Positions 1 through 64,000 of a stretch of 64,000 nt of DNA are shown piece by piece. The first letter of the stretch is position 1. The number at the start of each line of letters is the position of its first letter. The position numbers and the translations under genes were made by a program. The notes below the pieces were generated by a model that had not been told where the DNA came from, did no database searches, and saw nothing but the letters and a program-made list of their open reading frames with translations. Source of the DNA: Candidatus Zixiibacteriota bacterium. Its GTDB lineage: Bacteria; Zixibacteria; MSB-5A5; UBA10806. The stretch lies in contig JAHEDG010000007.1 of NCBI GenBank assembly GCA_024641335.1, positions 18,061-82,060 on the forward strand, given 5' to 3'.

Positions 1-2082
1 TTCTGGATTGAATGGCTGGCTTTAGGAGATACCGGTATGGCCGGAACCAAAGCGATCGATTCAGAGGAAAACCGGCAGCCGGCGGCCGATACCGAACACA
101 ACGATCTTCAGCCTGTCGACGAGCATGAACAGCCGATATTATCAGACACCGAATCGCTTGATATCGAACATGCCGGCGAGCTTTCGCCGATAGTAGAATC
201 CCCTTCCGATACCAATCAGCCCGCCTTCGCGGCCGAAACTTATGGGGAGCCAGAAACCGCTATCGCCGAATCTCACGCTATTGAAGAAACCGAGCATAGC
301 GAAACGGGTCATCATTTGAAATTCAAGGAACCTCGGCGTCACGGCCGGGAGGGAGCCTTTGTCGTCCCTATGGGGATCTATATCGATCCTTTGACAGCGG
401 TCATGCTTCTGGTGGTAACCATAGTCGCCTCACTTGTGCAGATATATTCTCTCGGCTACATGAAGGGCGATCCCAGATTCGCGCGTTACTACGCTTATCT
501 TTCGCTGTTCACCTTCTCTATGCTGGGATTGGTGCTGGCCGGAACTTATATCCTGATGTTCGTTTTCTGGGAGCTGGTCGGCCTGACCTCATACCTTCTG
601 ATCGGATTCTGGTTCGAAAAGAAAACCGCCGCCGACGCCGGTAAAAAGGCCTTTATCACCACCAAAATCGGAGATCTGGGATTTCTGCTCGGTCTGGTGA
701 TCCTGATCTTCGCTGTCGGTTCGGCCTCGCTGCCCGAACTCGATTATATGATCGCCAACGGGGAGATCGCCCAAAATATGATACCGCTTGTGGCCCTGGC
801 CGGTATTCTGATGTTTGCCGGGGCGGTCGGCAAATCGGCCCAGTTCCCTCTGCATGTCTGGCTGCCCGACGCTATGGAAGGCCCGACTCCGGTCTCGGCC
901 CTGATCCATGCCGCCACTATGGTGGCCGCCGGCGTATACCTCACCGCCCGCATGATGGGGATTATTATAGTCTCGGAAACCATGATGTATGTCGTCGCCT
1001 CTATAGGAGCCTTCACCGCTTTCCTGGCCGCCTCAATAGGGCTGGTGCAAAACGATATCAAGCGGGTCCTGGCGTATTCCACAGTTTCACAATTGGGATA
1101 TATGATCATGGCCCTGGGGCTGGCCGGATTCACCGCCGGCACGTTTCACCTGATGACTCACGCGTTTTTCAAAGCTCTTTTATTCCTCGGAGCAGGTTCG
1201 GTCATTCACGCGGTCCACACCAACGATATCCAGTTCATGGGCGGATTGAATAAAAAGATGAAAGTGACCTCGTTGACTTTCCTGATCGCCAGTCTGTCGA
1301 TCTCCGGCATATTCCCTCTTTCCGGTTTCTGGTCGAAGGACGAGATCTTCGCCACCGCCTACGCCGGGGGACATTACATATTTCTCCTGGTAGGGATAAT
1401 CGTGGCGGGGATGACAGCCTTCTATATGTTCAGACTTTATTTCATGACCTTTACCGGCAAACCAAGAGATCAGCACGCGTTCGACCACGCCCACGAATCC
1501 CCCAAAAGCATGACCATACCGTTGATGATCCTGGCCGTGCTCTCGATATGCGCCGGATGGGTCGGGATTCCCTGGCTGCGCAAAGGATACTCGTCATTCG
1601 TCTACTACGGCGCGGTTCACCATGTCGAACCCAGTTTCATTCTGATGTTGATTTCGCTGGCGGTGGCTCTCTCGGGGATCGGACTGGCTTATCTTATGTA
1701 TGTCAAAGGATCCATCTCGCCGGTCAATATGGCCAGACGGTTCCGACCGATTTACACGTTCCTCTATAACAAATGGTATTTTGACGAGCTCTACATGGCC
1801 GCCGTAGTCAACCCGACCTACCGGCTGGCGGAGTTTTTGTTCAGGTTCGATCAGGTTATTATCGACGGAATAGTCAACGGCGCCGGGCATGTGACCCTGG
1901 CCCTCTCATGGATACACGAGCGGTTCGATATTTATGTAGTCGACGGCGCGGTCAACGGAGCCGGTTATTTATCGATGTTTATCGGACGGCATATCAGGAA
2001 ACTGCAAACCGGACAATTACAGACCTACGCGCTGTGGGTGTTTTTCGGCGCCGTGGTCTTTATGTTTATAAAGCTAATTTGA
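1..2082 (+). CDS. nuoL: NADH-quinone oxidoreductase subunit L (5' end lies outside the window), with a ~105-aa acidic insertion
   Basis: Frame 1 is open from nt 1: FWIEWLALGDTG precedes the first Met at 37. NuoL/Nqo12 hallmarks are present (WELVGLTSYLLIGFW, GKSAQFPLHVWLPDAMEGPTPVSALIHAATMV, VLAYSTVSQLGYM, HAFFKALLFLGAGSVIH). nuoM and nuoN follow. Stop is TGA 2080-2082. Confidence 0.9.
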   Translation, partial: FWIEWLALGDTGMAGTKAIDSEENRQPAADTEHNDLQPVDEHEQPILSDTESLDIEHAGELSPIVESPSDTNQPAFAAETYGEPETAIAESHAIEETEHSETGHHLKFKEPRRHGREGAFVVPMGIYIDPLTAVMLLVVTIVASLVQIYSLGYMKGDPRFARYYAYLSLFTFSMLGLVLAGTYILMFVFWELVGLTSYLLIGFWFEKKTAADAGKKAFITTKIGDLGFLLGLVILIFAVGSASLPELDYMIANGEIAQNMIPLVALAGILMFAGAVGKSAQFPLHVWLPDAMEGPTPVSALIHAATMVAAGVYLTARMMGIIIVSETMMYVVASIGAFTAFLAASIGLVQNDIKRVLAYSTVSQLGYMIMALGLAGFTAGTFHLMTHAFFKALLFLGAGSVIHAVHTNDIQFMGGLNKKMKVTSLTFLIASLSISGIFPLSGFWSKDEIFATAYAGGHYIFLLVGIIVAGMTAFYMFRLYFMTFTGKPRDQHAFDHAHESPKSMTIPLMILAVLSICAGWVGIPWLRKGYSSFVYYGAVHHVEPSFILMLISLAVALSGIGLAYLMYVKGSISPVNMARRFRPIYTFLYNKWYFDELYMAAVVNPTYRLAEFLFRFDQVIIDGIVNGAGHVTLALSWIHERFDIYVVDGAVNGAGYLSMFIGRHIRKLQTGQLQTYALWVFFGAVVFMFIKLI

Positions 2083-2096
2083 TAAAGGAGGATTAG

Positions 2097-3626
2097 TTGG
2101 AACCCTTAACTTTCGATTTCCCGGTACTGACATATATGACTTTCATCCCCCTGATCGGGATTATCGCGGTTCTCCTGCTTAAAAAAGAATCGGTCGGAGC
2201 CATAAGATGGACCGCCGCCTTCTTCTCCTTTGTTCCCTTCCTGCTCTCCATCTATCTGGTCTGGCATTATTTTTCGGCTATGGGAACCGCGGAGTTGTTC
2301 AATCTCACGAGTTCCACCAGGGGATTCATTTTCGATTACCCCGAGCCGTTAAAATGGTTTCCGCAGGTCAATATCAATTACATTATGGGAGCCGACGGTC
2401 TCTCGGTACCGATGCTATTTCTGACCGGATTATTATCATTCATATCGATCATCGCCTCCTTCGGAATCAAAAACAGGGTTAAGGAGTATTTCGCCTGGTT
2501 CCTCCTGCTGGAGGTCGGCATGATGGGCGTTTTCTGCGCCCTCGATTTCTTCCTTTTCTATGTCTTCTGGGAGATCATGCTGGTCCCCATGTATTTCCTG
2601 ATCGGAGTATGGGGAGGGCCTCGACGGGAATACGCGGCCATCAAGTTCTTTTTATATACGCTCTTCGGCTCGGTATTCATGCTGATCGGAATTCTGGCTC
2701 TTTATTTCACAGTCGGTTCGCTCGATATGCTGGAGCTGATAAGACAGAATTCCATGTACTCCCATCTTTTCCAGATGTGGGTATTCGCCGCCTTCTTTAT
2801 AGGCTTCGCCATAAAGGTCCCGGTCTGGCCGTTCCATACCTGGCTGCCTGACGCTCACGTGGAGGCCCCGACGGCGGTCTCGGTGATCCTGGCCGGTATA
2901 TTGTTGAAAATGGGTACTTACGGAATCTTGAGAATATCCTATCCCATGTTCCCGCAGGCGGCCATCGCCTACGCCGTCCCGATCGCCATTCTCGGCCTGA
3001 TTGGGATTATCTACGGCGCCCTGGTCTCCATGGCCCAGAAGGATCTCAAAAAGCTGGTGGCATATTCATCGGTCTCGCATATGGGTTACTGCATGCTCGG
3101 CATGGCGGCCATCACTCCGCTGGGGATATCGGGATGTCTCTTCCAGATGTTCTCCCACGGTGTTATCACGGGCGCGCTCTTCCTTTTGGTCGGCGTGCTG
3201 TATGATCGGGCGCATACCAGGGAGATCGCCGCTTTCGGAGGGCTCGGAGCCAAACTGCCGATATTCACCGGGGTCTTCGTGCTTTTCGGCATGGCCTCTC
3301 TGGGACTTCCCTCGATGAGCGGCTTCGTATCAGAATTCATGATTTTCGTCGGCTCCTACAAATCGATCTATATCGATAAATGGATTGTCGTAGTAGCCGT
3401 GCTCGGTGTGGTGCTGACCGCCGCCTATATATTGAGAATGGTTCAGAAAATGTTCTTGGGGCAGTTTAATACCAAATGGGAAGGCTTGACAGAGATAAAC
3501 GGCCGGGAGCTGTTTACCATCATACCCCTGGCGATCCTGACCATTGTAGTGGGGGTTTATCCTCTGGCTCTGAATATATTCTTGAAAGATACGGTCGATA
3601 ACCTTGTAAAGCTGATAGTCGGATGA
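2097..3626 (+). CDS. nuoM: NADH-quinone oxidoreductase subunit M
   Basis: TTG start follows AAGGAGG (2084-2090). Motifs FYVFWEIMLVPMYFLIGVWGG, VWPFHTWLPDAHVEAPTAVSVILAG and LVAYSSVSHMGY are present. The gene sits between nuoL and nuoN. Confidence 0.93.
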   Translation: MEPLTFDFPVLTYMTFIPLIGIIAVLLLKKESVGAIRWTAAFFSFVPFLLSIYLVWHYFSAMGTAELFNLTSSTRGFIFDYPEPLKWFPQVNINYIMGADGLSVPMLFLTGLLSFISIIASFGIKNRVKEYFAWFLLLEVGMMGVFCALDFFLFYVFWEIMLVPMYFLIGVWGGPRREYAAIKFFLYTLFGSVFMLIGILALYFTVGSLDMLELIRQNSMYSHLFQMWVFAAFFIGFAIKVPVWPFHTWLPDAHVEAPTAVSVILAGILLKMGTYGILRISYPMFPQAAIAYAVPIAILGLIGIIYGALVSMAQKDLKKLVAYSSVSHMGYCMLGMAAITPLGISGCLFQMFSHGVITGALFLLVGVLYDRAHTREIAAFGGLGAKLPIFTGVFVLFGMASLGLPSMSGFVSEFMIFVGSYKSIYIDKWIVVVAVLGVVLTAAYILRMVQKMFLGQFNTKWEGLTEINGRELFTIIPLAILTIVVGVYPLALNIFLKDTVDNLVKLIVG

Positions 3627-5053
3627 TGAATATTCAATTAATAATACCGCAGATTTTCCTGACCGTCTGGGCCCTTCTGGTCCTGACATCGGATTTTTTC
3701 TTAAAACGCCGAAGCCGGATCGGTCTCGGCTATTTCAGCATCCTGGGACTGGCGCTGACCGCTGTTCTGACCATGCTCGTCTCCGACGGCGCCTGTTTTT
3801 TCGGAACTTATCTTTCCGATAGTTACGGCCGGCTCTTCAATATAATATTCATCCTGGCCGCCATGATGACTATTCTGGCCGCCATTGATTTCGCGGAAAT
3901 GAAATTAGCTCATAAAGGGGAATTCTACGGCCTGATTCTTCTCTCCACCGCCGGCATGATGTTTCTCTCAGGCGCCGCAGAGCTCTTAACCATGTATGTC
4001 TCGCTGGAGTTGGCGACTATTCCTCTTTATGTCCTGGCCGCCTACCTGAAAAAAGATCTGAAATCGTCAGAGGCCGGCCTGAAATACCTGATCATCGGCG
4101 GAGCTTCATCGGCCATTCTGCTGTTTGCCATCAGCCTGCTTTACGGCCTTTCCGGAACCACTGTTTTGGCGGATATCCGGGTCTGGAATCTTTCCGCTTA
4201 TAAGCTGAATCTCGGACTGGGCATGGCGCTGATCATGTTCATAGCCGGGTTCGGTTTCAAATTAGCCGCCGCGCCGTTTCATATGTGGGCTCCCGATGTC
4301 TATGAGGGAGCTCCGACGCCAATCACCGCATTCCTTTCTGTAGCCTCCAAAGCGGCCGGGCTGGTGGCTTTCGTCAGGATCTTCTTCAGCCCTCTGATCA
4401 TTGCCAAAACCGACTGGGTACTGATCCTCGAGATAGTGGCGGTGCTGGCCATGGTCATCGGCAATTTCGTAGCCCTGTATCAAACCAATATCAAAAGGAT
4501 GCTGGCTTATTCTTCTATCGCCCAGGTCGGCTACGTGTTGGTGGCGTTGGCCGCGGCCAACGGCTACTCGATTATCGGGATGATGATTTTCCTTTTAGCT
4601 TATCTTTTCGCCAATATCGGAGCCTTTATGGTGGCTATCGGGTTCTCCAACACCACCGGGTCGGACGAAATCGACGACTACGCCGGCCTGATCCGAAGAA
4701 ATCCTTTGGCGGCAATCATGATGACTATCTTCCTGCTCTCCCTGGTGGGATTGCCTCCGACGGCCGGATTCCTCGGAAAATACTGGTTATTCGCCGCCGC
4801 CGTCAAGGCCGGGATGTACTGGCTGGTGGTGGTGGCTGTTCTGACCTCGGTAGTATCCTTATTTTACTATATGAATGTCGTCCGCAAGATGATGTTCCAC
4901 TCCAATGACGACGAATCGAAAATCTATTTCGGCCCGGCCATCGGAATCGGGATATCGGTTTCGGGTCTTATGGTACTCTTGATCCTTATCCTGCAATCGT
5001 CATTCTACGGCTGGGCGTTGGACGCGGCCAAAGTCTTTTTCCCTCGGATGTGA
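3623..5053 (+). CDS. nuoN: NADH-quinone oxidoreductase subunit N
   Basis: ATGA overlap with the nuoM stop. Motifs APFHMWAPDVYEGAPTPITAF and MLAYSSIAQVGY are present. This is the last antiporter-like subunit of the nuo operon. Confidence 0.92.
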   Translation: MMNIQLIIPQIFLTVWALLVLTSDFFLKRRSRIGLGYFSILGLALTAVLTMLVSDGACFFGTYLSDSYGRLFNIIFILAAMMTILAAIDFAEMKLAHKGEFYGLILLSTAGMMFLSGAAELLTMYVSLELATIPLYVLAAYLKKDLKSSEAGLKYLIIGGASSAILLFAISLLYGLSGTTVLADIRVWNLSAYKLNLGLGMALIMFIAGFGFKLAAAPFHMWAPDVYEGAPTPITAFLSVASKAAGLVAFVRIFFSPLIIAKTDWVLILEIVAVLAMVIGNFVALYQTNIKRMLAYSSIAQVGYVLVALAAANGYSIIGMMIFLLAYLFANIGAFMVAIGFSNTTGSDEIDDYAGLIRRNPLAAIMMTIFLLSLVGLPPTAGFLGKYWLFAAAVKAGMYWLVVVAVLTSVVSLFYYMNVVRKMMFHSNDDESKIYFGPAIGIGISVSGLMVLLILILQSSFYGWALDAAKVFFPRM

Positions 5054-5206
5054 GCCGGACCGCGGTTCCGGTCGATAATTGACCATAATTTAAGTTATTA
5101 TCAACGGATTCCGGCCGAAAACAATAAAGAGATGACGGCCGGGGCGCAACGCCGTTACTCCAATTTAACTTGACAGGGATAAGATCTGACCGAATATTAG
5201 GAGCCG

Positions 5207-5878
5207 ATGAGCTTTAAAAGCGAACTAAAGAAGACAGTAAAAACCCGGTTCATATCCGGTATTTTAGTCATCGTCCCGCTTTTCGTGGCCATAGCCGTAT
5301 TGAAATTTATTATCGAGGCCATAGATAATTTCAGCAAGCCGTATCTTTTGAAAATCATAGGGCAGGAGTTGGGCTTTCCCTTTATGGGCCTGGCTGTAAC
5401 ATTGATGCTGATAATATTGGCGGGCATATTTACAACCAATATCTTCGGACAGAAAATCCTGAAATTATGGGAAAATATAATTTTGAGAATCCCGCTTTTT
5501 AACATACTATATTCGGCGTCGAAAAAACTGATAGAAGGATTCACCTTGCCGGAAAATAAAACATTCGAAAACGTGGTCATGGTGGAGTATCCCCGCAAAG
5601 GCTTGTATGCGCTGGGTTTTCTGGCCAATCGGATAAAAATAAAGATGCCCGATGAAGAGAGCGAATTCTGGAGCATTTTCATACCGTCGACCCCGACTCC
5701 CTTTTCAGGAGTGATCATTCTGGTCCCATCGGGACAGGCCTCCATACTCGATATGACGGTGGAAGAGGGTGTTTCGTTTTTCGTTTCCGGCAGCGTGGCC
5801 GCGCCGAAAAGCATGCGGACGGTTGACGGCACGGATTTCGGGGGAACCGCCGAATCGGTAACGGAGATGAAAACATGA
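5207..5878 (+). CDS. DUF502 family membrane protein
   Basis: Two N-terminal TM helices are followed by the conserved IPSTPTPFSGVIILVP and MTVEEGVSFFVSGS segments typical of DUF502. AGGAG lies just upstream of the ATG. The longer antisense ORF 5197-5994 has no recognisable features. Confidence 0.7.
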   Translation: MSFKSELKKTVKTRFISGILVIVPLFVAIAVLKFIIEAIDNFSKPYLLKIIGQELGFPFMGLAVTLMLIILAGIFTTNIFGQKILKLWENIILRIPLFNILYSASKKLIEGFTLPENKTFENVVMVEYPRKGLYALGFLANRIKIKMPDEESEFWSIFIPSTPTPFSGVIILVPSGQASILDMTVEEGVSFFVSGSVAAPKSMRTVDGTDFGGTAESVTEMKT

Positions 5879-5906
5879 AAACTATTTTCTCTTCCGGAGC
5901 GAGAAT

Positions 5907-6812
5907 ATGAACCTGGCGAGATTTTTCGATCCTGATCTGATCGATTTGAACCTCGAGGCCGGCACGAAATACGAAGCTGTCGAGCTTTTGACATCCCTTT
6001 TCTGCGGGAAATATCAGGAGAAAGATAAAAACGTTATTCTCAAGGCGGTCATGGACAGGGAGGAAATCGGATCGACCTCCTTCGGCCGCGGGTTCGCGTT
6101 TCCCCACGCCAGAACGGACGCGGTCAGCGATCTTTATATAGTCTTCGGTGTCTGCAAGGCAGGGATCAAATCGGAGGCTCCCGACGGGATTCCGCTAAAG
6201 GTCATTTGCCTTCTTTTGACACCGCGCAATATCTCCAGGCTATACCTGCAGACTCTTTCCGGCCTGGCCAATTTCGCTCGCCGCCCCGGTATTCTTGACG
6301 AAATTGCCGGCGTGAGTTCCACCGAAGAACTGCTGGCAATGATAGAGCGTACCAGTATCAGGGTGGAAAAAGCTTTGACTGTGGCCGATATCATGTCGGA
6401 GAAAACACCTATAGTCTCGCCCGACGATACTCTGAAGAAAGTAGCTAATCTCATGTTCAAGCATAAAATCGACGGTTTGCCGGTGGTTGACAAGAACGGC
6501 CGGGTAGTCGGCGAGATATCGGAAAAAGAGCTTTTGAAATTCGCCCTGCCCGACTACGAAAGTTTTATCGCCAACATGGCTAACCTGCCCGAACTGGAAC
6601 CGTTCGAAGATCTTCTGCGGCAGGAAGACAAAGTGCGGGTCAAGGATGTCATGGATAAGGAACCCGCCATTGTTTCCAGGGAATCCCAGGTAGTCGAGGC
6701 GGCAGCCCTGATGCTCTTCAAGGATGTCGACAGGGTAATGGTGGTTCATGACGGCAAACTGCTGGGCATGGTCTCCCGCTCGGATATTGTCTCCAAAATA
6801 ATTCGCGGATAA
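5907..6812 (+). CDS. PTS EIIA(Ntr)-type domain fused to a CBS-domain pair
   Basis: The N-terminal ~150 aa resemble PtsN/EIIA type 2, including GRGFAFPHART with His at the phosphorylation position. The C-terminal half has two CBS repeats (VADIMSEKTPIVSPDDTL..., VKDVMDKEPAIVSRESQV...). Confidence 0.7.
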   Translation: MNLARFFDPDLIDLNLEAGTKYEAVELLTSLFCGKYQEKDKNVILKAVMDREEIGSTSFGRGFAFPHARTDAVSDLYIVFGVCKAGIKSEAPDGIPLKVICLLLTPRNISRLYLQTLSGLANFARRPGILDEIAGVSSTEELLAMIERTSIRVEKALTVADIMSEKTPIVSPDDTLKKVANLMFKHKIDGLPVVDKNGRVVGEISEKELLKFALPDYESFIANMANLPELEPFEDLLRQEDKVRVKDVMDKEPAIVSRESQVVEAAALMLFKDVDRVMVVHDGKLLGMVSRSDIVSKIIRG

Positions 6813-6818
6813 CCCCGG

Positions 6819-8081
6819 ATGATAAAAAATTTAGAGGACATGACCGCCGCCACCGCTGTGGCGTCCGCCTGGCAGGCGGTCTGGACATTTCCATCGATGG
6901 TGCTTTCGGCCCTGGTTATCGCCTGGGGAGCCGAATCAGCGCAGTTTCTGGTATCCCAGGCTTTCGCGCTGACCATCCTGGCTCTAATCCAAACACTCCC
7001 GGAGTTTGCCGTGGAAGGAATCATAGCCTGGAACGCGGGCAAATTCCCCAGTATGACCAATATAGGTTTGATGACCGCCAATTTCACCGGCGCGCTCAGG
7101 CTTCTGGTCGGATTGGGCTGGCCGCTGATATTCATCACCACGGTAATTTTCAATTTGAAAAAATCAAAGAAATTCATGGTGGCCAGCATCAATCTGGATC
7201 ACGAACATGCCGTAGAATTGCTAGGTTTATTGGCCGGTTCGCTGTACGCCTTGATTATCGTGCTGAAAGGATCGCTCAATCTTCTGGACAGTCTTTTCCT
7301 TTTCATGCTCTACGCGGTCTATATCGCGGTGCTGTTGAGACTTCCGCCCAAAGACGAGGCCGAAATAAATGAATTGGAAATCGTGCCCCGCTATATTCTG
7401 ACCCGTAAAAAGGCCTGGAGAAATTTTCTGATCTGGGCCTGCTTTATCATCGGCGGCGGAGGCATAATTCTGGTGGCCGATCCGTTTTTGGAATCGGCCA
7501 TGGGATTATCATTTGTTCTGGGAGTGCCGGCGTTTATGCTGATCCAGTGGTTAGCTCCGTTCCTCTCGGAATTTCCGGAAAAGATCTCGGCATTCTACTG
7601 GGCCCGGAGCGTGGTCAAAGCCCCCATGGCCCTGATGAACATGGTTTCTTCCGGTATCGCCGAGCTGACTTTGCTTATCGCCATTATCCCGATAGTTTTT
7701 TGTATCGCGCTGGGTAAGATCCAGGGGATACCGTTCGACTGGATACATCGGGCCGAAATAATGCTCACCGCCATGCAGGGCATACTGGGTTTCGTAATTC
7801 TCTCCAAGATGAAGTTCCGCTGGTACGAAGCGGGAGGTTTGTTTCTGCTCTGGTCGAGCCAGATCTACTTTCAATACGATATCAGCAGAATCGTTCTGCC
7901 GTTCGCCGAACCGGTATATCATTCGATACTGTGGAATTACTTTCACGCCAAAATACTGGAGTTATATACCGCGGTTTACGTGATCTGGATAGTCCTGGAA
8001 TCAGGGATTATTCTAGCCCGGTACAGGAATCTCCCTCTTTTACGTTCCCTGAAAACGACCTGGGAACATCGTATTCGATAG
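6819..8081 (+). CDS. Polytopic membrane protein, CaCA (Na+/Ca2+ exchanger)-like; family assignment tentative
   Basis: About 10 hydrophobic helices. Two related segments carry acidic P-E motifs (IQTLPEFAVEG; LSEFPEKISA) reminiscent of CaCA alpha-repeats. Confidence 0.4.
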   Translation: MIKNLEDMTAATAVASAWQAVWTFPSMVLSALVIAWGAESAQFLVSQAFALTILALIQTLPEFAVEGIIAWNAGKFPSMTNIGLMTANFTGALRLLVGLGWPLIFITTVIFNLKKSKKFMVASINLDHEHAVELLGLLAGSLYALIIVLKGSLNLLDSLFLFMLYAVYIAVLLRLPPKDEAEINELEIVPRYILTRKKAWRNFLIWACFIIGGGGIILVADPFLESAMGLSFVLGVPAFMLIQWLAPFLSEFPEKISAFYWARSVVKAPMALMNMVSSGIAELTLLIAIIPIVFCIALGKIQGIPFDWIHRAEIMLTAMQGILGFVILSKMKFRWYEAGGLFLLWSSQIYFQYDISRIVLPFAEPVYHSILWNYFHAKILELYTAVYVIWIVLESGIILARYRNLPLLRSLKTTWEHRIR

Positions 8082-8223
8082 CCGAACGAACCTCGGCGGC
8101 GATTTTCGAGTATAACCGTTTGCTGATTACAAGGCGACGTCGATACCAGGAGATCGGTATCGGACGGTTTGACTTGACCTTTGGGGAAGTCCGATAGTAT
8201 GTTGGTTTTATCAGGAGGCATGT

Positions 8224-9069
8224 ATGAACGGTTTTAAGACCGGCGCGTTATTCGTAGTTCTGACCATGATCTTAATTATTATCGGTTATCTTCTGGGAGG
8301 CCGTTCCGGCGTGACATTCGCGTTTGCAATAGCGCTGGTTATGAACTTCGTGTCTTACTGGTTTTCGGATAAGATAGTGCTGGGCATATATCGGGCCAGG
8401 CAGATAAGCGAAAACGATAATCCGAGGCTTTTCAAGATAGTACGTTTATCATCGCAGATGGCCGGTCTGCCGATGCCCAAAGTTTATATAGTGCCATCAC
8501 CAACCCCCAACGCGTTCGCCACCGGACGGGATCCCCGGCATGCCGCCGTGGCGGCCACCGATGGGATACTGGAGCTTTTGAACGACGATGAATTGACCGG
8601 GGTAATGGCTCATGAGCTGGGACATGTGAAGAACCGGGACACTCTGATCGGCACGGCCGCGGCCACCATAGCGGGGGCGATATCTTATGTGGCGTTTATG
8701 GCCAGGTGGATGCCGTTTGTCGGGAGCGACGACGATGATTCGCGGGGCAACATATTCGTATTCCTGATAGTGGGCATATTGGCTCCTTTAGCGGCGGCTC
8801 TGGTGCAGATGGCCATATCCCGTCAGCGGGAATACCTGGCCGATAAATCGGCGGCGGAGATTTCGCATAAATCCCTGGCTTTGGCTTCGGCCTTAGAGAA
8901 ACTCTCCGAGAAAAATCGGCGGATCCCGCTGAAATCCAATCCGGCGACCGCTCATCTTTTCATAGTCAGCCCGTTGGGCAAAAAGAACCTGGCGGCATTA
9001 TTCTCCACTCATCCTCCTGTAGAGGAGCGGGTCAAACGTCTAAGACAATTCGCCCTGGAAGGATATTAG
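8224..9069 (+). CDS. htpX: Zinc metalloprotease HtpX (peptidase M48)
   Basis: HELGHVKNRD zinc motif, four TM helices, and a downstream REYLAD glutamate motif. The C-terminal STHPPVEERV is typical of HtpX. Confidence 0.9.
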   Translation: MNGFKTGALFVVLTMILIIIGYLLGGRSGVTFAFAIALVMNFVSYWFSDKIVLGIYRARQISENDNPRLFKIVRLSSQMAGLPMPKVYIVPSPTPNAFATGRDPRHAAVAATDGILELLNDDELTGVMAHELGHVKNRDTLIGTAAATIAGAISYVAFMARWMPFVGSDDDDSRGNIFVFLIVGILAPLAAALVQMAISRQREYLADKSAAEISHKSLALASALEKLSEKNRRIPLKSNPATAHLFIVSPLGKKNLAALFSTHPPVEERVKRLRQFALEGY

Positions 9070-9082
9070 ACCGGGTCATTCT

Positions 9083-10384
9083 ATGAGCCTGAAATTCTGG
9101 TTGGAAATTGTAATTATTCTGATACTGGTATTCATATCCGGTTTTTTCTCGGCGTCGGAAATCGCCATAGTCGCGGTTAGAAAGAGCCGTATGAAAAAGC
9201 TGCTTAATTCCGGCGACTCCAGGGCGGATTTCGTCCTGAAACTCAAGAATAATCCGGATAGCTTTTTCGCTATAGTTCAGGTGGGGATGACGGTTACGGC
9301 ATCGGCGGCCAGCGCGATGGGAGGCGCGACCGCCATTCTGGTAATCAAACCGCTGGTTCAATCGATTCCGATAGCCGCGATAAATCATGCGGCCGAATCT
9401 ATTTCTATAATTATCGTGATAGCGGTTATTTCTTATATATTTCTCGTGCTGGCGGAGCTGGTCCCGAAGGCAATGGCTATCCGGCACTCGGAAAGAATAG
9501 CGTTATGGGTAGGACCGGCCACCTGGTGGTCGCTTAGGGTCATCGGCATATTTATTAGTTTTCTCTCGTGGTCGACTAACATGTGTCTTAGAATCGCGGG
9601 GATTTCGTCCGATATGAAAAAAGATTCGACCATCTCCGAGGAGGAGGTCAAGATCATTCTGGCCGAGGGATTGCATCACGGGGTATTCGAGCCGGAAGAG
9701 CATGAGCTGATTCACTCGGTGTTCGAGTTTTCCGATACGGTAGCCAGGAACGCCATGACACCGAGAACCGAAATGGCCGCGGTGGAGATCGGCGATTCGC
9801 CCGAAAAGATATTGAGGATTGCCACCACCGAAGGGTATTCCCGTCTGCCAGTCTACCAGGATAATCTGGATAATATAAAGGGCATACTAAATGTCCGGGA
9901 TCTTCTGAACTTATTCCTTTCGGACGGCCTGATAATTACCGGGGATATCATGCGGCCGGCGTTTTTCGTACCTGACTCCAAGAAGATCTCGGAAATTCTG
10001 CAGGATATGCAAAAAGAGAAGACTCATATTGCCATCGTGCTGGATGATTTTGGCGGAACCGCCGGACTGATTACGCTGGAGGATATAGTCGAGGAGATAG
10101 TCGGCGAGATACAGGATGAATATGATACCGAGGAAGAAGATATAGTTATGAATTCCGACGGTTCGGCGATAGTGGATGGGGCGGTCGATGCCGAGTTAGT
10201 ATGCGAAAAATTCGGCGTGGAGCCTCCCAAAGGGGAGTTCGAGTCGATTACCGGAATGCTAATCGAGAAGGCCGGTCATATTCCATCGCTGAATCAGGTG
10301 ATCGAAACGGCCGGATTGAAAATCACCGTGTTGGAAAAAGACGGTCACAGGGTGAAAAAGGTAAAAGTGGAAAGGCTCGGGTAA
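9083..10384 (+). CDS. CNNM/CorC-HlyC family protein (DUF21 membrane domain + CBS pair + CorC_HlyC domain)
   Basis: The N-terminal DUF21 TM region begins FFSASEIAIV. It is followed by a CBS pair (ARNAMTPRTEM..., GDIMRPAFFVPDS...) and a C-terminal transporter-associated domain. Confidence 0.85.
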   Translation: MSLKFWLEIVIILILVFISGFFSASEIAIVAVRKSRMKKLLNSGDSRADFVLKLKNNPDSFFAIVQVGMTVTASAASAMGGATAILVIKPLVQSIPIAAINHAAESISIIIVIAVISYIFLVLAELVPKAMAIRHSERIALWVGPATWWSLRVIGIFISFLSWSTNMCLRIAGISSDMKKDSTISEEEVKIILAEGLHHGVFEPEEHELIHSVFEFSDTVARNAMTPRTEMAAVEIGDSPEKILRIATTEGYSRLPVYQDNLDNIKGILNVRDLLNLFLSDGLIITGDIMRPAFFVPDSKKISEILQDMQKEKTHIAIVLDDFGGTAGLITLEDIVEEIVGEIQDEYDTEEEDIVMNSDGSAIVDGAVDAELVCEKFGVEPPKGEFESITGMLIEKAGHIPSLNQVIETAGLKITVLEKDGHRVKKVKVERLG

Positions 10385-10455
10385 GGGTCCTTTTAGTTAT
10401 TATAGCCAGACATAAAATTTACTATAGCGGGTATAGCGGAGAAGAGAGTCTTTGG

Positions 10456-11160
10456 CTATTTGTTGGCCGGAGAGTCCTGGCCCCGGTTGAGATTCCATTG
10501 TATCCAGGGAGAAGATTCGTCCGGATCGTCGGGATGAAAAGCTCCGTTGAAGGCGATATTCCCCCGCGATGTCACGATCAGCTTTTGATCGGCTTGAAGT
10601 GTCATGGTCCAGTTCTCCGGCGGGGCGGCGGCGGTTTCGAGCGAATCTTCCGGTATCATTTTTTCAGGATGACCTTCTACCTCTATCCGCCCACGGTAGA
10701 CTTTCAGTTCGGTGGTACCGTCGACGCCTACCGAAAAGCCGCATACGGCGCCAACGGGACGGCACAATAAAACCGGGGAGCTAATAGCAATTTCCGATCC
10801 GGCGGCGGGGCCGTTATCGACGCTCCAAATATGACCGGAGACGATATTCAGATCAACCGATCCGTTCATATCTGCCCGGGCGAATTTTATTTCGGTTAGC
10901 GGGCCGAGTCGGAAAAGACCGAATCGAGTTTTGATTTCGGCTCGTGATTCTTCAAGGGTCTTTATTGATTCTTCGATCGCCACAGAGGTGGTCATATCGG
11001 CGGTCAGCCATCCCTCGGAACCCTGACGCCGCACTCTTGCGGTACCATCGATGGAGCTAAAGGAACCAATATTCGGGTTATTATCCTGAGCGTAGGCGGG
11101 CAGAAGAAAAGCCGCGAACGCGGATATCAGAATCAACCTTGCAGCCGGGCGAATGATCAT
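10456..11160 (-). CDS. Secreted protein with FecR-like beta-sandwich domain (tentative)
   Basis: Signal peptide ...FLLPAYA-QD. The pattern G-x-A-R-V-R-R-x-G...W...A resembles FecR-domain proteins. Confidence 0.4.
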   Translation of the reverse strand: MIIRPAARLILISAFAAFLLPAYAQDNNPNIGSFSSIDGTARVRRQGSEGWLTADMTTSVAIEESIKTLEESRAEIKTRFGLFRLGPLTEIKFARADMNGSVDLNIVSGHIWSVDNGPAAGSEIAISSPVLLCRPVGAVCGFSVGVDGTTELKVYRGRIEVEGHPEKMIPEDSLETAAAPPENWTMTLQADQKLIVTSRGNIAFNGAFHPDDPDESSPWIQWNLNRGQDSPANK

Positions 11161-11174
11161 GGCAGCATATCCTG

Positions 11175-12188
11175 TTAGAATCCGCCGCTAAGGGTAATAC
11201 GGTGTACCGATCCGAGATCGGCGAATGAGGAGTAGGAATAATCCATGGTATATTTTTTATAGCTGTATCCGAATCCGCCGGCGAAACCGGCGATGGTATC
11301 GTTATCGTTACCGATCTTATAGTCTCTTCCGGCGGTGGTCCAGCCGACGCGCAGGAAGAACGGTTTTAGAGTGATGACCTCGAGACCCATGGCCAGGTAG
11401 TAATCGTTATCTATAGGTTTGCCTGCCTCGCTGGCGAAGACCAGCGGCAATCCCCGCAGCGCGTGAGACATCCCCAGGGCTATTTTTGTCGGCAGCGGGT
11501 CTTTGTGGGATTCTGTCAGCCCGGAAAGCTGGACTCCGAAATTGGTCAGGGCCAGCCCGATTCTGGTCGAACCGTCCTCCTGCAGAAGGTACATCAATCC
11601 CAAGTCTGCAGCCAGGCCGTCGGAGGAATATTCGTCGATCCTCTGATAAATCAATTTTCCCGAGGCCCCCAATGACAATCTCGGCATAACCCGCCGGGAA
11701 TAGGAAAGCGACAAGGCCATATCGGACGCTCCGAAGGTACCGATCAGATCTCCGCTGGAGTTGAGACGATCGAACGATCCGTAGTTTTGGTAGGCGGCCG
11801 ATATTCCGGCGGCCGAGCGGTCATCGAGGTTCCTGATATAGCCGATGAAACCGTATTGAAAATCCAGAAGGTAGTTCAGATATGAGGCGGTAAAACGGTT
11901 CTGAGCCGCGAGGTCTTCGGGCTTATCGAGAAGATCGTCGTAGAGCTCGTAGCTTTCGCCTTTGGCGGTCAACCCAGCGGGATTATAATACAGTGCGGTT
12001 TCATCATCGGCCAGGCCGACAAAGGCTCCGCCCAGGGCCTGGGATTTGGCTCCCGTGCCGACTTTCAGGAAGCTATAGGCGGTCGTACCGGCTTTCGGGT
12101 TGGCCGCCGACAGATCCGGGCAGATGACAGCCGCCGTGATTAGCGATACAACTATCAATTGTAAAATTTGTTTTTTTATCATTATCAA
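11175..12188 (-). CDS. PorV/PorQ-like outer-membrane beta-barrel protein
   Basis: Signal peptide, then the N-terminal motif AYSFLKVGTGAKSQALGGAFVGLADDETALYYNPAGL characteristic of the PorV/PorQ (FadL-like) family. The sequence ends in aromatic ...LSGGF. Confidence 0.5.
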   Translation of the reverse strand: MIMIKKQILQLIVVSLITAAVICPDLSAANPKAGTTAYSFLKVGTGAKSQALGGAFVGLADDETALYYNPAGLTAKGESYELYDDLLDKPEDLAAQNRFTASYLNYLLDFQYGFIGYIRNLDDRSAAGISAAYQNYGSFDRLNSSGDLIGTFGASDMALSLSYSRRVMPRLSLGASGKLIYQRIDEYSSDGLAADLGLMYLLQEDGSTRIGLALTNFGVQLSGLTESHKDPLPTKIALGMSHALRGLPLVFASEAGKPIDNDYYLAMGLEVITLKPFFLRVGWTTAGRDYKIGNDNDTIAGFAGGFGYSYKKYTMDYSYSSFADLGSVHRITLSGGF

Positions 12189-12194
12189 CCTCGT

Positions 12195-12689
12195 CTACCA
12201 GCCTTTGACCGTTTTATTTAGAATATCTTCGACGATTTTATCAATAGCTCTGTCCTGACCGTCCTCTTCATTTTCGCCGGCCGAAACGTAGGTACCCCAG
12301 TTGGATATTTCGGCTTCCTCCCAGATCACCTTGCCGCTTTTGCGTTCGGTGAACTCGGCTTTTATCCCGATACGGACAATGTATTCGCTGACTTCCTCCG
12401 ATTGCGTGAATGTGTATGCTTCGCGCTTATACGAAACAACGGTCCCCCTGATAACGGAATCCGACCGGCTTTCCGGAACCACTTTCAAGGTATTATCCCG
12501 GGCGAACGATTGTCTCAATTTATCGGTCAGCTTTTCTCTAATACCGCTTTCGTCGGTTTCATTCTCGAAAAGGGGTATTCCCACGGATTTGACGCTGCCC
12601 ACCGCGGATGGCTTGAAAGTATACACGCCGCAGGAGAAAACCGCAAGAGTTAAGAGCATCAGGGGAATAGCGCCGGATATATATTTCAC
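12195..12689 (-). CDS. LptE-like lipoprotein (tentative)
   Basis: Lipobox LAVFSC. The size (~165 aa) and pattern (IPLFENET..., DSVIRGTV...) resemble LPS-assembly lipoprotein LptE. Confidence 0.45.
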   Translation of the reverse strand: MKYISGAIPLMLLTLAVFSCGVYTFKPSAVGSVKSVGIPLFENETDESGIREKLTDKLRQSFARDNTLKVVPESRSDSVIRGTVVSYKREAYTFTQSEEVSEYIVRIGIKAEFTERKSGKVIWEEAEISNWGTYVSAGENEEDGQDRAIDKIVEDILNKTVKGW

Positions 12690-13954
12690 CGAACCTTCTG
12701 CCCTTTCTTGTAGACACTTTCGACCAGATTGCCGCCGAAATGATACGGAATTTCGCGGTAATCCTCAGCATCCCAGATAACCAGGTCGGCCTGTTTGCCG
12801 GGAGCCAGCGAACCTATTTTATCGCCTCCGCTAACAGCGAAGGCGGCGTTAATTGTGGAGGCAGTCAGGACCTCCGCGGGTGTCATTTTATATTTCAAAC
12901 AGGCCAGGGTCATGATCATCTGCATCGATTCGGTCATGGACGATCCCGGGTTTAAGTCGGTGGCCAGGGCAACCGGGAGTCCTTTTTCAATCATCTTCCT
13001 GGCGGGAGCGTCCATATTCAATCCCAGGAAGAAAGTCGTTCCGGGCAGCAGCACCGGGATGACTCCTTCTTTGTGCATGAGGTGAATCCCTTCGTCGCCG
13101 ACGCTTATCAGATGGTCAGCGGAAACCGCTCCGAATTCCGCGGCTAATTCCGCCCCTCCGGTATTGTGGAACTCATCGGCATGGAGTTTCAATTTCAGTC
13201 CGAATGCCTGGGCGGTCTGTAGAATTATCCTGGTCTGCCTGGGAGTAAAAACCCCTTTCTCGCAAAAAACATCACAGAAAACCGCCAGATTTTTGGCTAC
13301 CACCTTCGGAATCATCTCCGCGCAGATCAGGGAGACATATTCGTCCGGGTTCTTTTTATACTCCGGAGGTATCTCGTGGGCTCCCAGAAAAGTCGGGACC
13401 AGATCGATTTTGTGCTCCTCGTTCAGCTCTTTTATCGCCTGGAGCTGTTTGATCTCGTCTTTAGTTGTCAATCCGTAGCCGGATTTGGCTTCCACAGTGG
13501 TTGTTCCGAAGGAAAGCATCCGATCGAGAATCTTCCGTCCGTTCTCCTTGAGAGTCTTTCGGTTAGCTTTCCTAACAGACTCCACTGTCGAGTTTATTCC
13601 GCCGCCCGCTTTGGCTATTTCCATATAAGATTTGCCGGCGATTCGCATTTCGAACTCCGCCGATCTCTGCCCGGCGAATACCGGGTGAGTGTGCGGATCT
13701 ATCAGGCCGGGAGTAACGACTTTCCCGCCGGCATCGACTAACCGGACTCTCTTTGCAAGCTCAACCTTTTTCATGACATCTTTTGTTTCACCAACCGCCA
13801 CGATCCGTCCGCCGTTGACGGCTACCGCCCCGTTTTTGAAGATATTGAGGTCATTCATCTCCCGTCCGGTTTTAGGTCCGATCTTTTTGGGATCGTGCAT
13901 GGTGACCAGCTGGGAGGCGTTTTTGATAATTAAGGAGGCTGTTAGTTTTTGCAT
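12686..13954 (-). CDS. hutI: Imidazolonepropionase
   Basis: Amidohydrolase fold with GLIDPHTHPVFAG, GKSYMEIAKAGGGINSTV, KLHADEF and TDLNPGSS, all typical of HutI. Confidence 0.9.
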   Translation of the reverse strand: MQKLTASLIIKNASQLVTMHDPKKIGPKTGREMNDLNIFKNGAVAVNGGRIVAVGETKDVMKKVELAKRVRLVDAGGKVVTPGLIDPHTHPVFAGQRSAEFEMRIAGKSYMEIAKAGGGINSTVESVRKANRKTLKENGRKILDRMLSFGTTTVEAKSGYGLTTKDEIKQLQAIKELNEEHKIDLVPTFLGAHEIPPEYKKNPDEYVSLICAEMIPKVVAKNLAVFCDVFCEKGVFTPRQTRIILQTAQAFGLKLKLHADEFHNTGGAELAAEFGAVSADHLISVGDEGIHLMHKEGVIPVLLPGTTFFLGLNMDAPARKMIEKGLPVALATDLNPGSSMTESMQMIMTLACLKYKMTPAEVLTASTINAAFAVSGGDKIGSLAPGKQADLVIWDAEDYREIPYHFGGNLVESVYKKGQKVR

Positions 13955-13993
13955 GGGGTTTACCTGCTTTATTATGATGCGTCCTCAAAATCC

Positions 13994-14569
13994 TCAAACT
14001 CGACGAGAATCCCGTCCTTCTTTTTGGAATATATAGATCATTTTGCAGCTAATGCTTTCGGGGGTGCCCATTTTTATTTTATAAGTATCTGCTTTTATTG
14101 ACACAGGCACCTCGCCGATCCACCCGTCAATTCCTTGAGATTCCTCTTCCTTTGAAGAAAGACGATAATCGGTTTTTTTATGTTCTGCGATTTTCATCAA
14201 TACCGCTTTTTGAAAACACATGCCTATAAAAGTCTTGGCCACAATTAGGTTTTTGGCCCATTCTCTAACCATTTCCTCATTAATTTTTTCTATCGCATTT
14301 TTCAATTGCAAGACCATAGTCCATATTTTATCAGCAGCTTTATCTATAGAATCAGGATAATTCTTCGCGTACCATTCTTCCCATTCATGTACGTTCCGAG
14401 ACTTGGACTCAAAGATTAATTCGGACATCTGGCCGACAACTTTAGGGCGGGTGCCTTGCGCGTTTTGATTGGCAAGATTGATTATCTGCGTTACATATTT
14501 GGGGAATATCGGTTCTTCTATATCAAGAAGTTCAGCTATTTCAGTATTTTTAATTTTTATCTTTTTCAT
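13994..14569 (-). CDS. Putative type II restriction endonuclease, partner of the adjacent methyltransferase
   Basis: Its start directly abuts the methyltransferase stop, with no gap or overlap (14569/14570). It shares the same AT-rich composition. The E-x-x-GIDG...VSIKAD segment is compatible with a PD-(D/E)xK-type core. The sequence recalls MjaI-family enzymes, but only from memory. Confidence 0.4.
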   Translation of the reverse strand: MKKIKIKNTEIAELLDIEEPIFPKYVTQIINLANQNAQGTRPKVVGQMSELIFESKSRNVHEWEEWYAKNYPDSIDKAADKIWTMVLQLKNAIEKINEEMVREWAKNLIVAKTFIGMCFQKAVLMKIAEHKKTDYRLSSKEEESQGIDGWIGEVPVSIKADTYKIKMGTPESISCKMIYIFQKEGRDSRRV

Positions 14570-15883
14570 CTATTCCTTTTGAGCGTCAACACCGTATTTG
14601 TTAAATTTGTCTATATATTTATAATTATATTTATTCGCCGGATTAGCCATACCTGCCTTGATTAATTTCGCATTTACAAAAGTTTTGTTTTTTAAATAGA
14701 CATAAGCGAGCAGGATTTCGTCATCAAAATATTTAATTTCGTCATATTTTAAATAAACCGGCTTATTCAATACGAGTTTTTTGAGGTATTCTATCGTTTT
14801 TAATCTCTTCTCCTTTAATGGCTCGATACCTATCAGCTTAATTACCGCGCCTGAATTCAATTCCAATAGATTTGCATCCACAACGCTTCTGATTTTATAA
14901 TAATCGTCTTGCGCCGAGTCATTCTTTTGAATCTTAGAACGAAACTGGAGTTTTCTAGGATCGATTTTCTTATTTATCTGAACATTATCCTTGAATATAT
15001 ATGGCAACTTACTCAATTTTTCCGGAAATATCGACTTGGGCAATTTCTGTATCATAAACCTGACGATTTGAGGGTCGTTAAAAAGCTGTGGCTTATCCAA
15101 TCCGAGTTTTGATTTTATTACTGACATAAATTCATCGTTGATCTCATATCCTATTGAATTTCTTTGGAGATTCATTGCCGATAGAGAAGTAGTACCGCTC
15201 CCCAAAAATGGATCGAGGATAGTATCTCCGGTAAAACTAAACATTTTGATTAGTCTCGCGGGCAATTCCTCCGGAAACATCGCAAGATGCTTTTCCTGTT
15301 TTACGCCATTAAAATACCAATGACCCGCAAAATATTGATTCCATTCTTCAATGCTCATTTTTGATTTTAGTTTTTGTTCTTTGGATGGTTTTGGCGCATT
15401 TCCGAGTTTTTTGAATATCAATATAAACTCATAGTCTATTTTTAAGATGCCATTTCTTGGATAAGGGAATGACCCCATAATGGAGGCACCTCCCGAAGTA
15501 TTGGTTGTAGTAACTTTCTGCCAAATTATCGCACCCATATAATCCAAACCTATGGTTTCGCAAAATTTGATTATTTCGGTTCTGATGGGAATAACCTTAT
15601 ATCTGCCATAATAGACTGATCTTGCGAACTGGTCGCCAATGTTTATGCACAATCTGCAACCAGGTGACAGCGCTCTATTGCATTCCATCCATACCAGATT
15701 TAGATTATTAATATAATTTTCATAAGAATCATCAAACCCGATTTGATCTTTATGGCCATAATCCTTTAGTTGCCAATATGGCGGAGAAGTAATTATGAGA
15801 TTGACGGTTTCATCGGGAATTTCGGACATATCCCTCGAATCACCTGCTACAATAAGATGTTCTGTCTTATTCATTTTTATCAT
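14570..15883 (-). CDS. DNA methyltransferase (N4-cytosine/N6-adenine, beta class) with a C-terminal SNase-like OB-fold domain
   Basis: Motif IV SPPYWQLKDY is near the N-terminus and motif I DPFLGSGTTSLSA lies downstream, which is the beta-class order. The C-terminal ~110 aa (VIKLIGIEPLKEK...LLAYVYLKNKTFVNAKLIKAGMA) resemble staphylococcal nuclease. Confidence 0.85.
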   Translation of the reverse strand: MIKMNKTEHLIVAGDSRDMSEIPDETVNLIITSPPYWQLKDYGHKDQIGFDDSYENYINNLNLVWMECNRALSPGCRLCINIGDQFARSVYYGRYKVIPIRTEIIKFCETIGLDYMGAIIWQKVTTTNTSGGASIMGSFPYPRNGILKIDYEFILIFKKLGNAPKPSKEQKLKSKMSIEEWNQYFAGHWYFNGVKQEKHLAMFPEELPARLIKMFSFTGDTILDPFLGSGTTSLSAMNLQRNSIGYEINDEFMSVIKSKLGLDKPQLFNDPQIVRFMIQKLPKSIFPEKLSKLPYIFKDNVQINKKIDPRKLQFRSKIQKNDSAQDDYYKIRSVVDANLLELNSGAVIKLIGIEPLKEKRLKTIEYLKKLVLNKPVYLKYDEIKYFDDEILLAYVYLKNKTFVNAKLIKAGMANPANKYNYKYIDKFNKYGVDAQKE

Positions 15884-15959
15884 TTTGTTGATATCCCAAT
15901 TTTCGCTTCAAAGATATTTCGGTCTCTTTTAAAGCAACTGTCGTTATCGAGTCCTTTCC

Positions 15960-16250
15960 TCACTCCCCGCCCAGCGCCAGCCGGAACGGCAGAAGCTCGC
16001 TTGAGAATACTCCCTCTTTCACCGCCGGGTCGTTATCCATGGTCTCCCTGGCCGCATCCTCGTTTTTCGCCTGAATCACCGCTATACCGAAACGGGCATC
16101 GTCGGTGCGGCCGGCCAGGATCAGCGTTCCCTCCGCCAGCTTCAGCTTGAGATACTCGAAATGGCGTTCGATTACCCCCGATTCCTCGGGCGTGGCGTTA
16201 TTGGCGAAGTCGGTCCTTGGCGGGACGTACATTATCAGGTAGTGGTTCAT
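15960..16250 (-). CDS. YciI family protein
   Basis: 96 aa with the typical YciI pattern ([20 protein letters not shown]..., DPAVKEGVF). Its start overlaps the hutU stop by 4 nt (16247-16250). Confidence 0.75.
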
Positions 16251-17923
16251 CGTTTCCTCATCGGTATCTTCACACCTTTACTATCGGCAACTTCGATGGC
16301 TTCGTCGTAGCCGGCGTCGGCATGACGGGCCACCCCGATACCGGGATCGTTGGTCAGCACCCGCTGGATACGGATATCCATCTCCGGTGTGCCGTCGGCG
16401 ACAGTGACCTGCCCGGCGTGGATAGCCAGCCCCATTCCGACACCGCCGCCGTGATGTATGGAGACCCATGATGCCCCCGAGGCGGTATTGAGCATGGCAT
16501 TTAGCAGCGGCCAATCGGCGATAGCGTCGGAACCGTCTTTCATCGCCTCGGTCTCGCGGTTGGGCGAGGCGACCGAGCCGGTATCGAGATGGTCTCGTCC
16601 GATGACAATGGGAGCCGAGATTTTTCCATCGCGCACCAGCCTGTTGAACTCCAGTCCGAGCCTGTGTCTGTCGCCATAGCCGAGCCAGCAGATTCTGGCA
16701 GGCAGGCCCTGGAACTCAACCTTTTCCGAAGCCATCCTGATCCAGTTGGCCAATGGTTTATCGTCGGGGAAAAGTCGCAGCGCGGCCTCGTCGGTGACAG
16801 CGATATCGTTCGGATCGCCTGAAAGAGCCGCCCATCTGAACGGCCCTTTGCCCTCGCAAAACAGAGGACGGATATAAGCCGGCACGAAACCGGGATAATC
16901 GAAAGCGTTTTTGACTCCCGCTTTTTGAGCCTGGCCCCTCAGATTATTTCCGTAATCGAAACAGATCGAGCCTTTTCTCTGAAGATCGAGGATAGCCCTG
17001 GTATGAGCGGCCATGGAATCATAGGACATTTTGATATACTTATCGGGATCGGACTTTCTCAAGGCCAGGGCTTCTTTATAGGAGATGCCGTGAGGCACGT
17101 AGCCGTTGAGCTCGTCATGGGCCGATGTTTGATCGGTGACCAGATCCGGCACTATCCCCCGTTTGGCGATCTCCGGGATGAGATCGGCGCAGTTGCCGAC
17201 CAATCCGACAGAGAGCGGTTTTTTGGTTTTGACCGCGTCGTCGATCCATTTCAAGGCCTGGTCGAGGGAGTGAGTTTTCTTATCGCAGTATTTTTTCTCC
17301 AGTCGGCGGTCTATTCTGCTTTCGTCGATTTCGATTACCAGTATCGCGCCTCCGGCCATAGCGGCGGCCAACGGCTGTGCGCCGCCCATGCCTCCCATGC
17401 CACCGGTGAGGATAAACCTGCCGGAGAGATCGGAGCCATAGTGCTTTTGGCCGGCGGCCATGAAAGTCTCGTAGGTCCCTTGTAGAATTCCCTGCGTGCC
17501 GATATAGATCCATGATCCGGCAGTCATCTGGCCATACATAATCAGGCCGAGTTTATCGAGTTCCCTGAATTTCTCCCAGTTGGCCCAGTTGGGGACCAGG
17601 TTGGAATTGGCGATGAGGACTCTGGGGGAATATGGATGAGTCCTGAAAATACCGACCGGTTTGCCCGACTGCACCAGTAGGGTCTCGTCGTTGTCGAGGG
17701 ATTTCAGAGATTTTATGATAACCTCGAGACATTCGGGATTTCGGGCGGCTTTGCCGATACCTCCGTAAACGACAAGTTCCTCGGGTTTCTCGGCTACCTC
17801 GGGGTCGAGATTATTCAAGAGCATACGCATGGCGGCCTCCTGCTGCCAGCCTTTGCATGAGATTTTATTTCCGCGCGGGGCTTTTATATTCTTTAGATCC
17901 ATTAATCCTCCCATAGCATTCAC
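16247..17923 (-). CDS. hutU: Urocanate hydratase
   Basis: Full-length match to the HutU pattern ([39 protein letters not shown]). Confidence 0.95.
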
Positions 17924-18001
17924 AATGGTTTCAAATTACATCAAAGCCTGTTTAGTGTCAACGATTTATAAAGCCCGGAGGTTGACACGGCGGTATCAAA
18001 C

Positions 18002-18697
18002 TTGTACATTCGGACCATGGATCAGGAAAACTACCGGTTGCTCAAAGATTTTTCGTCACGATGGGGAGCGGACCTGTTCGGGGTCGCTTATACGGATAAG
18101 CTGAAAGAATATATAGACCTTGAGATTCAGGAGGAAGCTTCGAGACTGCCGTTCGCCATCAGTATCGGGATTCGACTGCAGCGTACGGTATTGCATACGC
18201 TGATAAACCGTCCCAACCAGATCTACAAAACGCATTACCGGCAGGTCAATGACCATCTGGATAATATTACGACCATGATGGCGGGATTGATTCAACGCAA
18301 CGGATTCGATTCGATGCCGATAGCGGCGTCATTTGTGACAGACTGGAAGAAGCAAAGCGCGCATATCTCGCATCGTCACGCGGCCAGGGAAGCGGGTCTG
18401 GGGTTCATGGGGAAAAACAACCTGCTGGTTCATCCTGAATATGGGGCGGGGATCAGACTAGCGACAGTTCTGACCGATATGCCATTGACGGTGGATTCGC
18501 CGACAGCGGACGACTGCGGCCAATGCATGCAGTGCATGATCGCCTGCCCGGCCGAGGCTATCAGCGAAAAGGGATTCGATTTCGATAAGTGCTATGAGCA
18601 GGTAAAACAGTTCTCCAGGGAAAAAAACTATAATCTGTATATCTGCGGTTTATGTGTAAAGGCCTGCGCCGATGCCCGATCAAAAACCGAGGGTTAA
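18002..18697 (+). CDS. QueG-like 4Fe-4S protein (epoxyqueuosine reductase family, short form)
   Basis: AAREAGLGFMGKNNLLVHPEYGAGIRLATVLTD and a ferredoxin motif CGQCMQCMIACPAEAI plus CGLCVKACA. ATG 18017 is an alternative start. Confidence 0.5.
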   Translation: MYIRTMDQENYRLLKDFSSRWGADLFGVAYTDKLKEYIDLEIQEEASRLPFAISIGIRLQRTVLHTLINRPNQIYKTHYRQVNDHLDNITTMMAGLIQRNGFDSMPIAASFVTDWKKQSAHISHRHAAREAGLGFMGKNNLLVHPEYGAGIRLATVLTDMPLTVDSPTADDCGQCMQCMIACPAEAISEKGFDFDKCYEQVKQFSREKNYNLYICGLCVKACADARSKTEG

Positions 18698-19205
18698 GCC
18701 TGTCAAACTGATTTGCGGGGTATTATTCTCCGGATCGGCCGATATGCGGAGGGTCGACAGCGATCTGGAGGGCGTTTTAGGGCGTATAGACGGGAAATCG
18801 CCGATATTCGATTTCGAATTTACAGAATATTATACTGATGAGATGGGAAGCGGTCTGAAGAAACTCTTTTACTCGTTCGAGCGTTTGGTTATGCCGGACA
18901 GCCTGGCGGATATTAAGCATTCTTCAATAGCCATCGAATTCGAATATTCGAAGGACAGCCGCCGGACGGTCAATCTCGATCCGGGGTATTTGGAGGAATC
19001 GAAGCTGGTTTTGGCCTCGACCAAGAATTTCTCTCACAGGATTTATTTGAGAGACAATATCTGGGCGGAGGTGACATTAAGCTACGCCAATGATAATTTC
19101 ACGACTCATGCCTGGACATACCCGGATTACGCCAGCGATTTAGCGTTCGAGTTTTTTCGAGGGGTCAGGAAGGTTTATGCCGGTCAATTGAAGGGATCGG
19201 GTTGA
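18672..19205 (+). CDS. DUF4416 family protein
   Basis: KLICGVLFS..., TEYYTDEMG..., NLDPGYLEESKLVLASTKNFSHRIYL match the DUF4416 pattern. Overlaps the preceding gene by 26 nt. Confidence 0.55.
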   Translation: MPDQKPRVKPVKLICGVLFSGSADMRRVDSDLEGVLGRIDGKSPIFDFEFTEYYTDEMGSGLKKLFYSFERLVMPDSLADIKHSSIAIEFEYSKDSRRTVNLDPGYLEESKLVLASTKNFSHRIYLRDNIWAEVTLSYANDNFTTHAWTYPDYASDLAFEFFRGVRKVYAGQLKGSG

Positions 19206-19446
19206 TTCTTCTCAATTTAATGTATTCAGCTAAACTCCATTTCAATCATATTCTGCATATTCGGAATTTGCCCACATTCAAAATTTCGAATGTGGGCGCC
19301 GGACCAGCTGATCCGTAATTACACGCGTCCACAGCCTGCGGATAGAATACCCGCTCGGCATTGGGAAGGCGAGGCCCCGTCCTTCTACTTTAAGGGGTAT
19401 AACAAAACTAATGCTGAAAGCACCTGGAATGGCAGTTCGATCATTC

Positions 19447-21669
19447 TCAGGTCTTGATGACGCTTTCCATATAGGCGGGTATAGCGCCTTCGTAGCCCCG
19501 GCGCAATTTGGCGACAGGCATATCGATCAATTCGTTGATTTTCAGATCAGGTCCGCCGGTGGTTCCGATTTTTTGTACGGGCAGATCGTATTTCGCGGCG
19601 ATATTCTCAATAGTTATCGCACCTGCGGGGGCGGCGGTGAATATCACTCTCGATTGGGTTTCGCCGAAGAGGAGGCTATCGGGCCTGATACCGACATCGA
19701 GAGTTAGCTGGGCCCCGATGCCGTTGGGGAAACAGCATTCGGCCAGAGCCACGGCCAGACCTCCGTCGGAAATATCCTGGGCGGAGAGAACGATTTTCGA
19801 GCGAATCAGCTCCAGTATCAGATCGATGGTTTTTTTGTGGTTTTCCAGGTTTATCAGAGGCAATTTTCCGGTGACCTTATTGTGGATGGTCTTTAGGTAT
19901 TCGGAGCCTCCCAGTTCGTCTTTGGTCTGTCCGATCAGATAGATATGATGCCCGGCCTCTTTGAAAGAAATGGTGGTGATATGCGATGTATTCTCGATAA
20001 CTCCGACCATACCGATGACCGGGGTAGGGTAAACGGCTCGTTCTGGATCTTCGTTATAGAAGCTGACGTTACCGCCGGTAACCGGGGTTTCAAAGGCGGC
20101 GCAGGCTTCGCCCATACCGGCTACGGATTCGGCGAACTGATAATAGATTTCGGGATCGTGGGGATTGCCGAAATTGAGGCAGTTGGTCACTCCCACAGGT
20201 CGTCCTCCGGATACGGCGACATTAAGGGCCGATTCGGCGACGGCGATTTTGGCACCCTGGCGGGGATCGAGATAGCAGTATCGTCCGTTGCAATCGGTGG
20301 AAACAGCGAGAGCCTTATCTGTTTTTCTGATCCTGATTATTCCGGCCGACGAGCCGGGGCCTACAGCTGTTGAAGTTCTGACGCTGGTATCGTACTGCTG
20401 GTAGACCCATTTTTTCGAGGCGATATTTGGCGAGGCCAGTAGTTTTTCGAGGGCTTCATTCATATCTCCTGCCGCTGGAACGGACATGAGATTGAATTTT
20501 TGATGTTTATCGAGGTAATCGGGCCGTTTCTGCTGTCTGATATAAACCGGGGCGCCTCCGCCCAGAACGAGTGAATCGGCAGGTATATCGGCTACTTTGC
20601 CACCGTTGGAGTTGACAATCAATTGTCCGCCGTCGATAACCGAACCGATTTCCACGGCATGGAGGCCCCATTTTTCGAAGATTTTTTTGACCTCGGCGAT
20701 ATTCTCCGGGGCGCAGACTACCAGCATTCTCTCCTGGGATTCGGAGAGCATGATCTCGTAGGGGGTCATAGCCTCTTCCCTGACCGGCACCTTATCGATA
20801 TCGATACGCATACCGGATTTGCCCTTAGCGGACATTTCGGAGGAGGAACAGGTGATTCCGGCGGCACCCATATCCTGGATTCCGACCAGCAGTTTTTTTC
20901 TGATGATTTCAAGGCTGGCTTCCAGGAGAAGTTTTTCGGTAAAGGGATCGCCGATCTGGACCGACGGCCTGCGGGCTTCCGATTTTTCGGAGAGCTCTTC
21001 GGAGGCGAATGTGGCTCCGTGGATGCCGTCGCGGCCGGTGGATGATCCGACTATCAGGGCGACATTTCCTGTTCCTTTGCTGACAGCGGATACCAGTTCG
21101 GAGTGTTTGGCAATTCCGACGGCCATAGCGTTGACCAGGGGATTGCCGGTGTAAGCGTCCTCAAAATAGATTTCTCCGCCGATATCGGGGACTCCGAAGC
21201 AGTTACCGTAATCGCCGATACCCCTGATAACGCCGTCAAATAGATAACGTACCCTGGGGTTTTCCAAAGATCCGAAACGGAGGGAGTTGAGTACGGCCAC
21301 AGGCCTGGCTCCCATAGTGAAGATATCCCGGAGGATGCCTCCCACGCCGGTAGCCGCTCCCTGGTACGGCTCCACGGCCGAGGGGTGATTATGCGATTCG
21401 ATTTTGAAGACCACGGCCAGGCCGTCGCCTATATCAATCGCCCCGGCGTTTTCGTCCCCCGCTTTGGCCAAAAGGGCGGGGCCTTCCCGCGGCAGGGTTT
21501 TGAGTTGGGCGATGGAATTTTTGTAGGAGCAATGCTCGGACCACATTACGGAATAAATGCCGATTTCGGTGAAGGTTGGGGTTCGTCCCAGTATTTCGGT
21601 AATCTGCTGATATTCTTCTTCGCTCAGGCCGTGATCCTTAGCCGTTTTCAAATCCACAGTCGGTTCCAT
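19447..21669 (-). CDS. purL: Phosphoribosylformylglycinamidine synthase subunit PurL
   Basis: 740 aa with duplicated AIR-synthase-like PurM domains ([34 protein letters not shown]). Confidence 0.95.
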
Positions 21670-21760
21670 CTAAGCTCCCGTTTCCCATCTATGATCATAT
21701 CTCCCGTTAATGGAAGACAGACGATTTTTCGAGAAGTTCGGATTGTAATGACGATCCATA

Positions 21761-22507
21761 TTATTTCAACGATTTTAGTTTAAATCCGGTTTCATCGAGA
21801 ACAACATAACTAAAGCTATTGAAAAAATCACCGCAATTAACGTAGAGGCCTCCGCCGGTATGTTCGATTTCCGGTTTGTGCACGTGTCCCATGATTACTG
21901 CGTCATACCCCTTTTCGAAGAATCGGCGGGCGAATTCTTTATAATCGCTGGAATCCTTGAGATCCCGGTTATCAGTGTATTCGCGGGAGATATGGGAAGT
22001 TCCCATAGCCAGGCGGTAGGCCAGGTTAACCGGCAGCTGAGAATAGAGCCAGACGCAGAAACGGTTTCGGAAAATCTTTTTAATAAAACGATACCCCCGG
22101 TCGCTTACCCTGATACCGTCACCGTGGGTGATCAGGATTTTTTTACGGAAGTGCTCTGTCTGGTGGATATCGTTCGTAAGCTCAACTCCAGCTTGCCGTT
22201 TCAAATAATCGCGCATCCAGAAATCATGATTTCCGGGGATATAAAAGATCTTGATACCGGCCCCGGTCAGGTTCAGAAGAGCGGCAAGGACATTGAGGTA
22301 GGCTGCCGGGACGGCGTATTTGTATTCGAACCAGAAATCGAAAAGATCGCCGACGATATAGAGGTGGGAACCGTCCGCGAGAACCATGCGAAAAAGATCG
22401 AGGAGTTTGGTTTCTCTTTCCGACGGACTTTCCCTTATGCCGAGATGGGCGTCGGAGACGAAATATACCTTTCTCCCGGATGTAACTCCTTGCTCCATAG
22501 CCCGCAT
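21761..22507 (-). CDS. lpxH: UDP-2,3-diacylglucosamine diphosphatase
   Basis: Calcineurin-like phosphoesterase with VSDAHLG, GDLFDFWFEY, PGNHDFW and THGD, as in LpxH. Confidence 0.8.
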   Translation of the reverse strand: MRAMEQGVTSGRKVYFVSDAHLGIRESPSERETKLLDLFRMVLADGSHLYIVGDLFDFWFEYKYAVPAAYLNVLAALLNLTGAGIKIFYIPGNHDFWMRDYLKRQAGVELTNDIHQTEHFRKKILITHGDGIRVSDRGYRFIKKIFRNRFCVWLYSQLPVNLAYRLAMGTSHISREYTDNRDLKDSSDYKEFARRFFEKGYDAVIMGHVHKPEIEHTGGGLYVNCGDFFNSFSYVVLDETGFKLKSLK

Positions 22508-22601
22508 TATAATATAATCATGAATGATGGAGCAAAAGGAATTTGGGCGCGTATATATTTAGCGGCGCGGAAAATGGGCAAATTCGAGGAAGAAAGGTCT
22601 G

Positions 22602-23864
22602 ATGGATAAATTTATTGTAAATGGCGGGAAGAAACTATCGGGAAGCGTGCGTATTTCGGGTTCCAAGAACGCGGCTCTTCCGATTATAGTGGCGTCCCTT
22701 TTGGGCGAAAAGGGCAAGACGGTTTTGACCAATGTGCCTGACCTGATGGATATATCGACGATAAAGGGGGTTATCGAGGGCCTGGGAGCGACAGTGGAGT
22801 ATGACAGAGAAGCGGGAACGATGATAATCGACGCTTCGGAGCTGACAAGCCATATAGCCCCTTACGAGTTAGTACGCAAAATGCGAGCGTCGTTTTTGGT
22901 GATGGGGCCGCTTTTAAGCCGTTTGAGGAAGGCCCGTGTTTCTCTGCCCGGCGGATGTGTTCTCGGCCCCAGACCTGTGGATCAGCATATTATGGGGTTT
23001 CGGAAATTGGGGGCGTCGGTAACCGAGAGCGAGGGGTATATCAACGCCGAGGCGAAGGATCTGCTCGGGGCGGAGGTATTTTTTGACCGGCCGACTCATA
23101 CAGGGACGGAAAATGTCATGACGGCCGCGGTGCTGGCCAGCGGAAAAACCACGCTAATCAACGCCGCCTGCGATCCGGAGGTAATAGACCTGGCGGAATA
23201 TCTGATCAAGATGGGAGCGAGGATCGATGGGGCTGGTACTCCGCGAATCGAGATTACCGGGGTGAAGAGCTTAAAGGGCGCCGAACATTCCATTTTACCC
23301 GACCGTCTCGAAGCGGGCACTTATATATTAGCTGTAGGAGCCTGCGGCGGAGAGATCGAGCTGACCGGCGCGAGGGCGTCGGATAACGAGATATTGCTCT
23401 CGAAGCTGGCAGAATCGGGGATGGAATTCAAGATCGGCAAGGATAGTATAACGGCGCGCCGTAACGGCCGTCCGGGGGCGTTCAGAATAACTACTTATCC
23501 ATTTCCCGGTTTTGCCACCGATCTTCAGGCGTCGGCCATGGCTTTCGCCTCCATAGGCAATGGAACGTCGTATATCCGCGAGACTGTATTTACCGAGAGA
23601 TTCACTCATGTCATGGAGTTCAAACGTCTGGGAGCGGATATACAGGTCATGGGTGATGAGGCGTTGATAACCGGAGTCGAGAGGCTCAACGGTGCGTCGG
23701 TAATGGCCTCGGATATTCGGGCTGGGGCCGGTTTGGTGATCATGACATTGGCCGCGTTCGGGCAATCGGAGATACTTCGTGTTTATCATATAGACCGGGG
23801 TTATGAATCGATTGAAAAGAAAATATCCGCATTGGGCGGAAATATTATCCGTTCTCAAGTGTAG
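22602..23864 (+). CDS. murA: UDP-N-acetylglucosamine 1-carboxyvinyltransferase
   Basis: GSKNAALPI, the active-site Cys loop LPGGCVLGPRPVDQH, and GFATDLQA. Length is 420 aa. Confidence 0.95.
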   Translation: MDKFIVNGGKKLSGSVRISGSKNAALPIIVASLLGEKGKTVLTNVPDLMDISTIKGVIEGLGATVEYDREAGTMIIDASELTSHIAPYELVRKMRASFLVMGPLLSRLRKARVSLPGGCVLGPRPVDQHIMGFRKLGASVTESEGYINAEAKDLLGAEVFFDRPTHTGTENVMTAAVLASGKTTLINAACDPEVIDLAEYLIKMGARIDGAGTPRIEITGVKSLKGAEHSILPDRLEAGTYILAVGACGGEIELTGARASDNEILLSKLAESGMEFKIGKDSITARRNGRPGAFRITTYPFPGFATDLQASAMAFASIGNGTSYIRETVFTERFTHVMEFKRLGADIQVMGDEALITGVERLNGASVMASDIRAGAGLVIMTLAAFGQSEILRVYHIDRGYESIEKKISALGGNIIRSQV

Positions 23865-23944
23865 CACTATTATAAGTATCGGAACTATGGCTTGAGGGCG
23901 GTGGTTAGTAAGATCGGCGAAATATCAGACTTAGGGGTAAAACG

Positions 23945-26900
23945 ATGACCTTCAGGAACGCGTTACTGCTATCATCTATTCTATTGTATTCCGGCGGCAC
24001 AAGCGCGCAGGAGACCTATTTCGGTCAAAACAAGGTGCAGTACCGTGATTTTGACTGGTACTACATTCAGACGTCGCATTTCGATCTGTATTTTTACGAA
24101 AACGAGGATTCTCTGGCGGTATTCGCGGCCGAGGCTTTGGAGAAGGCTTTTACCGAGATTCATGCGGAATTGAATTACAGCCTTTCAGACCGGGTGCCGG
24201 TAATCGTTTACGCGTCACACAACGAATTTCAGCAGACCAATGTCATAAACGAGATAATTCCGGAGGGAGTAGGCGGTTTTACGGAGGTTTTCCAGAACCG
24301 CATTGTGATACCGTTTACCGGCTCCTACGAGGATTTTCGTCATGTTCTTCATCATGAGCTGACCCACGCGGTAATATTCGATCTGCTCTACGGCGGGGCT
24401 TTGGGTTCGGTATTTTCGAAGGAAGCGCTGTTTCGTCCTCCGCTTTGGTTTTCGGAGGGTTACGCGGAGTATTCATCGCGGCACGGCTGGGATCTGGAAG
24501 CCGATATGTTCATGCGTGACGCCACAATCGAGGGGTATCTTCCCCCGCTGATGTATTTGGACGGTTTCATAGCGTATAAGGGCGGTCAGTCGGCGTTGAA
24601 TTTCATAGTGGAGAAATACGGTCAGGAGAAGATCCTGGAAATTCTAAGCAGAGGCAAGGGGATGATCTCGATGGAGCGTGCGTCCAAATCGGCCCTGGGA
24701 GTTTCCCTGGAGGATTTATCCGACGAGTGGCAGAAGGCGTTAAAGAGGATGTACTGGCCGGAGATCGCCGAGAGGAAAGAGCCTGAGGAATTAGGTAAGG
24801 CGCTGACCGATCATACCAAGGACGGTTCGATCTACAATCAGAAGCCGGAATGGTCTCCCAAGGGTGACAGGCTGGCGTTTTTCTCCGACAAGTCGAATCC
24901 GCAGAACGGATATTCGGACCGTTATAATGAGATATATGTCATATCGACTGTGGACGGCACGGTGATATCGCGTCCGGTCAAGGCTGAACGGTCGGGCGAT
25001 TTGGAATCGCTGCATTCGTATTTATCGGGGCTGGCCTGGTCACCTGACGGCAAGCGTGTGGCTTTCATAAGCAAGAGTCACGGTCATGACGCTTTATTTA
25101 TTGTCGACGCCTCCAGCGGGAAACGGCGCAAGAGGATCGAGTTGGAGCTTACCGGAATGAGGAATCCGTCATGGTCGCCGGACGGCGGAAAGATAGCGTT
25201 CGAGGGGATGAAGAACGGCTTTACCGATCTTTATGTTTATCAACTGGAATCGGGGCATTTGGATCGTCTTATGAAGGATCGGTACGACGATAACGATCCA
25301 TCGTGGTCGCCGGACGGCCGGTACCTGGCATTCTCTTCGGACCGCGGCCCGCAGGCGATCGACAGTACGGGATTCGAACCGGGCAATTATAATATATACA
25401 CAATTCTGATGGAGACCGGGGAGATCCGTCAGCTGACAGACAATCCATATAAAAATATCCAGCCGGCATTTTCCCCGGACGGCAAGCGGATAGCATTTGT
25501 CTCCAACCGGAACGGCATCGACAACATCTATCTTTACGACATGCAGACAGAATCCGATTTTCCGATCACCAATATCATCTCCGGCGCGTTCACTCCGTCG
25601 TGGGCGCCTGAAGGGGACAAATTGGCGATTTCCGCATTCAACAAGTACGGATTCGATATATATATTCTGAAGGATTTAAAGAACGTAAGCGGTGAAAACG
25701 GGGAGTTGAGCCTGACGCCGTATATGCAGAAGCTTCGGAACAAGGACAAAAACATATTTGTGCCGGAGCCCGAGATCATTATAGCCGAAAGCGAGCCGGA
25801 GTCGGATACGACGGCTGATAAGGCGGTCGATTTGAGCACATATGTTTTCAGGGCCGGAGAGAAGATACTGGATGAGAGGAGCGGCAAGTCTCATCGTGAT
25901 TCCACATTGGAATCGGCCTCGATTCCTCTCAAGGATACGTTGGAGTACCTGGCTCCCGACGGCAGTTATAAGCAGAATAAATACAGATTGAAATTCGCTC
26001 CGGAGCTGATAACGGGCGGTCTTTCGTACGATAATTTTTACGGATTGCGGGGCCAGTCGTTTCTGGCAATCTCAGATATTTTCGGGGATCATCATTTTTA
26101 TGTAATCACCGATCTGGTCAACAGTATCGATCAATCGAACATTCAGATAAGCTATGGCTACACTCCGAGGAGGATCGATTACGCCGCGGGGATATTTCAT
26201 TTCAAGGATGTTTACTACGATGATTACAAGGGGTTTTTCTTTTCCGATCGAGTTTACGGCGCCCAGGGTCACGCCAGCTATCCGTTTTCCCGTTTTTCAC
26301 GTCTCGATCTGGCGTTGACGCAATTGACCATATCGAGGGAAAATTATTCGAATTTCGAGAAGAACGCGACCACCAATCTTTTTTCTCCGACTCTGGAGTT
26401 TGTAAACGACGCGGTGATCTGGGGAATAGTCGGTCCGGTATCGGGTCAGAGATACAAGGTAAGTCTGGAGCAATCTTTGAAGGCGGTGGATAACGGTTTA
26501 TCTTATACCGCGATCCAATTCGATTATCGCCATTACTGGCATTTCTGGGGGCGATATAATTTCGCGCTGCGCATGGGAGGCGGGACATCGGGCGGTTCCG
26601 ACGCCAAGCAGTTTCATCTGGGAGGCTCATCAAACTGGATCGGGCCGAAGCGGGATCGGGCCGATATTTTCAATGTCAAGGATATCTATGTGAACGAGAT
26701 CGTGGTTCCTCTTCGCGGATATAGCTATTTCAAGGATTCGGGGAGCAATTTCGGCATACTCAACCTGGAATTCCGTTATCCGTTCATAGATTATTTCCAG
26801 CTTCATTTTCCTCTGCCGATAGCGCTTCAGCAGGTATCGGGAGCGATATTCTGGGATATGGGCGCGGCCTGGAACAAAAACAGCGAGATACCGTTCAGGG

Positions 26901-27097
26901 CCGGCCAGGGGCTCAATGTTCAGAGTCCTGATGAATTCGGCAACCCGGTAAGCGACGGAGTCCTGGGGGGATTCGGAATAGGCGCGCGGGCCAACTTAGG
27001 GATATTCGTTTTGCGGGTCGATATGGCCTGGGCGACCGATTTGGATTATGTCGCTCCGAAACCGGAGACATATTTCTCATTCGGGGCGGAATTTTAA
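23945..27097 (+). CDS. Large envelope protein: N-terminal HExxH peptidase-like domain + TolB-type beta-propeller repeats + C-terminal Omp85/surface-antigen-like barrel
   Basis: Signal peptide and a HELTHAV motif. There are at least 6 repeats of the W/F-SPDG-K/R-x-[IL]AF type (PEWSPKGDRLAFFSD, LAWSPDGKRVAFISK, PSWSPDGGKIAFEG, PSWSPDGRYLAFSSD, PAFSPDGKRIAFVSN, PSWAPEGDKLAISA). The C-terminal ~350 aa have alternating beta-strand character and end in ...YFSFGAEF. Confidence 0.6.
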   Translation: MTFRNALLLSSILLYSGGTSAQETYFGQNKVQYRDFDWYYIQTSHFDLYFYENEDSLAVFAAEALEKAFTEIHAELNYSLSDRVPVIVYASHNEFQQTNVINEIIPEGVGGFTEVFQNRIVIPFTGSYEDFRHVLHHELTHAVIFDLLYGGALGSVFSKEALFRPPLWFSEGYAEYSSRHGWDLEADMFMRDATIEGYLPPLMYLDGFIAYKGGQSALNFIVEKYGQEKILEILSRGKGMISMERASKSALGVSLEDLSDEWQKALKRMYWPEIAERKEPEELGKALTDHTKDGSIYNQKPEWSPKGDRLAFFSDKSNPQNGYSDRYNEIYVISTVDGTVISRPVKAERSGDLESLHSYLSGLAWSPDGKRVAFISKSHGHDALFIVDASSGKRRKRIELELTGMRNPSWSPDGGKIAFEGMKNGFTDLYVYQLESGHLDRLMKDRYDDNDPSWSPDGRYLAFSSDRGPQAIDSTGFEPGNYNIYTILMETGEIRQLTDNPYKNIQPAFSPDGKRIAFVSNRNGIDNIYLYDMQTESDFPITNIISGAFTPSWAPEGDKLAISAFNKYGFDIYILKDLKNVSGENGELSLTPYMQKLRNKDKNIFVPEPEIIIAESEPESDTTADKAVDLSTYVFRAGEKILDERSGKSHRDSTLESASIPLKDTLEYLAPDGSYKQNKYRLKFAPELITGGLSYDNFYGLRGQSFLAISDIFGDHHFYVITDLVNSIDQSNIQISYGYTPRRIDYAAGIFHFKDVYYDDYKGFFFSDRVYGAQGHASYPFSRFSRLDLALTQLTISRENYSNFEKNATTNLFSPTLEFVNDAVIWGIVGPVSGQRYKVSLEQSLKAVDNGLSYTAIQFDYRHYWHFWGRYNFALRMGGGTSGGSDAKQFHLGGSSNWIGPKRDRADIFNVKDIYVNEIVVPLRGYSYFKDSGSNFGILNLEFRYPFIDYFQLHFPLPIALQQVSGAIFWDMGAAWNKNSEIPFRAGQGLNVQSPDEFGNPVSDGVLGGFGIGARANLGIFVLRVDMAWATDLDYVAPKPETYFSFGAEF

Positions 27098-27271
27098 GCG
27101 TCGAGAATAGCGAGCGGCGATAATCCGGCCATTCTGCCAGGGCGGGATCGGCCGCTGTCAGATCTTTACAATCTTATATCTTCAAATACTTTATCACTCA
27201 CAGTGTAGAATTGAATTGACATTTTTCCATTTATGGATAAATTTAGACAAAAACCGGAAAGGGTTTTTAAG

Positions 27272-29035
27272 ATGATTTTAATCAGGACTGCCTTAATAAT
27301 CGGGATATTGACTTCCATATTATATGCCGACAACCCGATGGCTTCGTTGGAATTAATAGATACGGATTACGGCTCCGGGGCATTAACATTAACGGAGATG
27401 TTGACTTACAAAGCCATAACGCTGACCGCTCCGGAATCATTACCCGCACGTTATCGGTTGGATCGTCCGATGAAGGACGGCACCCAGATAGTGATGGAAA
27501 TCAAGAATAACTGGATTTTGAGCGATCCGGAGTTCCGTCGGGATTTTTCGTTTCTTTTGACCAGGGTCGATAAGCAGGCTTATTTCGATTCGCCGTCGGG
27601 TTTTTTCCGAATTCACTATGATACGACCGGCGGGCACGCGGTATATCAGCCGGGCACTGATGTAGATCCTCATGACGGAGTACCGGATTATGTCAACAGG
27701 ACAGCGGAGTATTTCGATCTGGCCTGGCATATAGAATGCGACAGTCTGGGGTATGATACTCCGCCGTTCGACGGAGCACGCGGAGGGGGCCAGGATCTTT
27801 ATGACGTTTATATGCATCGATTTTCGGGCGCTTACGGGGTTACTTTTCCGGAGTTATCGTCAAACCAGAGGCCGGGGAGGAATAACGATTATTGCAGTTA
27901 TATTTATGTAGATCCGACTTATAGCGGATTCGGCTATAACGACCGCACTCTTCCGATGAAGGTAACGTCGGCGCACGAATTTTTCCACGCCTCACAGTTC
28001 GCCTACAATGTTAACGCCGGCGCCTGGTACATGGAAAACTGCGCGACCTGGATGGAGGATATCCTCTGGGATGATATCAACGATAACTACGCTTATTTGG
28101 GGTATTTTCTGAATAATCCGAACAAAGCGATAAGTTTTACCAATGGCGGATTCGAATACGGGGCTTTTCTCTGGCCGATGTTTCTTTATGAGAGCTGGGG
28201 GCATGATTTTATCCGTATCTCGTGGGAATACACCATAAATTACCCTGCCCTGACGGCGTTGGAAAGGACCTGCGAGGATAACGCCACATTTTTGGAAGAA
28301 CAGTACACTGTTTATTCGCTCTGGAATTACCTGACCAACGTCAGGAGCGACGGCAATCATTATGAGGAAGGTTCCAACTATATTCCCGCCTGGACCATGC
28401 GGACACACACATCGTACCCGGTGGAGAATCTGTCATCGACCAGGCGCGCGGACGCTTTGGGATGCAATTACATCATGTTCAGGAACAACGGGCAGGAGGG
28501 GAATCTTCAGATAACATTCGACGGGCTGGACAACCAGATCTGGTACGTACAAGTCATCAAGGCGGTATCCAACAGCAGCCATGTTTACGATTTCATCGAC
28601 TTGAACTTCCGCAACGAAGGGGAATACGCGGTGGAGGATTTCGGACAGTACGAGTGGGTGGCCCTGGCGGCCGATCTGATTCAGGGTTCATTGGGTGATT
28701 ACGATTATTCCGCGTATATATTACAGACGGGCATAGGATCGGAGAGCGCGGAATTGCCTCAAGAGCCGATACTCCGGGGGAATTATCCGAATCCGTTCAA
28801 CCCGGAGACGATGATATCGGTATATTCGCCGTCGGAGCAAAAGGCGCAACTGACGGTGTATGATATCATGGGACGAAAATCTGTGGAGAGATCGATTGAT
28901 CTTTCCGCGGGCGAGAATAATATCCCGTTAAGAATTGATGGTTCGGACGACGGGAGAGATTCGGGCGGCGTATATTTTTACAGGATCTCATGGGGCGGAT
29001 ACGAATTTAACGGCAAGATGCTTTATCTCAAGTAG
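27272..29035 (+). CDS. Secreted putative zinc metalloprotease (HEFFH motif, MXAN_6640-like) with a T9SS-type C-terminal domain
   Basis: Signal-like MILIRTALIIGILTSILYA from ATG 27272; the ORF track starts at 27233. TSAHEFFHASQFAYN is an HExxH motif. The C-terminus reads GNYPNPFNPETMISVY...GVYFYRISWGGYEFNGKMLYLK. Confidence 0.55.
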   Translation: MILIRTALIIGILTSILYADNPMASLELIDTDYGSGALTLTEMLTYKAITLTAPESLPARYRLDRPMKDGTQIVMEIKNNWILSDPEFRRDFSFLLTRVDKQAYFDSPSGFFRIHYDTTGGHAVYQPGTDVDPHDGVPDYVNRTAEYFDLAWHIECDSLGYDTPPFDGARGGGQDLYDVYMHRFSGAYGVTFPELSSNQRPGRNNDYCSYIYVDPTYSGFGYNDRTLPMKVTSAHEFFHASQFAYNVNAGAWYMENCATWMEDILWDDINDNYAYLGYFLNNPNKAISFTNGGFEYGAFLWPMFLYESWGHDFIRISWEYTINYPALTALERTCEDNATFLEEQYTVYSLWNYLTNVRSDGNHYEEGSNYIPAWTMRTHTSYPVENLSSTRRADALGCNYIMFRNNGQEGNLQITFDGLDNQIWYVQVIKAVSNSSHVYDFIDLNFRNEGEYAVEDFGQYEWVALAADLIQGSLGDYDYSAYILQTGIGSESAELPQEPILRGNYPNPFNPETMISVYSPSEQKAQLTVYDIMGRKSVERSIDLSAGENNIPLRIDGSDDGRDSGGVYFYRISWGGYEFNGKMLYLK

Positions 29036-29043
29036 GGAGGAAA

Positions 29044-29586
29044 ATGAAATTAGGTGGAATTATCGCCGTATCGGCTGTCTTGCTGGCGGCATCCTCGGCG
29101 AACGGCCAGGATTTCAAGTCGAAAACAGCCCCGGATTTCACGCTGCCGGGGATCAACGGCTCATTGATGACCCTTTCGAAGCAATATGGCGAAGGCCCCG
29201 TTTATATATCGTTCTGGGCCACCTGGTGCAAACCGTGCCGGGAGGAGCTGAAGATAATCCAGGGGCTTTATGAGAAGTATTCGGACAGAGGTTTTAAGGT
29301 TATCGCTATCAACACTGAAGGTCCGAAGGCCGAAGGCAAGATCAAGAGCTTTGTAAAATCGAACGGCTGGACATTCGACGTTCTTCTGGACAAGGACGGG
29401 GAAGTATTCCGCCGTAAATATAAGGGCTTTGCCATGCCTTTTACAGTCATGACCGATTCGGATGGGAATATCGTATTCTCAACGGTTGGTTTCAAGCCGG
29501 GGGACGAGAAGGAGATCGAGGATCTGATTCTCAAGAATCTTCCTCCATCGAAAGACAACAGCGAAGATTCCGGGTCGGAGGATTAG
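29044..29586 (+). CDS. TlpA/ResA-family periplasmic thiol-disulfide oxidoreductase
   Basis: Signal peptide and a thioredoxin motif FWATWCKPCREE. The size is typical of TlpA. Confidence 0.85.
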   Translation: MKLGGIIAVSAVLLAASSANGQDFKSKTAPDFTLPGINGSLMTLSKQYGEGPVYISFWATWCKPCREELKIIQGLYEKYSDRGFKVIAINTEGPKAEGKIKSFVKSNGWTFDVLLDKDGEVFRRKYKGFAMPFTVMTDSDGNIVFSTVGFKPGDEKEIEDLILKNLPPSKDNSEDSGSED

Positions 29587-31020
29587 ATGGGCGGGCGCGT
29601 ATTTTCGGGAGTAGCGATCGCGGTATTTGGTTTTTTTATAGCTCTTTTCATACTCTCCGATATGGCGGCGGCTCAGAATGAGTACTGGTCGGTGTCGGCG
29701 GCCAACTGGGGGCAATACTGGTATTTCAACGAGGGCAGGCGGGATTCTCTGGACAACAGATTTATAGTCGATTTCGATCTGGGGAATTTTTACACCGGCG
29801 CCTGGTTAGAGGTGCTGGAACCGGACCGTCCGGACGGGTCGTACGAAGAGATATCCCAAAGGTATTTCGGCTGGCATGAAGGCGGGCTGACTCTTCAGGC
29901 GGGGAATTTTTATCAGGCGTTCGACAGGGGTCTTTCGCTCAACGCGTTTTTGGATGACGCGGTATATTACGATAACAATTTGGACGGGATCAAGGTTACG
30001 GGGCTGTACGACGGATTCGAGTTCGATATGCTGTCGGCTCGGGGGATGAATAATTTCACCGGCGATCGGGATTATATTATCCGGGGGGTTCGCGGGAAGA
30101 TCAAGCCGTTCGAGGCGGCCCGGGCTGGATTTTCGTATGTACGATTCAAGCAGAACGATTTTTCCGATTTCAGCCTGTCGCAGAACGCCAATATCACATC
30201 GTTTAATTCGGGGGTTTCTTACGGTCCTCTGGATATTTACGCGGAGTACGCGATGAAGAGGGGTCGTCCGGAGTTCGGGCAGGATATCGACGGGGACGGC
30301 ACCTACCTGACCGGTTCAATGAGTTTCGAGCTATTCAGCGTATTCGCCGAATACAAGAACTACATAAATCTACTTTACCCCAATGTTAACGGGGCGTTCA
30401 ATAATCCTCCGCCGGTCAGCCATCAGGGCCGCAATTTAGCGTCCTTGAATGGAGTTCCCGGGGAAAGAGGTTACCAGGCGGGGCTGTATATATCTCCGAC
30501 TTATGATTTGAATTTCGATCTTTCATTTTCCGAATCGTTTTCCCGCGGTTTTCCTGTAGATTACTACCTGGCGGAGAAATTCGCGGGGGCGCGCTGGAGC
30601 CCGACATCGGAGATAGTTCTGAATTACAGTTTCGACCGTTTTGACTGGACAATCGAGGATGAGATCGAGAATTACTTCGACGCCTATTACAATCTGACAG
30701 AAAACCATACGGCGTCACTCACGGCTTATTCCAAAAGATTCATCCCGTCGGCGGGAGAAGATTACCATGAGGATTACCTGATATTGGGATACGGTCTGGC
30801 CAACAGGGCGCAGTTCAATATCGGTGGTTCCAAATCGAATTTCGACGCGGGTTTCGATCCCGACAAATTGGCGTTTGCCGAGCTAATTATCCGATTCAGC
30901 AATCATGAACTGATAATTTTCAACGGCGGCGAACGCGGCGGTTTGATCTGCTCGTCAGGACTCTGCCAGAACCGTCCGACATTCATAGGCACGCGGATGA
31001 TGTTATTTTCGAGATTTTAA
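29587..31020 (+). CDS. Putative outer-membrane beta-barrel protein (possibly DUF6029-like)
   Basis: The ATG directly abuts the tlpA stop. N-terminal hydrophobic signal, alternating-strand composition, a Cys pair near the C-terminus (CSSGLCQNRP), and a terminal aromatic ...LFSRF. Confidence 0.45.
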   Translation: MGGRVFSGVAIAVFGFFIALFILSDMAAAQNEYWSVSAANWGQYWYFNEGRRDSLDNRFIVDFDLGNFYTGAWLEVLEPDRPDGSYEEISQRYFGWHEGGLTLQAGNFYQAFDRGLSLNAFLDDAVYYDNNLDGIKVTGLYDGFEFDMLSARGMNNFTGDRDYIIRGVRGKIKPFEAARAGFSYVRFKQNDFSDFSLSQNANITSFNSGVSYGPLDIYAEYAMKRGRPEFGQDIDGDGTYLTGSMSFELFSVFAEYKNYINLLYPNVNGAFNNPPPVSHQGRNLASLNGVPGERGYQAGLYISPTYDLNFDLSFSESFSRGFPVDYYLAEKFAGARWSPTSEIVLNYSFDRFDWTIEDEIENYFDAYYNLTENHTASLTAYSKRFIPSAGEDYHEDYLILGYGLANRAQFNIGGSKSNFDAGFDPDKLAFAELIIRFSNHELIIFNGGERGGLICSSGLCQNRPTFIGTRMMLFSRF

Positions 31021-31132
31021 GGGGCAATGATGGGCCGGTTTATCCAGGCGAGAAACGATAAATGTTATTGTTTTTTTTAGAAAATGCCGTATTATTGTAA
31101 AAAGCCGGAATTTTTTAAGTGAAGGAGGTTTG

Positions 31133-32188
31133 ATGAGCATCGTTAAGGGAACAGCCCTGGCTCTGGGAGTATCGTTAATACTTCTTTTTGTCAGCGCGCG
31201 GGCCGCGGACAGGCTGGTCGTTGGCGAGATGCTGACGAACACGTCGTGAAGCTACTGTTATCAAGCTGATCTGGTCTTAGATCAGTTGGCAGTAGACATG
31301 GAAGCCTTAACGGTTTTCATTCGTTATCATACGTGGTGGCCGAGCGCGAACGATCCGTTTTATGTGTACAATGTAACCGAGAACAGGGTCAGAAACGACT
31401 ACTACGGGAACAATTACACTCCTCATTTTTTCATCGACGGGGCGATTGACGCCGGCTCGAATCACGGGTCGTGGGGTTCTCGGATCGATGACCGGAGCTT
31501 GTCATGGGCGCCATTGGAGATGAGTATCGCCGGTGTTTACGATGAGGATACCCGCACGGGGCAATTCACAGTGACAATTTATGTGGAAGACGCTCCGGGG
31601 CTGGGTACGACGAGGCTGCGGATAGCGTTGACAGAGACAGATATTCAATGGAACGCTCCTAACGGCAGCCGGGTACATGATCAGACATTTCGCGATATGA
31701 TACCGTCGACCTACGGACAGCCGGTTACGTTGACCCAGGGAGAAACGCTGCAATATACGTTCGATCTGTCGGTACCTGAGCCTTTGAATCCCGACAACTG
31801 TATGCTGGTAGCGTTCGTTCAGTCCGATCAAAGCAGAGAGATCCTTCAGGGGGCGCGCAAAGCGGTTCCAGAGCTAACTCAAACAGCGATCGATGACGAA
31901 GTTTCCCTGCCGGAGAATCCGAGCCTTTTGCAAAATTATCCCAACCCGTTCAATGCCGGCACGAAAATCGATTTTTACACCCGCGGCGGCGATGTTCGGC
32001 TGACGGTGTATGATCTGAGCGGGGCGGCAGTAAGGACATTAGTGGATAATTCCCTTGAGGCCGGGCTCCATTCGATAGTATGGGACGGCACTGACGATGA
32101 AGGGCATGAGATTTCGTCGGGAGTTTATTTCTACCGTCTTTCCGATTCGGGCGGCGCGTCTACCAACAGGATGACGCTCCTCAAGTAA
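31133..32188 (+). CDS. Predicted secreted selenoprotein: thioredoxin-fold/Omp28-related domain with U-x-x-C motif (Sec at TGA 31247-31249) and a T9SS-type C-terminal domain
   Basis: GAAGGAGG at 31121-31128, ATG 31133, signal peptide MSIVKGTALALGVSLILLFVSARA. The frame is continuous through TGA 31247 into the ORF-track ORF 31286-32188. A SECIS-like hairpin follows the TGA. The C-terminus reads QNYPNPFNAGTKIDFY...GVYFYRLSDSGG...RMTLLK. Confidence 0.75.
31250..31295 (+). promoter_or_regulatory. SECIS-like stem-loop immediately downstream of UGA
   Basis: Lower stem CTACTG (31252-31257)/CAGTAG (31290-31295). Upper stem CTGATCT (31266-31272)/AGATCAG (31279-31285). Apical loop GGUCUU (31273-31278). 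The core is identical in the paralogue. Confidence 0.7.
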
Positions 32189-32215
32189 TATATTTTTAAG
32201 TTCGCCTTTAAGATG

Positions 32216-32250
32216 CTCTTCCGATTTTTCGGGAGGGCATTTTATATTTA
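32216..32250 (+). terminator. Rho-independent terminator after selenoprotein gene 1
   Basis: Stem CTCTTCCG/CGGGAGGG (contains G-U pairs) with loop ATTTTT, followed by a T-rich tail CATTTTATATTT. Confidence 0.55.
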
Positions 32251-32442
32251 GGGTGATTTCGCTCTAATCTCTGGCGGAGATATTTTACTAATGGATTTAA
32301 AATCGCGCGGGACGCGGGATTAAGAGTAATAATGGATCGATAAGAGTCATGTTATATGTCTGTGAGATATTTGGGCAAATAATTGTTGTTTTTATCTGAG
32401 ATGGTCATATATTAAAAAAAACTAACCGCTGAAGGAGGCTTA

Positions 32443-33498
32443 ATGAGCAACGTGAAAAGTTTGGTTTTCCTGGCACTAATAGGGGCGCTGTGTATATCGA
32501 CCGCCTCATTTTCGGCTGAAAGGCTGGTAGTGGGCGAGATGCTCACGAACACATCGTGAAGTTACTGTTATCAAGCTGATCTGGTCTTAGATCAGTTGGC
32601 GGTTTCGATGGATCGTGTCGCGGTATTTATTCGGTATCACGTATACTGGCCAAGCCCGAATGATCCATATTACGTTTTTAACCCGACCGAAAACAGGGCA
32701 CGGAACACTTATTATGGCAACAATTACACGCCTCATTTTTTCATAGACGGCAGCATTGACGGGGAGTACTACAACAACCAATGGCAAAACATGATAACCG
32801 CCCGGGCCGAAGTCAGTTCCCCGTTGATCATGGAAATCGGCGGCAGTTACGACGAAAATAACAGAAGCGGCAATATGACTGTTACGATATCGGCTGAGGA
32901 AACTCCGTCGCAATCCAATTTGAAATTGAGAGTCGCCCTGATTGAGAACGGCATCCGGTGGAACGCTCCTAACGGGAGTACGGCACATGAGCAGACGTTC
33001 AGGGACATGATTCCCAGTACGGCGGGCGAACCGGTTACTATTTCCGCTCATGAAACATTGGAATTCAGCTATGATTTTACCACCCCCAGTCCACTGGTAC
33101 CGGCCAATTGCGTTTTAGTCGCCTTTGTGCAATCGGATCAGAACAAGGAGATTCTTCAGGGGGCGCGTTCATGGGTCTCCCGTCTGACTCCGACTGAGGT
33201 TGAGGACGGCGCACCAATGCCGAATGAATTTTCATTGGAGCAGAACTATCCGAACCCGTTCAACGCCGACACCAGAATCGGTTTTATTACCGATGGGGGC
33301 GCGGCCGAATTGATGGTTTACGATTTGACCGGTTCGCTGGTAAAGAACCTGTTTAGCGATACTCCGGAAGCGGGATATCATTCGGTTATCTGGGACGGCA
33401 CGGATGAATCGGGTAATGACGCGGCTTCGGGAGTGTATTTTTACCGTTTAAAGACAAACGGCGAAGAGCAGATCAAGAGGATGACGCTTTTGAAATAA
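32443..33498 (+). CDS. Predicted secreted selenoprotein, tandem paralogue (Sec at TGA 32557-32559), U-x-x-C motif + T9SS-type C-terminal domain
   Basis: GAAGGAGG at 32431-32438, ATG 32443, signal peptide MSNVKSLVFLALIGALCISTASFSA. In-frame TGA at the same codon (39) as the first copy. Same 351-codon length. The C-terminus reads QNYPNPFNADTRIGF...GVYFYRLKTNGEEQIKRMTLLK. Confidence 0.75.
32560..32603 (+). promoter_or_regulatory. SECIS-like stem-loop immediately downstream of UGA (copy 2)
   Basis: Upper stem CTGATCT (32576-32582)/AGATCAG (32589-32595) and loop GGUCUU (32583-32588). A 38-nt block (32563-32600) is identical to 31253-31290. The lower stem is partly retained with G-U pairs. Confidence 0.7.
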
Positions 33499-33530
33499 GC
33501 GTTATCTGAATCATATTTTCAGAATCCAAA

Positions 33531-33558
33531 CCCTTCCGGAAAATTCGGGAGGGTTTTT
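33531..33558 (+). terminator. Rho-independent terminator after selenoprotein gene 2
   Basis: Stem CCCTTCCG/CGGGAGGG, loop GAAAATT, then TTTTT. Confidence 0.75.
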
Positions 33559-33612
33559 ATATTTCTTGATTATCCGTATTTTTATGGTGGGAAGAAAATT
33601 CTATAGTTCGAT

Positions 33613-34101
33613 TCAATTGAGATGAGAATTAATATTTTTATGTTTGACGGCGATTTGTCGGGCATAGGGGATTAATCCGCCCGATTCGAATATTTTCAGG
33701 ATAACATCAGGGAAGGCCTGGAATTTGGCCTGTCCTTTTTTGAAGGTGATACTGCCGGCGGCCAGATCGATTTTTATATTTTCGCCGTCTCTGACCTGAT
33801 CGAACGCCTGGTCATCGGAGATCAGGGGCAAACCGTTATTAATGCCGGATCTGAAAAAACCTCTGGAGAACGATGTGGCTACGACGGCGGCGACCCCGGC
33901 ATCCAACAGGGATCTGATAGCCTTGGAAGATAAATCTCCGATTTCATTTCCGAAGAATCCGGGGGCGATAACTATATCTCCGGGGCGGATATCAAACTCA
34001 TTTCTCCGGGCGATATCTTCAGGCGATCGCGGAGCCCATATCGATTCTATATGGGTTTTTTTTCCAAGCTTAATGACCCGTCCTTCGATAATTGATTTCA
34101 T
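33613..34101 (-). CDS. LeuD-like (aconitase swivel-domain) small subunit with degenerate substrate loop
   Basis: Alignable to archaeal-type LeuD (VAAVVATSFSRGFFRSGINNGLPLI, GGLIPYAR). However, GDNIDTD is replaced by GKKTHIE, and NFGCGSSREHA by FFGNEIGDLSSKA. Confidence 0.65.
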   Translation of the reverse strand: MKSIIEGRVIKLGKKTHIESIWAPRSPEDIARRNEFDIRPGDIVIAPGFFGNEIGDLSSKAIRSLLDAGVAAVVATSFSRGFFRSGINNGLPLISDDQAFDQVRDGENIKIDLAAGSITFKKGQAKFQAFPDVILKIFESGGLIPYARQIAVKHKNINSHLN

Positions 34102-35696
34102 CGTATATATTTCCTCGGATCAGCGACGGAGCCTTCGAGGGCAGTGGCGGCCGCGGTGGCCGGAGAGGCCATCATTAATTCGGTTTCTGTTGATTCGGCC
34201 AATCCGTTGGAGAAGCCGATGGCGGTGGTCAGGGCCCTCTCCCCTTTTTCCAGCATCCGGTTATGGTTATCAAGGCCGATTTTATAGCCAGGATTGACAA
34301 CCATGCATCCCGATTCCACGAAGATTTTCACGTAGCCTCTATCGATAGCTTCCAGCAGGATTTTTCTGGATCCGGGTACGATGATCATGCGAAGATCACG
34401 ATTGATTCTTCTTCCCCGGAGGATTTTAGCGGCAATCTCCAGATCATCGATATGTCCGTTGGCGTATGATCCGAGGACAACGAGGTCGACTTTTCGTCCG
34501 GCCACTTCCTCGATGGGCGACAGGCCTTCTTTTCTTCCGGCAAAAGAGATCTGTGGGGTCAGATAATTGATATCGATTTCTATTTCATCATTGTATTCCG
34601 CGTCGGGATCAGACCTGACCGGACTGTATTTCACTTTGGCTATTTTTCTCAGGTATCGGGAGACAGAATCGTCAAAGGGGGTTACGGCGGATTTAGCCCC
34701 TGTCAAGGCTGCCAGGCCGGTTAGTGTGAACCTCTCGGAGACAGACATGGCCGATACGGCGGGGCCGCAGAACTCCAGAGACCTGAATTCGTCTTTGTTT
34801 TTTGCCAGATCATGAATAATTTTGAGCATGATATCCCCTGGAAAAACGCCACGTCCCAATTTACCGCTAATTTCGATTTTATCGGTGGGCGGGATTTTGA
34901 GCCACATTCTGCCGGTCGCCCAGACGGCGGCCATTTCCGTTTCGGTAATTCCGACGGAAACCGCGCCCAGGCATCCATAGGAGATGGCGAAAGGGTCGAC
35001 TCCGAAAGCCAGCTGCCCGGGCAAAACATGGCCGTTTTCCACTACAACCTGATGACATATCCCTTCGCCGATATCGTAGAAGTGCTTGAGTTTTTGAATT
35101 CTGGCAAACTCCCGGATCGATTTTATGGTATCGATATCGTTATTGGACTCATGGTGATTATTCTGGTCGAGGACGATGACCAGTTTATCGGGATCCCAGA
35201 TTTTTCCGGCGCCGATTTTATTGAACTGTTCGATAACTTCGGCGGCGTTATTGCGGGTCATGACCAGGTCTGGTTCCACGTTGACTATTTGCTCTACATC
35301 AACGTTTTTAAGGCCGGATTTTCTGGCCAGGATTTTACGTATAACGGTTTCTTTTTTGGATGATTTTTTGCGACCGTTGTCGTTGAGGGCCAGCTCCAGT
35401 TGTTCGAGCCTTAGTTGTTGAGGCTTTCCTATGATTTCGTATCGTCGACGCCATTGTCTGAAGCCAGCGGCGCTGATCCCGAGCTCCGCCCCGGCCTTGG
35501 AATCGTCGCCGAATCTCTCCCAGCATTCCAGTATTTTATCTTCGTTGTACTTGGGATAGGAATAGGGGCCGATTTTTTTCTTGCTTCGCCAATAGGCGAC
35601 CAGGCGGGCAGGTACTCCATAGACCTCGCCGATTTTTTTATCGGAGTGGTATTTTTTTTGAAGTTCGAGCAGTTCTTTTTTTCTGGGAATCCTCAA
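34098..35696 (-). CDS. HTH-domain fusion to a LeuC/HacA-like aconitase-family large subunit lacking all Fe-S ligands
   Basis: Residues ~117-532 are collinear with archaeal-type LeuC (GICHQVVVENGHVLPGQ, ASPATAAATALEGSVADPR), but DSHT, GSCTNG, PGCxxC and STSNRNFxGR are all substituted. The N-terminal ~115 aa contain two HTH-like units. The only available start is non-ATG (TTG 35696). Confidence 0.7.
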   Translation of the reverse strand: MRIPRKKELLELQKKYHSDKKIGEVYGVPARLVAYWRSKKKIGPYSYPKYNEDKILECWERFGDDSKAGAELGISAAGFRQWRRRYEIIGKPQQLRLEQLELALNDNGRKKSSKKETVIRKILARKSGLKNVDVEQIVNVEPDLVMTRNNAAEVIEQFNKIGAGKIWDPDKLVIVLDQNNHHESNNDIDTIKSIREFARIQKLKHFYDIGEGICHQVVVENGHVLPGQLAFGVDPFAISYGCLGAVSVGITETEMAAVWATGRMWLKIPPTDKIEISGKLGRGVFPGDIMLKIIHDLAKNKDEFRSLEFCGPAVSAMSVSERFTLTGLAALTGAKSAVTPFDDSVSRYLRKIAKVKYSPVRSDPDAEYNDEIEIDINYLTPQISFAGRKEGLSPIEEVAGRKVDLVVLGSYANGHIDDLEIAAKILRGRRINRDLRMIIVPGSRKILLEAIDRGYVKIFVESGCMVVNPGYKIGLDNHNRMLEKGERALTTAIGFSNGLAESTETELMMASPATAAATALEGSVADPRKYIR

Positions 35697-36187
35697 GATT
35701 TCCCTCTCAGGCTGTCGAAACCGGGTTTGAAGAGCAGGTATATCTCATCTAATGAGAAGGATTGGACTCGGGCGTTGCCGGCAACAGGCATGAAATTATT
35801 ATCTCCCAGAAACCTGGGGACGACATGGATATGCAGATGGTCTTTAATTCCGGCTCCGGCTATCGCTCCGAGGTTCATACCGATATTGAAACCATCGGCG
35901 GGCATGGCTTTTTTAATAATGCTGACGCAATTTCTGGCCATGATATTCATTTCGCTCCATTCGGATGAGGAGAGCGATTCGATTTCCCCTTTATGAATTT
36001 TTGGGACGACCATCAGATGGCCGGAGTTATAGGGATATTTATTCATAATAACGAAGCATTTCTTCCCCCTGTGGAGGATCAAATTCAAACGATCGGATCT
36101 TTGTTTGATCCGATTGCAGAAGATACATCCTTTTTCCTTAGGACCCATGATGAAATCCCGTCGCCAGGCGGCCCATAAAATATCCAT
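35693..36187 (-). CDS. HIT family (histidine triad) nucleotide hydrolase/phosphorylase
   Basis: LWAAWRRDFI...CIFC N-terminus, NKYPYNSGHLMVVP, and the histidine triad DHLHIHVVPR. Start chosen at ATG 36187. The TGA stop overlaps the TTG start of the next gene. Confidence 0.8.
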   Translation of the reverse strand: MDILWAAWRRDFIMGPKEKGCIFCNRIKQRSDRLNLILHRGKKCFVIMNKYPYNSGHLMVVPKIHKGEIESLSSSEWSEMNIMARNCVSIIKKAMPADGFNIGMNLGAIAGAGIKDHLHIHVVPRFLGDNNFMPVAGNARVQSFSLDEIYLLFKPGFDSLRGKS

Positions 36188-36284
36188 AATGGTAATGATA
36201 AAAATAGAAAAACGGGATCGCAAATCAAGGGAATTCTGAATCGGGGGCGATAAATAGAGGATAAAGTATCAATCGAAGAGGTTA

Positions 36285-38381
36285 CTACAGGGAAATAGCG
36301 CGATCAGCCCATTGATCGTAATGATCCTGGCTGGTCAGAAGTAGGATCTGGTGGTTGCCGGAGAGCTCTTTGAGCACTTTCATGGCACTGCTTATCCGTA
36401 CGGGGTCAAAACCGGCGAAGGGATCATCGAGGATGAGTACGGAATTGCGGCTTTCGGAGATGAGATCGGCGAGGGCCAGCCTGGCGGCGAGGTAGATTTG
36501 CTCCACGGTATTGGATGAGAGGGCTGTATCGGGGTCGACCCAGTCACCTTTTTCCTCCGACCAGACTTCGAATTTGAGATTGGATTTATCGAAGCGTACT
36601 TTGGAATACCGTCCTGAAGTCAGGGAGGAGAGAATTTCGGAGGTTCCCCTGTTGAGGACTTCGAGCTTGGACATAAGCACGTTCTGCCGGGCTTCTTCGA
36701 CGCATTCTTTGGTCAATCCGAGTATGCGGAGTTCTTTTTTCAAGGATTCTATGCCGGAGTTGGCCCGTTCCTTGCGTTCATTGTAGCTGGCCAGAAGCTC
36801 GGAGCCGCCTTCAGCGGTCTCGATCTGCAGCCGGATCACCTGTCGTTCGTGTTCGAGATCCTTGATTCTCTCCTGGAATTCAGCGATCACCTGCATTTGC
36901 CTTTCGAGGTCGGTTCTATCCCGCAGGTTGGGAGCGAGTTCTTCTTTTTCGCGGGTGATATTATCGAGTTCTTCGCTCAACTCATCGAATTGCTTTTGCA
37001 GAGCTTCGAGTGTCTGCCCTTTCATCATGTGGACATATTTATCGGCATCCTCCAGAATTCTCTTTCCGATCTCGTCGTAGCTCCAGGAATTCTTTTTCAA
37101 TTCATCATTAGTGGAAACGCGGTATCTGGACAAAATATCGAAGAGGATTTTATTATGATTTTCGGTTTCGGTTTTTGATTCGTCGAGTTTTTCGGCCAGT
37201 TGCCGGGCTGAATCGGCCAGACTTTGGCGGTGTTTTTTACGGGAATTGAGAATCGATAGTCCCAGGATACAAAGAGAAATTGAACCGGCGAGAGAATACC
37301 ACAGGTGCGGATAGAATCGGGGGAACAGAGAGAAATAGTGAGCCGCAGTCAGGGCGGCCGATCCCAGGAATCCGATCGCGCCCATTATCTTAAATGAAGC
37401 GCTGATTTTATAGGCGGCCAGGTTCTCTTCTGCGACCTGCAGATCGGCGGCCAGATCCTGATTTTTCTGGATACAGAAGGCGATGGTCTTTTCGGATTCA
37501 TCAGCCAATTTGATATCGTTCTGGTCGATTTTTTTCAGGGCGGCTTTTTGAGCGCGAAGCGATTCCACGCTGGAATGGAGTTCTCGTCCTTCCTTCAGCT
37601 TCTTTTCTGTGAGAATGTATTCATCGGAGAGTTTGGTCGCTTTTTCGGCTATATTGGAGGCTCTTCTCCCCCATTTGAGTTTTTCCTCTCTGGAGGCAAG
37701 ATCGTCACATACGTTTTTGTAAGCGGTTTCAACCTGGATAAGATCGGCCCTTTTCTTCTTCAATCCCTCGATATCGCGGGCGAGCCTGTTGATATTATAA
37801 TCCAGTTCCTCCGAAACAGATACGGAGCGGCTGATTTCCAAGGCGATATCGGCGATTCTTTTTTCTATTTTGCGAATGGTCATTGAGCCGGCCTGGTCTT
37901 CCCTGCCTCCGGTCACCAGCGATTCGAGTTTATCCTGAATGGCTTCAATAGATTCGTCGATGCGAGTAACAGCGCCCTGGCTGACGCAGGCGGTGGCTTT
38001 GAAGACTTTTTCGGAGGGGATGCCGGTTTTTTCGGCCAGCCATTGATTAATAGCATCGGGAGCCGTAACCTCCGAATCGGGACTTCCGCCGCTGATTTGG
38101 GCAACTCCGCGCTCGAAATCTTTAGTCAGTTTGAATGATTTGCCGTCGATATCGAAGAAGGCCTCGATCACCGGGGCGTTACCGGTACCCCACCTGACAG
38201 CCTGAGGAATATGATCATTTTCGGCCGCCGGATTGAGGAACAGGGCGGCGCTGACAGCTTCGACCAGGGTCGATTTACCGGCCTCGGAGGGCCCTTTAAT
38301 GACGTTCAGGCCGGGCGAGAAATCGCATTCGAAAGACTCGAATTTGCCGAAGTTTTTCAGTAGGAAATGAGAGATCAGCAT
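36285..38381 (-). CDS. SbcC/Rad50/YhaN-like AAA ATPase with a central transmembrane hairpin
   Basis: Walker A GPSEAGKST at the N-terminus and long coiled-coil-type sequence. The C-terminus has the signature-like LSSNTVEQ and Walker B VLILDDPFAGFD. Two hydrophobic helices lie at residues ~331-379. Confidence 0.7.
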   Translation of the reverse strand: MLISHFLLKNFGKFESFECDFSPGLNVIKGPSEAGKSTLVEAVSAALFLNPAAENDHIPQAVRWGTGNAPVIEAFFDIDGKSFKLTKDFERGVAQISGGSPDSEVTAPDAINQWLAEKTGIPSEKVFKATACVSQGAVTRIDESIEAIQDKLESLVTGGREDQAGSMTIRKIEKRIADIALEISRSVSVSEELDYNINRLARDIEGLKKKRADLIQVETAYKNVCDDLASREEKLKWGRRASNIAEKATKLSDEYILTEKKLKEGRELHSSVESLRAQKAALKKIDQNDIKLADESEKTIAFCIQKNQDLAADLQVAEENLAAYKISASFKIMGAIGFLGSAALTAAHYFSLFPRFYPHLWYSLAGSISLCILGLSILNSRKKHRQSLADSARQLAEKLDESKTETENHNKILFDILSRYRVSTNDELKKNSWSYDEIGKRILEDADKYVHMMKGQTLEALQKQFDELSEELDNITREKEELAPNLRDRTDLERQMQVIAEFQERIKDLEHERQVIRLQIETAEGGSELLASYNERKERANSGIESLKKELRILGLTKECVEEARQNVLMSKLEVLNRGTSEILSSLTSGRYSKVRFDKSNLKFEVWSEEKGDWVDPDTALSSNTVEQIYLAARLALADLISESRNSVLILDDPFAGFDPVRISSAMKVLKELSGNHQILLLTSQDHYDQWADRAISL

Positions 38382-38382
38382 C

Positions 38383-39495
38383 TTACAAGACCTCTCTTCC
38401 CGAAAGCAGCGAGTATCCTATTTTCAACGATTCCTCCAGATCAGCGCGGGTATTTTCGTCGGACGAATTCAGGCGGTTGACCATGACTTTGAGATACTGG
38501 CCGAGAATAGTTTTTTCCTGTACTTTTACTTCGGAAATGTTATCGGGCAAGACCGTGGTTTTATCCTCGAATTTCAGATCGAAGAAGTTTTCCTCCAACT
38601 CGCTTTTCAGCTGGTTCAGGTTGAAGCCTGTATCCAGCAGCATAAGGCCGGAGAGAGTTACGGTGCAGATGGTATCCTGACCGGCCAATTGGAGAATTTT
38701 TTCTTTCAAATCGGAAAGATCGGCGACGGTTTCCATTCCGATATTTGTTTTTTTCCATTGGAAGCTTTCGGTTTCTATCGGCCGGACCGTGATGGAATTC
38801 TTTTCCAAATCGACTATCAGGACCTGCCCTGGGCCGTTAATTTCCGGCGATAGAACCACAGGCGATCCGGCGAAGGCCGCCTTCAAGCCATCAGGAGTGA
38901 AATCGCGGAATCTGTTATTGCCTCCGAGCGCGATATAATCGAACCCTCCGGAAGCCAGATCTTTCATGATTTGCGGCGGGATTTCCGATAGGCCGTCGGA
39001 TTCAAGATTTCCGGTATTAATCATGGCGATTTTGAATTCGGGTTTAGGCGCGGTTTTATCATCACGCAGCAGGTTTTCAATCGCTCCGGCTCCGTCCGAC
39101 GGGATGAAAGAGATTTCGGCGGAAATTATCGAGATTTCCGTGCTGGATGGAAGCGGACCGGCCAAAATATGGAGATTTTTCGAAGAAGGCTGGATCTTCC
39201 ATTGATCCCAGAAAGAGGTTTTTTCATATCCGTCATTATGGCCGGGAATTATGACCGCGGGTATTTGCTCGAGCCTCTCGATTTCAGAGGTGAAGAAATC
39301 GAGTAGGTTCTGGGAAACGTCGAGGTTATCGAAAATATCACCCGGCAGTAGAACCAGGTCTACAGCCTCATTTTTGGCCAGATCTATAATCCGGGAAAAG
39401 ACCGATTTTATCCCGGCTCTGAGCTTATCACCCGCCGAACAGGCCTGTCCAAAGGATTTGCCCAGGTAGATATTTGAAGTTTGCAGTAATTTCAT
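38383..39495 (-). CDS. SbcD/Mre11-like calcineurin-fold protein with degenerate metal-binding motifs
   Basis: MKLLQTSNIYLGKSF..., LLPGDIFD, IIPGHNDG and IALGGNNR follow the SbcD motif order, but most His/Asp ligands are replaced. Start chosen at ATG 39495. Its stop lies 1 nt upstream of the ATPase gene start (38381). Confidence 0.6.
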   Translation of the reverse strand: MKLLQTSNIYLGKSFGQACSAGDKLRAGIKSVFSRIIDLAKNEAVDLVLLPGDIFDNLDVSQNLLDFFTSEIERLEQIPAVIIPGHNDGYEKTSFWDQWKIQPSSKNLHILAGPLPSSTEISIISAEISFIPSDGAGAIENLLRDDKTAPKPEFKIAMINTGNLESDGLSEIPPQIMKDLASGGFDYIALGGNNRFRDFTPDGLKAAFAGSPVVLSPEINGPGQVLIVDLEKNSITVRPIETESFQWKKTNIGMETVADLSDLKEKILQLAGQDTICTVTLSGLMLLDTGFNLNQLKSELEENFFDLKFEDKTTVLPDNISEVKVQEKTILGQYLKVMVNRLNSSDENTRADLEESLKIGYSLLSGREVL

Positions 39496-39660
39496 AGCCC
39501 AATTATTATATCGGCATAGCACGGGAAGTTATGAAGGTATTCCCCGGCGGCACACTCAAATTTCTTGGAAAATCGATTAAATCATTGGGTTACAAGGTGT
39601 TGTCTGGGCTGGGAATTCGGTATTCCGAAGTGGATCGAAAATCGCGCGTAGCAACCTGAA

Positions 39661-41043
39661 TCAAATCTGCTGATCCGCGGGGTTCAGGGTCAATCTGCAG
39701 ACGGCTTCGATATGATAGGTATGTGGAAACATGTCTATGGGGACAACTTTATCCAGTTGGTAGCCTCCTTCGACCAGCATCTTGATATCTCGGGCCAGGG
39801 TAGCGGGATTGCAGGAAATATAGATCAGTTTTTTCGGTTTCATCTCGATAATAGACTTGATCGCTTTGGGATGGCATCCGGCCCGGGGAGGATCGAGAAG
39901 CATCAGGTCGTATGATTCACCCTCCGCCGCGGCGGTTCGCAAATAGGTTTCGACATCAGCGACCACAAAGCGGCAATTGACGACGGAATTGATTTTGGCA
40001 TTGGCCCGGGCGTCGGCGACGGAATCTTCCACATTCTCGACTCCGACAACTTCTTTGACACGGTTGGCGAAATAGATAGCGATAGTCCCTGTTCCGGTAT
40101 ACAGATCGATCATTTTATCGAGTTTATGGGGCTCTGCGAGTTCCAGAGCGAGATCGTAGAGCCGTTGGACCTGATAGCTGTTGGTCTGGAAGAATGAGGA
40201 GGCTGAAATTCGGTATTTTTTTTCTCCCAGTTTTTCGTGGATCGAATCGGCGCCGTAGAGAACAATTTCTTTTTCTCCCCGCGCGATATTGGCCTTGCGG
40301 GCATTAACAGTGTGAGAGACCGAAACCACCGACGGAAATTTATGTCCGATTTCCTCGGCCAGCTGTTTGATTTTCGGGAAGTCTCCCGCGCCGGTGACAA
40401 TATTGACGAGGGTCTCATCGGTGAATTTGCCTTCTCTGATAACCAGGAACCTTAGAAAGCCTTCGTGGGTGAAAATATCATAGGGCGGCAATTCGAGTTC
40501 ATCGGAACGCTCGCGGACGAAATTGACTATCTGGTTGGAAAGTTCTGATTGCAGGTGGCAGGCTTTGAGTTGAAAGACATCCTGGAAACGTCGGGCAACA
40601 TGAAGCCCGAGGAGTGTTTCTTTATCTTTCCCGACATGAAATGAAAACTCCATTTTGTTGCGGTAGTAGTAGATCTTACGCGCGCCGACGATAGGCTCGA
40701 CGGGCGGTTCAGGTATTCCGCCGACATGGACCAGGGCTTCCCTGACCTGATCTTCTTTATATTTTTTCTGGATAGCGTAATCGAGGTTTTGCCATTTGCA
40801 TCCGCCGCAGTAATCGAAATGCCGGCAGGCTGGCGAAACTCTGTGGGGCGACGGGGCGATCAGGTTGACAACCGCCGCCTCGGCATAGTTGCTTTTGACC
40901 CTGAAGACTCTCGCTTCGGCGATATCTCCGGGGAGGCCCTCCTCGACCAGCAGCACGAAACCGTCAAGCCTGGCGACTCCTTTTCCTCCGAAGGCCAGGT
41001 CATCGATTTGGACTTTTACAATTTCTCCGCGTTTCGGTTTCAT
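39661..41043 (-). CDS. rlmD: 23S rRNA (uracil-5-)-methyltransferase RlmD/RumA family
   Basis: N-terminal TRAM domain, an Fe-S Cys cluster (CRHFDYCGGCKWQ), a SAM-binding fold (DLYTGTGTI) and a catalytic ISCNPAT motif. Confidence 0.88.
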   Translation of the reverse strand: MKPKRGEIVKVQIDDLAFGGKGVARLDGFVLLVEEGLPGDIAEARVFRVKSNYAEAAVVNLIAPSPHRVSPACRHFDYCGGCKWQNLDYAIQKKYKEDQVREALVHVGGIPEPPVEPIVGARKIYYYRNKMEFSFHVGKDKETLLGLHVARRFQDVFQLKACHLQSELSNQIVNFVRERSDELELPPYDIFTHEGFLRFLVIREGKFTDETLVNIVTGAGDFPKIKQLAEEIGHKFPSVVSVSHTVNARKANIARGEKEIVLYGADSIHEKLGEKKYRISASSFFQTNSYQVQRLYDLALELAEPHKLDKMIDLYTGTGTIAIYFANRVKEVVGVENVEDSVADARANAKINSVVNCRFVVADVETYLRTAAAEGESYDLMLLDPPRAGCHPKAIKSIIEMKPKKLIYISCNPATLARDIKMLVEGGYQLDKVVPIDMFPHTYHIEAVCRLTLNPADQQI

Positions 41044-41197
41044 TCGCTTATCCTAATAATCGAGAGATATTAAGGCGGCCGGCCGCGCGACATTCATGAT
41101 ACTGAATCCCGGCTTCGGCAATATGAGGCTATGGAGGTTCGATGTCAATTTTAATAGAGAGATAATTATGGAAAGAGAGCCGGTCAGGAAAGAACGT

Positions 41198-42733
41198 TCA
41201 GGTTATGACCTGAACGGGAATGATTTTACCGTTTCTTTGAATCATGAATACCAGTCTGTAACCTCGCCCTATTTTGGCCATAATATCAATATAGTCGTCC
41301 AGGTTTTCGATTTTCCGGCGGCCTATCTGACGTATGATATCATCTTCCCGCAATCCCCAGCCGGCGGCCCATGAGGTATCTACAGCGCCTATTACCATGA
41401 CCCCCTGCCTATCGGTAATATCGGCGAAACTGGCAACCCCGGGTGTAATCTCCGCCACTTTCAATCCGAATTTATCGGTTTTGGCGGGGGCCACTCGGGA
41501 TGGTATCTCTTCGGGGACCACGACGATGGAAAACTCTTTGCTGTTTCTTAGAATATTCAATCCGAGCGCTCGTCCGGCCCTGGCGTAGGTGACCATTTCG
41601 TCCCAATCGGCAACAGATTTCATTTCTGATTTTCCGACTTTGAGGAGTAGATCTCCCGGTATCAAGCCCGCCCTGGCCGCCGGAGAATTATCGCTGACAG
41701 AGGAGATGATCAGTCCGTGATTAGTGGAGATATCGAGACTTTGAGCGATATCCGGTGTGATAGAATGAACATTCAGCCCGATCCAGGCCTTGACAACTTC
41801 TCCGAATTTAAGAAGATCGTTGATTACCAGTTTGGCTCTGTTAATCGGGACGGCGAAGCCTATCCCCTCGGAACCTCGCCCGGAGGTGAAGATGAATGTA
41901 TTGATCCCTATAACTTCTCCCAGGGCGTTAACCAGCGGCCCTCCGGAATTGCCGGGATTAATTGAAGCGTCGGTCTGGATCATTTTGCGGTAGACCGCCT
42001 TCATCCCCTCTTCGGGTTTGATATCGCGGTTGGTGGCTGAGATAACTCCGACGGTGACGGTCGGTTTGGGATCTTCGAGGAGATATCCGAAAGGATTGCC
42101 TATGGCAATAGCCCACTCTCCGATAATCATATCGTCGGAATCCCCCAGCACCACGTTGGGGAATTTGACCGGCTTATCGGCGATGATCTTTACGACCGCC
42201 AAATCGGTGACCGGATCGGTTCCGATCATTCTGCCGGGATATTCGTCGCCGGAGATGAGAGTTACCTTGATTTCCTTGGCGCCTTCGACGACGTGGTTAT
42301 TGGTCAGGATATATCCTTCGGGATTGATAATGACGCCCGAACCAAGCGAGAGAACTTTACGTTCTCGTGACGGGGGCGGCAGGAAGAGAAAGCCCCAGAA
42401 ATCGTTGCCGAGCGGGGATGATGATCTGGTATGGACGACCTGAATGACTGATAGTGAAACAACCGCCGGGCCGACTTTATCGGCGGCGCGCACGATGGCG
42501 TTTCTTCTGGTATTATCGATATCGTCGGCGGCTTTATAAGCGGCGTTTCCGTTGGCCGAAGAATCGGCCGTAATCGAATTCGGGGTGGTATCGGGAAGAA
42601 CCCCGAGGGAATCCATAAAAGCTGAACCGGGGCCGGTATTGCTTTTGAAATATCCGAGGATTAAAAACATAAAGAAACCGCCGAGGAGGCTTCCGATGAC
42701 GATGGCTATAATAATCGCTTTCAATCTTTCCAT
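41198..42733 (-). CDS. htrA: Periplasmic serine endoprotease DegP/DegQ/HtrA family (trypsin domain + 2 PDZ)
   Basis: TM/signal anchor. Catalytic triad context is ILTNNHVV, D...DLAVVK, and NPGNSGGPLVN. Two PDZ-like regions follow. Confidence 0.9.
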   Translation of the reverse strand: MERLKAIIIAIVIGSLLGGFFMFLILGYFKSNTGPGSAFMDSLGVLPDTTPNSITADSSANGNAAYKAADDIDNTRRNAIVRAADKVGPAVVSLSVIQVVHTRSSSPLGNDFWGFLFLPPPSRERKVLSLGSGVIINPEGYILTNNHVVEGAKEIKVTLISGDEYPGRMIGTDPVTDLAVVKIIADKPVKFPNVVLGDSDDMIIGEWAIAIGNPFGYLLEDPKPTVTVGVISATNRDIKPEEGMKAVYRKMIQTDASINPGNSGGPLVNALGEVIGINTFIFTSGRGSEGIGFAVPINRAKLVINDLLKFGEVVKAWIGLNVHSITPDIAQSLDISTNHGLIISSVSDNSPAARAGLIPGDLLLKVGKSEMKSVADWDEMVTYARAGRALGLNILRNSKEFSIVVVPEEIPSRVAPAKTDKFGLKVAEITPGVASFADITDRQGVMVIGAVDTSWAAGWGLREDDIIRQIGRRKIENLDDYIDIMAKIGRGYRLVFMIQRNGKIIPVQVIT

Positions 42734-42852
42734 TTTTTGATCCTCGAAATCGCCATAATAAAGTATACTATAAGAATCGTCTATGGTTTCGAAAAGATCA
42801 ACATCTATTTTTCGGTCGGGATCTTAACTTGGGGGAAATACGGTGAAAGAGA

Positions 42853-43794
42853 TTAGAAAACCTCGCAGCCGCATTCGACCTGGGAGCAGCATTGGCATTC
42901 GATCTGGATAGTGGCATGGCGGATGCCGTATTTAGCCTGCAGCACGGATTTGACGGATCTAAGAATCTCTTGAGACAGATGAGTTGACTGTTCGTGAACC
43001 ATAACATGGGCCGAGAGCACGACATTGGCTGAGGAGAGAGTCCAGATATGGAGATCATGCACCGAGAGGATACCGTCGATTCCCTCTATGTCGGCCTTGA
43101 GGAGCGCATAGTCGATATTTTGGGGAGCGCCTTCGAGGAGGATATTCAGGGCTTCTCGAATAACGCCGGCCGCGCCGAATAGTATTATCAGGCCGACCAG
43201 AAAAGAGATAATGGGATCGGCGAGGTAGTTTCCTGTCAGGAGCATAATCAGTCCGCCGATGACCACTCCGACGGAGGCCAGCATATCGCCGACGACATGA
43301 AGAAAGGCGGCTCTGACGTTGAGATTTTCGGAGGCGTGGCCGTGCAGGCGGAAAAGCACGAGGAGGTTGGCCGCCAGGCCGAGGACAGCGATAATCAGCA
43401 TCATAACCGATTTGATCGGTTCGGGATGAAGGAGCCTTTGATAGGCCTCGATGAAGATATAGATCGCCAGGAACAGCAATGTGGACCCGTTAATGACCGC
43501 GGCCAGAACTTCGGATCGATGATAGCCGAAGGTTCTTTTGGAGGTGGCGGGGAGTTTGGCGATTTTTACGGCGAACAGGGATAATCCCAGGGCCATAACA
43601 TCGCCTAACAAATGCCCGGCATCGGATTTCAGGGCCAGGGAATTTGAGAAAAATCCTCCTATCAATTCCATGGCGAAAATGCCGACGGTGATGGCCAGTG
43701 CCCAGGTCAGTTTATTTTCTATGACCGATCCTGATGCGCCGCGCGAATGATCGTGGTTTTCATGATGATGATGATGGGCGCTCATTCGATACAT
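42853..43794 (-). CDS. Cation diffusion facilitator family transporter (CzcD/ZitB-like)
   Basis: His-rich N-terminus (HHHHHENHDH) and six TM helices with HLLGD and HVVGD motifs. A C-terminal cytoplasmic domain ends in a Cys-rich tail, ECQCCSQVECGCEVF. Confidence 0.9.
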   Translation of the reverse strand: MYRMSAHHHHHENHDHSRGASGSVIENKLTWALAITVGIFAMELIGGFFSNSLALKSDAGHLLGDVMALGLSLFAVKIAKLPATSKRTFGYHRSEVLAAVINGSTLLFLAIYIFIEAYQRLLHPEPIKSVMMLIIAVLGLAANLLVLFRLHGHASENLNVRAAFLHVVGDMLASVGVVIGGLIMLLTGNYLADPIISFLVGLIILFGAAGVIREALNILLEGAPQNIDYALLKADIEGIDGILSVHDLHIWTLSSANVVLSAHVMVHEQSTHLSQEILRSVKSVLQAKYGIRHATIQIECQCCSQVECGCEVF

Positions 43795-44222
43795 TCCAAT
43801 TTTATATTGTGACGGGATAAAAGGGCGGCGGTCACGCCGATTCCCGGGACGGGTTTACCATCACGATAAATTCGCCGGACTCCGCAGGACGGGCTTTTAT
43901 CCTTCAGGAAGGCGGATTTGGCTCCGTTCTTGAGGGCGATCTTCAAAGCTGTTTCGGCTCCCACCAGATACTTATCGGTAACATTGCCGCCAAAAGAATC
44001 GATGACCGAAGATTTTTGATCGATAACCGAGAAACCATCGCCGGAAACGATTTGGGAGGCGGGTCTGGGGCAGGGCAATCCGCCGTCCATTTCGGGGCAG
44101 ACGGCGATCAGTCTGAAACCATCGGCGCCAGTTAATTCACCGGGAGGCATTATTCTGCCGTCCCAGCGGCATCTTTCTCCGATCAGGCATCGGGAAATAA
44201 TGGCGGTCTTCATAATTATCAA
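43782..44222 (-). CDS. DUF523 family protein (2-thiouracil desulfurase-like)
   Basis: ISRCLIGERCRWDG N-terminal Cys motif and SPSCG near the C-terminus, typical of DUF523. Overlaps the CDF gene start by 13 nt. Confidence 0.65.
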   Translation of the reverse strand: MIIMKTAIISRCLIGERCRWDGRIMPPGELTGADGFRLIAVCPEMDGGLPCPRPASQIVSGDGFSVIDQKSSVIDSFGGNVTDKYLVGAETALKIALKNGAKSAFLKDKSPSCGVRRIYRDGKPVPGIGVTAALLSRHNIKLECIE

Positions 44223-44293
44223 TATATAGGAATAAAAAGGAAGGGTAAACAGGAATAAGGGCCATAATAGGTATAAGTGATCTCTACGGATCT

Positions 44294-45202
44294 TTAGGAT
44301 AAAATGGAGCTTAGGATATATTTATAGGGGTTAACGGAGCGTCTCCCGATTTTAACTTCATAGTGGAGATGCGGTCCGGTGGAGTAACCTGATGACCCTA
44401 TAAAGCCGACAACTTCGTGGCGGCTGATTTTCTGGCCTTTGGTAACCCTGATCTTGCTCATGTGTCCGTAGTAGGTCAGGATACCGTAGCCGTGATCTAT
44501 AATAACTGTATTTCCGAGTTTGGACTGATAACCGGCGTATTTGACAATGCCATCCGCTGTGGCGTGAATAGGGGTGCCGGCAGGAGCGGCCAGATCGATC
44601 CCGTTATGAGGCTGATATAGCCCGGTAAACGGATCGTTATGCATGCCGAAGCCTCTGGACAGCACACCGTCACAGGGTTTTATTGTCGGGGTATGATCGA
44701 GGACATTCTTTTTCTCTTTTACTTTATCGACCAACTCCTCGAACGAGGCATTTTCCAGGCGCAACTGTCTTTGAATCTTTTGAATATCTTCTTCGACCAT
44801 CCAGGTTCTTTGTCCCAGATCGCTGTTGATTTCCGGGGTGGGGTAAGCGGCACCGCCGACACCGACCTCTCTCAAATCAGAATCGAGCGCGGGAAGATCG
44901 AAGACCAGTCTGATAAAGTCGTCTTTATCAATAATAGTGGACATATCGGCGCGCAAGTCCTGGACGGTAGTTTCGAATTCCGTTATTTTATTTTCCAGTA
45001 TGGAGTTTTCTTCGGCAAGGCTTTCCATTTGCTGCCGATCTATAACGGTCATTAAATAACCTACAGCGAAATAGGTGCTGGCAGTCACAACGAGTCCCAT
45101 TACCGCCAGGGCGGAATATACTACCCAGCGACTAATATTTTTTCTGATTACCTGATCGCCAGCTTCAGGTACAATGATAATCGAGTATTTTTTAGATATC
45201 AT
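44294..45202 (-). CDS. M23 family metallopeptidase (membrane-anchored, coiled-coil linker)
   Basis: N-terminal TM helix. LytM motifs are HNGIDLAAPAGTPIHATADG, VIIDHGYGILTYYGHMS and GSSGYSTGPHLHYEV. Confidence 0.9.
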   Translation of the reverse strand: MISKKYSIIIVPEAGDQVIRKNISRWVVYSALAVMGLVVTASTYFAVGYLMTVIDRQQMESLAEENSILENKITEFETTVQDLRADMSTIIDKDDFIRLVFDLPALDSDLREVGVGGAAYPTPEINSDLGQRTWMVEEDIQKIQRQLRLENASFEELVDKVKEKKNVLDHTPTIKPCDGVLSRGFGMHNDPFTGLYQPHNGIDLAAPAGTPIHATADGIVKYAGYQSKLGNTVIIDHGYGILTYYGHMSKIRVTKGQKISRHEVVGFIGSSGYSTGPHLHYEVKIGRRSVNPYKYILSSILS

Positions 45203-46156
45203 CCAGCCGTTCCCTCACTTGATTTTAAGACCGGGGCAAATCTATTTTGAATCCGGTTCTGTGTCAAGTTCTTTCTGGTTTACTTAATTAACAAGTATTC
45301 CTTTTTCAATATTTTGCCAACGACTTTTACGAATTTTTCGGGATTAAGGTTCTGTAAACTGTAAAGGTGCCAGCATGTTTTCTCCGGCAGTTTGAATTGT
45401 GGTTTTCGTTTCTTGGCCATGACGTCTCCCGTGTCGGGGCGTCCTGCCGGCCTTTTTATCCTCAAGAACCGTTATATTTATCGGCAGGACCGCCGTGTTA
45501 GTTAATGTTTTCAAATTACCAGGCCTATCCAAATGCAATTACCGTTCCATGTTATGGCAAGGGAATACATTATGAAACATTGCTATAATCGATTGTTTTT
45601 TAAGAGTTTAGGCGGAGATCGCTGTCTGCTTATATCGGTTAGAAAACAAGAACATGACGGATTCTCTCCATAAATATAGGCAAATACCCATAATTTTCGC
45701 GAAAATGGGGTAAAAATTCGATGGCCTGCCGTTTATTCGGCAACGGGATTTCCCAATAATATCGGCTTATTACAAAATCGTTAAAAGCGGGGTGATTTTA
45801 CTATATTTGCGGGTAAAAAACCTGAAAAATGGACGTATTTTCGAGGGTATCAATCCTGATCTTCGGGCGGTTTAGTCCATGATGATGGAGGGGTGTTGTC
45901 GATCCCCGGCCGCCCCAGGAATTTGACAACAATATGATAAACCGCCCCGAGCATAGGGAGGATCATAAACAAAGCGATAAAAATCCCCCAGAAGGGGTGG
46001 GTTTTGAAGAATTCCAGAAAGGACTCGGACATATGTTCAATCTACGCGGCCGGAAAGTCGGAGTCAAGGTTGTTCGGCGATTGGCGGGGAATAGCGGACA
46101 TAAAGTTGGCAATTTCAGGCGGCAATGAGTATAATCTTCTGTCAAAAGGAGATTCG

Positions 46157-46918
46157 ATGAGAGCGATTTTTGTTAAATACGCGGTTATTGCGGCGATTCC
46201 GGGGCTGATTTTGTGGTTCGCCAGTATGGCTCTGGCCGAAAACCCCGGATTGTTGTCCCCGGGGCTCTATTCTTATGATGTCAGTTACGCCGGAGGGCGT
46301 ATAGCGGAAATCGATTTTTCGGAGAGTGTTCCATTTCTGTACAACGGGGTGTCGGTCCGGGAAATAGAATGCCGCATAGAATCGGCCGGTCTTTTTAATA
46401 TCAGCGGGAATTACCGGAGCATTATCCGGGATGATTTTACGGTATTATATTTTCGCAGCGCCGAAAGTCAGACGAACGGAATGAGGATAATCGAATACTG
46501 GTTCGAATATGACAAGAACCGGATCAGGGTCAAGGATAGCAGGATCGACGGCCGAGATACGACATCCAATATGGGCGAGATAAAGAACGTAGACCGTCGG
46601 TATTTCGATTCGGTATCCATTATATTCAGGCTTCGCAACGGTTTCGATACTCTTTCAGCGCCTGTTTATATCCCTTATTTTACCGGCGTTCGCGAAGATT
46701 CGGTCAGAATCGAATCTATTTCTGCGCAGGAGCCGGCAAGCGGTGATGAGGATCCTCGGCATATACATATAATCCGGGGAAAATTGCCATATCCCCCCTA
46801 TCCGGGATTCGGAGATGATTTCGAAATTCATATGACCGGAGATTTGTCCAGGATCCCGATCTACGCCAGGATGGAAATGGCGTTGGGGTTTATTGAGATG
46901 AAGCTTCGCGAAGATTAG
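46157..46918 (+). CDS. Hypothetical secreted protein (possibly DUF3108-like)
   Basis: AAAGGAG (46145-46151) precedes ATG 46157. Signal peptide MRAIFVKYAVIAAIPGLILWFASMALA. The family assignment is weak. Confidence 0.5.
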   Translation: MRAIFVKYAVIAAIPGLILWFASMALAENPGLLSPGLYSYDVSYAGGRIAEIDFSESVPFLYNGVSVREIECRIESAGLFNISGNYRSIIRDDFTVLYFRSAESQTNGMRIIEYWFEYDKNRIRVKDSRIDGRDTTSNMGEIKNVDRRYFDSVSIIFRLRNGFDTLSAPVYIPYFTGVREDSVRIESISAQEPASGDEDPRHIHIIRGKLPYPPYPGFGDDFEIHMTGDLSRIPIYARMEMALGFIEMKLRED

Positions 46919-47000
46919 GCGAAGCGGGAGTCGGGGCGGGTTTTCGGCGTGTAATTCAATAGGCTTGACTAATGGCAGTTTCAAACTTAATATCACTACC

Positions 47001-47468
47001 ATGCTGGAAATAAGGGCGGCAAGGGACAACGAATTGCTCCGGGTGGCCCGGCTCTGGAGCGAATTCATGGCCTATAACGGCAAATTCAACGATTCGTTTA
47101 GGATCAGGAAACAGGGTAAAGAGATATTCTCCAGGGAGATGCTGGAGAAGACATCCGATAAGAACAACCATTTGGCCGTAGCCGATTACGACGGAGAGAT
47201 AGTAGGATTTTGTTTTTCATATATTTCTCAGAAGCCTCGTTTTTTTCAACTGGATAAATTCGGTTTTATCGGCGATCTTTTTGTTTTGCCCGAATACCGT
47301 CGTATGGGCATAGGCAGAGAATTAGTCGACGACGCCATGAATTTTTTCGCCGGGCAGAAGATAAAGCAGATCGAGCTTTTGGTGGCAAAGAAGAACGTGG
47401 AAACTATCAAATTCTGGGAATCGCTCGGATTCAGCCATCTGCTCACCTGGATGTACAAAAGGAAGTAA
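47001..47468 (+). CDS. GNAT family N-acetyltransferase
   Basis: Acetyl-CoA binding motif VLPEYRRMGIGRELVD. Size is ~155 aa from ATG 47001. Confidence 0.8.
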   Translation: MLEIRAARDNELLRVARLWSEFMAYNGKFNDSFRIRKQGKEIFSREMLEKTSDKNNHLAVADYDGEIVGFCFSYISQKPRFFQLDKFGFIGDLFVLPEYRRMGIGRELVDDAMNFFAGQKIKQIELLVAKKNVETIKFWESLGFSHLLTWMYKRK

Positions 47469-47473
47469 TTTTC

Positions 47474-48880
47474 ATGACCAAAAACAACAGCGCCGATGAT
47501 TCGGCAGTATATAAGGGATACAAAGGAACGGCCTTGGCCCGTCTAAAAGAATTAGGTGTCAGAGTCTGGTCCGACGTGGAGATAACCACCGAAAAGGGAA
47601 ATTTCAAAGGGGTTATTCTCCCCAGGTCGGAATCGGCCGATGATTTGCATATCGTTTTGAAAATGCATAACGGCTATAATATCGGGATATTAGCCGACTC
47701 GATCAGGACCGCCAAAGAGATAGGATATAAAGAGGCTCATTATAAAATACCGGAGCAGGAGTTTCCGAGGGACCCGGAGAAACCGGAAGTGACGCTTTTG
47801 GGGACCGGCGGCACGATAGCGTCGCGACTGGATTACCGTACAGGGGCAGTGATACCGGCATTCACTCCCGGCGAGCTTTATGGCGCGGTACCGGAATTAG
47901 CGGATATTTGCAATCTGGACACTAAAAAACTGTTCGGTATATTTTCCGAGAATATGGGTCCGGAGCAATGGATAACCCTGGCCAAAGCTATAGGGGTAGA
48001 AATCGAGAAAGGGGTCAGCGGAATAGTGATCGGGCACGGCACCGACACTATGCACCATACCGCCGCCGCTCTTTCGTTCATGGTTCAGAAGACGCCGGTG
48101 CCGATAGTGATGGTCGGTTCGCAGAGATCATCGGACAGACCGTCATCGGATGCCGCGTTCAACCTGCGCTGCGCTGTCTGGACAGCGGCGCACTCCGATT
48201 TGGCCGAGGTAACGGTTTGCATGTTCGGACCAACATCGGATAAATACAATCTACTGCACCAGGGGACCAGGGTTCGCAAGATGCATTCATCGTATCGTTC
48301 TACATTCAGGACGATCGGCGATGTACCGTTGGCTATGGTGGAGCCGGGAAAGATGACGCCGATACGATCGGATTACAATAGGCGCCGTCCGGATAAAAGC
48401 GCGACTATAGATCCATCATTCGACGACCGTGTGGCGATAGTGTACTATTATCCCAATATGAAACCGGATATAATCGAGAGCTTAGTGGATAACGGCTACA
48501 AAGGAATAGTAATTGCGGGAACCGGATTGGGCCATGTCAATAAACCGTTGTACGAACCTTTGCGAAAGGCGGTCGAAGCCGGGGCGCATGTCTATATGAC
48601 CGTGCAGACTCTCTGGGGTTACGTGCAGATGTTTGTCTACGATACCGGCCGGGACCTGATGGATCTGGGGGTTGTTCCAGCGGCCAATATGCTGCCGGAA
48701 GTAGCCTATGTCAAATTAGGCTGGGCGTTGGGGCACACTCATGATAGAGAGAAGGTCAAAGAGATGATGCTGACGCCGATCGCTAACGAGATCACCGAGC
48801 GGGAGCCGTTCGACGGTTACCTGATCATGCAGGGAGGGGTGCCGGAGGTCGAGGAGTTCATCGGGAAGCTGAAGCTGTAG
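47474..48880 (+). CDS. gatD: GatD-like protein (archaeal-type Glu-tRNA(Gln) amidotransferase subunit D; N-terminal barrel + type I asparaginase domain)
   Basis: The N-terminal segment FKGVILPRSESADDLHIVLKMHNGYNIGI is typical of GatD. Asparaginase motifs are LGTGGTIAS and GHGTDTM. The GatD-like MVGSQRSSDRPSSDAAFNL is also present. Confidence 0.65.
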   Translation: MTKNNSADDSAVYKGYKGTALARLKELGVRVWSDVEITTEKGNFKGVILPRSESADDLHIVLKMHNGYNIGILADSIRTAKEIGYKEAHYKIPEQEFPRDPEKPEVTLLGTGGTIASRLDYRTGAVIPAFTPGELYGAVPELADICNLDTKKLFGIFSENMGPEQWITLAKAIGVEIEKGVSGIVIGHGTDTMHHTAAALSFMVQKTPVPIVMVGSQRSSDRPSSDAAFNLRCAVWTAAHSDLAEVTVCMFGPTSDKYNLLHQGTRVRKMHSSYRSTFRTIGDVPLAMVEPGKMTPIRSDYNRRRPDKSATIDPSFDDRVAIVYYYPNMKPDIIESLVDNGYKGIVIAGTGLGHVNKPLYEPLRKAVEAGAHVYMTVQTLWGYVQMFVYDTGRDLMDLGVVPAANMLPEVAYVKLGWALGHTHDREKVKEMMLTPIANEITEREPFDGYLIMQGGVPEVEEFIGKLKL

Positions 48881-48912
48881 GGGTTTATGGATTAAACCTT
48901 TATCATATAATA

Positions 48913-48936
48913 CTGTCAGGTCGAGAGACCTGACAG
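48913..48936. repeat. Palindromic element CTGTCAGGTC-GAGA-GACCTGACAG, followed by CACGG
   Basis: A perfect 10-bp stem. A second, near-identical copy lies at 49217-49241. Confidence 0.8.
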
Positions 48937-49207
48937 CACGGGAGACAGGCATTCCTGACGGTTTGACCTACGAACTACGACAATAGCTCTGACACATTAA
49001 GAAATAGTTGAATATGTCATTGCAGCGAAAGCTGGAATCCATGCAAAGTCCGATGTGTGGATTCCCGATCAAGTCCGGAATGACCAAGAAGAGGCTCGCC
49101 GTCATTGTCGGGTTTCTCTTAGTAATGGCTCACCCAAAACCCGACCTGCTACTGCACCGGTGGGCTATCTATCTATACGAACCCGGGGCTGGTCCGATTT
49201 TTCCTCT

Positions 49208-49241
49208 AAAAAAACGCTGTCAGGTCGGGTTGACCTGACAG
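49208..49241 (-). terminator. Second copy of the CTGTCAGGTC/GACCTGACAG palindrome, acting as a likely rho-independent terminator for the minus-strand lipoprotein gene
   Basis: 10-bp stem at 49217-49226/49232-49241. On the minus strand it is followed by CGTTTTTTT (A-run 49208-49214 on plus). It lies about 30 nt past the stop at 49271. Confidence 0.65.
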
Positions 49242-49270
49242 CACGGTTAATTCTACTTATTAGCCTGCTC

Positions 49271-50146
49271 TTACCGGCTGGCGGAACCAGTCGGGAATGA
49301 GGCGGCATTGTTGGCCATCGACTGCAATACGCCGATTCCGACATCCGCCACGTTCATATCGACCAGCGGTTTCAGGGCAAACGGGCCGGCATCGTTATCC
49401 GGCTCCGGCTCTATGCTGATAACCGCGGCGCCGCCGATCAGATTCATGGCGGGATTTATATAATCTTGTCCGGGGAACGGCGGAACGCCGTCGGAACCGG
49501 CAGTCATGCCTCCCAGGTCGGAATCATCGCCTGAGACCATTGTAAAACGTCCCGTGGTAACCGGGCCGCTCTGGCCGACGACCCAACCTTCATATACCCA
49601 ACCGTCGGGAAGGGTCGGCAGATCGAGGGTCGGGCCGGGACCGGCCATAGGGTCGAGCCACCAGATCCCCTGCGCATAGTCGGTGTCGTCCATGGAGGTC
49701 GACGGTGTATTCAGGATATAGCTTCCCGAAGCGCTGGTGAAAGCGTTGCCCAACGCGGCGCCGTCGGCGACAGTGAGGATGGCTGATCCGCCGGAGAAAT
49801 CACCGGCCAGATAATGCGTGTGAGCCGGTGTCGGGTCGCTATCCGGCGACGGCTCGATGGTCAGGACGAATTTTGCGGCCATTTCGAGATCGGAGAGTCC
49901 GACTGAAAATGAGGATCTGCTCATGACTCCGGAACCGTCGACTGTGAATGTTCCTGTCGAAACGGGGGCTCCGCCAACAATTAGCCAGCCTTCATAAGCA
50001 AACCCCGAACCGAGGTTTTCCAAACCTGCGAAGTTCAAGGTGAGATTGCCGGTTTGAGGAACAACCGGATTGTCGTTGTCGCCGCAGCCGCCAATAACAA
50101 CAGCCAACGCGACGACGGACGCGATTGCGAGTGATGATTTCCTCAT
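49271..50146 (-). CDS. Lipoprotein with two RskA-C-terminal-like (anti-sigma-K type) domains
   Basis: GGAAGGAG RBS, ATG 50146, lipobox VVIGGC. Two repeats of the pattern YEGW[LV][IV].G.P...G.F...(I/T)IEP.PD.D are similar to the extracytoplasmic domain of the adjacent anti-sigma factor. Confidence 0.6.
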   Translation of the reverse strand: MRKSSLAIASVVALAVVIGGCGDNDNPVVPQTGNLTLNFAGLENLGSGFAYEGWLIVGGAPVSTGTFTVDGSGVMSRSSFSVGLSDLEMAAKFVLTIEPSPDSDPTPAHTHYLAGDFSGGSAILTVADGAALGNAFTSASGSYILNTPSTSMDDTDYAQGIWWLDPMAGPGPTLDLPTLPDGWVYEGWVVGQSGPVTTGRFTMVSGDDSDLGGMTAGSDGVPPFPGQDYINPAMNLIGGAAVISIEPEPDNDAGPFALKPLVDMNVADVGIGVLQSMANNAASFPTGSASR

Positions 50147-50274
50147 TGAGATGCTCCTTCCTTTCGGTATCCCGTTAACGGAATTACCTGATGTGATATT
50201 CGCTTTGTTTTTCGACAAGATTACTCATACATAGGTAAATACGAAGATTATGGAAAAGTGGATTTAATTAATCT

Positions 50275-51027
50275 TTAATTATCTGAATGGAATACGTTTG
50301 GACCGGTAAGATACATCATACCAGTGGGTGAGGTTTGGCCTCCGGCGGGTTCGATAGTAACCAGGAAGGAACCGATGTCGCCCATATCGTCGAGTTCGTT
50401 CAAGGCCAGCATAGCGTTGCCATCAGCGGTAACCGTAAACACGCCGGCGCTGGTCGGTTTTCCCTCATGCATTACCCAAAGCTGGTATTCCATACCTTCG
50501 GGGGTTTGAGGCAGTTTGTACATATAGACGACGGCCGCCCCCTTATCAGGATCGATAACCACTTTGCCGAAAGCCTGAGGGTTGGGATCAACCCCCTGGA
50601 GATCGACGAACTGCATGCCGGGGGAATTGAGCAAGGCGGTAACATCGCTGGTCTCGACGAGTCGTCTTTCGAGTTTTATATTCTGAAAAGACAGCGCGAC
50701 GTAACCGGAACCCAAAGCCACTATTAATACAGCGGCGGCGGCCGCTGCCCAGTAGGGCAGCTGAATTTTAAGGGGGCCGGGTGATTTTATTCGCTGACGA
50801 TCGTTCCTTATCTTATCCATAATCCTGGTTTCTATCCTGGCAGGCGGATCAACCATAGGTATCGATTGAGCCAGTCGAAGCGACAGCTCGCTCGCTTCTC
50901 TAAGCCGTGAAATACACTCGTCACAGCCGCTGTCGAGATGATTCTGGATTGCCGGGTACAACTCGGCCTCGAGCGTGCCGAAAGCGTAAGACTCAATTAA
51001 ATCGTAAGCTTCTTTGTGATCCATCAT
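50275..51027 (-). CDS. Anti-sigma factor (zf-HC2 N-terminus, one TM, RskA-type C-terminal domain)
   Basis: H-x3-C-x2-C motif HLDSGCDECISRL, a TM helix AAAAAVLIVALGSGYVALS, and the C-terminal YQLWVMHEGKPTSAGVF...TIEPAGGQTSPTG. Confidence 0.8.
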   Translation of the reverse strand: MMDHKEAYDLIESYAFGTLEAELYPAIQNHLDSGCDECISRLREASELSLRLAQSIPMVDPPARIETRIMDKIRNDRQRIKSPGPLKIQLPYWAAAAAAVLIVALGSGYVALSFQNIKLERRLVETSDVTALLNSPGMQFVDLQGVDPNPQAFGKVVIDPDKGAAVVYMYKLPQTPEGMEYQLWVMHEGKPTSAGVFTVTADGNAMLALNELDDMGDIGSFLVTIEPAGGQTSPTGMMYLTGPNVFHSDN

Positions 51028-51031
51028 GACT

Positions 51032-51640
51032 CTAAACTTTCACGTCCAGGATTCCGCGAAGCTGAACCACCGCTTCCCTAATCCTGGTTTTGACTGTTCC
51101 CAAAGGTGTCTTCAATTTTTCCGCTATCATCGAGTGAGAATATCCCTCGAAATACGAAAGCCGGATCAATTCCCGATGTGTATCTCCGATTTGATCCAGA
51201 GCCTCCTTGATCTCGCGCGCTTCAATCCCGGCCGTTGTGGTATCGGCGTTATCTCCCACCATGACGTTTTCGCTATTATCGGCATTATGGGATTCAATAT
51301 CGACTTCCCTTCCGCGATCCTTGTAATACTTCGATCTGGTTCTATCAATCGCCAGCCGTCGCGCGATTGTCGCTACCCAGGCCATGGCGACGCCTCTGGA
51401 ACGATCAAAGCTCCGGGCGTTCTGCCAGATTTTCAGGAATACATCTTCGGTAATCTCCTCGGCGTCGGTATCGTTGCGCACAATGTTCAACACCAGGCTG
51501 TAAATGAATCGACTTTTATTTTTATAGAACCTCGACAGGGCCGCCGGATCGCCGTCCCCAATAAGGCTGAGCAGGATATCGTCAACTCCCATTTCCTTGG
51601 AATCGTCCGAACCTGGTTTTTCGAGATTTTTCTCTTCCAT
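51032..51640 (-). CDS. ECF-type RNA polymerase sigma factor
   Basis: A sigma-70 region 2 followed by a region 4 HTH (LSYFEGYSHSMIAEKLKTPLGTVKTRI). It lies immediately upstream of its anti-sigma gene. Confidence 0.88.
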   Translation of the reverse strand: MEEKNLEKPGSDDSKEMGVDDILLSLIGDGDPAALSRFYKNKSRFIYSLVLNIVRNDTDAEEITEDVFLKIWQNARSFDRSRGVAMAWVATIARRLAIDRTRSKYYKDRGREVDIESHNADNSENVMVGDNADTTTAGIEAREIKEALDQIGDTHRELIRLSYFEGYSHSMIAEKLKTPLGTVKTRIREAVVQLRGILDVKV

Positions 51641-51793
51641 ATATTAATACGATGAAGCAATGCTGTTGGATTGACGGAGAATTTTTCATTCTGCCCGCCA
51701 AACTCCACGTTAGAGCCTCTCCCCGTTCGGAGTATAGCTAATAACATCGATTATTTCAAGGCCAAAACAGGCGGGGGTCGTTTTTCTTTAGTC

Positions 51794-51823
51794 TTGACCT
51801 CTTTGGGCGGTAAACCTTATTAT
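51794..51823 (+). promoter_or_regulatory. Sigma-70-like promoter candidate (TTGACC - 18 nt - TATTAT) placing the TSS within a few nt of ATG 51832
   Basis: TTGACC at 51794-51799 and TATTAT at 51818-51823. Only 8 nt lie between the -10 element and the start codon, and there is no RBS. Confidence 0.4.
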
Positions 51824-51831
51824 ACACAATC

Positions 51832-52707
51832 ATGCTTAGAGATATCGCGATCAGCGGGCGGCCGCATCAGTGGGTAAAGAATTTGGTAGTTTTTGCCGCT
51901 TTGATATTCGCCCAGGAATACCTGCAGGCGCCCAAGATATATGCCGCGATCCTGACATTCGGGGCGTTTTGCTTAGGGACATCGGCGATTTATATTATCA
52001 ACGATATTTTCGACCGTGAAAACGACAAGCTGCATCCGTTAAAATCGCTTCGTCCGATAGCGTCTGGCAGGCTCCCTGTTTCGAGAGCGGCAACAGCCTC
52101 GATAGTTCTGCTAATGATATCCCTGGGAATGGCCATAGGGACCAACCTGCTAACAGTTGGAACGTTGACAGTTTACATACTTTTAAACCTGGCATATTCG
52201 ACTTTTTTAAAACATGTGGTGATAATCGATGTCATGGTTATAGCGGCCGGATTTATTTTGCGGGCGGTGGCCGGGGGGTTCGCGATCGAAGTGCCGATTT
52301 CCCCCTGGCTTTTGGTCTGCACCACTCTTTTGGCCTTATTTTTAGGTTTCGGGAAAAGGCGGCACGAATTGACTCTTCTGAATAACGACGCTATAGACCA
52401 TCGTAAATCGCTGGCTCATTATTCGATACCTTTTCTGGACCAGATGATCTCGGTAGTTACCGCGTCGACCGTAGTAGCTTATGCCTTTTACACGTTATCT
52501 CCGGAGATAGAACGTCAATTCGGTACCAAATGGCTGTCGTTTACCATACCGTTTGTGCTTTATGGTATCTTTCGCTATCTATATCTTATATTTCATAAGG
52601 AGATGGGCGGAAACCCGACCAAACTGCTTTTAACCGACCCTCCCCTGCTGATTTGCGTAATGCTCTGGCTGATGTCTGTATTGTTGGTTTTGAATTATGG
52701 CAGGTAA
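51832..52707 (+). CDS. UbiA-family prenyltransferase, decaprenyl-phosphate phosphoribosyltransferase-like
   Basis: RPHQWVKNLVVFAALIF and the Asp-rich motif NDIFDRENDKLHPLKSLRPIASG. About 8-9 TM helices. Confidence 0.7.
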   Translation: MLRDIAISGRPHQWVKNLVVFAALIFAQEYLQAPKIYAAILTFGAFCLGTSAIYIINDIFDRENDKLHPLKSLRPIASGRLPVSRAATASIVLLMISLGMAIGTNLLTVGTLTVYILLNLAYSTFLKHVVIIDVMVIAAGFILRAVAGGFAIEVPISPWLLVCTTLLALFLGFGKRRHELTLLNNDAIDHRKSLAHYSIPFLDQMISVVTASTVVAYAFYTLSPEIERQFGTKWLSFTIPFVLYGIFRYLYLIFHKEMGGNPTKLLLTDPPLLICVMLWLMSVLLVLNYGR

Positions 52708-52722
52708 AAAGAGGAAATATCG

Positions 52723-53805
52723 ATGAGTAAATCAAAAGTCGCGGTGATCAAAACCGAACCGGGCAAGGTCATTGACGATTATAAGAGGCTGGCTGAACTG
52801 GCCGGGCTCGGTGACTCGCTGGACAAGAGCAGAACGACTATCTTAAAAGATAATATCTCATGGCATCTGCCGTTTCCGGGGGCCAATACGGTGCCTTGGC
52901 AGTTGGAGGGGGCAATACAGGCGTTGAAATCGGCGGGGATGGAAAACCTGGCGGCTGTTCATAACGATACCGTGGTAACCGATCCGTATGTCGGCGGGAG
53001 ATTATTAAAGCTCAAGCCTATCTATGAAAAATACGGTATCGAGGAGCATTACAACAACGACCCTAAGGATCTCAAATGGATCGATTATATTCCGAAAGCC
53101 GAGATGCTGGTTCTCGACAGAATATTCGACCGGGGTATCAGGATACCGGAGTATTTTATCGGTAAGAACATAGTTCATCTTCCCACGGTTAAGACCCATA
53201 TTTATACGACAACAACGGGATCGATGAAGAACGCATTCGGGGGGCTTTTGAACACCCGCAGGCATTATACCCATTCGGAGATCCATAAAACTCTTGTCGA
53301 CCTATTGGCGATCCAGAAGGAGATCCATCCGGGCATATTCGCGTTTATGGACGGTACGACGGCTGGCTCCGGTCCGGGGCCCCGGACGATGACGCCGCAT
53401 ATCAAGAATTATATTCTGGCCTCATCGGACCAGGTGGCCATAGACGCGGTAGCCGCCAGGATGATGGGCTTTGATCCGATGAAGCTCGGCTATATCAGGA
53501 TGGCCCATGAGAAGGGTCTGGGCACCGGCAGAATCGAGGAGATAGAAATCTCGGGGGAGGATATCTCCGAGGTGAATTTCGGATTTGAGGTCGGGGATAA
53601 TATGGCCTCGCGAGTGGGGGATATTTTCTGGTTTTCGCCGTTGAAGGTTATGCAGAGGCTGTTATTTCATACTCCGCTGGTGTACATATTCGTATTCGGA
53701 TCGTCATTTTACCACGACAGATTCTGGTATCCTCTTAAGGGGCGCAAGATATTCAACCACTGGTTAGAGACTACGGAGTGGGGAACATTGTTCAAGGAAT
53801 ATTAG
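52723..53805 (+). CDS. DUF362 domain-containing protein
   Basis: The KVAVIKTE... start and the central VHLPTVKTHIYTTTTGSMKNAFGG segment are typical of DUF362. Confidence 0.55.
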   Translation: MSKSKVAVIKTEPGKVIDDYKRLAELAGLGDSLDKSRTTILKDNISWHLPFPGANTVPWQLEGAIQALKSAGMENLAAVHNDTVVTDPYVGGRLLKLKPIYEKYGIEEHYNNDPKDLKWIDYIPKAEMLVLDRIFDRGIRIPEYFIGKNIVHLPTVKTHIYTTTTGSMKNAFGGLLNTRRHYTHSEIHKTLVDLLAIQKEIHPGIFAFMDGTTAGSGPGPRTMTPHIKNYILASSDQVAIDAVAARMMGFDPMKLGYIRMAHEKGLGTGRIEEIEISGEDISEVNFGFEVGDNMASRVGDIFWFSPLKVMQRLLFHTPLVYIFVFGSSFYHDRFWYPLKGRKIFNHWLETTEWGTLFKEY

Positions 53806-53850
53806 TATGGCCGGCGATAAATCGAGTTTATTATCATTAGGGGTATTCTG

Positions 53851-54216
53851 ATGCAGCTTATGATACTGATGACTGTGGTGGTGGCTTTAAATGTGTGCGG
53901 GCATGTGTTTTTAAAAGTCGGGATGAACCAGGTGGGAGAGATGGGGATGAGGCCTTTATACGAATTCGGTCTGGCCTCAATCAGCAATGTATTTGTGCTG
54001 ATGGGCCTGACCGGCTATGTAACGTCGGTAGCCGGGTATATAGTGGTACTTTCGAAAACCGATCTTTCGGTGGCCTACCCGATTTTGATGAGCACCGGAT
54101 ACGCGTTGGTGGTGCTGGTTTCATTTATATTTTTGAAAGAACCGTTCGGGACATTGAAATGGCTGGGAATAGTGATGATCATAGCGGGCGTGATGTTGGT
54201 CAGCTTCAGGGGTTAA
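53851..54216 (+). CDS. Small four-helix EamA/SMR-like membrane protein (ArnE/ArnF-type flippase subunit-like)
   Basis: 121 aa with 4 TM helices. Pattern NVCGHVFLKVGMNQ...AYPILMSTGY...WLGIVMIIAGVMLV. Confidence 0.5.
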   Translation: MQLMILMTVVVALNVCGHVFLKVGMNQVGEMGMRPLYEFGLASISNVFVLMGLTGYVTSVAGYIVVLSKTDLSVAYPILMSTGYALVVLVSFIFLKEPFGTLKWLGIVMIIAGVMLVSFRG

Positions 54217-54448
54217 GCTTCGTTTCTTAGAAATCCTCATATTTTCGCAACCGTTGGAAACAAATTCCGTATATATAATCGAAGATAAAAAAAGAGGGCA
54301 ATGATCGCCGGAGAGTTAAGTTGGCCGCCTTGAACATCCGACGATCTCGGGACCCGTGCGGATACCTTTGAATTGCCCTCTATGCATCCAGGATAAGCAT
54401 CGATTCTATTTTTGTCAATCGTAAAACGTGAGTTACGCGGAGGTGGTT

Positions 54449-54889
54449 ATGAAGAGGTTGTCAGCGATCATTCTAACGGCGATATTGATAATGTCGGTGG
54501 CGGTTTTTGCAGGGGATAAATCCAAAACCCAGGTGGCCAGGATCCTGGAGCATAAGTCGTCATTGAACCTGACCGATTCACAGGTCAAGAAGCTTCAGAT
54601 CATAGACAGTGTGGCGCAGGAGAAGATGGGCGAGGCGAAAATGCACGCTGATATGAGGCTGAGGGAAATCGAGCAGTTTTCCTCGGACTGGTCGCGCATG
54701 AACGGAACGGCGGTCAGGACGATCATCAAGGAATACTATGATTACATGGCCGATTACAAGATGGCGGAAGTCAACGCGATTCTGCAGGCCAGGGCGATAC
54801 TGGACAGCAGTCAGCTCAAGCAATTTCATCAGCTGGTTTCGATAGAGGCATTGATGCTCGATATGGAGCAGCAGGTGGCTTTAAGGTAG
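54449..54889 (+). CDS. Periplasmic Spy/CpxP-family (LTxxQ-motif) protein
   Basis: GGAGGTGG RBS, ATG 54449, and a signal peptide. LTDSQ and LDSSQ LTxxQ-like motifs sit in a helical protein. Confidence 0.55.
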   Translation: MKRLSAIILTAILIMSVAVFAGDKSKTQVARILEHKSSLNLTDSQVKKLQIIDSVAQEKMGEAKMHADMRLREIEQFSSDWSRMNGTAVRTIIKEYYDYMADYKMAEVNAILQARAILDSSQLKQFHQLVSIEALMLDMEQQVALR

Positions 54890-54937
54890 GCTTTTCTCTC
54901 CCGGCATCTGCCTTACGGCGGATGTTTTATATACCTG

Positions 54938-54977
54938 CCCCTGTCCTTACTCCCTCCGGGACAGGGGTTGTTTTTTG
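54938..54977 (+). terminator. Rho-independent terminator
   Basis: 9-bp stem CCCCTGTCC/GGACAGGGG (54938-54946/54959-54967) followed by TTGTTTTTTG. Confidence 0.75.
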
Positions 54978-54996
54978 CCCGTTTGGTATATTTGTA

Positions 54997-55590
54997 TTAG
55001 TGGTCGAAGGAGATTCTGTTTTCCAGGGCACCGGCCAGAGTGGCCCTATCGGTGAACTCGAGCGAGCCGCCGGCCGGAATGCCTCGCGCGATTCGGCTGA
55101 TTTTGATTTGGCCTGTTTTTAGGATTGAGTATAGGTAGGAGGCGGTCGCTTCTCCCTCGGTGCTGGGGTTGGTGGCCAGAATGATCTCGTGGATCCCATC
55201 TTTGATCCGTTTTTTCAAGGAGCTGATATTCAGATCATCCGGCCCTATACCGTCGAGCGGAGACAGCGCTCCGCCCAAAACATGATAGGCGCCCCTGTAT
55301 TCGTTGAGGGCTTCGATAGCGGACACATCGGAGGGTTCTTCGACGACACAGATCATCGAGTTATCGCGCGAGGTATCTGCGCAAATATCACAACGCTCCT
55401 GGTCGGCGAGATTGCCGCAGACCGCGCAGGGTTTGAGATTTCTCCGGGCATTGATTATTCTCTCGGAGATCTCTATGGATTCGTCCAGCGGTCTTTTCAA
55501 AAGATGAAAAGCCAGGCGGGCAGCGCTTTTTTTGCCGATACCCGGCAGCGAAGACAACGCTTCGATCAGTTCGTCCAATGATTTAGGCAT
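54997..55590 (-). CDS. recR: Recombination protein RecR
   Basis: HhH motif LPGIGKKSAARLAF, a C4 zinc finger (CAVCGNL...CDIC), and a Toprim domain. Confidence 0.95.
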   Translation of the reverse strand: MPKSLDELIEALSSLPGIGKKSAARLAFHLLKRPLDESIEISERIINARRNLKPCAVCGNLADQERCDICADTSRDNSMICVVEEPSDVSAIEALNEYRGAYHVLGGALSPLDGIGPDDLNISSLKKRIKDGIHEIILATNPSTEGEATASYLYSILKTGQIKISRIARGIPAGGSLEFTDRATLAGALENRISFDH

Positions 55591-55596
55591 ACACGT

Positions 55597-55914
55597 TTAG
55601 AACGGCAGGCCGGGGATCTTGATGCCTCCGGTGAGACCCGAAAGTCCTTCCATCTGCAATTCGTTGGCCTTCTCCTTAGCCTGGTTGACCGCGGCCAGAA
55701 CGAGTTCCTCGAGCATCTCGACGTCATCAGGGTTGACGACTTCGGGATCTATTTTTATCTCCAGAATCTCCTGTTTGCCATTGGCCACGACCTTGACCAT
55801 ACCGCCCCCTGAGGATCCCTCGACAGTTTTTTCGGCCAGTTCTTCCTGAATTTGTTCCATTTTGGACTGCATAGCCTGCATCTGTTTCATCAAATCGCCA
55901 AGTCCTTTAGCCAT
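55597..55914 (-). CDS. ybaB: Nucleoid-associated protein YbaB/EbfC
   Basis: [26 protein letters not shown]... matches the canonical YbaB family. Conserved position between dnaX and recR. Confidence 0.9.
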
Positions 55915-55972
55915 GTATGCTCCTCTTATTAAGCCTAAGAAATATTCGTGCATTATTTGCTCCTCACCCTTT

Positions 55973-57649
55973 TCACTGCCCTAGAATCTCTCCCCCCATT
56001 ATATCAAACAAATTTTTCATCCCCGGTGATCCATCAAATATTTTTTCGGGGTTTTGAAGATCCGCTGAAGCGTTTCCGGCGCTGTTAGCGGCAGTTCCCT
56101 GAACCAATTTTAGTTTTAATTCCGACGAATAGTATTTACACAGCGCCAGTTCCAGCGAAGCTTTTGTATCGGCTTTGGAAAGCTGTTCGAACTGGAATGT
56201 TACGGGGCTTTGCACCTCGACCATCAGCAGGGTGTTATCGAGTTTGGATGGCCGGCAGAAGCCCAGATGGCCGAAAACCGCCTTATTATCGCGAAAAACA
56301 TATTTACGGAAGCCATCCCATCCCTCGATAATCGCTCCGATGGACAAAGAACCGTCGCGGGCAGGCGGCAAGAAATCGTCTTCGATATCCGGCGGCGGAG
56401 AAGGCGGCGGTACGCTGTTTTGCTGTTTTGGAGGAGATGGGCGAGGAACTGTTGGTCGGCCGACGGTCTCCCCTTTCGATCTATTTTCGGTCGACCTTGC
56501 AGGGGGGGCTGATTGCTGGCCGGGCGACTGGCTGTTCAGGAACGCTTCGATATTCAGCGCTCGATCGAGATTAGCGAGCTTTACGAGGGCCGCTTCCAGC
56601 GAGAACATCGGATCCTGGCCGAGTTTGGCGGCGGCTTTATAGTCGGCCAGCACGGTAAAGAAGCGCAGCAGGTCGACTGACTCGATATCTTCGAGTAGTT
56701 CGGCGGCTTTATCTATTTCCGATTTATCGAGTTCGAGTATCTCGGAATCATTGACACCGTTTTTGATCAGAAGGAGTGTACGGATATACCCTATAAGGGC
56801 ATCGGCGAACTCCAGAGGATCGCCTCCGGATTTCACAAAGGCTCCGAATTGAGTCAGGGCGCTTTTGGAATCGTGGCGGATCAGGGCTTCGGAAATATTA
56901 TAGAGAACTTCGGTTTTGACCAGCCCCAGGATTTCAGCGGCGGCCGCTGAGTCGATTTTGCTTTCGGTGATACTGGATAGCTGATCCAACAGCGAGAGAG
57001 CGTCGCGAAGAGAGCCATCGGCTTTTTTGGCGATCATCAGCGCGGCGTCGGCTTCGATGGTCAATCCTTCTTTCTGGGCGATGGAGTTGACCGATTCGGC
57101 CAGCGACGAGACCGGTATTCTTTTGAAATCATACCTCTGTGTCCGTGAAAGTATAGTAGCCGGCAGAGCCTGCGGTTCGGTGGTGGCGAAAATAAAGATC
57201 ACATGGGCGGGGGGTTCTTCGAGTGTTTTCAGGAGGGCGTCGAAAGCCTCTCTGGTAAGCCGATGAACCTCGTCGATGATATAGATCTTGTATCGTCCTC
57301 CGACCGGAGAGTAGCGGACATTTTCCCGCAGTTCCCTGATATCGTCGATACCCCGGTTGGAGGCGGCGTCGATTTCGAAGACGTCGGGGGACGAGCCTTT
57401 GACGATCTCGACGCAGACGGTGCATTCTCCGCAGGGGGCGGGAGTAGGTCCTTTTTCGCAGTTCAAGGCTCTGGCCAGCACTCTGGCGGTGGTTGTTTTA
57501 CCTGTGCCTCTGGGTCCGCAGAAAAGATAGGCGTGGGAAATTCGTCCTGATGATACGGCGTTTTTAAGGGTATTGGTGATATGATTTTGGCTGATGATAT
57601 GCTCGAAATCACCGGGTCGGTATCGTCTTGCCAAGGCTAAGTATGACAT
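55973..57649 (-). CDS. dnaX: DNA polymerase III subunit gamma/tau
   Basis: Start chosen at ATG 57649 ([12 protein letters not shown]). P-loop GPRGTGKTT, a zinc module CGECTVC, the DEVH box, and a Pro-rich linker. Confidence 0.93.
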
Positions 57650-57677
57650 TGGTATTACATCTCTCCCAGGATAATAA

Positions 57678-57948
57678 GCCGCGCACCCACCGTTGACCCA
57701 TCGTTTCGGGGACCCGATCCGGCTTTGGGCTGGGATCAGACTGCCCCGCGGCACACGCCGCTGCCGCTTACCGCTGCTACCTTCCGGTCCTGACGGGGTT
57801 AGGCGGCCGTCCGTTGCGCGGGATCTGATCCTTTATAACGCTTCCGGCCGGCTGGATTTCCCGAATGATCGGACCGCCGGTGGGACTTCAACCCCGGTAT
57901 AGCGGATTCCGGGTTACAGGGCACCGCTAACTCCCCGTCTAGCACGAC
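57678..57948 (-). ncRNA. ffs: Signal recognition particle RNA, long (Bacillus/archaeal-type, Alu-domain-containing) form
   Basis: The minus strand reads GUCGUGCUAGACGGGGAGUUAGCGGUGCCCUGUAACCCGGAAUCCGCU..., which closely parallels the 5' Alu domain of B. subtilis scRNA. The domain IV core GUCAGGACCGGAAGGUAGCAGCGG is present. The 5' GUCGUGC pairs with the 3' GCGCGGC. The ends are approximate. Confidence 0.85.
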
Positions 57949-57952
57949 ATTC

Positions 57953-58028
57953 TGGTGGAGCAGAACGGGATCGAACCGTCGACCTGTACGTTGCGAACGT
58001 ACCGCTCTCCCAGCTGAGCTACTGCCCC
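57953..58028 (-). tRNA. tRNA-Ala (anticodon CGC)
   Basis: A 76-nt cloverleaf: acceptor GGGGCAG/CTGCTCC with the G3:U70 identity pair, D arm GCTC/GAGC, anticodon stem GTACG/CGTAC with loop TTCGCAA, T loop TTCGATC, and an encoded CCA. Confidence 0.95.
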
Positions 58029-58138
58029 ACGTACATTTCAGCTCAAACTTCCGCAGGGCAAAATATGCAATATTGGCTGTTATCGCAAGAGCAATTTCAA
58101 GAGGGAATATATCTGCGGCGGCAGCGTCCGATCTACAT

Positions 58139-58160
58139 GTCAGGCCGCAGGCGGTCTGAT
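58139..58160. repeat. REP-like palindrome GTCAGGCCGC-AG-GCGGTCTGAT
   Basis: Hairpin of about 9-10 bp including G-U pairs, flanked by GATCTAC on both sides. It is related to the palindromes at 59030, 48913 and 49217. Confidence 0.6.
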
Positions 58161-58354
58161 CTACGGCTATTGCTCGGTGGGTTTTGTCGGAATAGCGGGG
58201 CTTTTGACCATCAACAACGACTCTACGACCCGATACCGAAGAAAAAAATCGGGATTTCTTGATTTTTCTCAATTCCAACTGACCGATTCTGTCAGTCGGC
58301 TTTCTTACAATTATAATCGCGGTTGATAAAAACCATTAAGCCAGGGAGGATAAA

Positions 58355-58594
58355 ATGGCAGTATCGGAGCAGAGAGAGGCGATTTTTTCGAAAACGATCA
58401 AGACCAAGGGACGGACCTATTTTCTCGACGTCAAGGAAGCATCGAACGGCAATAAGTACCTGACTATCTGCGAGACCCGCAAGGTCGACGGCGAGTGGCA
58501 GAGAAACCGGATCATGGTTTTCGACGACAACATCCCGGCTTTTTTCCAGGGCCTCAAGGAAGCCGCGCCGAGTTTGCGGGGGGATGGGATATAG
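58355..58594 (+). CDS. DUF3276 / PUR-alpha-like nucleic-acid-binding protein
   Basis: 79 aa. IFSKTIKTKGRTYFLDVKEASNGNKYLTICETRK...NRIMVFDD matches the bacterial Pur-alpha-like repeat pattern. Confidence 0.65.
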   Translation: MAVSEQREAIFSKTIKTKGRTYFLDVKEASNGNKYLTICETRKVDGEWQRNRIMVFDDNIPAFFQGLKEAAPSLRGDGI

Positions 58595-58731
58595 GTCTAA
58601 AATGTTCTCATAAGCGGATTTTTGTTGAAAATGTCATAAACGTATCGGATACTTAACTCGGGACGTATCCGCATTCTTGATTGGCATCACTTGATTATAG
58701 GCGTTCGATAGTCGATAACAAGGAGGCTCTT

Positions 58732-58989
58732 ATGTACGCGAAGCTCGATATCCGAGCGTTAGCTCTGACATTCGGCCTGATTTGGGGATTTGGCCTTTTC
58801 TTTATCACCTGGTGGATCATCTTGTTCGATGGCGCCGCCAGCGGGCCGATCTGGATCAGCCGGATTTACCGCGGCTACTCGATAACGCCTATAGGAAGCG
58901 TAATCGGTCTGGTCTGGGGAATCTGCGACGGATTTATCGGCGGCCTGATTTGCGGGTGGCTGTATAACAAGCTGGTCAGGGCGAAATAA
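58732..58989 (+). CDS. Small hypothetical membrane protein (3 TM helices)
   Basis: AGGAGG (58721-58726) precedes ATG 58732. Gly/aromatic-rich hydrophobic helices. Confidence 0.5.
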   Translation: MYAKLDIRALALTFGLIWGFGLFFITWWIILFDGAASGPIWISRIYRGYSITPIGSVIGLVWGICDGFIGGLICGWLYNKLVRAK

Positions 58990-59029
58990 GGTATTTTGTC
59001 GGAAGAGCAGTGCTTCCGACCTACTACTT

Positions 59030-59051
59030 GTCAGGCCGCCTGCGGCCTGAC
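59030..59051. repeat. REP-like palindrome GTCAGGCCG-CCTG-CGGCCTGAC
   Basis: Perfect 9-bp stem flanked by CCTACTA direct repeats and preceded by a second hairpin GTCGGAAG/CTTCCGAC (58998-59020). Confidence 0.65.
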
Positions 59052-59144
59052 CTACTATTACTTTTAAGGCGGAGATTGGAGTTGGAGTATTTTTACTATT
59101 CAATCGTTCTTGCTTTATCGGTCCAATTCTATTATAAACTATCT

Positions 59145-60326
59145 ATGAAAAAGAAAATAATCGTTTTTACGATTCTACTCGGAGGGATATTGGCCTGTTC
59201 AATTGTCAACCGTGATCCGGCAAGGATTCATCGCGAGGCTATGGTGGTCGATCTGCACAGCGACACGGTTCTGCGCATGGTCGAGGAGGGGTTCGATTTT
59301 TCCGGGCGGGACTCGTCGGGGCATATGGATCTCCCCCGGCTCAAGGAAGGCGGGGTCGATCTGCAGGTTTTCGCCTGCTGGCTCGATACCAACACCCCGG
59401 CCGAGAAATGCCGGGCCACAGTGGATCAACTGATCGATTCCCTCGACGCCCAGCTCGGGCGCAATCCCGATAAGATCGAGCAATGCCGGACCGCGGCGGA
59501 CGCGGAGAGGATCATCGCCGACGGCAGGATCGCCGCTTTTTACGCTATCGAAAACGGTGTGGCCATAGAGAGCGATCTCGATAATCTCCAGCATTTCTAC
59601 GACCGCGGCGTGCGTTATATGACATTGACCCACACCGCCTCCAATGACTGGTGCATATCGTCGGCCGATACAACTCCCGCGTTCCACGGGCTGACCGATT
59701 TCGGACGTGACGTTGTCCTCAGGATGAACGAGTTGGGAATGATAGTCGATATCTCTCACGCTCATCCGTGGGCGGTTGACGAGGTTCTGAAGATCACTAC
59801 GGTCCCGGTTATAGCGTCGCATTCCTGCGTTCATGCCCTCTGTCCTCATGATCGCAACCTGACCGACGAGCAGATTAAGGCGATAGCCGGGAACGGCGGA
59901 GTGATCGGAATTAATTTTTACACCGGGTATCTATCGAAAGAATACAACGATCTCGATAATTCGTTCGAGGCGGAACACAAAACCGAGATCGATTCTTTTA
60001 CGGCGTTGTACTCCGATTACGGCGAACGCCGTCGAGCCATGAAAGATATTTACGCCGAGTTCGGCCGGAAGGTCGATTCGCTGGGAATCGACTATAATAT
60101 TATCCTGGACCATATCGATTATATTGTTGAGCTGGTAGGTCCGGATTATGTGGCCTTGGGCTCTGATTTCGACGGAGTACACCGGATACCCAAAGGTATC
60201 GACGATTGCTCGATGATGCCGAATATCACCAGCGGTTTGGTGGAGCGAGGTTATTCGGAGAAGGATATCAGGAAAATATTGGGCGGCAATTTCATCAGGG
60301 TTTTCCAGCAAGTTTGCAATAAATAA
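59145..60326 (+). CDS. Membrane dipeptidase (peptidase M19), lipoprotein
   Basis: ATG 59145 and lipobox GGILAC. M19 motifs are VVDLHSDTV, YMTLTHTASN and VIASHS. Confidence 0.85.
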   Translation: MKKKIIVFTILLGGILACSIVNRDPARIHREAMVVDLHSDTVLRMVEEGFDFSGRDSSGHMDLPRLKEGGVDLQVFACWLDTNTPAEKCRATVDQLIDSLDAQLGRNPDKIEQCRTAADAERIIADGRIAAFYAIENGVAIESDLDNLQHFYDRGVRYMTLTHTASNDWCISSADTTPAFHGLTDFGRDVVLRMNELGMIVDISHAHPWAVDEVLKITTVPVIASHSCVHALCPHDRNLTDEQIKAIAGNGGVIGINFYTGYLSKEYNDLDNSFEAEHKTEIDSFTALYSDYGERRRAMKDIYAEFGRKVDSLGIDYNIILDHIDYIVELVGPDYVALGSDFDGVHRIPKGIDDCSMMPNITSGLVERGYSEKDIRKILGGNFIRVFQQVCNK

Positions 60327-60383
60327 GAATAGAGGATCGGTACCACACGATTCCGCGTCAGAGATCAGAGGCGGTTTTGCGGT

Positions 60384-61100
60384 ATGGCTCAGAAGGATGT
60401 AAAAATAGAGTTTTACCGGATAACGGAAATAAGGCCGGTCACGCATGATACGCTTCAATTTAAGTTCGATCTTCCGAGCCCCGGCTCATTCGATTTTTTT
60501 CCCGGCGATCATCTCAAAATTTATCCAGACAGAGAAAAGCGGTTGGAATACCGTTTATATACACCGACTTCAACGCCTGATACCAGGGATCATTTCGAGC
60601 TGATCATAAAGCATTACCCGGCCGGCAAGGTATCTGGCTATATGAGCGCCAGGAAGATCGGCGATGAGATCGCCATAAGCGGCCCTCACTTCGGAGGGCA
60701 TTTCACCGACGGCATGGCCAGAAAGGTCGGCATGATCGCGGGGGGATCTGGGATAACGCCGATGATCTCGATGATCAGGCATATTCTCGGCCACAGGCTG
60801 GAAGTCGAGATATCGCTCTTGTTCGCCAATAAGACGGTCGAGGATATTATTCTGAAATCGGAATTCGACGGTTATGCCGATGAGCGCGATAATTTCAGCC
60901 GTTATTATACGCTGGATAATCCGCCTGATGGCTGGGCAATGGGGGTCGGCAGGATCGACGAGACGATGATGATGGCGCGGATGCCTGAAGCGGGTGACGA
61001 TACGGTGATATTCATTTGCGGACCTCCGATGATGCAAATAGGCTTGAAAAACAGCTTAGTAGCATCCGGTTACGAATCGGACAGGGTGATATTTCCATAA
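60384..61100 (+). CDS. FAD/NAD(P)H oxidoreductase, ferredoxin-reductase/cytochrome b5 reductase-like
   Basis: FAD-binding RLYTPTS and GKVSGYM, NAD-binding GGSGITPM, and C-terminal ICGPPMM. Confidence 0.75.
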   Translation: MAQKDVKIEFYRITEIRPVTHDTLQFKFDLPSPGSFDFFPGDHLKIYPDREKRLEYRLYTPTSTPDTRDHFELIIKHYPAGKVSGYMSARKIGDEIAISGPHFGGHFTDGMARKVGMIAGGSGITPMISMIRHILGHRLEVEISLLFANKTVEDIILKSEFDGYADERDNFSRYYTLDNPPDGWAMGVGRIDETMMMARMPEAGDDTVIFICGPPMMQIGLKNSLVASGYESDRVIFP

Positions 61101-61125
61101 AAAAAAGATATTTCGGCAATTTATA

Positions 61126-62295
61126 TCAGGGTTGAAGACTGGTAATCAGCGATTCTCTTTTGGCGTAGAACGTATTTTTCTCCCTGGCGACCAGACCGAT
61201 ATCGGCAAGCAGGTCAAGATCGCGGGAGACAGTCCTGGGGTGCATCTGGCGGTAGGCCCTGGCGATTCTGGGAGTTATATAACGGATTTCGTTTAACGTT
61301 GCCGGTTCCTGCCTTGAGGAAAGGTCGAGAATCAGCCATTTGCGCCGCCGCCAGGATTTGGAGTTTTCTTTTCCTGTGAACTGGCGGTCAATGTGGCTTG
61401 TCCAGGCTATAAATGAATACTGCCCGCGCAGCAGCCGCAATTGTTCGTTCAGGCCATCGAGGAGACCTTTGACGGCATAGGAAATAAAGCCTCTGATATC
61501 GCCGGTTCTGATGGCTATATCGAACTGTTTGAAATATTCGGATTTCGCGGCGGTATAGCGGATACCGGGCAGAAGAGCGGCGGAAAACGACAGGCCGGAT
61601 CGAAGGAAAATCTCGAATTCCAGAAACCGGGCTATCGCGGGAGTTCCAGTTGTGAATGGAAATATCAGGAGGGTATTAATATGGGCGATAATCCCGGCCA
61701 AGATTCCATAAACCAGCTTATTATCATTTTCCCCGACACGCGATCTTATTTCATCAAGCCATTGGCATAGGCATTCGAGCAAAGGAGAAACATCCTCGCC
61801 CGACGGATACTCATAATCGGAGGAGCTTTTAATTCTTCCTGTTCTGAAATTCCCGGTTTCAGGGAGGCGATTTTTCATGATCTCTTTATGTAGATTCCTG
61901 ATTCTCTCCGGGGTTATGGCGGCCGGAGGATCTTCGCGGACATAATCGGCCACAGCCTTGAAACCGGCCATCAAATCAATAGAGTCGTTTCGAACGTTTT
62001 CGCCGGGATCGCTAACCGGAGCCTTATGTTCGATAATCCTCCGGATTTCCCCGGATTCGAGATTGACCCCTTCGAAAGTCAAAACGGCGCCTATGGCACG
62101 GGCCAGATACTCGGTTTCGATTTTGGCGGCAGTTTCGGGCAGGATCGGCATAGCGGCGATCTGTTCGCATTTGGCGGCGCATTCGCCCAGCATGATCCAG
62201 GTTTTGATAAGAGGACGCAGATCGACCTCGAATTTGATATTGGAGGTCGAATAGAATTGATCTGTCAATTTGGAAGTCATCGTATCAGTCACCAT
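61126..62295 (-). CDS. Fic/Fido-domain protein with degenerate active-site motif and C-terminal winged-helix domain
   Basis: Fido-fold context AHINTLLIFPFTTGTPAIARFLE, where the canonical motif is HPFx[DE]GNGR. The C-terminal HPRTVSRDLDLLADIGLV is wHTH-like. Confidence 0.55.
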   Translation of the reverse strand: MVTDTMTSKLTDQFYSTSNIKFEVDLRPLIKTWIMLGECAAKCEQIAAMPILPETAAKIETEYLARAIGAVLTFEGVNLESGEIRRIIEHKAPVSDPGENVRNDSIDLMAGFKAVADYVREDPPAAITPERIRNLHKEIMKNRLPETGNFRTGRIKSSSDYEYPSGEDVSPLLECLCQWLDEIRSRVGENDNKLVYGILAGIIAHINTLLIFPFTTGTPAIARFLEFEIFLRSGLSFSAALLPGIRYTAAKSEYFKQFDIAIRTGDIRGFISYAVKGLLDGLNEQLRLLRGQYSFIAWTSHIDRQFTGKENSKSWRRRKWLILDLSSRQEPATLNEIRYITPRIARAYRQMHPRTVSRDLDLLADIGLVAREKNTFYAKRESLITSLQP

Positions 62296-62557
62296 TTTTG
62301 TCGAATTAGTTTGTTGGTATTCATCGCGATACCCTGTTTTTTGCCATATTTAGACGATGGGATTGTTCTTCAATCCGTCTTTGTCTATGTCCATAGGATC
62401 GGACGATTACGGGGGACGCTTAATACTAAATAATAGGATTATATTTTTCCTGATTCAGGCTCCAAGCGCCTGGTTTTCGAAGAAATGAGGTATTAGAAAG
62501 GGATATTCAAGAATCAAGGGACGCGGGATTTATCGTGGGCCGGGATAGCCCCTGGAA

Positions 62558-63169
62558 TCAGCGGGTTTTTATCCCTCGCATAAAGAGTTCTATAAAGGTC
62601 TCGGCCGATTTTTTCAAATTGAAGTTTTTCCGGTCGGCCATCCATTGGAGATAGAACCCGTCACCTGCGGCCATCAGAGCACTGGAAGCGGCCCGGGCAT
62701 CAATCTGGCCGAATATTCCGTTTTCCATCCCTTTGCGCAAGGCTCCTCCGAGAAGTTCCCGGTATTGTACGTAGATCAGGTTCATATCGAAGGCCATATC
62801 GCCGTCGTTCTCTTTCTGTCTGATACCGTAGGACCAGAGATCGGGCAGAATCTGGGCGACATCGTTGAGATTGAGCGATTCGATGTCAACATAGGCCAGA
62901 AAACCGGCTTTGAGTTTTTCTTCAGGTTCCTGGAATTCGGCCATTCTTTGTCTGACCAGGCTATTCATATGAACAATGAGATAATTGAAAGCCATTTGCA
63001 GAAGCTCATCTTTGCTTTTGAAATATTCATAGACCGTACCTTTGGCGATTCCGGCTTTTTCTGCCACGGTTTCCATTTTGGTTTCAGCGATTCCCTGGCG
63101 CGCGAAGATCTTCATAGCGGCCCGCAATATCTTTTCTTTTTTAGCTTCCCGATCAACTTTCTTAGGCAT
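62558..63169 (-). CDS. TetR/AcrR family transcriptional regulator
   Basis: N-terminal HTH ETKMETVAEKAGIAKGTVYEYFKSKDEL, with a helical ligand-binding domain. Confidence 0.9.
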   Translation of the reverse strand: MPKKVDREAKKEKILRAAMKIFARQGIAETKMETVAEKAGIAKGTVYEYFKSKDELLQMAFNYLIVHMNSLVRQRMAEFQEPEEKLKAGFLAYVDIESLNLNDVAQILPDLWSYGIRQKENDGDMAFDMNLIYVQYRELLGGALRKGMENGIFGQIDARAASSALMAAGDGFYLQWMADRKNFNLKKSAETFIELFMRGIKTR

Positions 63170-63283
63170 AACACACCCTCCGGCTATTTAGCGACCGACC
63201 AGTCAGTTTCTCGGTAATTGTATGGAGATCAATATGATCCGTCAAGAAATAAAATCGAGGGAAATTCGGAAAACGCGTTTTTT

Positions 63284-64000
63284 TTATCTTGGTGAGAAGG
63301 CCTCGATCAGATTCATGGCCTGGTTTTTTACGCGGTATTGAGGGAAAAAGGAGCTTTCGATTTCGGCTCCATGCGAGTCTTTGAATTTGACGGTGATATC
63401 GTAGGTTCCGGGTTCGAGTTCGATATCTCCGACAAAGATCTTACCGGGGAGATACCGCGCGCAACGAAGATCGGCATTTTCGGAGATATCCGAGGCAACA
63501 TCGACAGCGGCTTTTTTCAACCATCCTTCGAGGCCTCCGGTATCGGCTTTCTTTTTCAGCTTATGCGCGGTCAAACCCTTGGCGACCGCCCTGGCTACCG
63601 AGCGGAGATAGATCAGCGAACTTTTAGCCTTGAATGTTTCTTCGGCCACCCGGGAGATGTCTTCGATGAGCCCAAGTTGTCCGACAAATTTCGAATCGGC
63701 GTAAACCTCGACTTTGCTGACAGCCGAAGGTCTGGGGACCAGTTTGGGGATGGCGAATTTGAAATAATAATCCTCGGAAACCGGTATAGGCAGATGACCA
63801 TACTCGGTGTCTTTGTTTTCGCCGTCGGTATAGAGGATTTGCACGAGGTCGAGATCCTTATCGGTTCGGATGCGCAGATTCACCGCTTCTTTGATCGGGG
63901 CCAAGCCGGCCAGACCTACCACGCTAAGCACAGTCGATTTCCCATCGGGAATTTTGACATCAGGGGGTTGGAAATCGTAGATATGAGGCTGGGTCTGGAA
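63284..64000 (-). CDS. Hypothetical protein (5' end outside the window)
   Basis: The minus-strand frame stays open from the ORF-track GTG at 63931 up to nt 64000 (FQTQPHIYDFQPPDVKIPDGKST-VLSVVG...). No family was recognised. Confidence 0.5.
   Translation of the reverse strand, partial: FQTQPHIYDFQPPDVKIPDGKSTVLSVVGLAGLAPIKEAVNLRIRTDKDLDLVQILYTDGENKDTEYGHLPIPVSEDYYFKFAIPKLVPRPSAVSKVEVYADSKFVGQLGLIEDISRVAEETFKAKSSLIYLRSVARAVAKGLTAHKLKKKADTGGLEGWLKKAAVDVASDISENADLRCARYLPGKIFVGDIELEPGTYDITVKFKDSHGAEIESSFFPQYRVKNQAMNLIEAFSPR

Follow-up and report, generated by a model that had tools for sequence, protein, structure and literature searches.

Tandem genes with an in-frame UGA and a downstream hairpin encode probable selenoproteins with a type IX sorting domain in Zixibacteria

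The locus studied here raises the question of whether the TGA at positions 31247–31249 of the window, that is, the whole stretch of 64,000 nucleotides analyzed from a Candidatus Zixiibacteriota contig, is a stop codon or is decoded as selenocysteine (Sec) within a longer protein. Our analysis makes it highly likely that this gene (copy 1) and a tandem paralogue (copy 2) encode selenoproteins, in which a SECIS-decoded UGA provides the Sec of a secreted, probably cell-surface, U-x-x-C thioredoxin-like protein. All features described below lie on the forward strand.

Reading frames of the two copies and the TGA column in relatives

In the read-through frame, copy 1 extends over 351 codons from ATG 31133 to the TAA at 32186–32188 (31133–32188), and translation gave the TGA at codon 39 as its single internal stop. 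A Shine-Dalgarno sequence, GAAGGAGG, was seen at 31121–31128. The N-terminus encodes MSIVKGTALALGVSLILLFVSARA/ADRLVVGEMLTNTS, and SYCYQADLVLDQL comes directly after the TGA. When UGA 31247–31249 is taken as Sec, positions 31247–31258 encode a U-S-Y-C redox motif. The segment MSIVKGTALALGVSLILLFVSARA (31133–31204) reads as a signal peptide with a putative A-x-A type cleavage site. The first-pass annotation had placed the start codon, the Shine-Dalgarno sequence, the TGA, and the motif at these same positions and had noted that the ORF list begins the gene only at TTG 31286; both statements were reproduced. Its further argument, that only the read-through product has a signal peptide and that the type IX secretion system (T9SS) tail lies downstream, also holds, with the signal peptide judged by eye and the tail by its match to TIGR04183. 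The full-length homologues carrying Cys are about 350 aa long and align with copy 1 from end to end.

Copy 2, which was absent from the first-pass annotation, has the same architecture, with ATG 32443, TGA 32557, and TAA 33496. Its read-through coding sequence (32443–33498) also consists of 351 codons and shows 57% identity to copy 1. The Shine-Dalgarno sequence GAAGGAGG was seen at 32431–32438, and the putative Sec codon (UGA, 32557–32559) opens a U-S-Y-C motif as in copy 1. Over about 85 nt surrounding the TGA, the two copies have almost the same sequence, and their flanks have diverged. The database entry for copy 2 (P0014) is the truncated form only. A hairpin resembling an intrinsic terminator, with a T run after its 13-bp stem, is located 3′ of copy 2 (33528–33556). 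Among 68 read-through TGA candidates for selenoprotein genes in the window, only copies 1 and 2 were credible.

TGA is a normal stop codon elsewhere in the window. It ends nuoL at 2080, nuoM at 3624, and nuoN at 5051, all recognized by Pfam Proton_antipo_M, and it is the stop codon of 11 of the 38 long ORFs. These results confirm the earlier proposal that the recoding is local and does not reflect a variant genetic code.

The codon at the TGA column was compared across the window and 131 related loci, which gave 52 distinct TGA forms, 16 TGC forms, and 7 TGT forms; neither TAA nor TAG was found at this column in any of these sequences. When alignment columns were counted with redundant contigs included, a stop was present in 72 matches and Cys in 28. 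Every full-length homologue has Cys at this position, resulting in a C-x-x-C motif (23 distinct Cys forms), as would be expected from the suggestion in the first-pass annotation that the TGA replaces the first Cys of such a motif. Both the 38 codons before the in-frame UGA and the coding sequence after it are conserved. All 21 TGA-form genes first analyzed have an upstream ATG (GTG in one case), a hydrophobic N-terminus or signal peptide, and no second stop; their TGA is located at codons 37–45, and most of them have a Shine-Dalgarno sequence. In most family members, too, an equivalent of the Shine-Dalgarno sequence of copy 1 precedes the upstream ATG. TGA-form genes are present in the complete genomes CP070813.1, which has four of them, and CP070742.1, which has an intact one together with a truncated copy. 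The family genes lie in tandem, up to four per array, and Sec-form and Cys-form paralogues coexist in one genome. One relative (L006_11349) ends early, after 78 codons.

The hairpin downstream of the TGA

The MFE fold of the RNA following the UGA in copy 1 is a hairpin at 31252–31295, which consists of a lower helix (31252–31260/31287–31295), a UCAA bulge, and the candidate SECIS core (31265–31286). The core has a 9-bp upper helix (31265–31273/31278–31286) and the apical loop GUCU at 31274–31277; when read with 7 bp, its loop is GGUCUU at 31273–31278. The arms drawn in the first-pass annotation, CTACTG 31252–31257/CAGTAG 31290–31295 and CTGATCT 31266–31272/AGATCAG 31279–31285, as well as the loop GGTCTT 31273–31278, were recovered exactly. 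The folding energy of the copy 1 hairpin is −22.5 kcal/mol (z = −3.8), and none of 200 shuffled sequences folded as well. In copy 2, the candidate SECIS core (32575–32596) has the same sequence as in copy 1, and the hairpin folds at −16.8 kcal/mol with a lower helix 2 bp shorter. According to the rules of the bSECISearch type, a bacterial SECIS is a stem-loop located shortly past the UGA with a G in its apical loop, and the copy 1 hairpin fits this description. The G/U apical loop containing GGUC, in a hairpin placed in the coding sequence just past the UGA, presumably resembles that of the E. coli fdhF SECIS. The loop of copy 1 begins 24 nt past the UGA, which we take to be a few nucleotides further than in fdhF.

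A hairpin was found in 51 of the 52 TGA forms; the GGUC loop starts 23–24 nt past the UGA. The median energy of the best hairpin was −10.1 kcal/mol in the TGA forms versus 0 in the Cys forms (Mann–Whitney p = 8.7e-9, uncorrected for phylogeny). In the type A helix, compared in 34 relatives, 97.1% of the cells were paired, with compensatory changes at 4 positions. In a sister clade, the hairpin is another one (type B), shifted about 10 nt downstream and with its own covariation; here 92.9% of the cells were paired, and compensatory changes likewise occurred at 4 positions. For both types, the observed covariation was reached by none of 500 shuffles, and sliding the pairing partners collapsed the pairing; these statistics ignore phylogeny, and many of the type A sequences are nearly identical within the helix. 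The Val codon in the loop is GUC in 34 of 34 sequences, compared with a background of 0.31 in the same genes; the type A set was chosen for GGUC, which accounts for its presence in 34/34 and agrees with the invariant columns of the alignment. Against backgrounds of 0.085 and 0.18 in the same genes, the Leu codon of the hairpin is UUA in 27 of 30 sequences, and the Ala codon is GCU in 30 of 31. In the Cys forms, the peptide is variable at the hairpin positions. L003_692, the Cys member of a near-identical Sec/Cys pair, keeps the stem and has the loop GAUC instead of GGUC. Copies 1 and 2 bear the recoding signature, and the hairpin behaves, judging from these sequence comparisons, like an RNA element under selection that is specific to the TGA forms.

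The first-pass annotation had drawn the hairpin with two helices and likened its loop to that of a SECIS. The upper helix is conserved among the relatives, whereas the lower helix was paired in only 59.5% of the cells and was not accepted as a conserved feature. Given this incomplete pairing in the relatives and the 2 bp by which copy 2 falls short, the lower helix is probably dispensable. The identification as a SECIS is supported by the covariation, the codon constraint, and the loss of the hairpin in Cys forms, but no Rfam covariance model matches it. An Rfam search of the whole window at the gathering score detected no SECIS family, and a search of 31100–32700 at E ≤ 10 detected no SECIS, with weak matches only on a terminator-like hairpin between the copies. 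As in bacterial SECIS elements, the hairpin of the TGA forms has a conserved upper part and a lower part that is not conserved.

Predicted fold, export, and gene neighborhood

The read-through product of copy 1 contains a thioredoxin-like (DUF1223-like) catalytic domain (31205–31447, with approximate borders from a profile and fold match to 2axo), an Omp28-type β-sandwich (31394–31867; PF11551, 62.2 bits versus a cutoff of 34.9, residues 88–245), and a T9SS type A C-terminal sorting domain (31937–32170, residues 269–346). The sorting domain, already claimed in the first-pass annotation, was confirmed by TIGR04183 with 35.3 bits versus a cutoff of 23. The copy 1 protein scored under the cutoffs of Pfam Por_Secre_tail (21 bits, cutoff 27) and Pfam DUF1223 (PF06764; 19 bits, cutoff 30.7). 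The Cys homologue P0002 was modeled with AlphaFold (pLDDT 82.8); its C-x-x-C motif lies between a strand (28–34) and a helix (39–54), which is the active-site position of the thioredoxin fold. Foldseek with this model gave 5y1a (HBP35) as the best match (E 2.3e-14, TM 0.53–0.59), and also matched 2axo (E 1.5e-8, TM 0.65) and chains of 2r2c (E 3.7e-5 to 1.5e-4, TM 0.70–0.78). The family profile matched PDB 2axo, with the C-x-x-C motifs aligned, and 2r2c.

HBP35 of Porphyromonas gingivalis shows thioredoxin activity that requires its two cysteines, has a conserved C-terminal domain, occurs in a modified cell-surface form, and also gives N-terminally truncated cytoplasmic forms (PMC2907840). Its secretion requires the Por secretion system (PMC3120885). 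The copy 1 family resembles HBP35 (5y1a) in its multi-domain fold, with a thioredoxin-like motif and a C-terminal domain, and in its predicted connection to Por/type IX secretion. On the other hand, HBP35 has Cys instead of Sec, comes from Bacteroidota instead of Zixibacteria, and has hemin binding as its known role. Sequence similarity to HBP35 was not found, 5y1a being missing from the PDB profile search at E ≤ 1. The DUF1223 protein Atu2684 (2axo) contains an E-L-F-T-x-x-x-C-x-x-C-P-x-A-D region to which the N-terminal domain of the family aligns, and the two match in fold; DUF1223 proteins do not have the T9SS tail. In the thioredoxin-fold selenoproteins of microbial selenoproteome surveys (Prx-like, DsbA-like, and thioredoxin-like proteins with U-x-x-C or C-x-x-U), Sec likewise stands for the first Cys; the copy 1 family differs from them in having the T9SS tail, the Omp28 domain, and tandem arrays.

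All 17 family members tested were homologous to NF045500, the NCBIfam family "Omp28-related selenoprotein", in the thioredoxin-like and Omp28 region (best E 7.5e-21). Residues 22–257 of copy 1 align to positions 34–280 of the 377-position model, U-x-x-C included, and the copy 1 protein scored 44.6 bits, far under the 200-bit cutoff. None of the relatives found reached this cutoff, and the profile search gave no true members of NF045500. The copy 1 family is a sister clade of NF045500, and Sec would presumably occupy the same position in both. The existence of NF045500 and its homology to the family indicate that Omp28-related proteins were already known to curators as possible selenoproteins; because the scores fall below the NF045500 cutoff, annotation pipelines leave the clade unnamed. 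In the literature, we found no description of a T9SS-sorted selenoprotein and nothing relevant that links Omp28, DUF1223, or Zixibacteria to selenoproteins or selenocysteine.

Copy 1 is preceded by the other two genes of a conserved module. Module gene 1 (29044–29586) encodes a TlpA-like secreted redoxin with a WCKPC motif (Pfam AhpC-TSA, Redoxin), and module gene 2 (29587–31020) encodes a DUF6029 protein (Pfam DUF6029) that ends in ...FSRF and is probably an outer-membrane β-barrel. About 30 loci have the redoxin gene upstream of the family genes, always in a Cys-bearing form; in about 35 loci, distant clades included, the DUF6029 gene is their immediate upstream neighbor. The order of Redoxin, DUF6029, and then 1–4 family genes is kept in about 30 loci.

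We propose that the ribosome would decode the UGA at codon 39 as selenocysteine, and that the candidate SECIS hairpin, with its G/U-containing apical loop 24 nt past the UGA, would recruit SelB with Sec-tRNA(Sec) as in other bacteria. A precursor of about 38 kDa is predicted, consisting of the signal peptide, the U-x-x-C thioredoxin-like domain, the Omp28-type β-sandwich, and the T9SS C-terminal sorting domain. The precursor would be exported through the Sec translocon, would next be carried by the type IX system across the outer membrane, and would probably be attached to the cell surface. Since selenocysteine would here be part of a protein that bears a T9SS sorting signal, its predicted location is probably the outside of the cell. 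Components of the T9SS machinery (PorK/L/M/N, SprA, PorU/V) were not found among the 34 window ORFs scanned. From its fold and gene neighborhood, the predicted catalytic role of the protein is that of a surface selenol/thiol-disulfide oxidoreductase like HBP35; its partners would be the products of the two preceding module genes, the TlpA-like redoxin and the DUF6029 outer-membrane protein.

A broader interpretation, which we offer tentatively and regard as somewhat doubtful, joins these elements. The copies would then be the first described T9SS-delivered surface selenoproteins and would form the outer end of a redox module composed of a periplasmic TlpA-like redoxin, the DUF6029 barrel, and 1–4 surface paralogues with U-x-x-C or C-x-x-C. 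In Zixibacteria, the role of this module might be the reduction or capture of a substrate outside the cell; within the family, the SECIS might have moved between two positions in the mRNA, and one member might even have a U-x-x-U diselenide motif.

Alternative explanations and annotation of the family

Genes for Sec insertion were sought in the window and in related DNA. Pfam scans detected none of selA, selB, selC, and selD among the 34 larger window ORFs. ARAGORN gave 8 tRNAs, none of them tRNA-Sec, in the window, in 25 Zixibacteria loci, and then in 1.5 Mb of related DNA, which corresponds to about 20 kb per related genome and is a small sample rather than a genome. SelD was not detected in this 1.5 Mb by an active-site regular expression or by tblastn with an approximate E. 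coli SelD probe. The only window protein found with an AIRS domain is a PurL-type FGAM synthase.

The lack of Sec machinery in the window and in the 1.5 Mb sampled is consistent with hairpin-aided read-through of the UGA as Cys or Trp, for which a near-cognate or mis-charged tRNA could be responsible if the lineage has no full Sec pathway. A UGA-versus-Cys column accompanied by a hairpin also does not tell which residue is inserted. Insertion of a standard residue is nevertheless unlikely in our estimation: the position of the hairpin and its G/U apical loop are as expected of a SelB-binding SECIS under the rules that we presume to apply, the related family NF045500 is curated by NCBI as a selenoprotein, and the thioredoxin-TPR gene of a Zixibacteria MAG (L034) has a TGA at C-x-x-C. 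It is very unlikely that TGA 31247 is a true stop, with the product starting from TTG 31286 or ATG 31298 and the 38 upstream codons serving as a leader peptide or remaining untranslated. Such a product agrees with the ORF list and with the public records for relatives (P0026 and P0032, 292–295 aa, "Omp28-related outer membrane protein"), and HBP35 offers a precedent in its truncated cytoplasmic forms (PMC2907840). However, neither 31286 nor 31298 is preceded by a Shine-Dalgarno sequence, the TTG lies inside the hairpin, and the short product would be a T9SS tail without a signal peptide or catalytic motif. The 38 upstream codons are, moreover, conserved at the protein level, always in frame, and alignable with the N-termini of the Cys homologues, and the stop at this column is always TGA.

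The hairpin lies wholly within the coding sequence, and the near-identical block of about 85 nt in the two window copies could be obtained by gene conversion. The hairpin might thus simply reflect conservation of the peptide A-D-L-V-L-D-Q-L, or gene conversion between the paralogues, without itself functioning as RNA. This explanation is largely refuted, and we judge it highly improbable, since the codon choice in the hairpin is strongly unlike that in the rest of the same genes and the pairing is preserved by compensatory changes. Furthermore, the Cys forms have a variable peptide there, usually without a hairpin, and the second clade has a different hairpin with covariation of its own. The early end of L006_11349 shows that decay occurs in these arrays, as would be expected if the genes were nonsense-mutated pseudogenes. 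Both this possibility and that of an assembly error at the TGA are effectively refuted by the 52 distinct TGA forms, which share the codon position of the TGA across many independent assemblies, two closed chromosomes among them, never show TAA or TAG, and have otherwise intact frames with the protein conserved on both sides of the TGA.

Decoding of the UGA as selenocysteine in copies 1 and 2 would affect the annotation of the whole family. About 40 of its 69 database clusters are N-terminally truncated and do not contain the signal peptide or the active site, including both entries from closed Zixibacteria chromosomes, and none of the 69 clusters has a selenoprotein name. The corrected annotation would give the whole family a new predicted location and function, with selenocysteine on a protein that carries a T9SS signal and is tied to a conserved three-gene redox module. 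The many recent Sec/Cys switches, the mixed tandem arrays, and the two SECIS positions would make the family a compact natural system for studying the evolution of SECIS elements and Sec usage. Separately, the thioredoxin-TPR gene in the L034 MAG is unrelated to this family, and its TGA at C-x-x-C follows the usual pattern of selenoproteomes.

In-frame TGA codons in two tandem genes

Copy 1 of the family (31133–32188, forward strand) begins with an ATG at 31133, and the Shine-Dalgarno sequence GAAGGAGG was read upstream at 31121–31128. Translation proceeds from MSIVKGTALALGVSLILLFVSARAADRLVVGEMLTNTS through a TGA at 31247–31249 into SYCYQADLVLDQLAVDMEAL, and this TGA is the single internal stop before the TAA at 32186–32188. 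The mechanical ORF list opens the gene only at TTG 31286. The ribosome-binding site, both starts, and the in-frame TGA reported in the first-pass annotation were thus all recovered at their coordinates. A tandem paralogue absent from that annotation, copy 2, lies about 1.3 kb downstream on the same strand (32443–33498), with GAAGGAGG at 32431–32438, ATG at 32443, TGA at 32557–32559 in an identical U-S-Y-C motif (U, selenocysteine, Sec), and TAA at 33496–33498. The two proteins are 57% identical, and about 85 nt around the TGA are nearly the same in both genes, including a 38-nt run that spans a hairpin. A strong terminator-like hairpin is located 3′ of copy 2 (33528–33556).

TGA is a normal stop in this contig, terminating 11 of 38 long ORFs, among them the Proton_antipo_M genes nuoL, nuoM, and nuoN at 2080, 3624, and 5051, which bears out the earlier statement that the codon is a genuine stop elsewhere in the window.

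Redox position and downstream hairpin among relatives

Homologues retrieved by protein search fell into two classes, those of about 350 aa spanning the whole read-through query and those of about 292–306 aa covering only the part after the TGA. The check proposed in the first pass, whether homologues carry Cys at the TGA column, gave Cys in every full-length protein of the alignment, within a T-N-T-x-C-x-x-C motif. The DNA sampled around relatives comprised 80 genome loci (the domain being present in L001–L016) and 51 metagenome loci. A motif scan of all this DNA yielded 75 distinct contexts, 52 with TGA, 16 with TGC, and 7 with TGT, and none with TAA or TAG, although the scan pattern allowed both. 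Counted by alignment column with redundant entries included, a stop was present in 72 hits and Cys in 28. The 21 TGA forms first analysed had an upstream ATG (GTG in one), usually preceded by a Shine-Dalgarno sequence, and encoded a hydrophobic signal peptide, with the TGA at codon 37–45. They contained no further stop except in one shortened tandem copy (L006 11220–11456, closed chromosome CP070742.1), which ends after 78 codons owing to a frameshift, decay to a pseudogene, or misassembly. Tandem arrays reach four copies, all of them TGA forms in the closed chromosome CP070813.1 (L001), and Sec and Cys paralogues stand side by side in several genomes (L003, L008, L009, and L011). One member on a single 2.4-kb contig (SDBS01111694.1, 671–1699) has both redox positions encoded by TGA (T-N-T-T-TGA-GGG-CTT-TGA-Y, or U-G-L-U if each were decoded as Sec) in an otherwise intact frame with a type-B-like hairpin downstream; this is possibly a diselenide motif or an error. 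Another member (L015, 10001–10294) carries C-x-x-S (VNTSCTYSDD) in place of C-x-x-C.

The RNA hairpin following the TGA of copy 1 has a folding energy of −22.5 kcal/mol (z = −3.8), a stability equalled by 0 of 200 dinucleotide shuffles. Its arms and loop were found where the first-pass annotation had placed them, and the upper helix held up across relatives. The lower helix did not: just 59.5% of its cells are paired and copy 2 has a shorter version, and it probably lies outside the functional core. In 34 TGA forms, a common hairpin, type A (GCUGAUCUGGUCUUAGAUCAG), was identified, whose GGUC loop begins 23–24 nt past the UGA. Its 9-bp upper helix is paired in 97.1% of cells and shows compensatory double changes at four positions (U-A to A-U; U-A to C-G; C-G to A-U or U-A; and A-U to G-C via G·U). 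None of 500 shuffles matched the observed covariation, and pairing fell to 15–36% once the 3′ partners were slid. Sixteen more distant TGA forms have a type B hairpin, CUCGAUCAGUUGAUCGAG and variants, with an [A/G]GUU loop about 10 nt farther downstream; in a sister clade (L008, L009, L011, L098, L102, L103, L105, and L126), it spans roughly +30 to +47 relative to the UGA. Here 92.9% of cells are paired, with co-variation at four positions in 17 cells, again matched by 0 of 500 shuffles. The letters GAUCAG/UUG are common to both types but placed in the opposite arm, and between the two clades the Sec insertion sequence (SECIS)-like element appears to have changed position in the mRNA. The covariance-model scan suggested in the first pass returned no Rfam model that recognises the hairpin.

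The conserved stretch also encodes a peptide, A-D-L-V-L-D-Q in type A, and selection on either RNA or protein had to be considered. Codon choice in the hairpin is extreme compared with the remainder of the same genes: Val is GUC in 34/34 cases (background 0.31), one Leu is UUA in 27/30 (0.085) and another CUG in 30/31 (0.34), and Ala is GCU in 30/31 (0.18). Cys forms vary in the corresponding peptide (PELYLDAL, AEHILDSL, ANEALDNV, and others), and the hairpin is wholly absent from 12 of the 23. The median best-hairpin energy was −10.1 kcal/mol for TGA forms versus 0 for Cys forms (p = 8.7e-9, uncorrected for phylogeny). Two Cys forms retain hairpins like those of their nearest Sec relatives, L003_692 having the stem with a GAUC loop replacing GGUC and L102_4103 the type B hairpin; both have the appearance of a recent switch, either from Sec to Cys or from Cys to Sec. 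The codon bias, the variable peptide of Cys forms, and the loss or remnants of the hairpin in them indicate that RNA structure sets the peptide in Sec forms, and not the reverse. Together, the Cys column, the hairpin covariation and codon constraint, and the normal use of TGA as a stop elsewhere support the Sec interpretation of copy 1, whose codon 39 is very probably decoded as Sec.

Fold, known families, and a proposed redox module

The protein contains a Pfam Omp28 domain at residues 88–245 (62.2 bits, cutoff 34.9) and an NCBIfam type A sorting domain of the type IX secretion system (T9SS) at residues 269–346 (35.3 bits, cutoff 23). Profile comparison with PDB sequences matched the N-terminal 100 residues to 2axo (DUF1223, Atu2684), with C-x-x-C aligned, and residues 107–244 to 2r2c (Omp28). 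A structure was modelled for P0002, the closest full-length Cys homologue (56% identical), rather than for the read-through protein itself (mean pLDDT 82.8, pTM 0.69). Its C-x-x-C lies between strand 28–34 and helix 39–54, and such a strand-to-helix junction is the classical active site of the thioredoxin fold, in agreement with the position of the first Cys previously claimed for the TGA. The top Foldseek match of this model was HBP35 of Porphyromonas gingivalis (5y1a, E 2.3e-14), followed by 2axo (E 1.5e-8) and 2r2c chains (E 3.7e-5 to 1.5e-4, TM 0.70–0.78). HBP35 binds hemin and loses thioredoxin activity when both cysteines are mutated (PMC2907840), and its secretion requires the Por (type IX) system (PMC3120885).

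The catalytic and Omp28 region of each of the 17 family members tested matched NCBIfam NF045500, 'Omp28-related selenoprotein' (best E 7.5e-21). However, the window protein scored 44.6 bits against a 200-bit cutoff that no relative found reached, and the family is therefore a homologous sister clade that falls outside the curated definition. Among 5.8 billion proteins, a profile search gave 69 clusters, about 40 of them the truncated form and none named as a selenoprotein, and the searchable open literature yielded nothing on Omp28-type or T9SS-sorted selenoproteins. The family belongs to a known kind, the U-x-x-C selenoproteins that have a thioredoxin fold and a bacterial SECIS, and within it forms a whole clade that has gone unannotated. 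It is less usual in its T9SS tail, its arrangement in tandem arrays within a conserved redox module, and the placement of its SECIS at either of two positions.

In this module, the family genes are preceded by a secreted TlpA-like redoxin (AhpC-TSA/Redoxin, WCKPC motif; 29044–29586) and, directly upstream of copy 1, a DUF6029 protein (29587–31020) with the C-terminus ...FSRF. Outer-membrane barrels often end in this way. The order redoxin, DUF6029, and one to four family genes is kept in about 30 loci, even in distant clades whose DUF6029 is only about 29% identical, and the redoxin is always a Cys protein. The conserved order and the invariant Cys suggest a functional redox module, in which U-x-x-C or C-x-x-C proteins exposed on the cell surface would receive reducing power from the periplasm; we consider the chances of a surface oxidoreductase role to be about even. 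Farther upstream on the forward strand are genes for a 600-aa protein in which Pfam recognises nothing but a weak T9SS tail (27233–29035) and a 1050-aa PD40/Peptidase_MA/Omp85 protein (23945–27097); the synteny of both genes is limited to the closest relatives. Gene order and the named relatives assign the contig to Zixibacteria. MAGs at L004, L005, L009, and L068 (the last two from one assembly) are labelled 'uncultured Ignavibacteria'. The labels look wrong because L004, L005 (both 60–70% identical), and L009 share the gene order of Zixibacteria chromosomes.

Sec machinery and other TGA-containing genes

No tRNA-Sec was found in the window, whose single tRNA is Ala, and no sel gene was found among the 34 larger window ORFs scanned. 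Neither tRNA-Sec nor a SelD-like gene was detected in related DNA totalling 1.5 Mb, but this sample covers only a little of any one genome and so is weak evidence in either direction. In the Zixibacteria MAG PMV_8.32 (L034, ~5241), a family-unrelated gene for a secreted thioredoxin with TPR reads VLVDFWRPG-TGA-KWC, the TGA occupying the first Cys position of C-x-x-C. This gene and the related selenoprotein family curated by NCBI indirectly support the Sec reading. A generic scan makes the L034 gene a further selenoprotein candidate, together with an AhpC-TSA protein at L047 (~7562; FNRTFT-TGA-PFC). In a Gemmatimonadota MAG (JAYOKQ010000039.1, L031 9485–10321), an AhpC-TSA/Redoxin protein also ends in a T9SS tail; the position of its first Cys is encoded by TGA (INFFGFN-U-PFC), with a neat hairpin downstream (UCGCGG AGG CCGCGA), and it is a candidate for a second, unrelated family of T9SS-tailed selenoproteins.

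On the reverse strand of the window, a bacterial large SRP RNA (57679–58028, 158.5 bits) adjoins tRNA-Ala(CGC). A 593-aa dnaX-like ORF called from GTG 57754 overlaps this RNA, and its start is therefore probably over-extended. Also on the reverse strand, an ORF at 14570–15883 joins N6/N4 DNA methylase and staphylococcal-nuclease domains.

Follow-up and report, generated by a model that had tools for sequence, protein, structure and literature searches.

Two tandem Omp28-like genes on a Zixibacteria contig very probably share a bacterial SECIS hairpin directly downstream of an in-frame UGA

Bacterial SECIS elements (bSECIS) are described by a set of rules that includes an apical loop of 3–9 nt, an upper stem of 4–16 bp, a UGA-to-loop spacing of 16–37 nt, and an MFE of −7.5 kcal/mol or lower (PMC13188914). 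Table 1 of the same paper lists, as exported UxxC selenoproteins of the thioredoxin (Trx) superfamily, the thiol:disulfide interchange protein and the DsbA-like, DsbG-like, and Prx-like/TlpA-like proteins. The Omp28-related selenoprotein is found in that table, and in Zhang & Gladyshev 2008 (PMC2398784), as "Hypothetical protein GOS_C"; a search of the literature returned no paper in which a selenoprotein goes by the name of Omp28 and none tying Zixibacteria to the use of selenocysteine (Sec). HBP35 of Porphyromonas gingivalis is described as a protein with thioredoxin activity that is exported through the Por/T9SS pathway and combines a thioredoxin-like motif with a C-terminal domain of the T9SS type (PMC2907840, PMC3120885).

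The window—the whole stretch of 64,000 nt that was analysed—contains two tandem paralogues, gene 1 and gene 2, each with an in-frame UGA early in the reading frame (Table 1). Both are preceded by the Shine–Dalgarno sequence GAAGGAGG, at 31121–31128 for gene 1, with the ATG 4 nt further on, and at 32431–32438 for gene 2. At the site of the UGA, full-length homologues of approximately 350 aa have the first Cys of their CxxC motif (TNTSCGPCY); read as Sec, the codon would give a UxxC motif, and the TGA forms of the family accordingly read TNTS-U-xxC. Residue U39 stands opposite this Cys in 23 Cys-form genes and in about 30 full-length proteins. Ahead of the UGA, more than 40 loci keep the signal peptide and the RLVVGEMxTNTS strand, and they keep the reading frame too; no product other than that of read-through combines a signal peptide with a C-terminal domain of the T9SS. 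Reassignment of UGA in the genetic code was considered and rejected, since TGA ends 9 of the 21 confident genes in the window. The whole window was surveyed for further Sec-UGA candidates, defined as a TGA that links two ORF pieces and is followed by a hairpin; only 31247 and 32557 proved credible. Allowing up to three mismatches, a search with the hairpin pattern returned only the two gene copies and two chance sites.

Existing gene models start downstream of the UGA. The mechanical ORF list opens both genes at a TTG, and the deposited products, P0001 and P0031, start at an internal Met a few codons past it; they are 296 aa long and carry neither a signal peptide nor a redox motif. Relatives in NCBI genomes are likewise annotated as truncated "Omp28-related outer membrane protein." The TlpA/ResA-like gene upstream occupies the same position in 7/7 distinct related loci examined, and the synteny of the DUF6029 gene with the selenoprotein genes is also conserved in related loci. 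The DUF6029 protein is predicted to be an outer-membrane β-barrel.

Table 1. Positions of the features of the locus, in window coordinates
Feature	Position	Strand	Remarks
PorV/PorQ family gene	11175–12188	−	NF033709 157 bits, cut-off 90; T9SS component in the genome
TlpA/ResA-like thiol-disulfide oxidoreductase, motif WCKPC	29044–29586	+	Pfam AhpC-TSA, Redoxin; NF002854 ResA 96 bits
DUF6029 protein	29587–31020	+	Pfam DUF6029 8e-17; directly upstream of the selenoprotein genes
Putative selenoprotein gene 1	31133–32188	+	351 codons; signal peptide, Trx-like domain with UxxC, Omp28-type β-sandwich, T9SS C-terminal sorting domain
In-frame UGA, gene 1 codon 39	31247–31249	+	Predicted to be read as selenocysteine; motif TNTS-U-SYC-Y, first residue
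Optional lower stem, 5' arm	31252–31260	+	CUACUGUUA; pairs with 31287–31295; gene 1 MFE fold
Predicted SECIS upper hairpin, gene 1	31265–31286	+	GCUGAUCUG-GUCU-UAGAUCAGU; nt +19 to +40 from the U of UGA
TTG taken as start in the mechanical ORF list, gene 1	31286–31288	+	300-aa downstream ORF 31286–32188; inside the hairpin 3' arm
Optional lower stem, 3' arm	31287–31295	+	UGGCAGUAG; gene 2 keeps 7/9 pairs
Putative selenoprotein gene 2	32443–33498	+	Tandem paralogue of gene 1; 351 codons, like architecture
In-frame UGA, gene 2 codon 39	32557–32559	+	Predicted to be read as selenocysteine
Predicted SECIS upper hairpin, gene 2	32575–32596	+	Identical to the gene 1 hairpin; apex GGUCUU at 32583–32588
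Equivalent TTG, gene 2	32596–32598	+	ORF list: 32596–33498
Terminator-like hairpin with trailing T run, downstream of gene 2	33528–33556	+	Stem of 13 pairs

As judged by Pfam, both products carry an Omp28 domain (62 bits in gene 1 and 69.8 bits in gene 2), and gene 1 also matches FlgD_ig and Por_Secre_tail. The model of the T9SS C-terminal sorting domain, TIGR04183, scores 35.3 bits for gene 1 and 34.7 bits for gene 2, above its cut-off of 23. The signal peptides, predicted by inspection alone, are MSIVKGTALALGVSLILLFVSARA, followed by AD, and MSNVKSLVFLALIGALCISTASFS, followed by AE. The AF2 model of the Cys homologue P0002 (pLDDT 86.5) features an N-terminal helix of residues 2–17 and a Trx fold, in which Cys38, the equivalent of U39, lies just ahead of helix α1 (residues 41–54). 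In the PDB, this model matches best to HBP35 (5y1a, E = 1.3e-14) and to 2axo, a DUF1223 protein; 2r2c, the Omp28 domain from P. gingivalis, is a further match. These features point to secreted thioredoxin-like proteins, resembling Omp28 and HBP35, that are T9SS cargo with a signal peptide. The product is probably a cell-surface selenol/thiol oxidoreductase.

The upper hairpin has a 9-bp stem that begins 15 nt past the UGA and an apical loop that begins 24 nt past it, at nt 28 counted from the U of UGA; in gene 1, the apex GGUCUU spans 31273–31278. Its MFE is −11.8 kcal/mol, with z = −3.8 to −4.0 (−3.8 for gene 1). The loop can be counted as GUCU (4 nt) or, if the closing G–U pair is not counted, as GGUCUU (6 nt), on a stem of 9–10 bp. 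With the spacing of 24 nt and the folding energy, both window hairpins thus lie within all four of the bSECIS rules of PMC13188914. The hairpin is itself coding and translates as A-D-L-V-L-D-Q-L. In the MFE fold of gene 1, it is extended by a lower stem, and the whole structure reaches −21.1 kcal/mol. The inner five pairs of this stem (10–14 with 41–45) are 69% paired in 22 orthologues and are absent from the RNAalifold prediction; with such weak support, the lower stem was dropped from an integral to an optional part of the SECIS. Searches against Rfam 15, at the gathering threshold and with E up to 10, gave no SECIS match, and no family matched the hairpin at all. The Rfam matches near the genes, a terminator-like hairpin at 32169–32251 and a meaningless minus-strand mir-24, are due to chance.

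The two genes share a 38-nt block after the UGA, which the initial annotation had described as identical at the nucleotide level and taken as a sign of constraint on RNA. Direct string comparison confirms the identity of 31253–31290 with 32563–32600. In the gapless alignment of the two genes (1056 nt; 60.1% nucleotide and 57.4% amino-acid identity), the block is the longest identical run, the runner-up being 17 nt. The differences reported around it are all present: GTC GTT/GTA GTG, CTG/CTC, ACG/ACA, and AGC/AGT upstream, and A GTA GAC ATG GAA GCC versus G GTT TCG ATG GAT CGT downstream. Upstream of the block, an identity of approximately 90% persists as far as about 31208; the peptide RLVVGEMLTNTS is conserved there, with synonymous differences in its codons. 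Directly downstream of the block, the identity drops to 60–67%. Gene-wide, 86 of the 190 degenerate codons that encode the same amino acid in both genes are the same codon (45%). Codons 41–52 form a run of 12 consecutive identical codons (permutation p = 0.005), and identical codons amount to 12/15 in codons 40–54 versus 74/175 elsewhere (Fisher p = 0.006). Taken by itself, the significance of the paralogue pair is modest and not overwhelming; it is the orthologue data that settle the constraint at the RNA level. Contrary to what had been proposed, the block extends beyond the hairpin: it consists of the 22-nt upper hairpin with a further 12 nt on its 5' side (UAC UGU UAU CAA) and 4 nt on its 3' side.

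Relatives were collected by a search of metagenome contigs with the Omp28 domain alone, and later sequences were added from other genomes and contigs. A search of genome contigs with the full-length alignment yielded 80 loci, almost without exception other T9SS cargo genes that matched over the sorting domain only; the patterns driving it were the T9SS C-terminal motifs QNYPNPFN and SGVYFYRL. The 22-nt core of the block, that is, the upper hairpin, recurs in 20 further TGA-containing genes from the initial metagenome set. Of the 10 additional unique TGA sequences that joined later, whose sources include two complete Zixibacteria genomes with the same genes (CP070813.1 and CP070742.1), 8 have it as well. 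The flanking 12 nt and 4 nt, identical in the pair, are variable among orthologues. By this comparison, the RNA-level constraint first ascribed to the full 38 nt holds for the 22-nt core and not for the block as a whole. A family-wide constraint leaves the other 16 nt unexplained; they may match by chance, through pairing in the lower stem, or because of a short gene conversion.

For the 32 TGA-containing relatives, RNAalifold predicts exactly this hairpin and nothing else. Compensatory changes occur at four of the nine pairs (20–39, 21–38, 23–36, and 26–33), and 97.2% of the cells are paired, versus 14–36% when the 3' partners are slid. None of 500 shuffles reaches the observed covariation score, a score that rests on eight cells in four pairs, the hairpin being so conserved; G27, G28, and U29 are invariant in the 32 sequences. 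Synonymous variability at codons +6 to +12 is 0–0.19 in the TGA forms versus 0.44–0.78 in the Cys forms, and the TGA forms themselves show values of 0.42–0.78 at most flanking codons. The mean folding z score is −1.58 for the TGA forms versus +0.12 for the Cys forms (Mann–Whitney p = 1e-6).

The hairpin also stays where the TGA stays. The initial annotation had named loss of the hairpin in TGA-bearing orthologues as evidence against a SECIS, and a strict no-bulge implementation of the published bacterial SECIS rules finds a passing hairpin in 37/43 TGA forms versus 1/23 Cys forms. Four of the six TGA forms that fail have the same hairpin, weakened at its base or broken by a mismatch or bulge, and L110_1435 has a different, bulged one, which leaves L101_2573 as the only one of the 43 without a convincing hairpin. 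In an NJ tree, the clade over which the main hairpin is spread is broad, branches deeply, and has Cys forms nested within it, which argues for an old hairpin that was retained.

Both genes very probably carry a bacterial SECIS that makes the ribosome read the UGA as selenocysteine. This reading, already put forward in the initial annotation and here drawn from sequence comparison, is supported by the alignment of UxxC with CxxC, the covariation, the collapse of synonymous variability in the TGA forms only, and the use of TGA as a normal stop elsewhere. By the established scheme of bacterial Sec decoding, SelB–GTP with Sec-tRNA(Sec) would bind the apex of the hairpin and would deliver the tRNA once the UGA enters the ribosomal A site, so that selenocysteine would become the first residue of UxxC. 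The ribosome would next melt the hairpin and translate it into helix α1 of the thioredoxin fold. A synonymous change would break a stem pair, and repair would be possible only via an amino-acid change in the conserved helix. Stem pairing together with a sequence-specific GGUC loop would thus keep the 22-nt core unchanged, silent sites included, in the paralogues and in distant orthologues.

The identity of the block could instead stem from short-tract gene conversion that homogenised the tandem paralogues without selection on the RNA. The two genes are adjacent and form sister lineages in the NJ tree, the statistics of the pair alone are modest (p about 0.005), and conversion could account for the 16 flanking nt, which are shared by the pair and vary in orthologues. 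It cannot explain the core, since the core is found in many other genomes and contigs: most of 30 other unique TGA-containing genes (alignment A5) have it, and their proteins are only about 40–60% identical to gene 1. Where stem positions differ, the difference is usually compensated, and the core is absent from Cys forms, even from those with a similar peptide. A larger converted tract, which according to the initial annotation would deprive the block of its special standing, has left no trace, as judged by the low identity just downstream and the synonymous differences just upstream. As an account of the block without RNA-level selection, gene conversion is very unlikely.

A constraint on the RNA could also have another origin, with the hairpin acting as some other cis-element—for instance, as an attenuator, as a site where translation pauses, or as one bound by an RNase or another protein—and the UGA being a leaky stop or the mark of a split or decaying gene. 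Gene callers do end at the UGA and the databases hold truncated ORFs only; moreover, selA, selB, selD, and tRNA-Sec are found neither within the 64-kb window nor in the related loci fetched, the dedicated tRNA-Sec search being negative for the window and for 55 loci. Against this stand the restriction of the hairpin almost entirely to TGA forms, the alignment of the UGA with a redox Cys, and the conservation of the frame, the signal peptide, and the strand before the UGA. In addition, the loop geometry and the GGUCU apex fit the SECIS model and the fdhF SECIS, and the downstream ORF alone would be a protein with a T9SS C-terminal domain and no signal peptide. Such an element is thus even less likely than conversion. 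Least probable of all is that protein constraint and codon preference suffice, ADLVLDQL being a conserved helix. The peptide does fall within helix α1 after the active site in the AF2 model, and Cys forms have related peptides, e.g., ANLVLDQL and ADLLLDQL. However, in the same columns the Cys forms vary both in their silent positions and in their residues, and both kinds of variation collapse in the TGA forms, whereas flanking codons whose amino acid (V, E, T, C) is just as conserved vary silently by 0.5–0.77.

With the SECIS reading preferred, the locus offers good documentation of a mechanism that is already known, and its proteins belong to a branch, cut short in current annotation, of an established selenoprotein superfamily; about the mechanism of Sec decoding, the locus reveals nothing new. 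The gene models are to be corrected: the ORFs now called in the window, as in public genomes of Zixibacteria, are about 250–300 aa long and have neither signal peptide nor active site, and the corrected products would be about 350 aa long with a predicted selenocysteine. The superfamily of Omp28-related selenoproteins is thereby widened to a divergent branch outside NCBI's curated model, and type IX secretion is pointed to as a route of selenoprotein export. The hairpin is also a clear case of overlapping codes: in each stem pair, a third-codon position of one arm meets position one or two of a codon on the opposite arm, and the silent positions are frozen because of this coupling. More speculatively, the genes may belong to an uncatalogued, Zixibacteria-centred clade of T9SS-sorted cell-surface selenoproteins of the HBP35/Omp28 type, arranged as tandem arrays of 1–4 paralogues that are either all Sec forms or a mixture of Sec and Cys forms and that invariably follow the genes for a TlpA-like redoxin and a DUF6029 protein. 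All of these proteins could jointly form a trans-envelope selenol/thiol redox relay, and the near-invariant SECIS with helix α1 might be an ancient dual-coding module kept through repeated Sec-to-Cys switches, with "fossil" hairpins left in Cys paralogues. This wider picture is tentative.

Compared with the exported UxxC selenoproteins of PMC13188914, the window proteins share the UxxC motif in a Trx fold, the extracytoplasmic location, and the presence of Cys paralogues alongside. The proteins of that Table 1 belong to other domain families, none being listed with an Omp28 β-sandwich and a T9SS C-terminal domain.

The Omp28-related selenoprotein (NF045500; GOS_C of PMC2398784) likewise has UxxC in a Trx-like fold and Cys homologues. 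The window proteins score 44.6 bits (gene 1) and 61.2 bits (gene 2) against its model, far under the cut-off of 200, and hence are not members of that equivalog but form a divergent branch linked to Zixibacteria.

The SECIS of E. coli fdhF, the type example of the bacterial element, is, like that of the window genes, an in-coding hairpin directly 3' of the Sec-UGA, and it features the same apical GGUCU (GCA-GGUC-UGC in fdhF, read from NC_000913.3). The window hairpin differs in having its apex 5 nt further from the UGA (G28/U29 versus G23/U24) and a perfectly paired 9-bp upper stem that has no bulged U like U17. Further differences from fdhF and other bSECIS are the loop, 4–6 nt depending on whether it is taken as GUCU closed by G–U or as GGUCUU, the unusually strong nucleotide conservation among orthologues, and the lack of a match to any Rfam model.

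HBP35 of P. gingivalis carries Cys rather than Sec, and its sequence identity is only 14%. It is nevertheless the best structural match of the modelled Cys homologue, with a TM score of 0.54–0.59.

Downstream of an in-frame TGA, both tandem Omp28-like genes of the window very probably carry a textbook bacterial SECIS, and we infer selenocysteine (Sec) insertion from the comparative signal. The paralogues form a gap-free alignment with identities of 60.1% (nucleotides) and 57.4% (amino acids), and each ATG is preceded at 4 nt by the Shine-Dalgarno sequence GAAGGAGG. The initial annotation had reported an identical block behind the two UGA codons: the same 38-nt string TACTGTTATCAAGCTGATCTGGTCTTAGATCAGTTGGC is indeed present in both genes and is their longest identical run—the second longest has 17 nt—and every difference listed around it is found in the flanks. 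Of the degenerate codons encoding the same amino acid, 45% are identical gene-wide, codons 41-52 are 12 consecutive identical codons (permutation p = 0.005), and the count is 12/15 in codons 40-54 versus 74/175 elsewhere (Fisher p = 0.006). Judged on the paralogue pair alone, the identity is real and moderately significant.

Features of the window (positions in nt)
Feature	Position	Strand	Remarks
PorV/PorQ-family T9SS component	11175-12188	-	NF033709, 157 bits (cut-off 90)
ORF, 231 aa	18002-18697	+	partial QueG epoxyqueuosine reductase/reductive-dehalogenase Fe-S region match, 72 bits (cut-off 200)
TolB-like propeller gene	23945-27097		
MXAN_6640-family HExxH putative metalloprotease	27233-29035	+	600 aa, T9SS sorting domain; NF045524, 196 bits (cut-off 140)
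TlpA/ResA-like redoxin	29044-29586		
DUF6029 protein	29587-31020		
Gene 1	31133-32188	+	351 codons; TGA codon 39 at 31247-31249
Codon before UGA, gene 1	31244-31246		
38-nt block, gene 1	31253-31290		core (nt 19-40) at 31265-31286
Terminator-like hairpin GAUGCUCUUCCGAUUUUUCGGGAGGGCAUUUU	32169-32251	+	weak chance Rfam matches (PyrG leader, FourU)
Gene 2	32443-33498	+	351 codons; TGA codon 39 at 32557-32559
Codon before UGA, gene 2	32554-32556		
38-nt block, gene 2	32563-32600		core (nt 19-40) at 32575-32596
Terminator-like hairpin after gene 2	33528-33556	+	
recR	54997-55590		
dnaX	55973-57754		
Bacterial large SRP RNA	57679-58028	-	158.5 bits; adjoins tRNA-Ala(CGC)

Folding of the 29 nt around the repeat yields a hairpin of -11.8 kcal/mol (z = -3.8); adding the lower stem brings gene 1 to -21.1 kcal/mol (z = -4.0). 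Counted from the U of UGA, nt 19-27 pair with nt 32-40 in the upper stem, and the apex is formed by G27 G28 U29 C30 U31 U32. The lower stem is 9 bp long in gene 1 and 7 bp long in gene 2; it is 69% paired across orthologues and absent from the RNAalifold prediction. By the published rules for bacterial SECIS elements, the loop comprises 3-9 nt with a G within its first two positions, the stem 4-16 bp, the UGA-loop distance is 16-37 nt, and the MFE is <= -7.5 kcal/mol (PMC13188914). Both window copies fit every rule, with a GUCU loop, 9-10 bp, 24 nt from the UGA to the loop, and -11.8 kcal/mol. Behind gene 1 lies a terminator-like hairpin, and the two selenoprotein genes appear to be terminated separately.

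Scanning metagenomes with only the Omp28 domain returned 47 loci, and contig look-ups added eight, seven of them distinct (L133 and L134 are near-duplicates), including the complete Zixibacteria genomes CP070813.1 and CP070742.1. The resulting set comprises 43 distinct TGA forms and 23 Cys forms, the latter with a Cys codon at the TGA position. In a strict no-bulge implementation of the rules, a hairpin is present in 37 of the 43 TGA forms versus 1 of the 23 Cys forms. Among the six failing TGA forms, four retain the main hairpin with a weak base or an internal mismatch or bulge, L110_1435 folds into another hairpin that is bulged, and only L101_2573 is without a convincing one; loss of the hairpin where TGA is retained is hence not the pattern. 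Mean fold-stability z is -1.58 in TGA forms versus +0.12 in Cys forms (Mann-Whitney p = 1e-6).

The core GAUCUGGUCUUAGAUC carries at most one substitution in the first 22 TGA genes with the main hairpin, whose proteins are only ~40-60% identical to gene 1. Synonymous-codon variability in TGA forms is 0-0.19 at codons +6 to +12 from the UGA (A D L V L D Q) and 0.42-0.78 at most flanking codons; in Cys forms the columns of +6 to +12 reach 0.44-0.78. For 32 main-type sequences, RNAalifold predicts the 9-bp hairpin described above and no other structure; 97.2% of cells are paired versus 14-36% when the 3' partners are slid. The covariation sought in orthologues of other genomes is present: four of the nine pairs show compensatory double changes, namely 20-39 (CG to AU or UA), 21-38 (UA to CG), 23-36 (AU to GC), and 26-33 (UA to AU), and none of 500 shuffles reaches the observed score. 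G27, G28, and U29 are invariant. The hairpins of other clades differ, their loops almost always containing GU; in one of these clades, the loop lies ~10 nt further downstream and a separate G-C to A-U covariation is seen. In an NJ tree, the main hairpin occurs across a wide clade of deep branches, within which Cys forms nest in several places, so the element is old and has been kept rather than copied recently. The earlier proposal that a SECIS underlies the block is thus supported by the published rules, the tracking of TGA, and the stem covariation.

The hairpin is read as GCU GAU CUG GUC UUA GAU CAG UUG, and in all nine pairs one partner is a third-codon position and the other, on the opposite arm, a first or second one (e.g., U21-A38, U24-A35, A23-U36, and U26-A33). 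A silent substitution thus disrupts pairing, which can be restored only through an amino-acid change in helix alpha-1; the compensated variants observed alter the peptide to ADQVLDQM or AGLVIDQL. The near-invariance of C30, a third-codon position in the loop, suggests that the loop is recognised in a sequence-specific manner. Upstream, UCG precedes the UGA in 15/22 main-type Sec forms versus 2/20 Cys forms and codon -3 is AAC in 19/22 main-type Sec forms—preferences that may reflect a context constraint on UGA decoding. In L113 (3035-3090), a related locus, a TGC gene keeps the hairpin CUCGGCAGGUUGGCCGAG of its TGA relatives in L111 and L115, and its TGA neighbour has a compensated variant; in L094 (232-290), a TGT gene bears a decayed main-hairpin copy GCUAAUCUGGUUUUAGAUCAGC. 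These 'fossil' SECIS hairpins in Cys paralogues suggest recent Sec-to-Cys replacement.

Family-wide constraint is limited to nt 19-40: the constraint initially ascribed to the block holds for this 22-nt core and does not extend to the remaining 16 nt, since the 12 nt 5' of the core (UAC UGU UAU CAA) and the 4 nt 3' of it vary among orthologues. Outside the core, identity of the pair could be chance (about 5-10%, from four two-fold degenerate codons matching at ~50% each) or a lineage-specific lower stem, and a short conversion tract is a possibility. Gene conversion alone cannot explain the identical core, which is also found in other genomes and is missing from Cys forms. Protein constraint alone, as the force keeping the nucleotides identical, is contradicted by the silent sites varying in Cys forms. 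Several results also contradict an unrelated hairpin or a UGA serving as true stop codon: the hairpin tracks TGA, the redox Cys aligns with the UGA, the coding region upstream is conserved, and the downstream ORF by itself would have a T9SS (type IX secretion system) sorting domain without a signal peptide.

The read-through product of both genes features a signal peptide, the motif RLVVGEMLTNTS-U-SYC-Y, an Omp28 domain (PF11551, 62 and 70 bits; the DUF1223 match is weak), and a T9SS C-terminal sorting domain (TIGR04183, 35 bits, cut-off 23). A protein search returned 824 relatives of two kinds: those of ~350 aa have CxxC motifs of the TNTSCGPCY type, and those of ~290-300 aa start directly after the TGA position and are truncated gene calls, part of them annotated 'Omp28-related outer membrane protein [Candidatus Zixiibacteriota]'. 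The AlphaFold2 model of P0002, a Cys homologue (pLDDT 86.5), features a thioredoxin fold with the first Cys in the loop immediately before helix alpha-1 (residues 41-54), followed by a beta-sandwich and a C-terminal domain. In the PDB, the model is closest to P. gingivalis HBP35 (5y1a, E = 1.3e-14) and the DUF1223 protein 2axo; a match to 2r2c, the Omp28 domain of the same species, is also obtained. HBP35 has thioredoxin activity and is T9SS-secreted (PMC2907840, PMC3120885). TGA ends 9 of 21 confident window genes, so the genetic code is standard; selA, selB, selD, and tRNA-Sec are found neither within the 64-kb window nor in the fetched loci. Since a PorV/PorQ-family gene is present, the genome encodes the secretion system implied by the C-terminal domains.

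Synteny was compared between window 23945-38381 and L128-L135, including the two complete Zixibacteria genomes. The window and 7/7 distinct related loci share one order: a TlpA/ResA-like redoxin, a DUF6029 protein, and one to four Omp28-like genes. Most of the related loci have a TolB-like propeller gene upstream and aconitase-family, HIT, Rad50-like, and Metallophos genes on the opposite strand. The arrangement suggests that the redoxin, the DUF6029 protein, and the surface selenoproteins may work as a functional unit. Arrays often mix one Cys and one Sec paralogue; in the window both genes are Sec forms, and CP070813.1 has four in tandem (L128, 5950-10606), all annotated as truncated 252-300-aa ORFs and two with compensated stems (U-A to A-U at 26-33, A-U to G-C at 23-36). 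The MXAN_6640-family gene, between the TolB-like gene and the redoxin in the window, is absent at that position from both complete genomes; L132 has there a DUF6055 protein with a T9SS sorting domain. Elsewhere in the window, the SRP RNA is followed by dnaX and recR, a common arrangement, and 18002-18697 possibly encodes a ferredoxin-like protein that is truncated or divergent.

A related family already catalogued is NCBIfam NF045500, 'Omp28-related selenoprotein', listed in a 2026 review table as 'Hypothetical protein GOS_C' with a UxxC motif (PMC13188914); PF11551 and PF06764 are not in that table. The first description of GOS_C, based on the GOS metagenome, counted 74 Sec forms and 312 Cys homologues and gave it a Trx-like fold (PMC2398784). 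The window proteins belong to the same superfamily and have Sec at the same kind of site, but with 44.6 and 61.2 bits they stay below the cut-off of 200 and lie outside that equivalog. The window genes are a divergent Zixibacteria-linked branch of a known selenoprotein superfamily, truncated in current annotation. The hairpin itself shares the pentanucleotide GGUCU with the fdhF SECIS of E. coli K-12 (apex GCA-GGUC-UGC, from the genome), where it lies 5 nt nearer the UGA. In fdhF, loop G23 and U24 and the bulged U17 are conserved, U17 and G23 being SelB-binding sites (PMC8659212); the window hairpin has no bulge like U17.

Follow-up and report, generated by a model that had tools for sequence, protein, structure and literature searches.

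A HIT-linked operon of the Zixibacteria encodes a putative HTH module fused to a LeuC-like body, which in one lineage has lost its iron-sulfur ligands

We found that a gene in a 64-kb stretch of Zixibacteria DNA (the window) encodes a LeuC/HacA-like protein that keeps the aconitase-family fold, lacks the iron-sulfur ligands and most of the catalytic residues, and carries a putative helix-turn-helix (HTH) head. Judging from sequence and gene order, this gene is the window's representative of an operon that occurs throughout the Zixibacteria: a HIT gene, then a bipartite HTH plus LeuC/HacA-like large subunit, and then, optionally, a LeuD-like gene. We give an even chance to the reading that the protein belongs to a lineage of trigger enzymes (a concept that reportedly comes from Commichau and Stuelke) that turned into a non-catalytic nucleic-acid-binding regulator. 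The LeuC/LeuD-like body would then serve as a sensor or oligomerisation module; the binding activity, any ligand, and any target are all putative.

The fusion gene (34098..35696, minus strand) encodes 532 amino acids: a two-HTH head of about 105 residues, a linker, and a complete archaeal-type LeuC/HacA body. As the sequence-only reading had proposed, no in-frame ATG precedes the LeuC-like part (residues 2-116 contain no methionine), and the start is the TTG at 35696. This TTG lies inside a TTGA that is shared with the stop codon of the upstream HIT gene, and a GAGGG element that resembles a Shine-Dalgarno sequence lies 6-7 nt 5' of it. Orthologues share the start residue. The 120 best database relatives all begin with M[KR]IPxKxEL, and each of them is 523-547 amino acids long, with 100% coverage of the query; leucine codons are also used as starts in the orthologues P0002 and P0031. 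The same start and length in these relatives indicate that the roughly 115 extra N-terminal residues are real and translated. An untranslated N-terminus or a later start is ruled out by conservation from codon 1 onwards, by dN/dS values down to 0.004, and by the lack of an internal methionine.

The body (residues 117-532; 34101..35348, minus strand) is clearly an aconitase-family large subunit. The sequence-only reading had proposed collinearity with archaeal-type LeuC/HacA, and this is confirmed. Along their whole length, residues 117-528 match the large subunit of the isopropylmalate (IPM) isomerase of M. jannaschii (PDB:4nqy and 4kp1; E ~ 1e-75, with 4nqy at E=1.2e-75), and Pfam's Aconitase model (PF00330) matches at E=2e-58. 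By protein, the matches are to MJ0499 (4kp1/4nqy; E=1e-75) and MJ1003 (4kp2; E=6e-69), with about 415 collinear residues at 32-33% identity. An AlphaFold2 (AF2) model of the fusion protein has a pLDDT of 86, and Foldseek aligns it to 4kp1 with a TM score (target) of 0.93 and an rmsd of 2.2. IRP1-RNA complexes are also among its fold matches.

The functional residues of this fold are mostly gone. All of the motif substitutions that had been read from the sequence are present in a HMMER alignment to MJ0499 (all on the minus strand): DH is replaced by DQ (35163-35168), G-x-DSHT by GVDPFA (34986-35003), GSCTNGR by GSYANGH (34452-34472), P-x-C-x-x-C by PGYKIG (34275-34292), and STSNRNFRGR by TTAIGFSNGL (34200-34229). 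Thus, where the archaeal enzymes have the catalytic Asp-His, Asp-Ser-His, and Asn-Arg...Arg, this protein has DQ, DPF, and IG..L. The ligand columns for the [4Fe-4S] cluster hold Tyr411, Tyr471, and Gly474, so none of the three cysteines is kept. Among the nine catalytic or substrate-binding residues, only Asp177, His215, and Asp234 remain. The cysteine ligands have not merely shifted: the body has four cysteines (214, 242, 310, and 464), and none of them is in or next to a ligand loop. The loops with low pLDDT in the AF2 model (180-183, 475-477, and 496-502) are sites of the degenerate motifs. The protein also scores below the cut-offs of the corresponding NCBIfam models (PRK00402, 369 vs. 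385 bits; hacA_fam, 349 vs. 385.7; IPMI_arch, 335 vs. 410; LEU2, 319 vs. 611; HacA_Meth, 313 vs. 550), while P0090, a canonical member of the same family, exceeds the cut-offs of PRK00402, hacA_fam, and IPMI_arch. We found no second LeuC/LeuD-like gene or other leu gene within the 64-kb window.

The adjoining gene (33613..34101, minus strand) encodes a LeuD-like small subunit of 162 amino acids (PDB:3vba, E=2e-18). As with the archaeal LeuC/LeuD and HacA/HacB pairs, the two subunits are translationally coupled; here the start overlaps the stop of the large-subunit gene as ATGA, so that both junctions of the operon (HIT/large subunit and large/small subunit) are 4-nt overlaps. Although this gene is present and coupled, its product lacks the GxGSSRE motif with the catalytic serine. 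Compared to a canonical LeuD from Zixibacteria, GCGSSREQA has become EIGDLSSKA and the substrate-recognition (specificity) loop is shortened, and the product falls short of NCBIfam's LEUD_arch (86.1 bits, cut-off 108.95). At most of the degenerate loci, the small-subunit gene is missing within about 4 kb. A heterodimeric sensor of LeuC-like and LeuD-like chains therefore cannot be how the family works in general.

Unlike archaeal-type LeuC/HacA, the protein has an extra N-terminal HTH module of 116 residues including the linker, and its gene lies behind a HIT gene and outside of any leu operon. The module proper (residues 1-105; 35382..35696, minus strand) is defined by the AF2 model and by conservation, and it comprises two three-helix units followed by a conserved tail, KPxQLxxEQLEL. 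Unit 1 (residues 6-39, KKELLELQKKYHSDKKIGEVYGVPARLVAYWRSK; 35580..35681, minus strand) has predicted helices at 6-16, 19-26, and 30-39. Unit 2 (residues 52-85, EDKILECWERFGDDSKAGAELGISAAGFRQWRRR; 35442..35543, minus strand) has them at 52-62, 65-71, and 76-85. The two units align without gaps with a score of 49 (shuffled sequences gave a mean of 21.4, a standard deviation of 4.5, and a maximum of 40), and on this comparison they are internal duplicates, that is, homologous. The module is basic (pI 9.7, net charge +9), and the third helices are rich in W-R-x-K/R. It is followed by a basic and variable linker (residues 106-116; 35349..35381, minus strand) with a pLDDT of 43-60 and a column conservation of 0.44-0.53.

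Is this module of the HTH type? The sequence-only reading had described two HTH-like units. A basic two-unit module does stand at the N-terminus, but its assignment to the HTH families in Pfam is below threshold, and so the case is carried by convergent evidence from sequence and model rather than by a curated match. Pfam's HTH_23 matches the protein at E=4.5e-4 (20.4 bits, gathering score 24.6); this match, like that of HTH_28, comes from unit 2. Sub-threshold matches to HTH_23, HTH_28, or HTH_Tnp_1 occur in 13-15 of 21 family members, and no Pfam HTH model reaches its gathering score for the module. A search of the PDB with the modelled N-terminus gave no significant match (best E=1.0); the list, though not significant, was enriched in HTH DNA-binding domains. 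With phmmer, the module is related to poly-HTH_23 proteins (E down to 9e-23). In an exhaustive HMMER search, its sole relatives outside of the family were proteins in which homeodomain-like HTH_23 units follow one another in tandem. (A word-indexed protein search with the module alone returned just 8 short fragments; the relatives came from the exhaustive search.)

The first gene of the operon (35693..36187, minus strand) encodes a HIT-family protein with the histidine triad HLHIHVVPR (Pfam HIT, E=1.5e-12). Its longest open reading frame reaches a TTG at 36223, but alignment of orthologues and tblastn place the start at the ATG at 36187 (MDILWAAWR). The product scores 122.7 bits, below the cut-off, against NCBIfam's ATP adenylyltransferase-like model. 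A consensus scan identified a promoter-like site at 36195..36223 (minus strand), with a -35 element of TTGCGA/cTTGATT, a 17-nt spacer, and a -10 element, TATCAT, that ends 7 nt from the ATG. Similar elements (cTTGAtt/TTGAAA at -35 and TAtaTT at -10) recur 5' of the HIT gene in most of 74 orthologous loci. A k-mer survey of the 250 nt 5' of HIT in these 74 loci found only such -35/-10-like elements and no shared operator-like motif. Because just sigma70-type promoter elements are seen, autoregulation is unsupported. Around the operon, Rfam gave no riboswitch, T-box, or leader, and PADLOC gave no defence-system match for the large and small subunits and only a generic match for the HIT protein. 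At the other end, a hairpin with a 13-bp stem and flanking A- and T-runs (33528..33556, no strand assigned) lies between the convergent LeuD-like and T9SS-cargo genes; from its sequence, it probably terminates transcription in both directions and marks the end of the operon.

The sequence-only reading had also proposed a survey of databases for the same fusion and its neighbours. This survey uncovered a Zixibacteria-wide family with the HIT gene as its invariant upstream partner. The fusion is found in 212 species-level genomes; in the 80 that we inspected, nearly all of them titled Zixibacteria, there is one copy per locus. Family members are about 523-547 amino acids long and have the signature M[KR]IPxKxEL...YWRxKK...LWExxGxD...WRxxY...KPxxLxxxQL on an aconitase-family body, and the protein from the window fits this description. 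The NCBI and JGI pipelines name them "3-isopropylmalate dehydratase large subunit" or "homoaconitate hydratase." Wherever a locus includes upstream sequence, the HIT gene is directly 5' of the fusion gene on the same strand and usually overlaps it. The wider neighbourhood (a metallophosphatase, aroA, a tricorn-like gene, purL, and dnaX) is common to the window and to loci from the canonical clade, which supports orthology. Three relatives are annotated with PF28406. In full-text literature searches, we found no report of a fusion of HTH and aconitase-family domains and no work on either leucine biosynthesis in Zixibacteria or PF28406.

The state of the active site varies widely across the family. 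In one tight and slowly evolving clade (27 loci), all 12 catalytic and cluster residues are present and a canonical LeuD adjoins. Another 56 loci lie on long branches and show mosaic losses; they include two fast-evolving clades, with the window's locus among them. The 190 distinct sequences divide into 57 canonical ones, 69 that have three cysteines without the catalytic residues, 48 that have one or two cysteines, and 16 that have none. Many relatives with three cysteines have extra cysteines near the cluster site. The nearest relatives of the window's protein (62-65% identity) retain all three; loss of the cluster was therefore a late and lineage-specific step in a gradual erosion. Even among these nearest relatives, the residues that replace the lost catalytic ones vary, and the erosion of the active-site loops differs between lineages. 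Such lineage-specific erosion is more in line with a pocket under relaxed constraint than with a new ligand site that is conserved. Conservation does extend to the fold, to the ASPATAAAxAL.G...DP motif at the C-terminus, and to other structural positions. No part of the family is better conserved than the N-terminal module, with a mean column conservation of 0.81 in canonical and degenerate clades alike, while that of the body falls from 0.85 to 0.58. As a whole clade has the same module on an intact body, the sequences indicate that the fusion is older than the loss of catalysis.

How could this family have arisen? The ancestor would have been a bifunctional trigger enzyme, with a working [4Fe-4S] hydro-lyase and a nucleic-acid-binding head, and one clade would still be in this state. 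In the window's lineage, the enzymatic role would have become dispensable; the large subunit would have had its cluster ligands and most of its catalytic residues replaced, and the small subunit its catalytic Ser-Ser-Arg motif. The present protein would then be a non-catalytic pseudoenzyme whose conserved function is seated in the two-HTH module. This module most likely binds specific DNA sequences and so regulates transcription (we infer DNA rather than RNA or a protein). Purifying selection may have kept the LeuC/LeuD-like body as a module that binds a putative effector, oligomerises, or does both, and in this way controls the HTH heads or positions them, and the pseudoenzyme may form a heterodimer with the LeuD-like product. 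The sequence-only reading had suggested that an enzyme scaffold was recruited as a sensor or transcription factor. The cluster-less fold, the selection on it, and the HTH-type module all stand. The idea of recruitment is better restated, on the sequences, as a bifunctional HTH-enzyme whose enzyme half seems to have eroded.

A bolder version, which we consider possible but doubtful, is that the living lineages form a graded series from an Fe-S enzyme to a transcription factor, running from HTH-fused active hydro-lyases through non-catalytic forms with three cysteines to cluster-free DNA-binding regulators. The middle forms, with three cysteines and extra cysteines beside the cluster, could be redox sensors or Fe-S sensors with a fully ligated cluster. 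The end forms, such as the protein from the window, would be pure DNA-binding regulators, free of the cluster, with a dead LeuD-like partner. Throughout the series, the protein would be functionally tied to the HIT nucleotide-handling enzyme.

Several other explanations have to be weighed. With its functional motifs all lost and its scores under the family cut-offs, the gene might be a LeuC pseudogene on its way out, but we consider simple decay to be effectively refuted. Apart from truncations at contig ends, every orthologue in the 80 species genomes that we fetched is intact and full-length, without frameshifts or stops. Degenerate bodies have a dN/dS ratio of 0.06-0.13 (the N-terminal module has 0.004-0.06); such purifying selection implies that the gene is not decaying. 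The structural model is confident and native-like, and translational coupling is conserved. So the proposal of a full-length and selected aconitase fold without cluster ligands holds up. The same selection on the body, together with the persistence of Asp177, His215, and Asp234, could mean that the protein is still an enzyme, with Fe-S-independent chemistry based on these and new residues and with the HTH units for feedback regulation. This is very improbable in our view, given the loss of six of the nine catalytic or substrate-binding residues and of all cluster ligands, a small subunit without the Ser-Ser-Arg motif and the substrate loop, replacement residues that are not conserved even in the nearest relatives, and former active-site loops that are predicted to be disordered.

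Two further explanations accept that catalysis is lost. The protein could be a DNA- or nucleoid-associated scaffold without ligand sensing, in which the HTH pair tethers it to DNA and the body is an oligomerisation or bulk structural module. (Yeast Aco1p, which has a role in the maintenance of mitochondrial DNA that is independent of catalysis, is comparable.) A scaffold would explain why the active-site loops erode lineage by lineage and have low confidence in the model while the fold and the ASPATAAAxAL.G...DP motif persist, and it fits with the frequent loss of the small subunit and with the lack of an operator motif in the 74 upstream regions. But a body of about 415 residues, kept at a dN/dS of about 0.1 across the phylum, would be a costly spacer. 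Also, the window keeps a translationally coupled LeuD-like partner, and the three cysteines plus extra ones near the cluster site in many relatives suggest that the pocket still matters there. Overall, we think that a mere scaffold is unlikely. Decidedly unlikely is that the N-terminal module is no DNA-binding domain at all and binds RNA, as IRP1, AcnB, and CitB do, or another protein, for example the HIT protein encoded in the same operon. The HTH matches are all under curated thresholds with no significant structural match, adjacency and translational coupling to HIT are universal, and the KPxQLxxEQLEL tail could be a peptide-interaction motif; there are also the aconitase-family precedents for RNA binding, with PDB:3snp and 3sn2 among the fold matches. 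Against this, the module's nearest relatives are tandem HTH_23 arrays, and, as is typical of HTH units that read DNA, it has third helices rich in W-R-x-K/R and a net charge of +9.

The reading as a trigger enzyme turned regulator has partial parallels. (A passage of PMC3715855 mentions trigger enzymes.) As in IRP1 and IRP2, AcnA and AcnB, and CitB of B. subtilis, a regulatory role in the aconitase superfamily would have outlived or replaced catalysis; IRP2 is likewise non-catalytic. But IRPs and aconitases lack a dedicated HTH and bind RNA in the cleft of the opened enzyme, between domains 1-3 and domain 4 of a single chain. In the Zixibacteria family, a small, two-subunit LeuC-type member of the superfamily carries an HTH module of its own. 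Also, domain 4 of the single-chain aconitases corresponds to a separate polypeptide here, the LeuD-like product.

Other transcription factors combine an HTH with an enzyme or an enzyme-derived domain: BirA, NadR, and PutA are active enzymes, the ROK repressors Mlc and NagC are kinase-like, MocR and GabR are aminotransferase-like, and HutC has a UTRA domain. The Zixibacteria family resembles these in having a putative N-terminal DNA-binding head on an enzyme-fold body, and its members include "active enzyme" as well as "dead enzyme" states. To our knowledge, none of these factors uses an aconitase-family fold. The head differs too: it is a putative tandem HTH of the homeodomain or transposase type (HTH_23/HTH_Tnp_1-like) instead of a winged helix or a GntR- or ROK-type domain. 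In its two three-helix units with a short linker and its basic, W/R-rich third helices, the head is similar to the DNA-binding domains of IS630/Tc1-mariner and IS3-type transposases and to paired-type domains (HTH_23, HTH_28, and HTH_Tnp_1). The best sequence and structure matches are to domains of this kind, with Mos1 (3hot and 5hoo) and SETMAR (7s03) among them, and these are weak and below threshold (Foldseek E of at least 1). Unlike transposases, the family proteins have no transposase catalytic domain, and their module occurs in a single copy, is inherited vertically, and shows strong conservation throughout the phylum.

The degenerate two-thirds of the family are misnamed as enzymes, which would inflate the predicted capacity of this uncultured phylum for leucine or lysine biosynthesis. 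The family is also a rare natural series, with an intact enzyme in one clade, mosaic losses elsewhere, and a fused head that is nearly invariant, so that a comparison of orthologues can directly test the transition from enzyme to regulator (or pseudoenzyme). If the head binds DNA, then the aconitase fold would join the enzyme folds that serve as effector or oligomerisation domains of bacterial transcription factors, and there would be a DNA-binding counterpart to the RNA-binding paradigm of IRP and apo-aconitase. If the graded series is correct, it would give the first example of a bacterial DNA-binding regulator with a sensor domain of the aconitase fold.

We found that the open reading frame at 34098..35696 (minus strand; 532 amino acids, TTG start) joins a predicted helix-turn-helix (HTH) head to an aconitase-family body without cluster ligands. 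The aconitase-family match spans residues 117-528 (Pfam PF00330, E=2e-58), which also align in register with crystallised large subunits from M. jannaschii: isopropylmalate/citramalate isomerase (4nqy/4kp1; E about 1e-75) and homoaconitase (4kp2; E=6e-69). (NCBIfam PRK00402 gives 369 bits, slightly below its 385-bit cut-off.) The sequence-only reading had claimed that five functional motifs were replaced. All five replacements hold in this alignment, with coordinates checked on the window sequence: DH to DQ, G-x-DSHT to GVDPFA, GSCTNGR to GSYANGH, P-x-C-x-x-C to PGYKIG, and STSNRNFRGR to TTAIGFSNGL. The body has only four cysteines (214, 242, 310, and 464) and none is in a ligand loop, so shifted ligands are ruled out. 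An AlphaFold2 model from a 60-sequence family alignment has high confidence (mean pLDDT 86), and superimposing its body on 4kp1 gives TM(target) 0.93 and an rmsd of 2.2 A. Within the body, confidence is low only at 180-183, 475-477, and 496-502, all of them degenerate one-time active-site loops. A non-ATG start had also been proposed. Residues 2-116 include no methionine, TTG 35696 is preceded by GAGGG and overlaps the upstream gene's stop (cTTGAgg), and the protein shares the start point M[KR]IPxKxEL with its database relatives, some of which also use Leu-codon starts. Together, the motifs, cysteines, model, and start codon confirm the original observation of a cluster-less LeuC-like protein with a translated N-terminal extension.

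The fusion gene is the middle member of a three-gene operon. Upstream is a histidine triad (HIT) gene (35693..36187, minus strand) with an intact HLHIHVVPR triad and the conserved start MDILWAAWR. (A mechanical ORF call stretches it to 36223.) Downstream, with an ATGA overlap, is a LeuD-like small subunit of 162 amino acids (33613..34101, minus strand). Its product matches MJ1277 (3vba; E=2e-18), scores 86 bits against a LEUD_arch cut-off of 109, has a shortened substrate-recognition loop, and has EIGDLSSKA in place of canonical LeuD's GCGSSREQA, the motif that carries the catalytic serine and the substrate-binding arginine. The LeuC-like and LeuD-like products may form a heterodimer, and a functional link to HIT is conceivable. 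A promoter-like site lies directly 5' of HIT (36150-36230 region, minus strand); its TATCAT -10-like element ends 7 nt 5' of the HIT ATG (36187), so the HIT mRNA may be leaderless or almost leaderless. Other loci have a comparable -35/-10 pair near the HIT start. Between the operon and the convergent T9SS-cargo genes lies a 13-bp hairpin (33528-33556). Elsewhere in the 64-kb window there is no further LeuC/LeuD-like sequence, nor any leu or ilv gene.

Several neighbours deserve mention. Directly 5' of HIT on the same strand (within 36285-39522, minus) are an SbcC/Rad50-like ATPase (698 aa, AAA_23/AAA_15; weak PADLOC LmuB match, 71 bits) and an SbcD-like metallophosphoesterase (379 aa), a pair also kept in the genome of the closest relative (L001). 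This is probably a short SbcCD, and at most a candidate defence system. At 29587-33498 (+), a DUF6029 protein precedes tandem paralogous 300-aa Omp28/FlgD_ig/Por_Secre_tail (T9SS cargo) genes, of which the window has two copies and L001 four (11257-17599); a PorQ/PorV-family gene occupies 11175-12188. Between hutI (12686-13954) and urocanase hutU (16247-17923), a low-GC island (13994-15883, minus; GC 0.37 vs about 0.50) encodes a 191-aa MjaI-type restriction endonuclease (PF09568, E=2e-58) together with a 437-aa protein in which an N6/N4 DNA methylase is joined to a staphylococcal-nuclease-like domain. The island is probably a type II R-M cassette that arrived by horizontal transfer and interrupts the hut genes. 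Bacterial large SRP RNA (57679-58028, minus; 158 bits) directly adjoins a tRNA gene, just upstream of dnaX (55973-57754).

The N-terminal module has two predicted three-helix units (6-39 and 52-85 in the AlphaFold2 model) bridged by a conserved IGxYSxPKY linker and followed by a conserved KPxQLxxEQLEL segment and a variable basic linker. Gapless alignment of unit to unit scores 49, against 21.4 +/- 4.5 (maximum 40) for shuffled controls, which indicates an internal duplication. The module is basic (pI 9.7, net +9; the body's pI is 6.3). Scanned alone, it matches HTH_23 (E=4.5e-4), HTH_28, and HTH_Tnp_1, all under gathering thresholds, as do 13-15 of 21 family members. Foldseek gave no significant match for the isolated module (best E=1.0), and its weak list is mostly HTH DNA-binding domains, including bipartite Mos1 and SETMAR. 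Searching 1.84 billion representatives exhaustively with HMMER returned 121 matches; besides family members and fragments, they are proteins in which the unit is repeated 2-8 times in tandem (E down to 9e-23), the repeats being labelled by Pfam as HTH_23 (homeodomain-like), HTH_28, HTH_Tnp_1, and similar. This specific form of the module is paired with no other catalytic domain. There is good support for the fold, a tandem homeodomain-like or transposase-type HTH pair, and a nucleic-acid role is predicted. (The sole non-family relatives, P0154, P0156, P0163-P0165, P0169, P0176, P0178, and P0182, are uncharacterised proteins of 208-740 aa made almost wholly of 3-11 tandem HTH_23/HTH_24-type units; P0188 combines such units with a LAGLIDADG domain.)

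The sequence-only reading could not see this phylum-wide family, and the finding is more interesting as a family than as a single gene. The best 120 relatives in a collection of 5.8 billion proteins are all 523-547 aa, with 100% query coverage and 47-65% identity, and their named sources are Zixibacteria MAGs. Scanning a single genome for each species revealed the fusion in 212 genomes. Among the best 80 of these, whose loci we fetched, nearly all are titled Zixibacteria; the others (Ignavibacteria, Terriglobales, Calditrichota, "FCB group", "uncultured bacterium") are all MAGs. HIT is directly 5' of the fusion in every fetched locus with upstream sequence, mostly with a 4-nt overlap. The window also shares a wider neighbourhood with loci whose fusion keeps all catalytic and cluster residues (canonical): metallophosphatase, aroA, a tricorn-like or Peptidase_MA protein, purL, and dnaX. 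This supports orthology rather than paralogy.

Across this family the head is constant and the enzyme half erodes. Residues 1-100 are the most conserved region (35 invariant positions in a 21-sequence alignment), with mean column conservation of 0.81 both in active-site-intact members and in degenerate ones; for the body it falls from 0.85 to 0.58. In a neighbour-joining tree of 83 orthologues, one tight, short-branched clade (n=27) has all 12 key residues (D-H, H, D-S-H, three Cys, N-R...R) and almost always an adjoining canonical LeuD. Two long-branched clades (n=56, including the window) show mosaic losses that differ by lineage, and the window protein retains 3 of the 12. Among 190 distinct family sequences, 57 are canonical, 69 keep the three cysteines without the catalytic residues, 48 keep one or two cysteines, and 16 keep none. 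The window protein's nearest relatives (62-65% identity) have the three cysteines plus extra Cys, so its complete cluster loss is a late step. A canonical member, P0090, passes NCBIfam subfamily cut-offs (589, 566, and 545 bits) and fails the LeuC and HacA equivalog cut-offs.

Extra cysteines beside the cluster site (columns 410 and 490-503, window numbering) were gained in 43 of the 69 three-Cys, catalysis-lost members (including P0003-P0075, L001, L007, L008, L012, L028, and L044), as GCCxNGR and/or a cysteine in the one-time NRNF loop (e.g. TTTCGE, TTACCAR, STSxWxCPG). These could give a fourth ligand and turn a labile catalytic cluster into a sensor-type one. In one canonical-clade genome, a second fully canonical LeuD-type gene (L022:948-1448(+)) has no adjoining large subunit and lies just upstream of a TRAM methyltransferase, about 2.5 kb from an HTH-LeuC gene with its own LeuD, so one large subunit may pair with two small ones. 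Within one degenerate clade, at least 19 loci (L046-L085) have a well-conserved orphan N6/N4 DNA methyltransferase (PF01555; 60-70% identity between loci) in varying positions within 4 kb of the HIT/HTH-LeuC-like pair, e.g. L072:1877-3351(-), L059:1056-2590(-), L048:327-1823(-), L054:1976-3432(-), L073:5738-6703(+), L076:3176-4174(+), and L052:7679-8656(+). At four loci the methyltransferase gene overlaps a degenerate LeuD-like gene that runs in the same direction, and is divergent from HIT. The window lacks this methyltransferase. LeuC/LeuD-like proteins may be functionally linked to DNA methylation.

The simplest history that fits the family, conservation, selection, and module data would have three steps. 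The ancestral Zixibacteria protein would have been an active LeuC/HacA-type Fe-S hydro-lyase with an acquired nucleic-acid-binding head, that is, a trigger enzyme, a term applied to aconitase/IRP1, PutA, BirA, and NadR. Catalysis would then have become dispensable in several lineages, where the active site and the cluster would have eroded, often together with the small subunit, and the head-dependent function would have been retained under very strong constraint. The window protein would thus be a non-catalytic, cluster-free regulator, presumably binding DNA at target genes, with a LeuC/LeuD-like body that binds an effector ligand and/or oligomerises. We give this path from trigger enzyme to regulator about an even chance. 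Mere gene decay is extremely improbable: the orthologues in the fetched loci are intact, save ORFs cut by contig ends, and body dN/dS (Nei-Gojobori, close pairs within clades) is 0.06-0.13 in the degenerate clades, compared with 0.004-0.06 for the N-terminal module (0.03-0.09 and 0.03-0.08, respectively, in the canonical clade). The dead enzyme body is therefore still under strong purifying selection, with mild relaxation.

That the body is a mere scaffold seems unlikely to us, and three points that count against the regulator reading favour it: a survey upstream of the operon in 74 orthologous loci turned up no common operator, the pocket loops show no conservation across degenerate members, and most degenerate loci lack a nearby small subunit. 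We think it unlikely that the head binds RNA or protein instead, and quite improbable that the protein has residual catalysis independent of an Fe-S cluster.

By fold and ancestry the window protein belongs to the LeuC/HacA two-subunit branch of the aconitase superfamily, but it fails on that branch's ligands, catalytic residues, curated cut-offs, and functional partner, so a dehydratase annotation is inappropriate. By analogy it probably functions most like HTH regulators whose bodies derive from enzymes (ROK, MocR, UTRA), with BirA, NadR, and PutA as counterparts of the clade that is still active. Its nearest likeness inside the aconitase superfamily is to IRP2 and apo-aconitases, which regulate by binding nucleic acids without catalysis. 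What differs from all of these is the dedicated tandem-HTH head on an aconitase-family body, a fusion for which full-text literature searches found no description. Three relatives carry a precomputed match to Pfam accession PF28406, so part of the family may have been delimited by a database curator already. The finding is real, and the conserved head's function is predicted.

Those of the best 120 relatives that are named carry names such as "3-isopropylmalate dehydratase large subunit". Degenerate members (P0009, P0016, P0026, P0063, P0074, and JGI entries) are likewise given that name or "homoaconitate hydratase family protein", among them some without catalytic residues. This is likely a systematic misannotation, which would affect metabolic reconstructions of Zixibacteria. 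The intact, Cys-only, and cluster-free members form a comparative series for testing the change from Fe-S enzyme to regulator.
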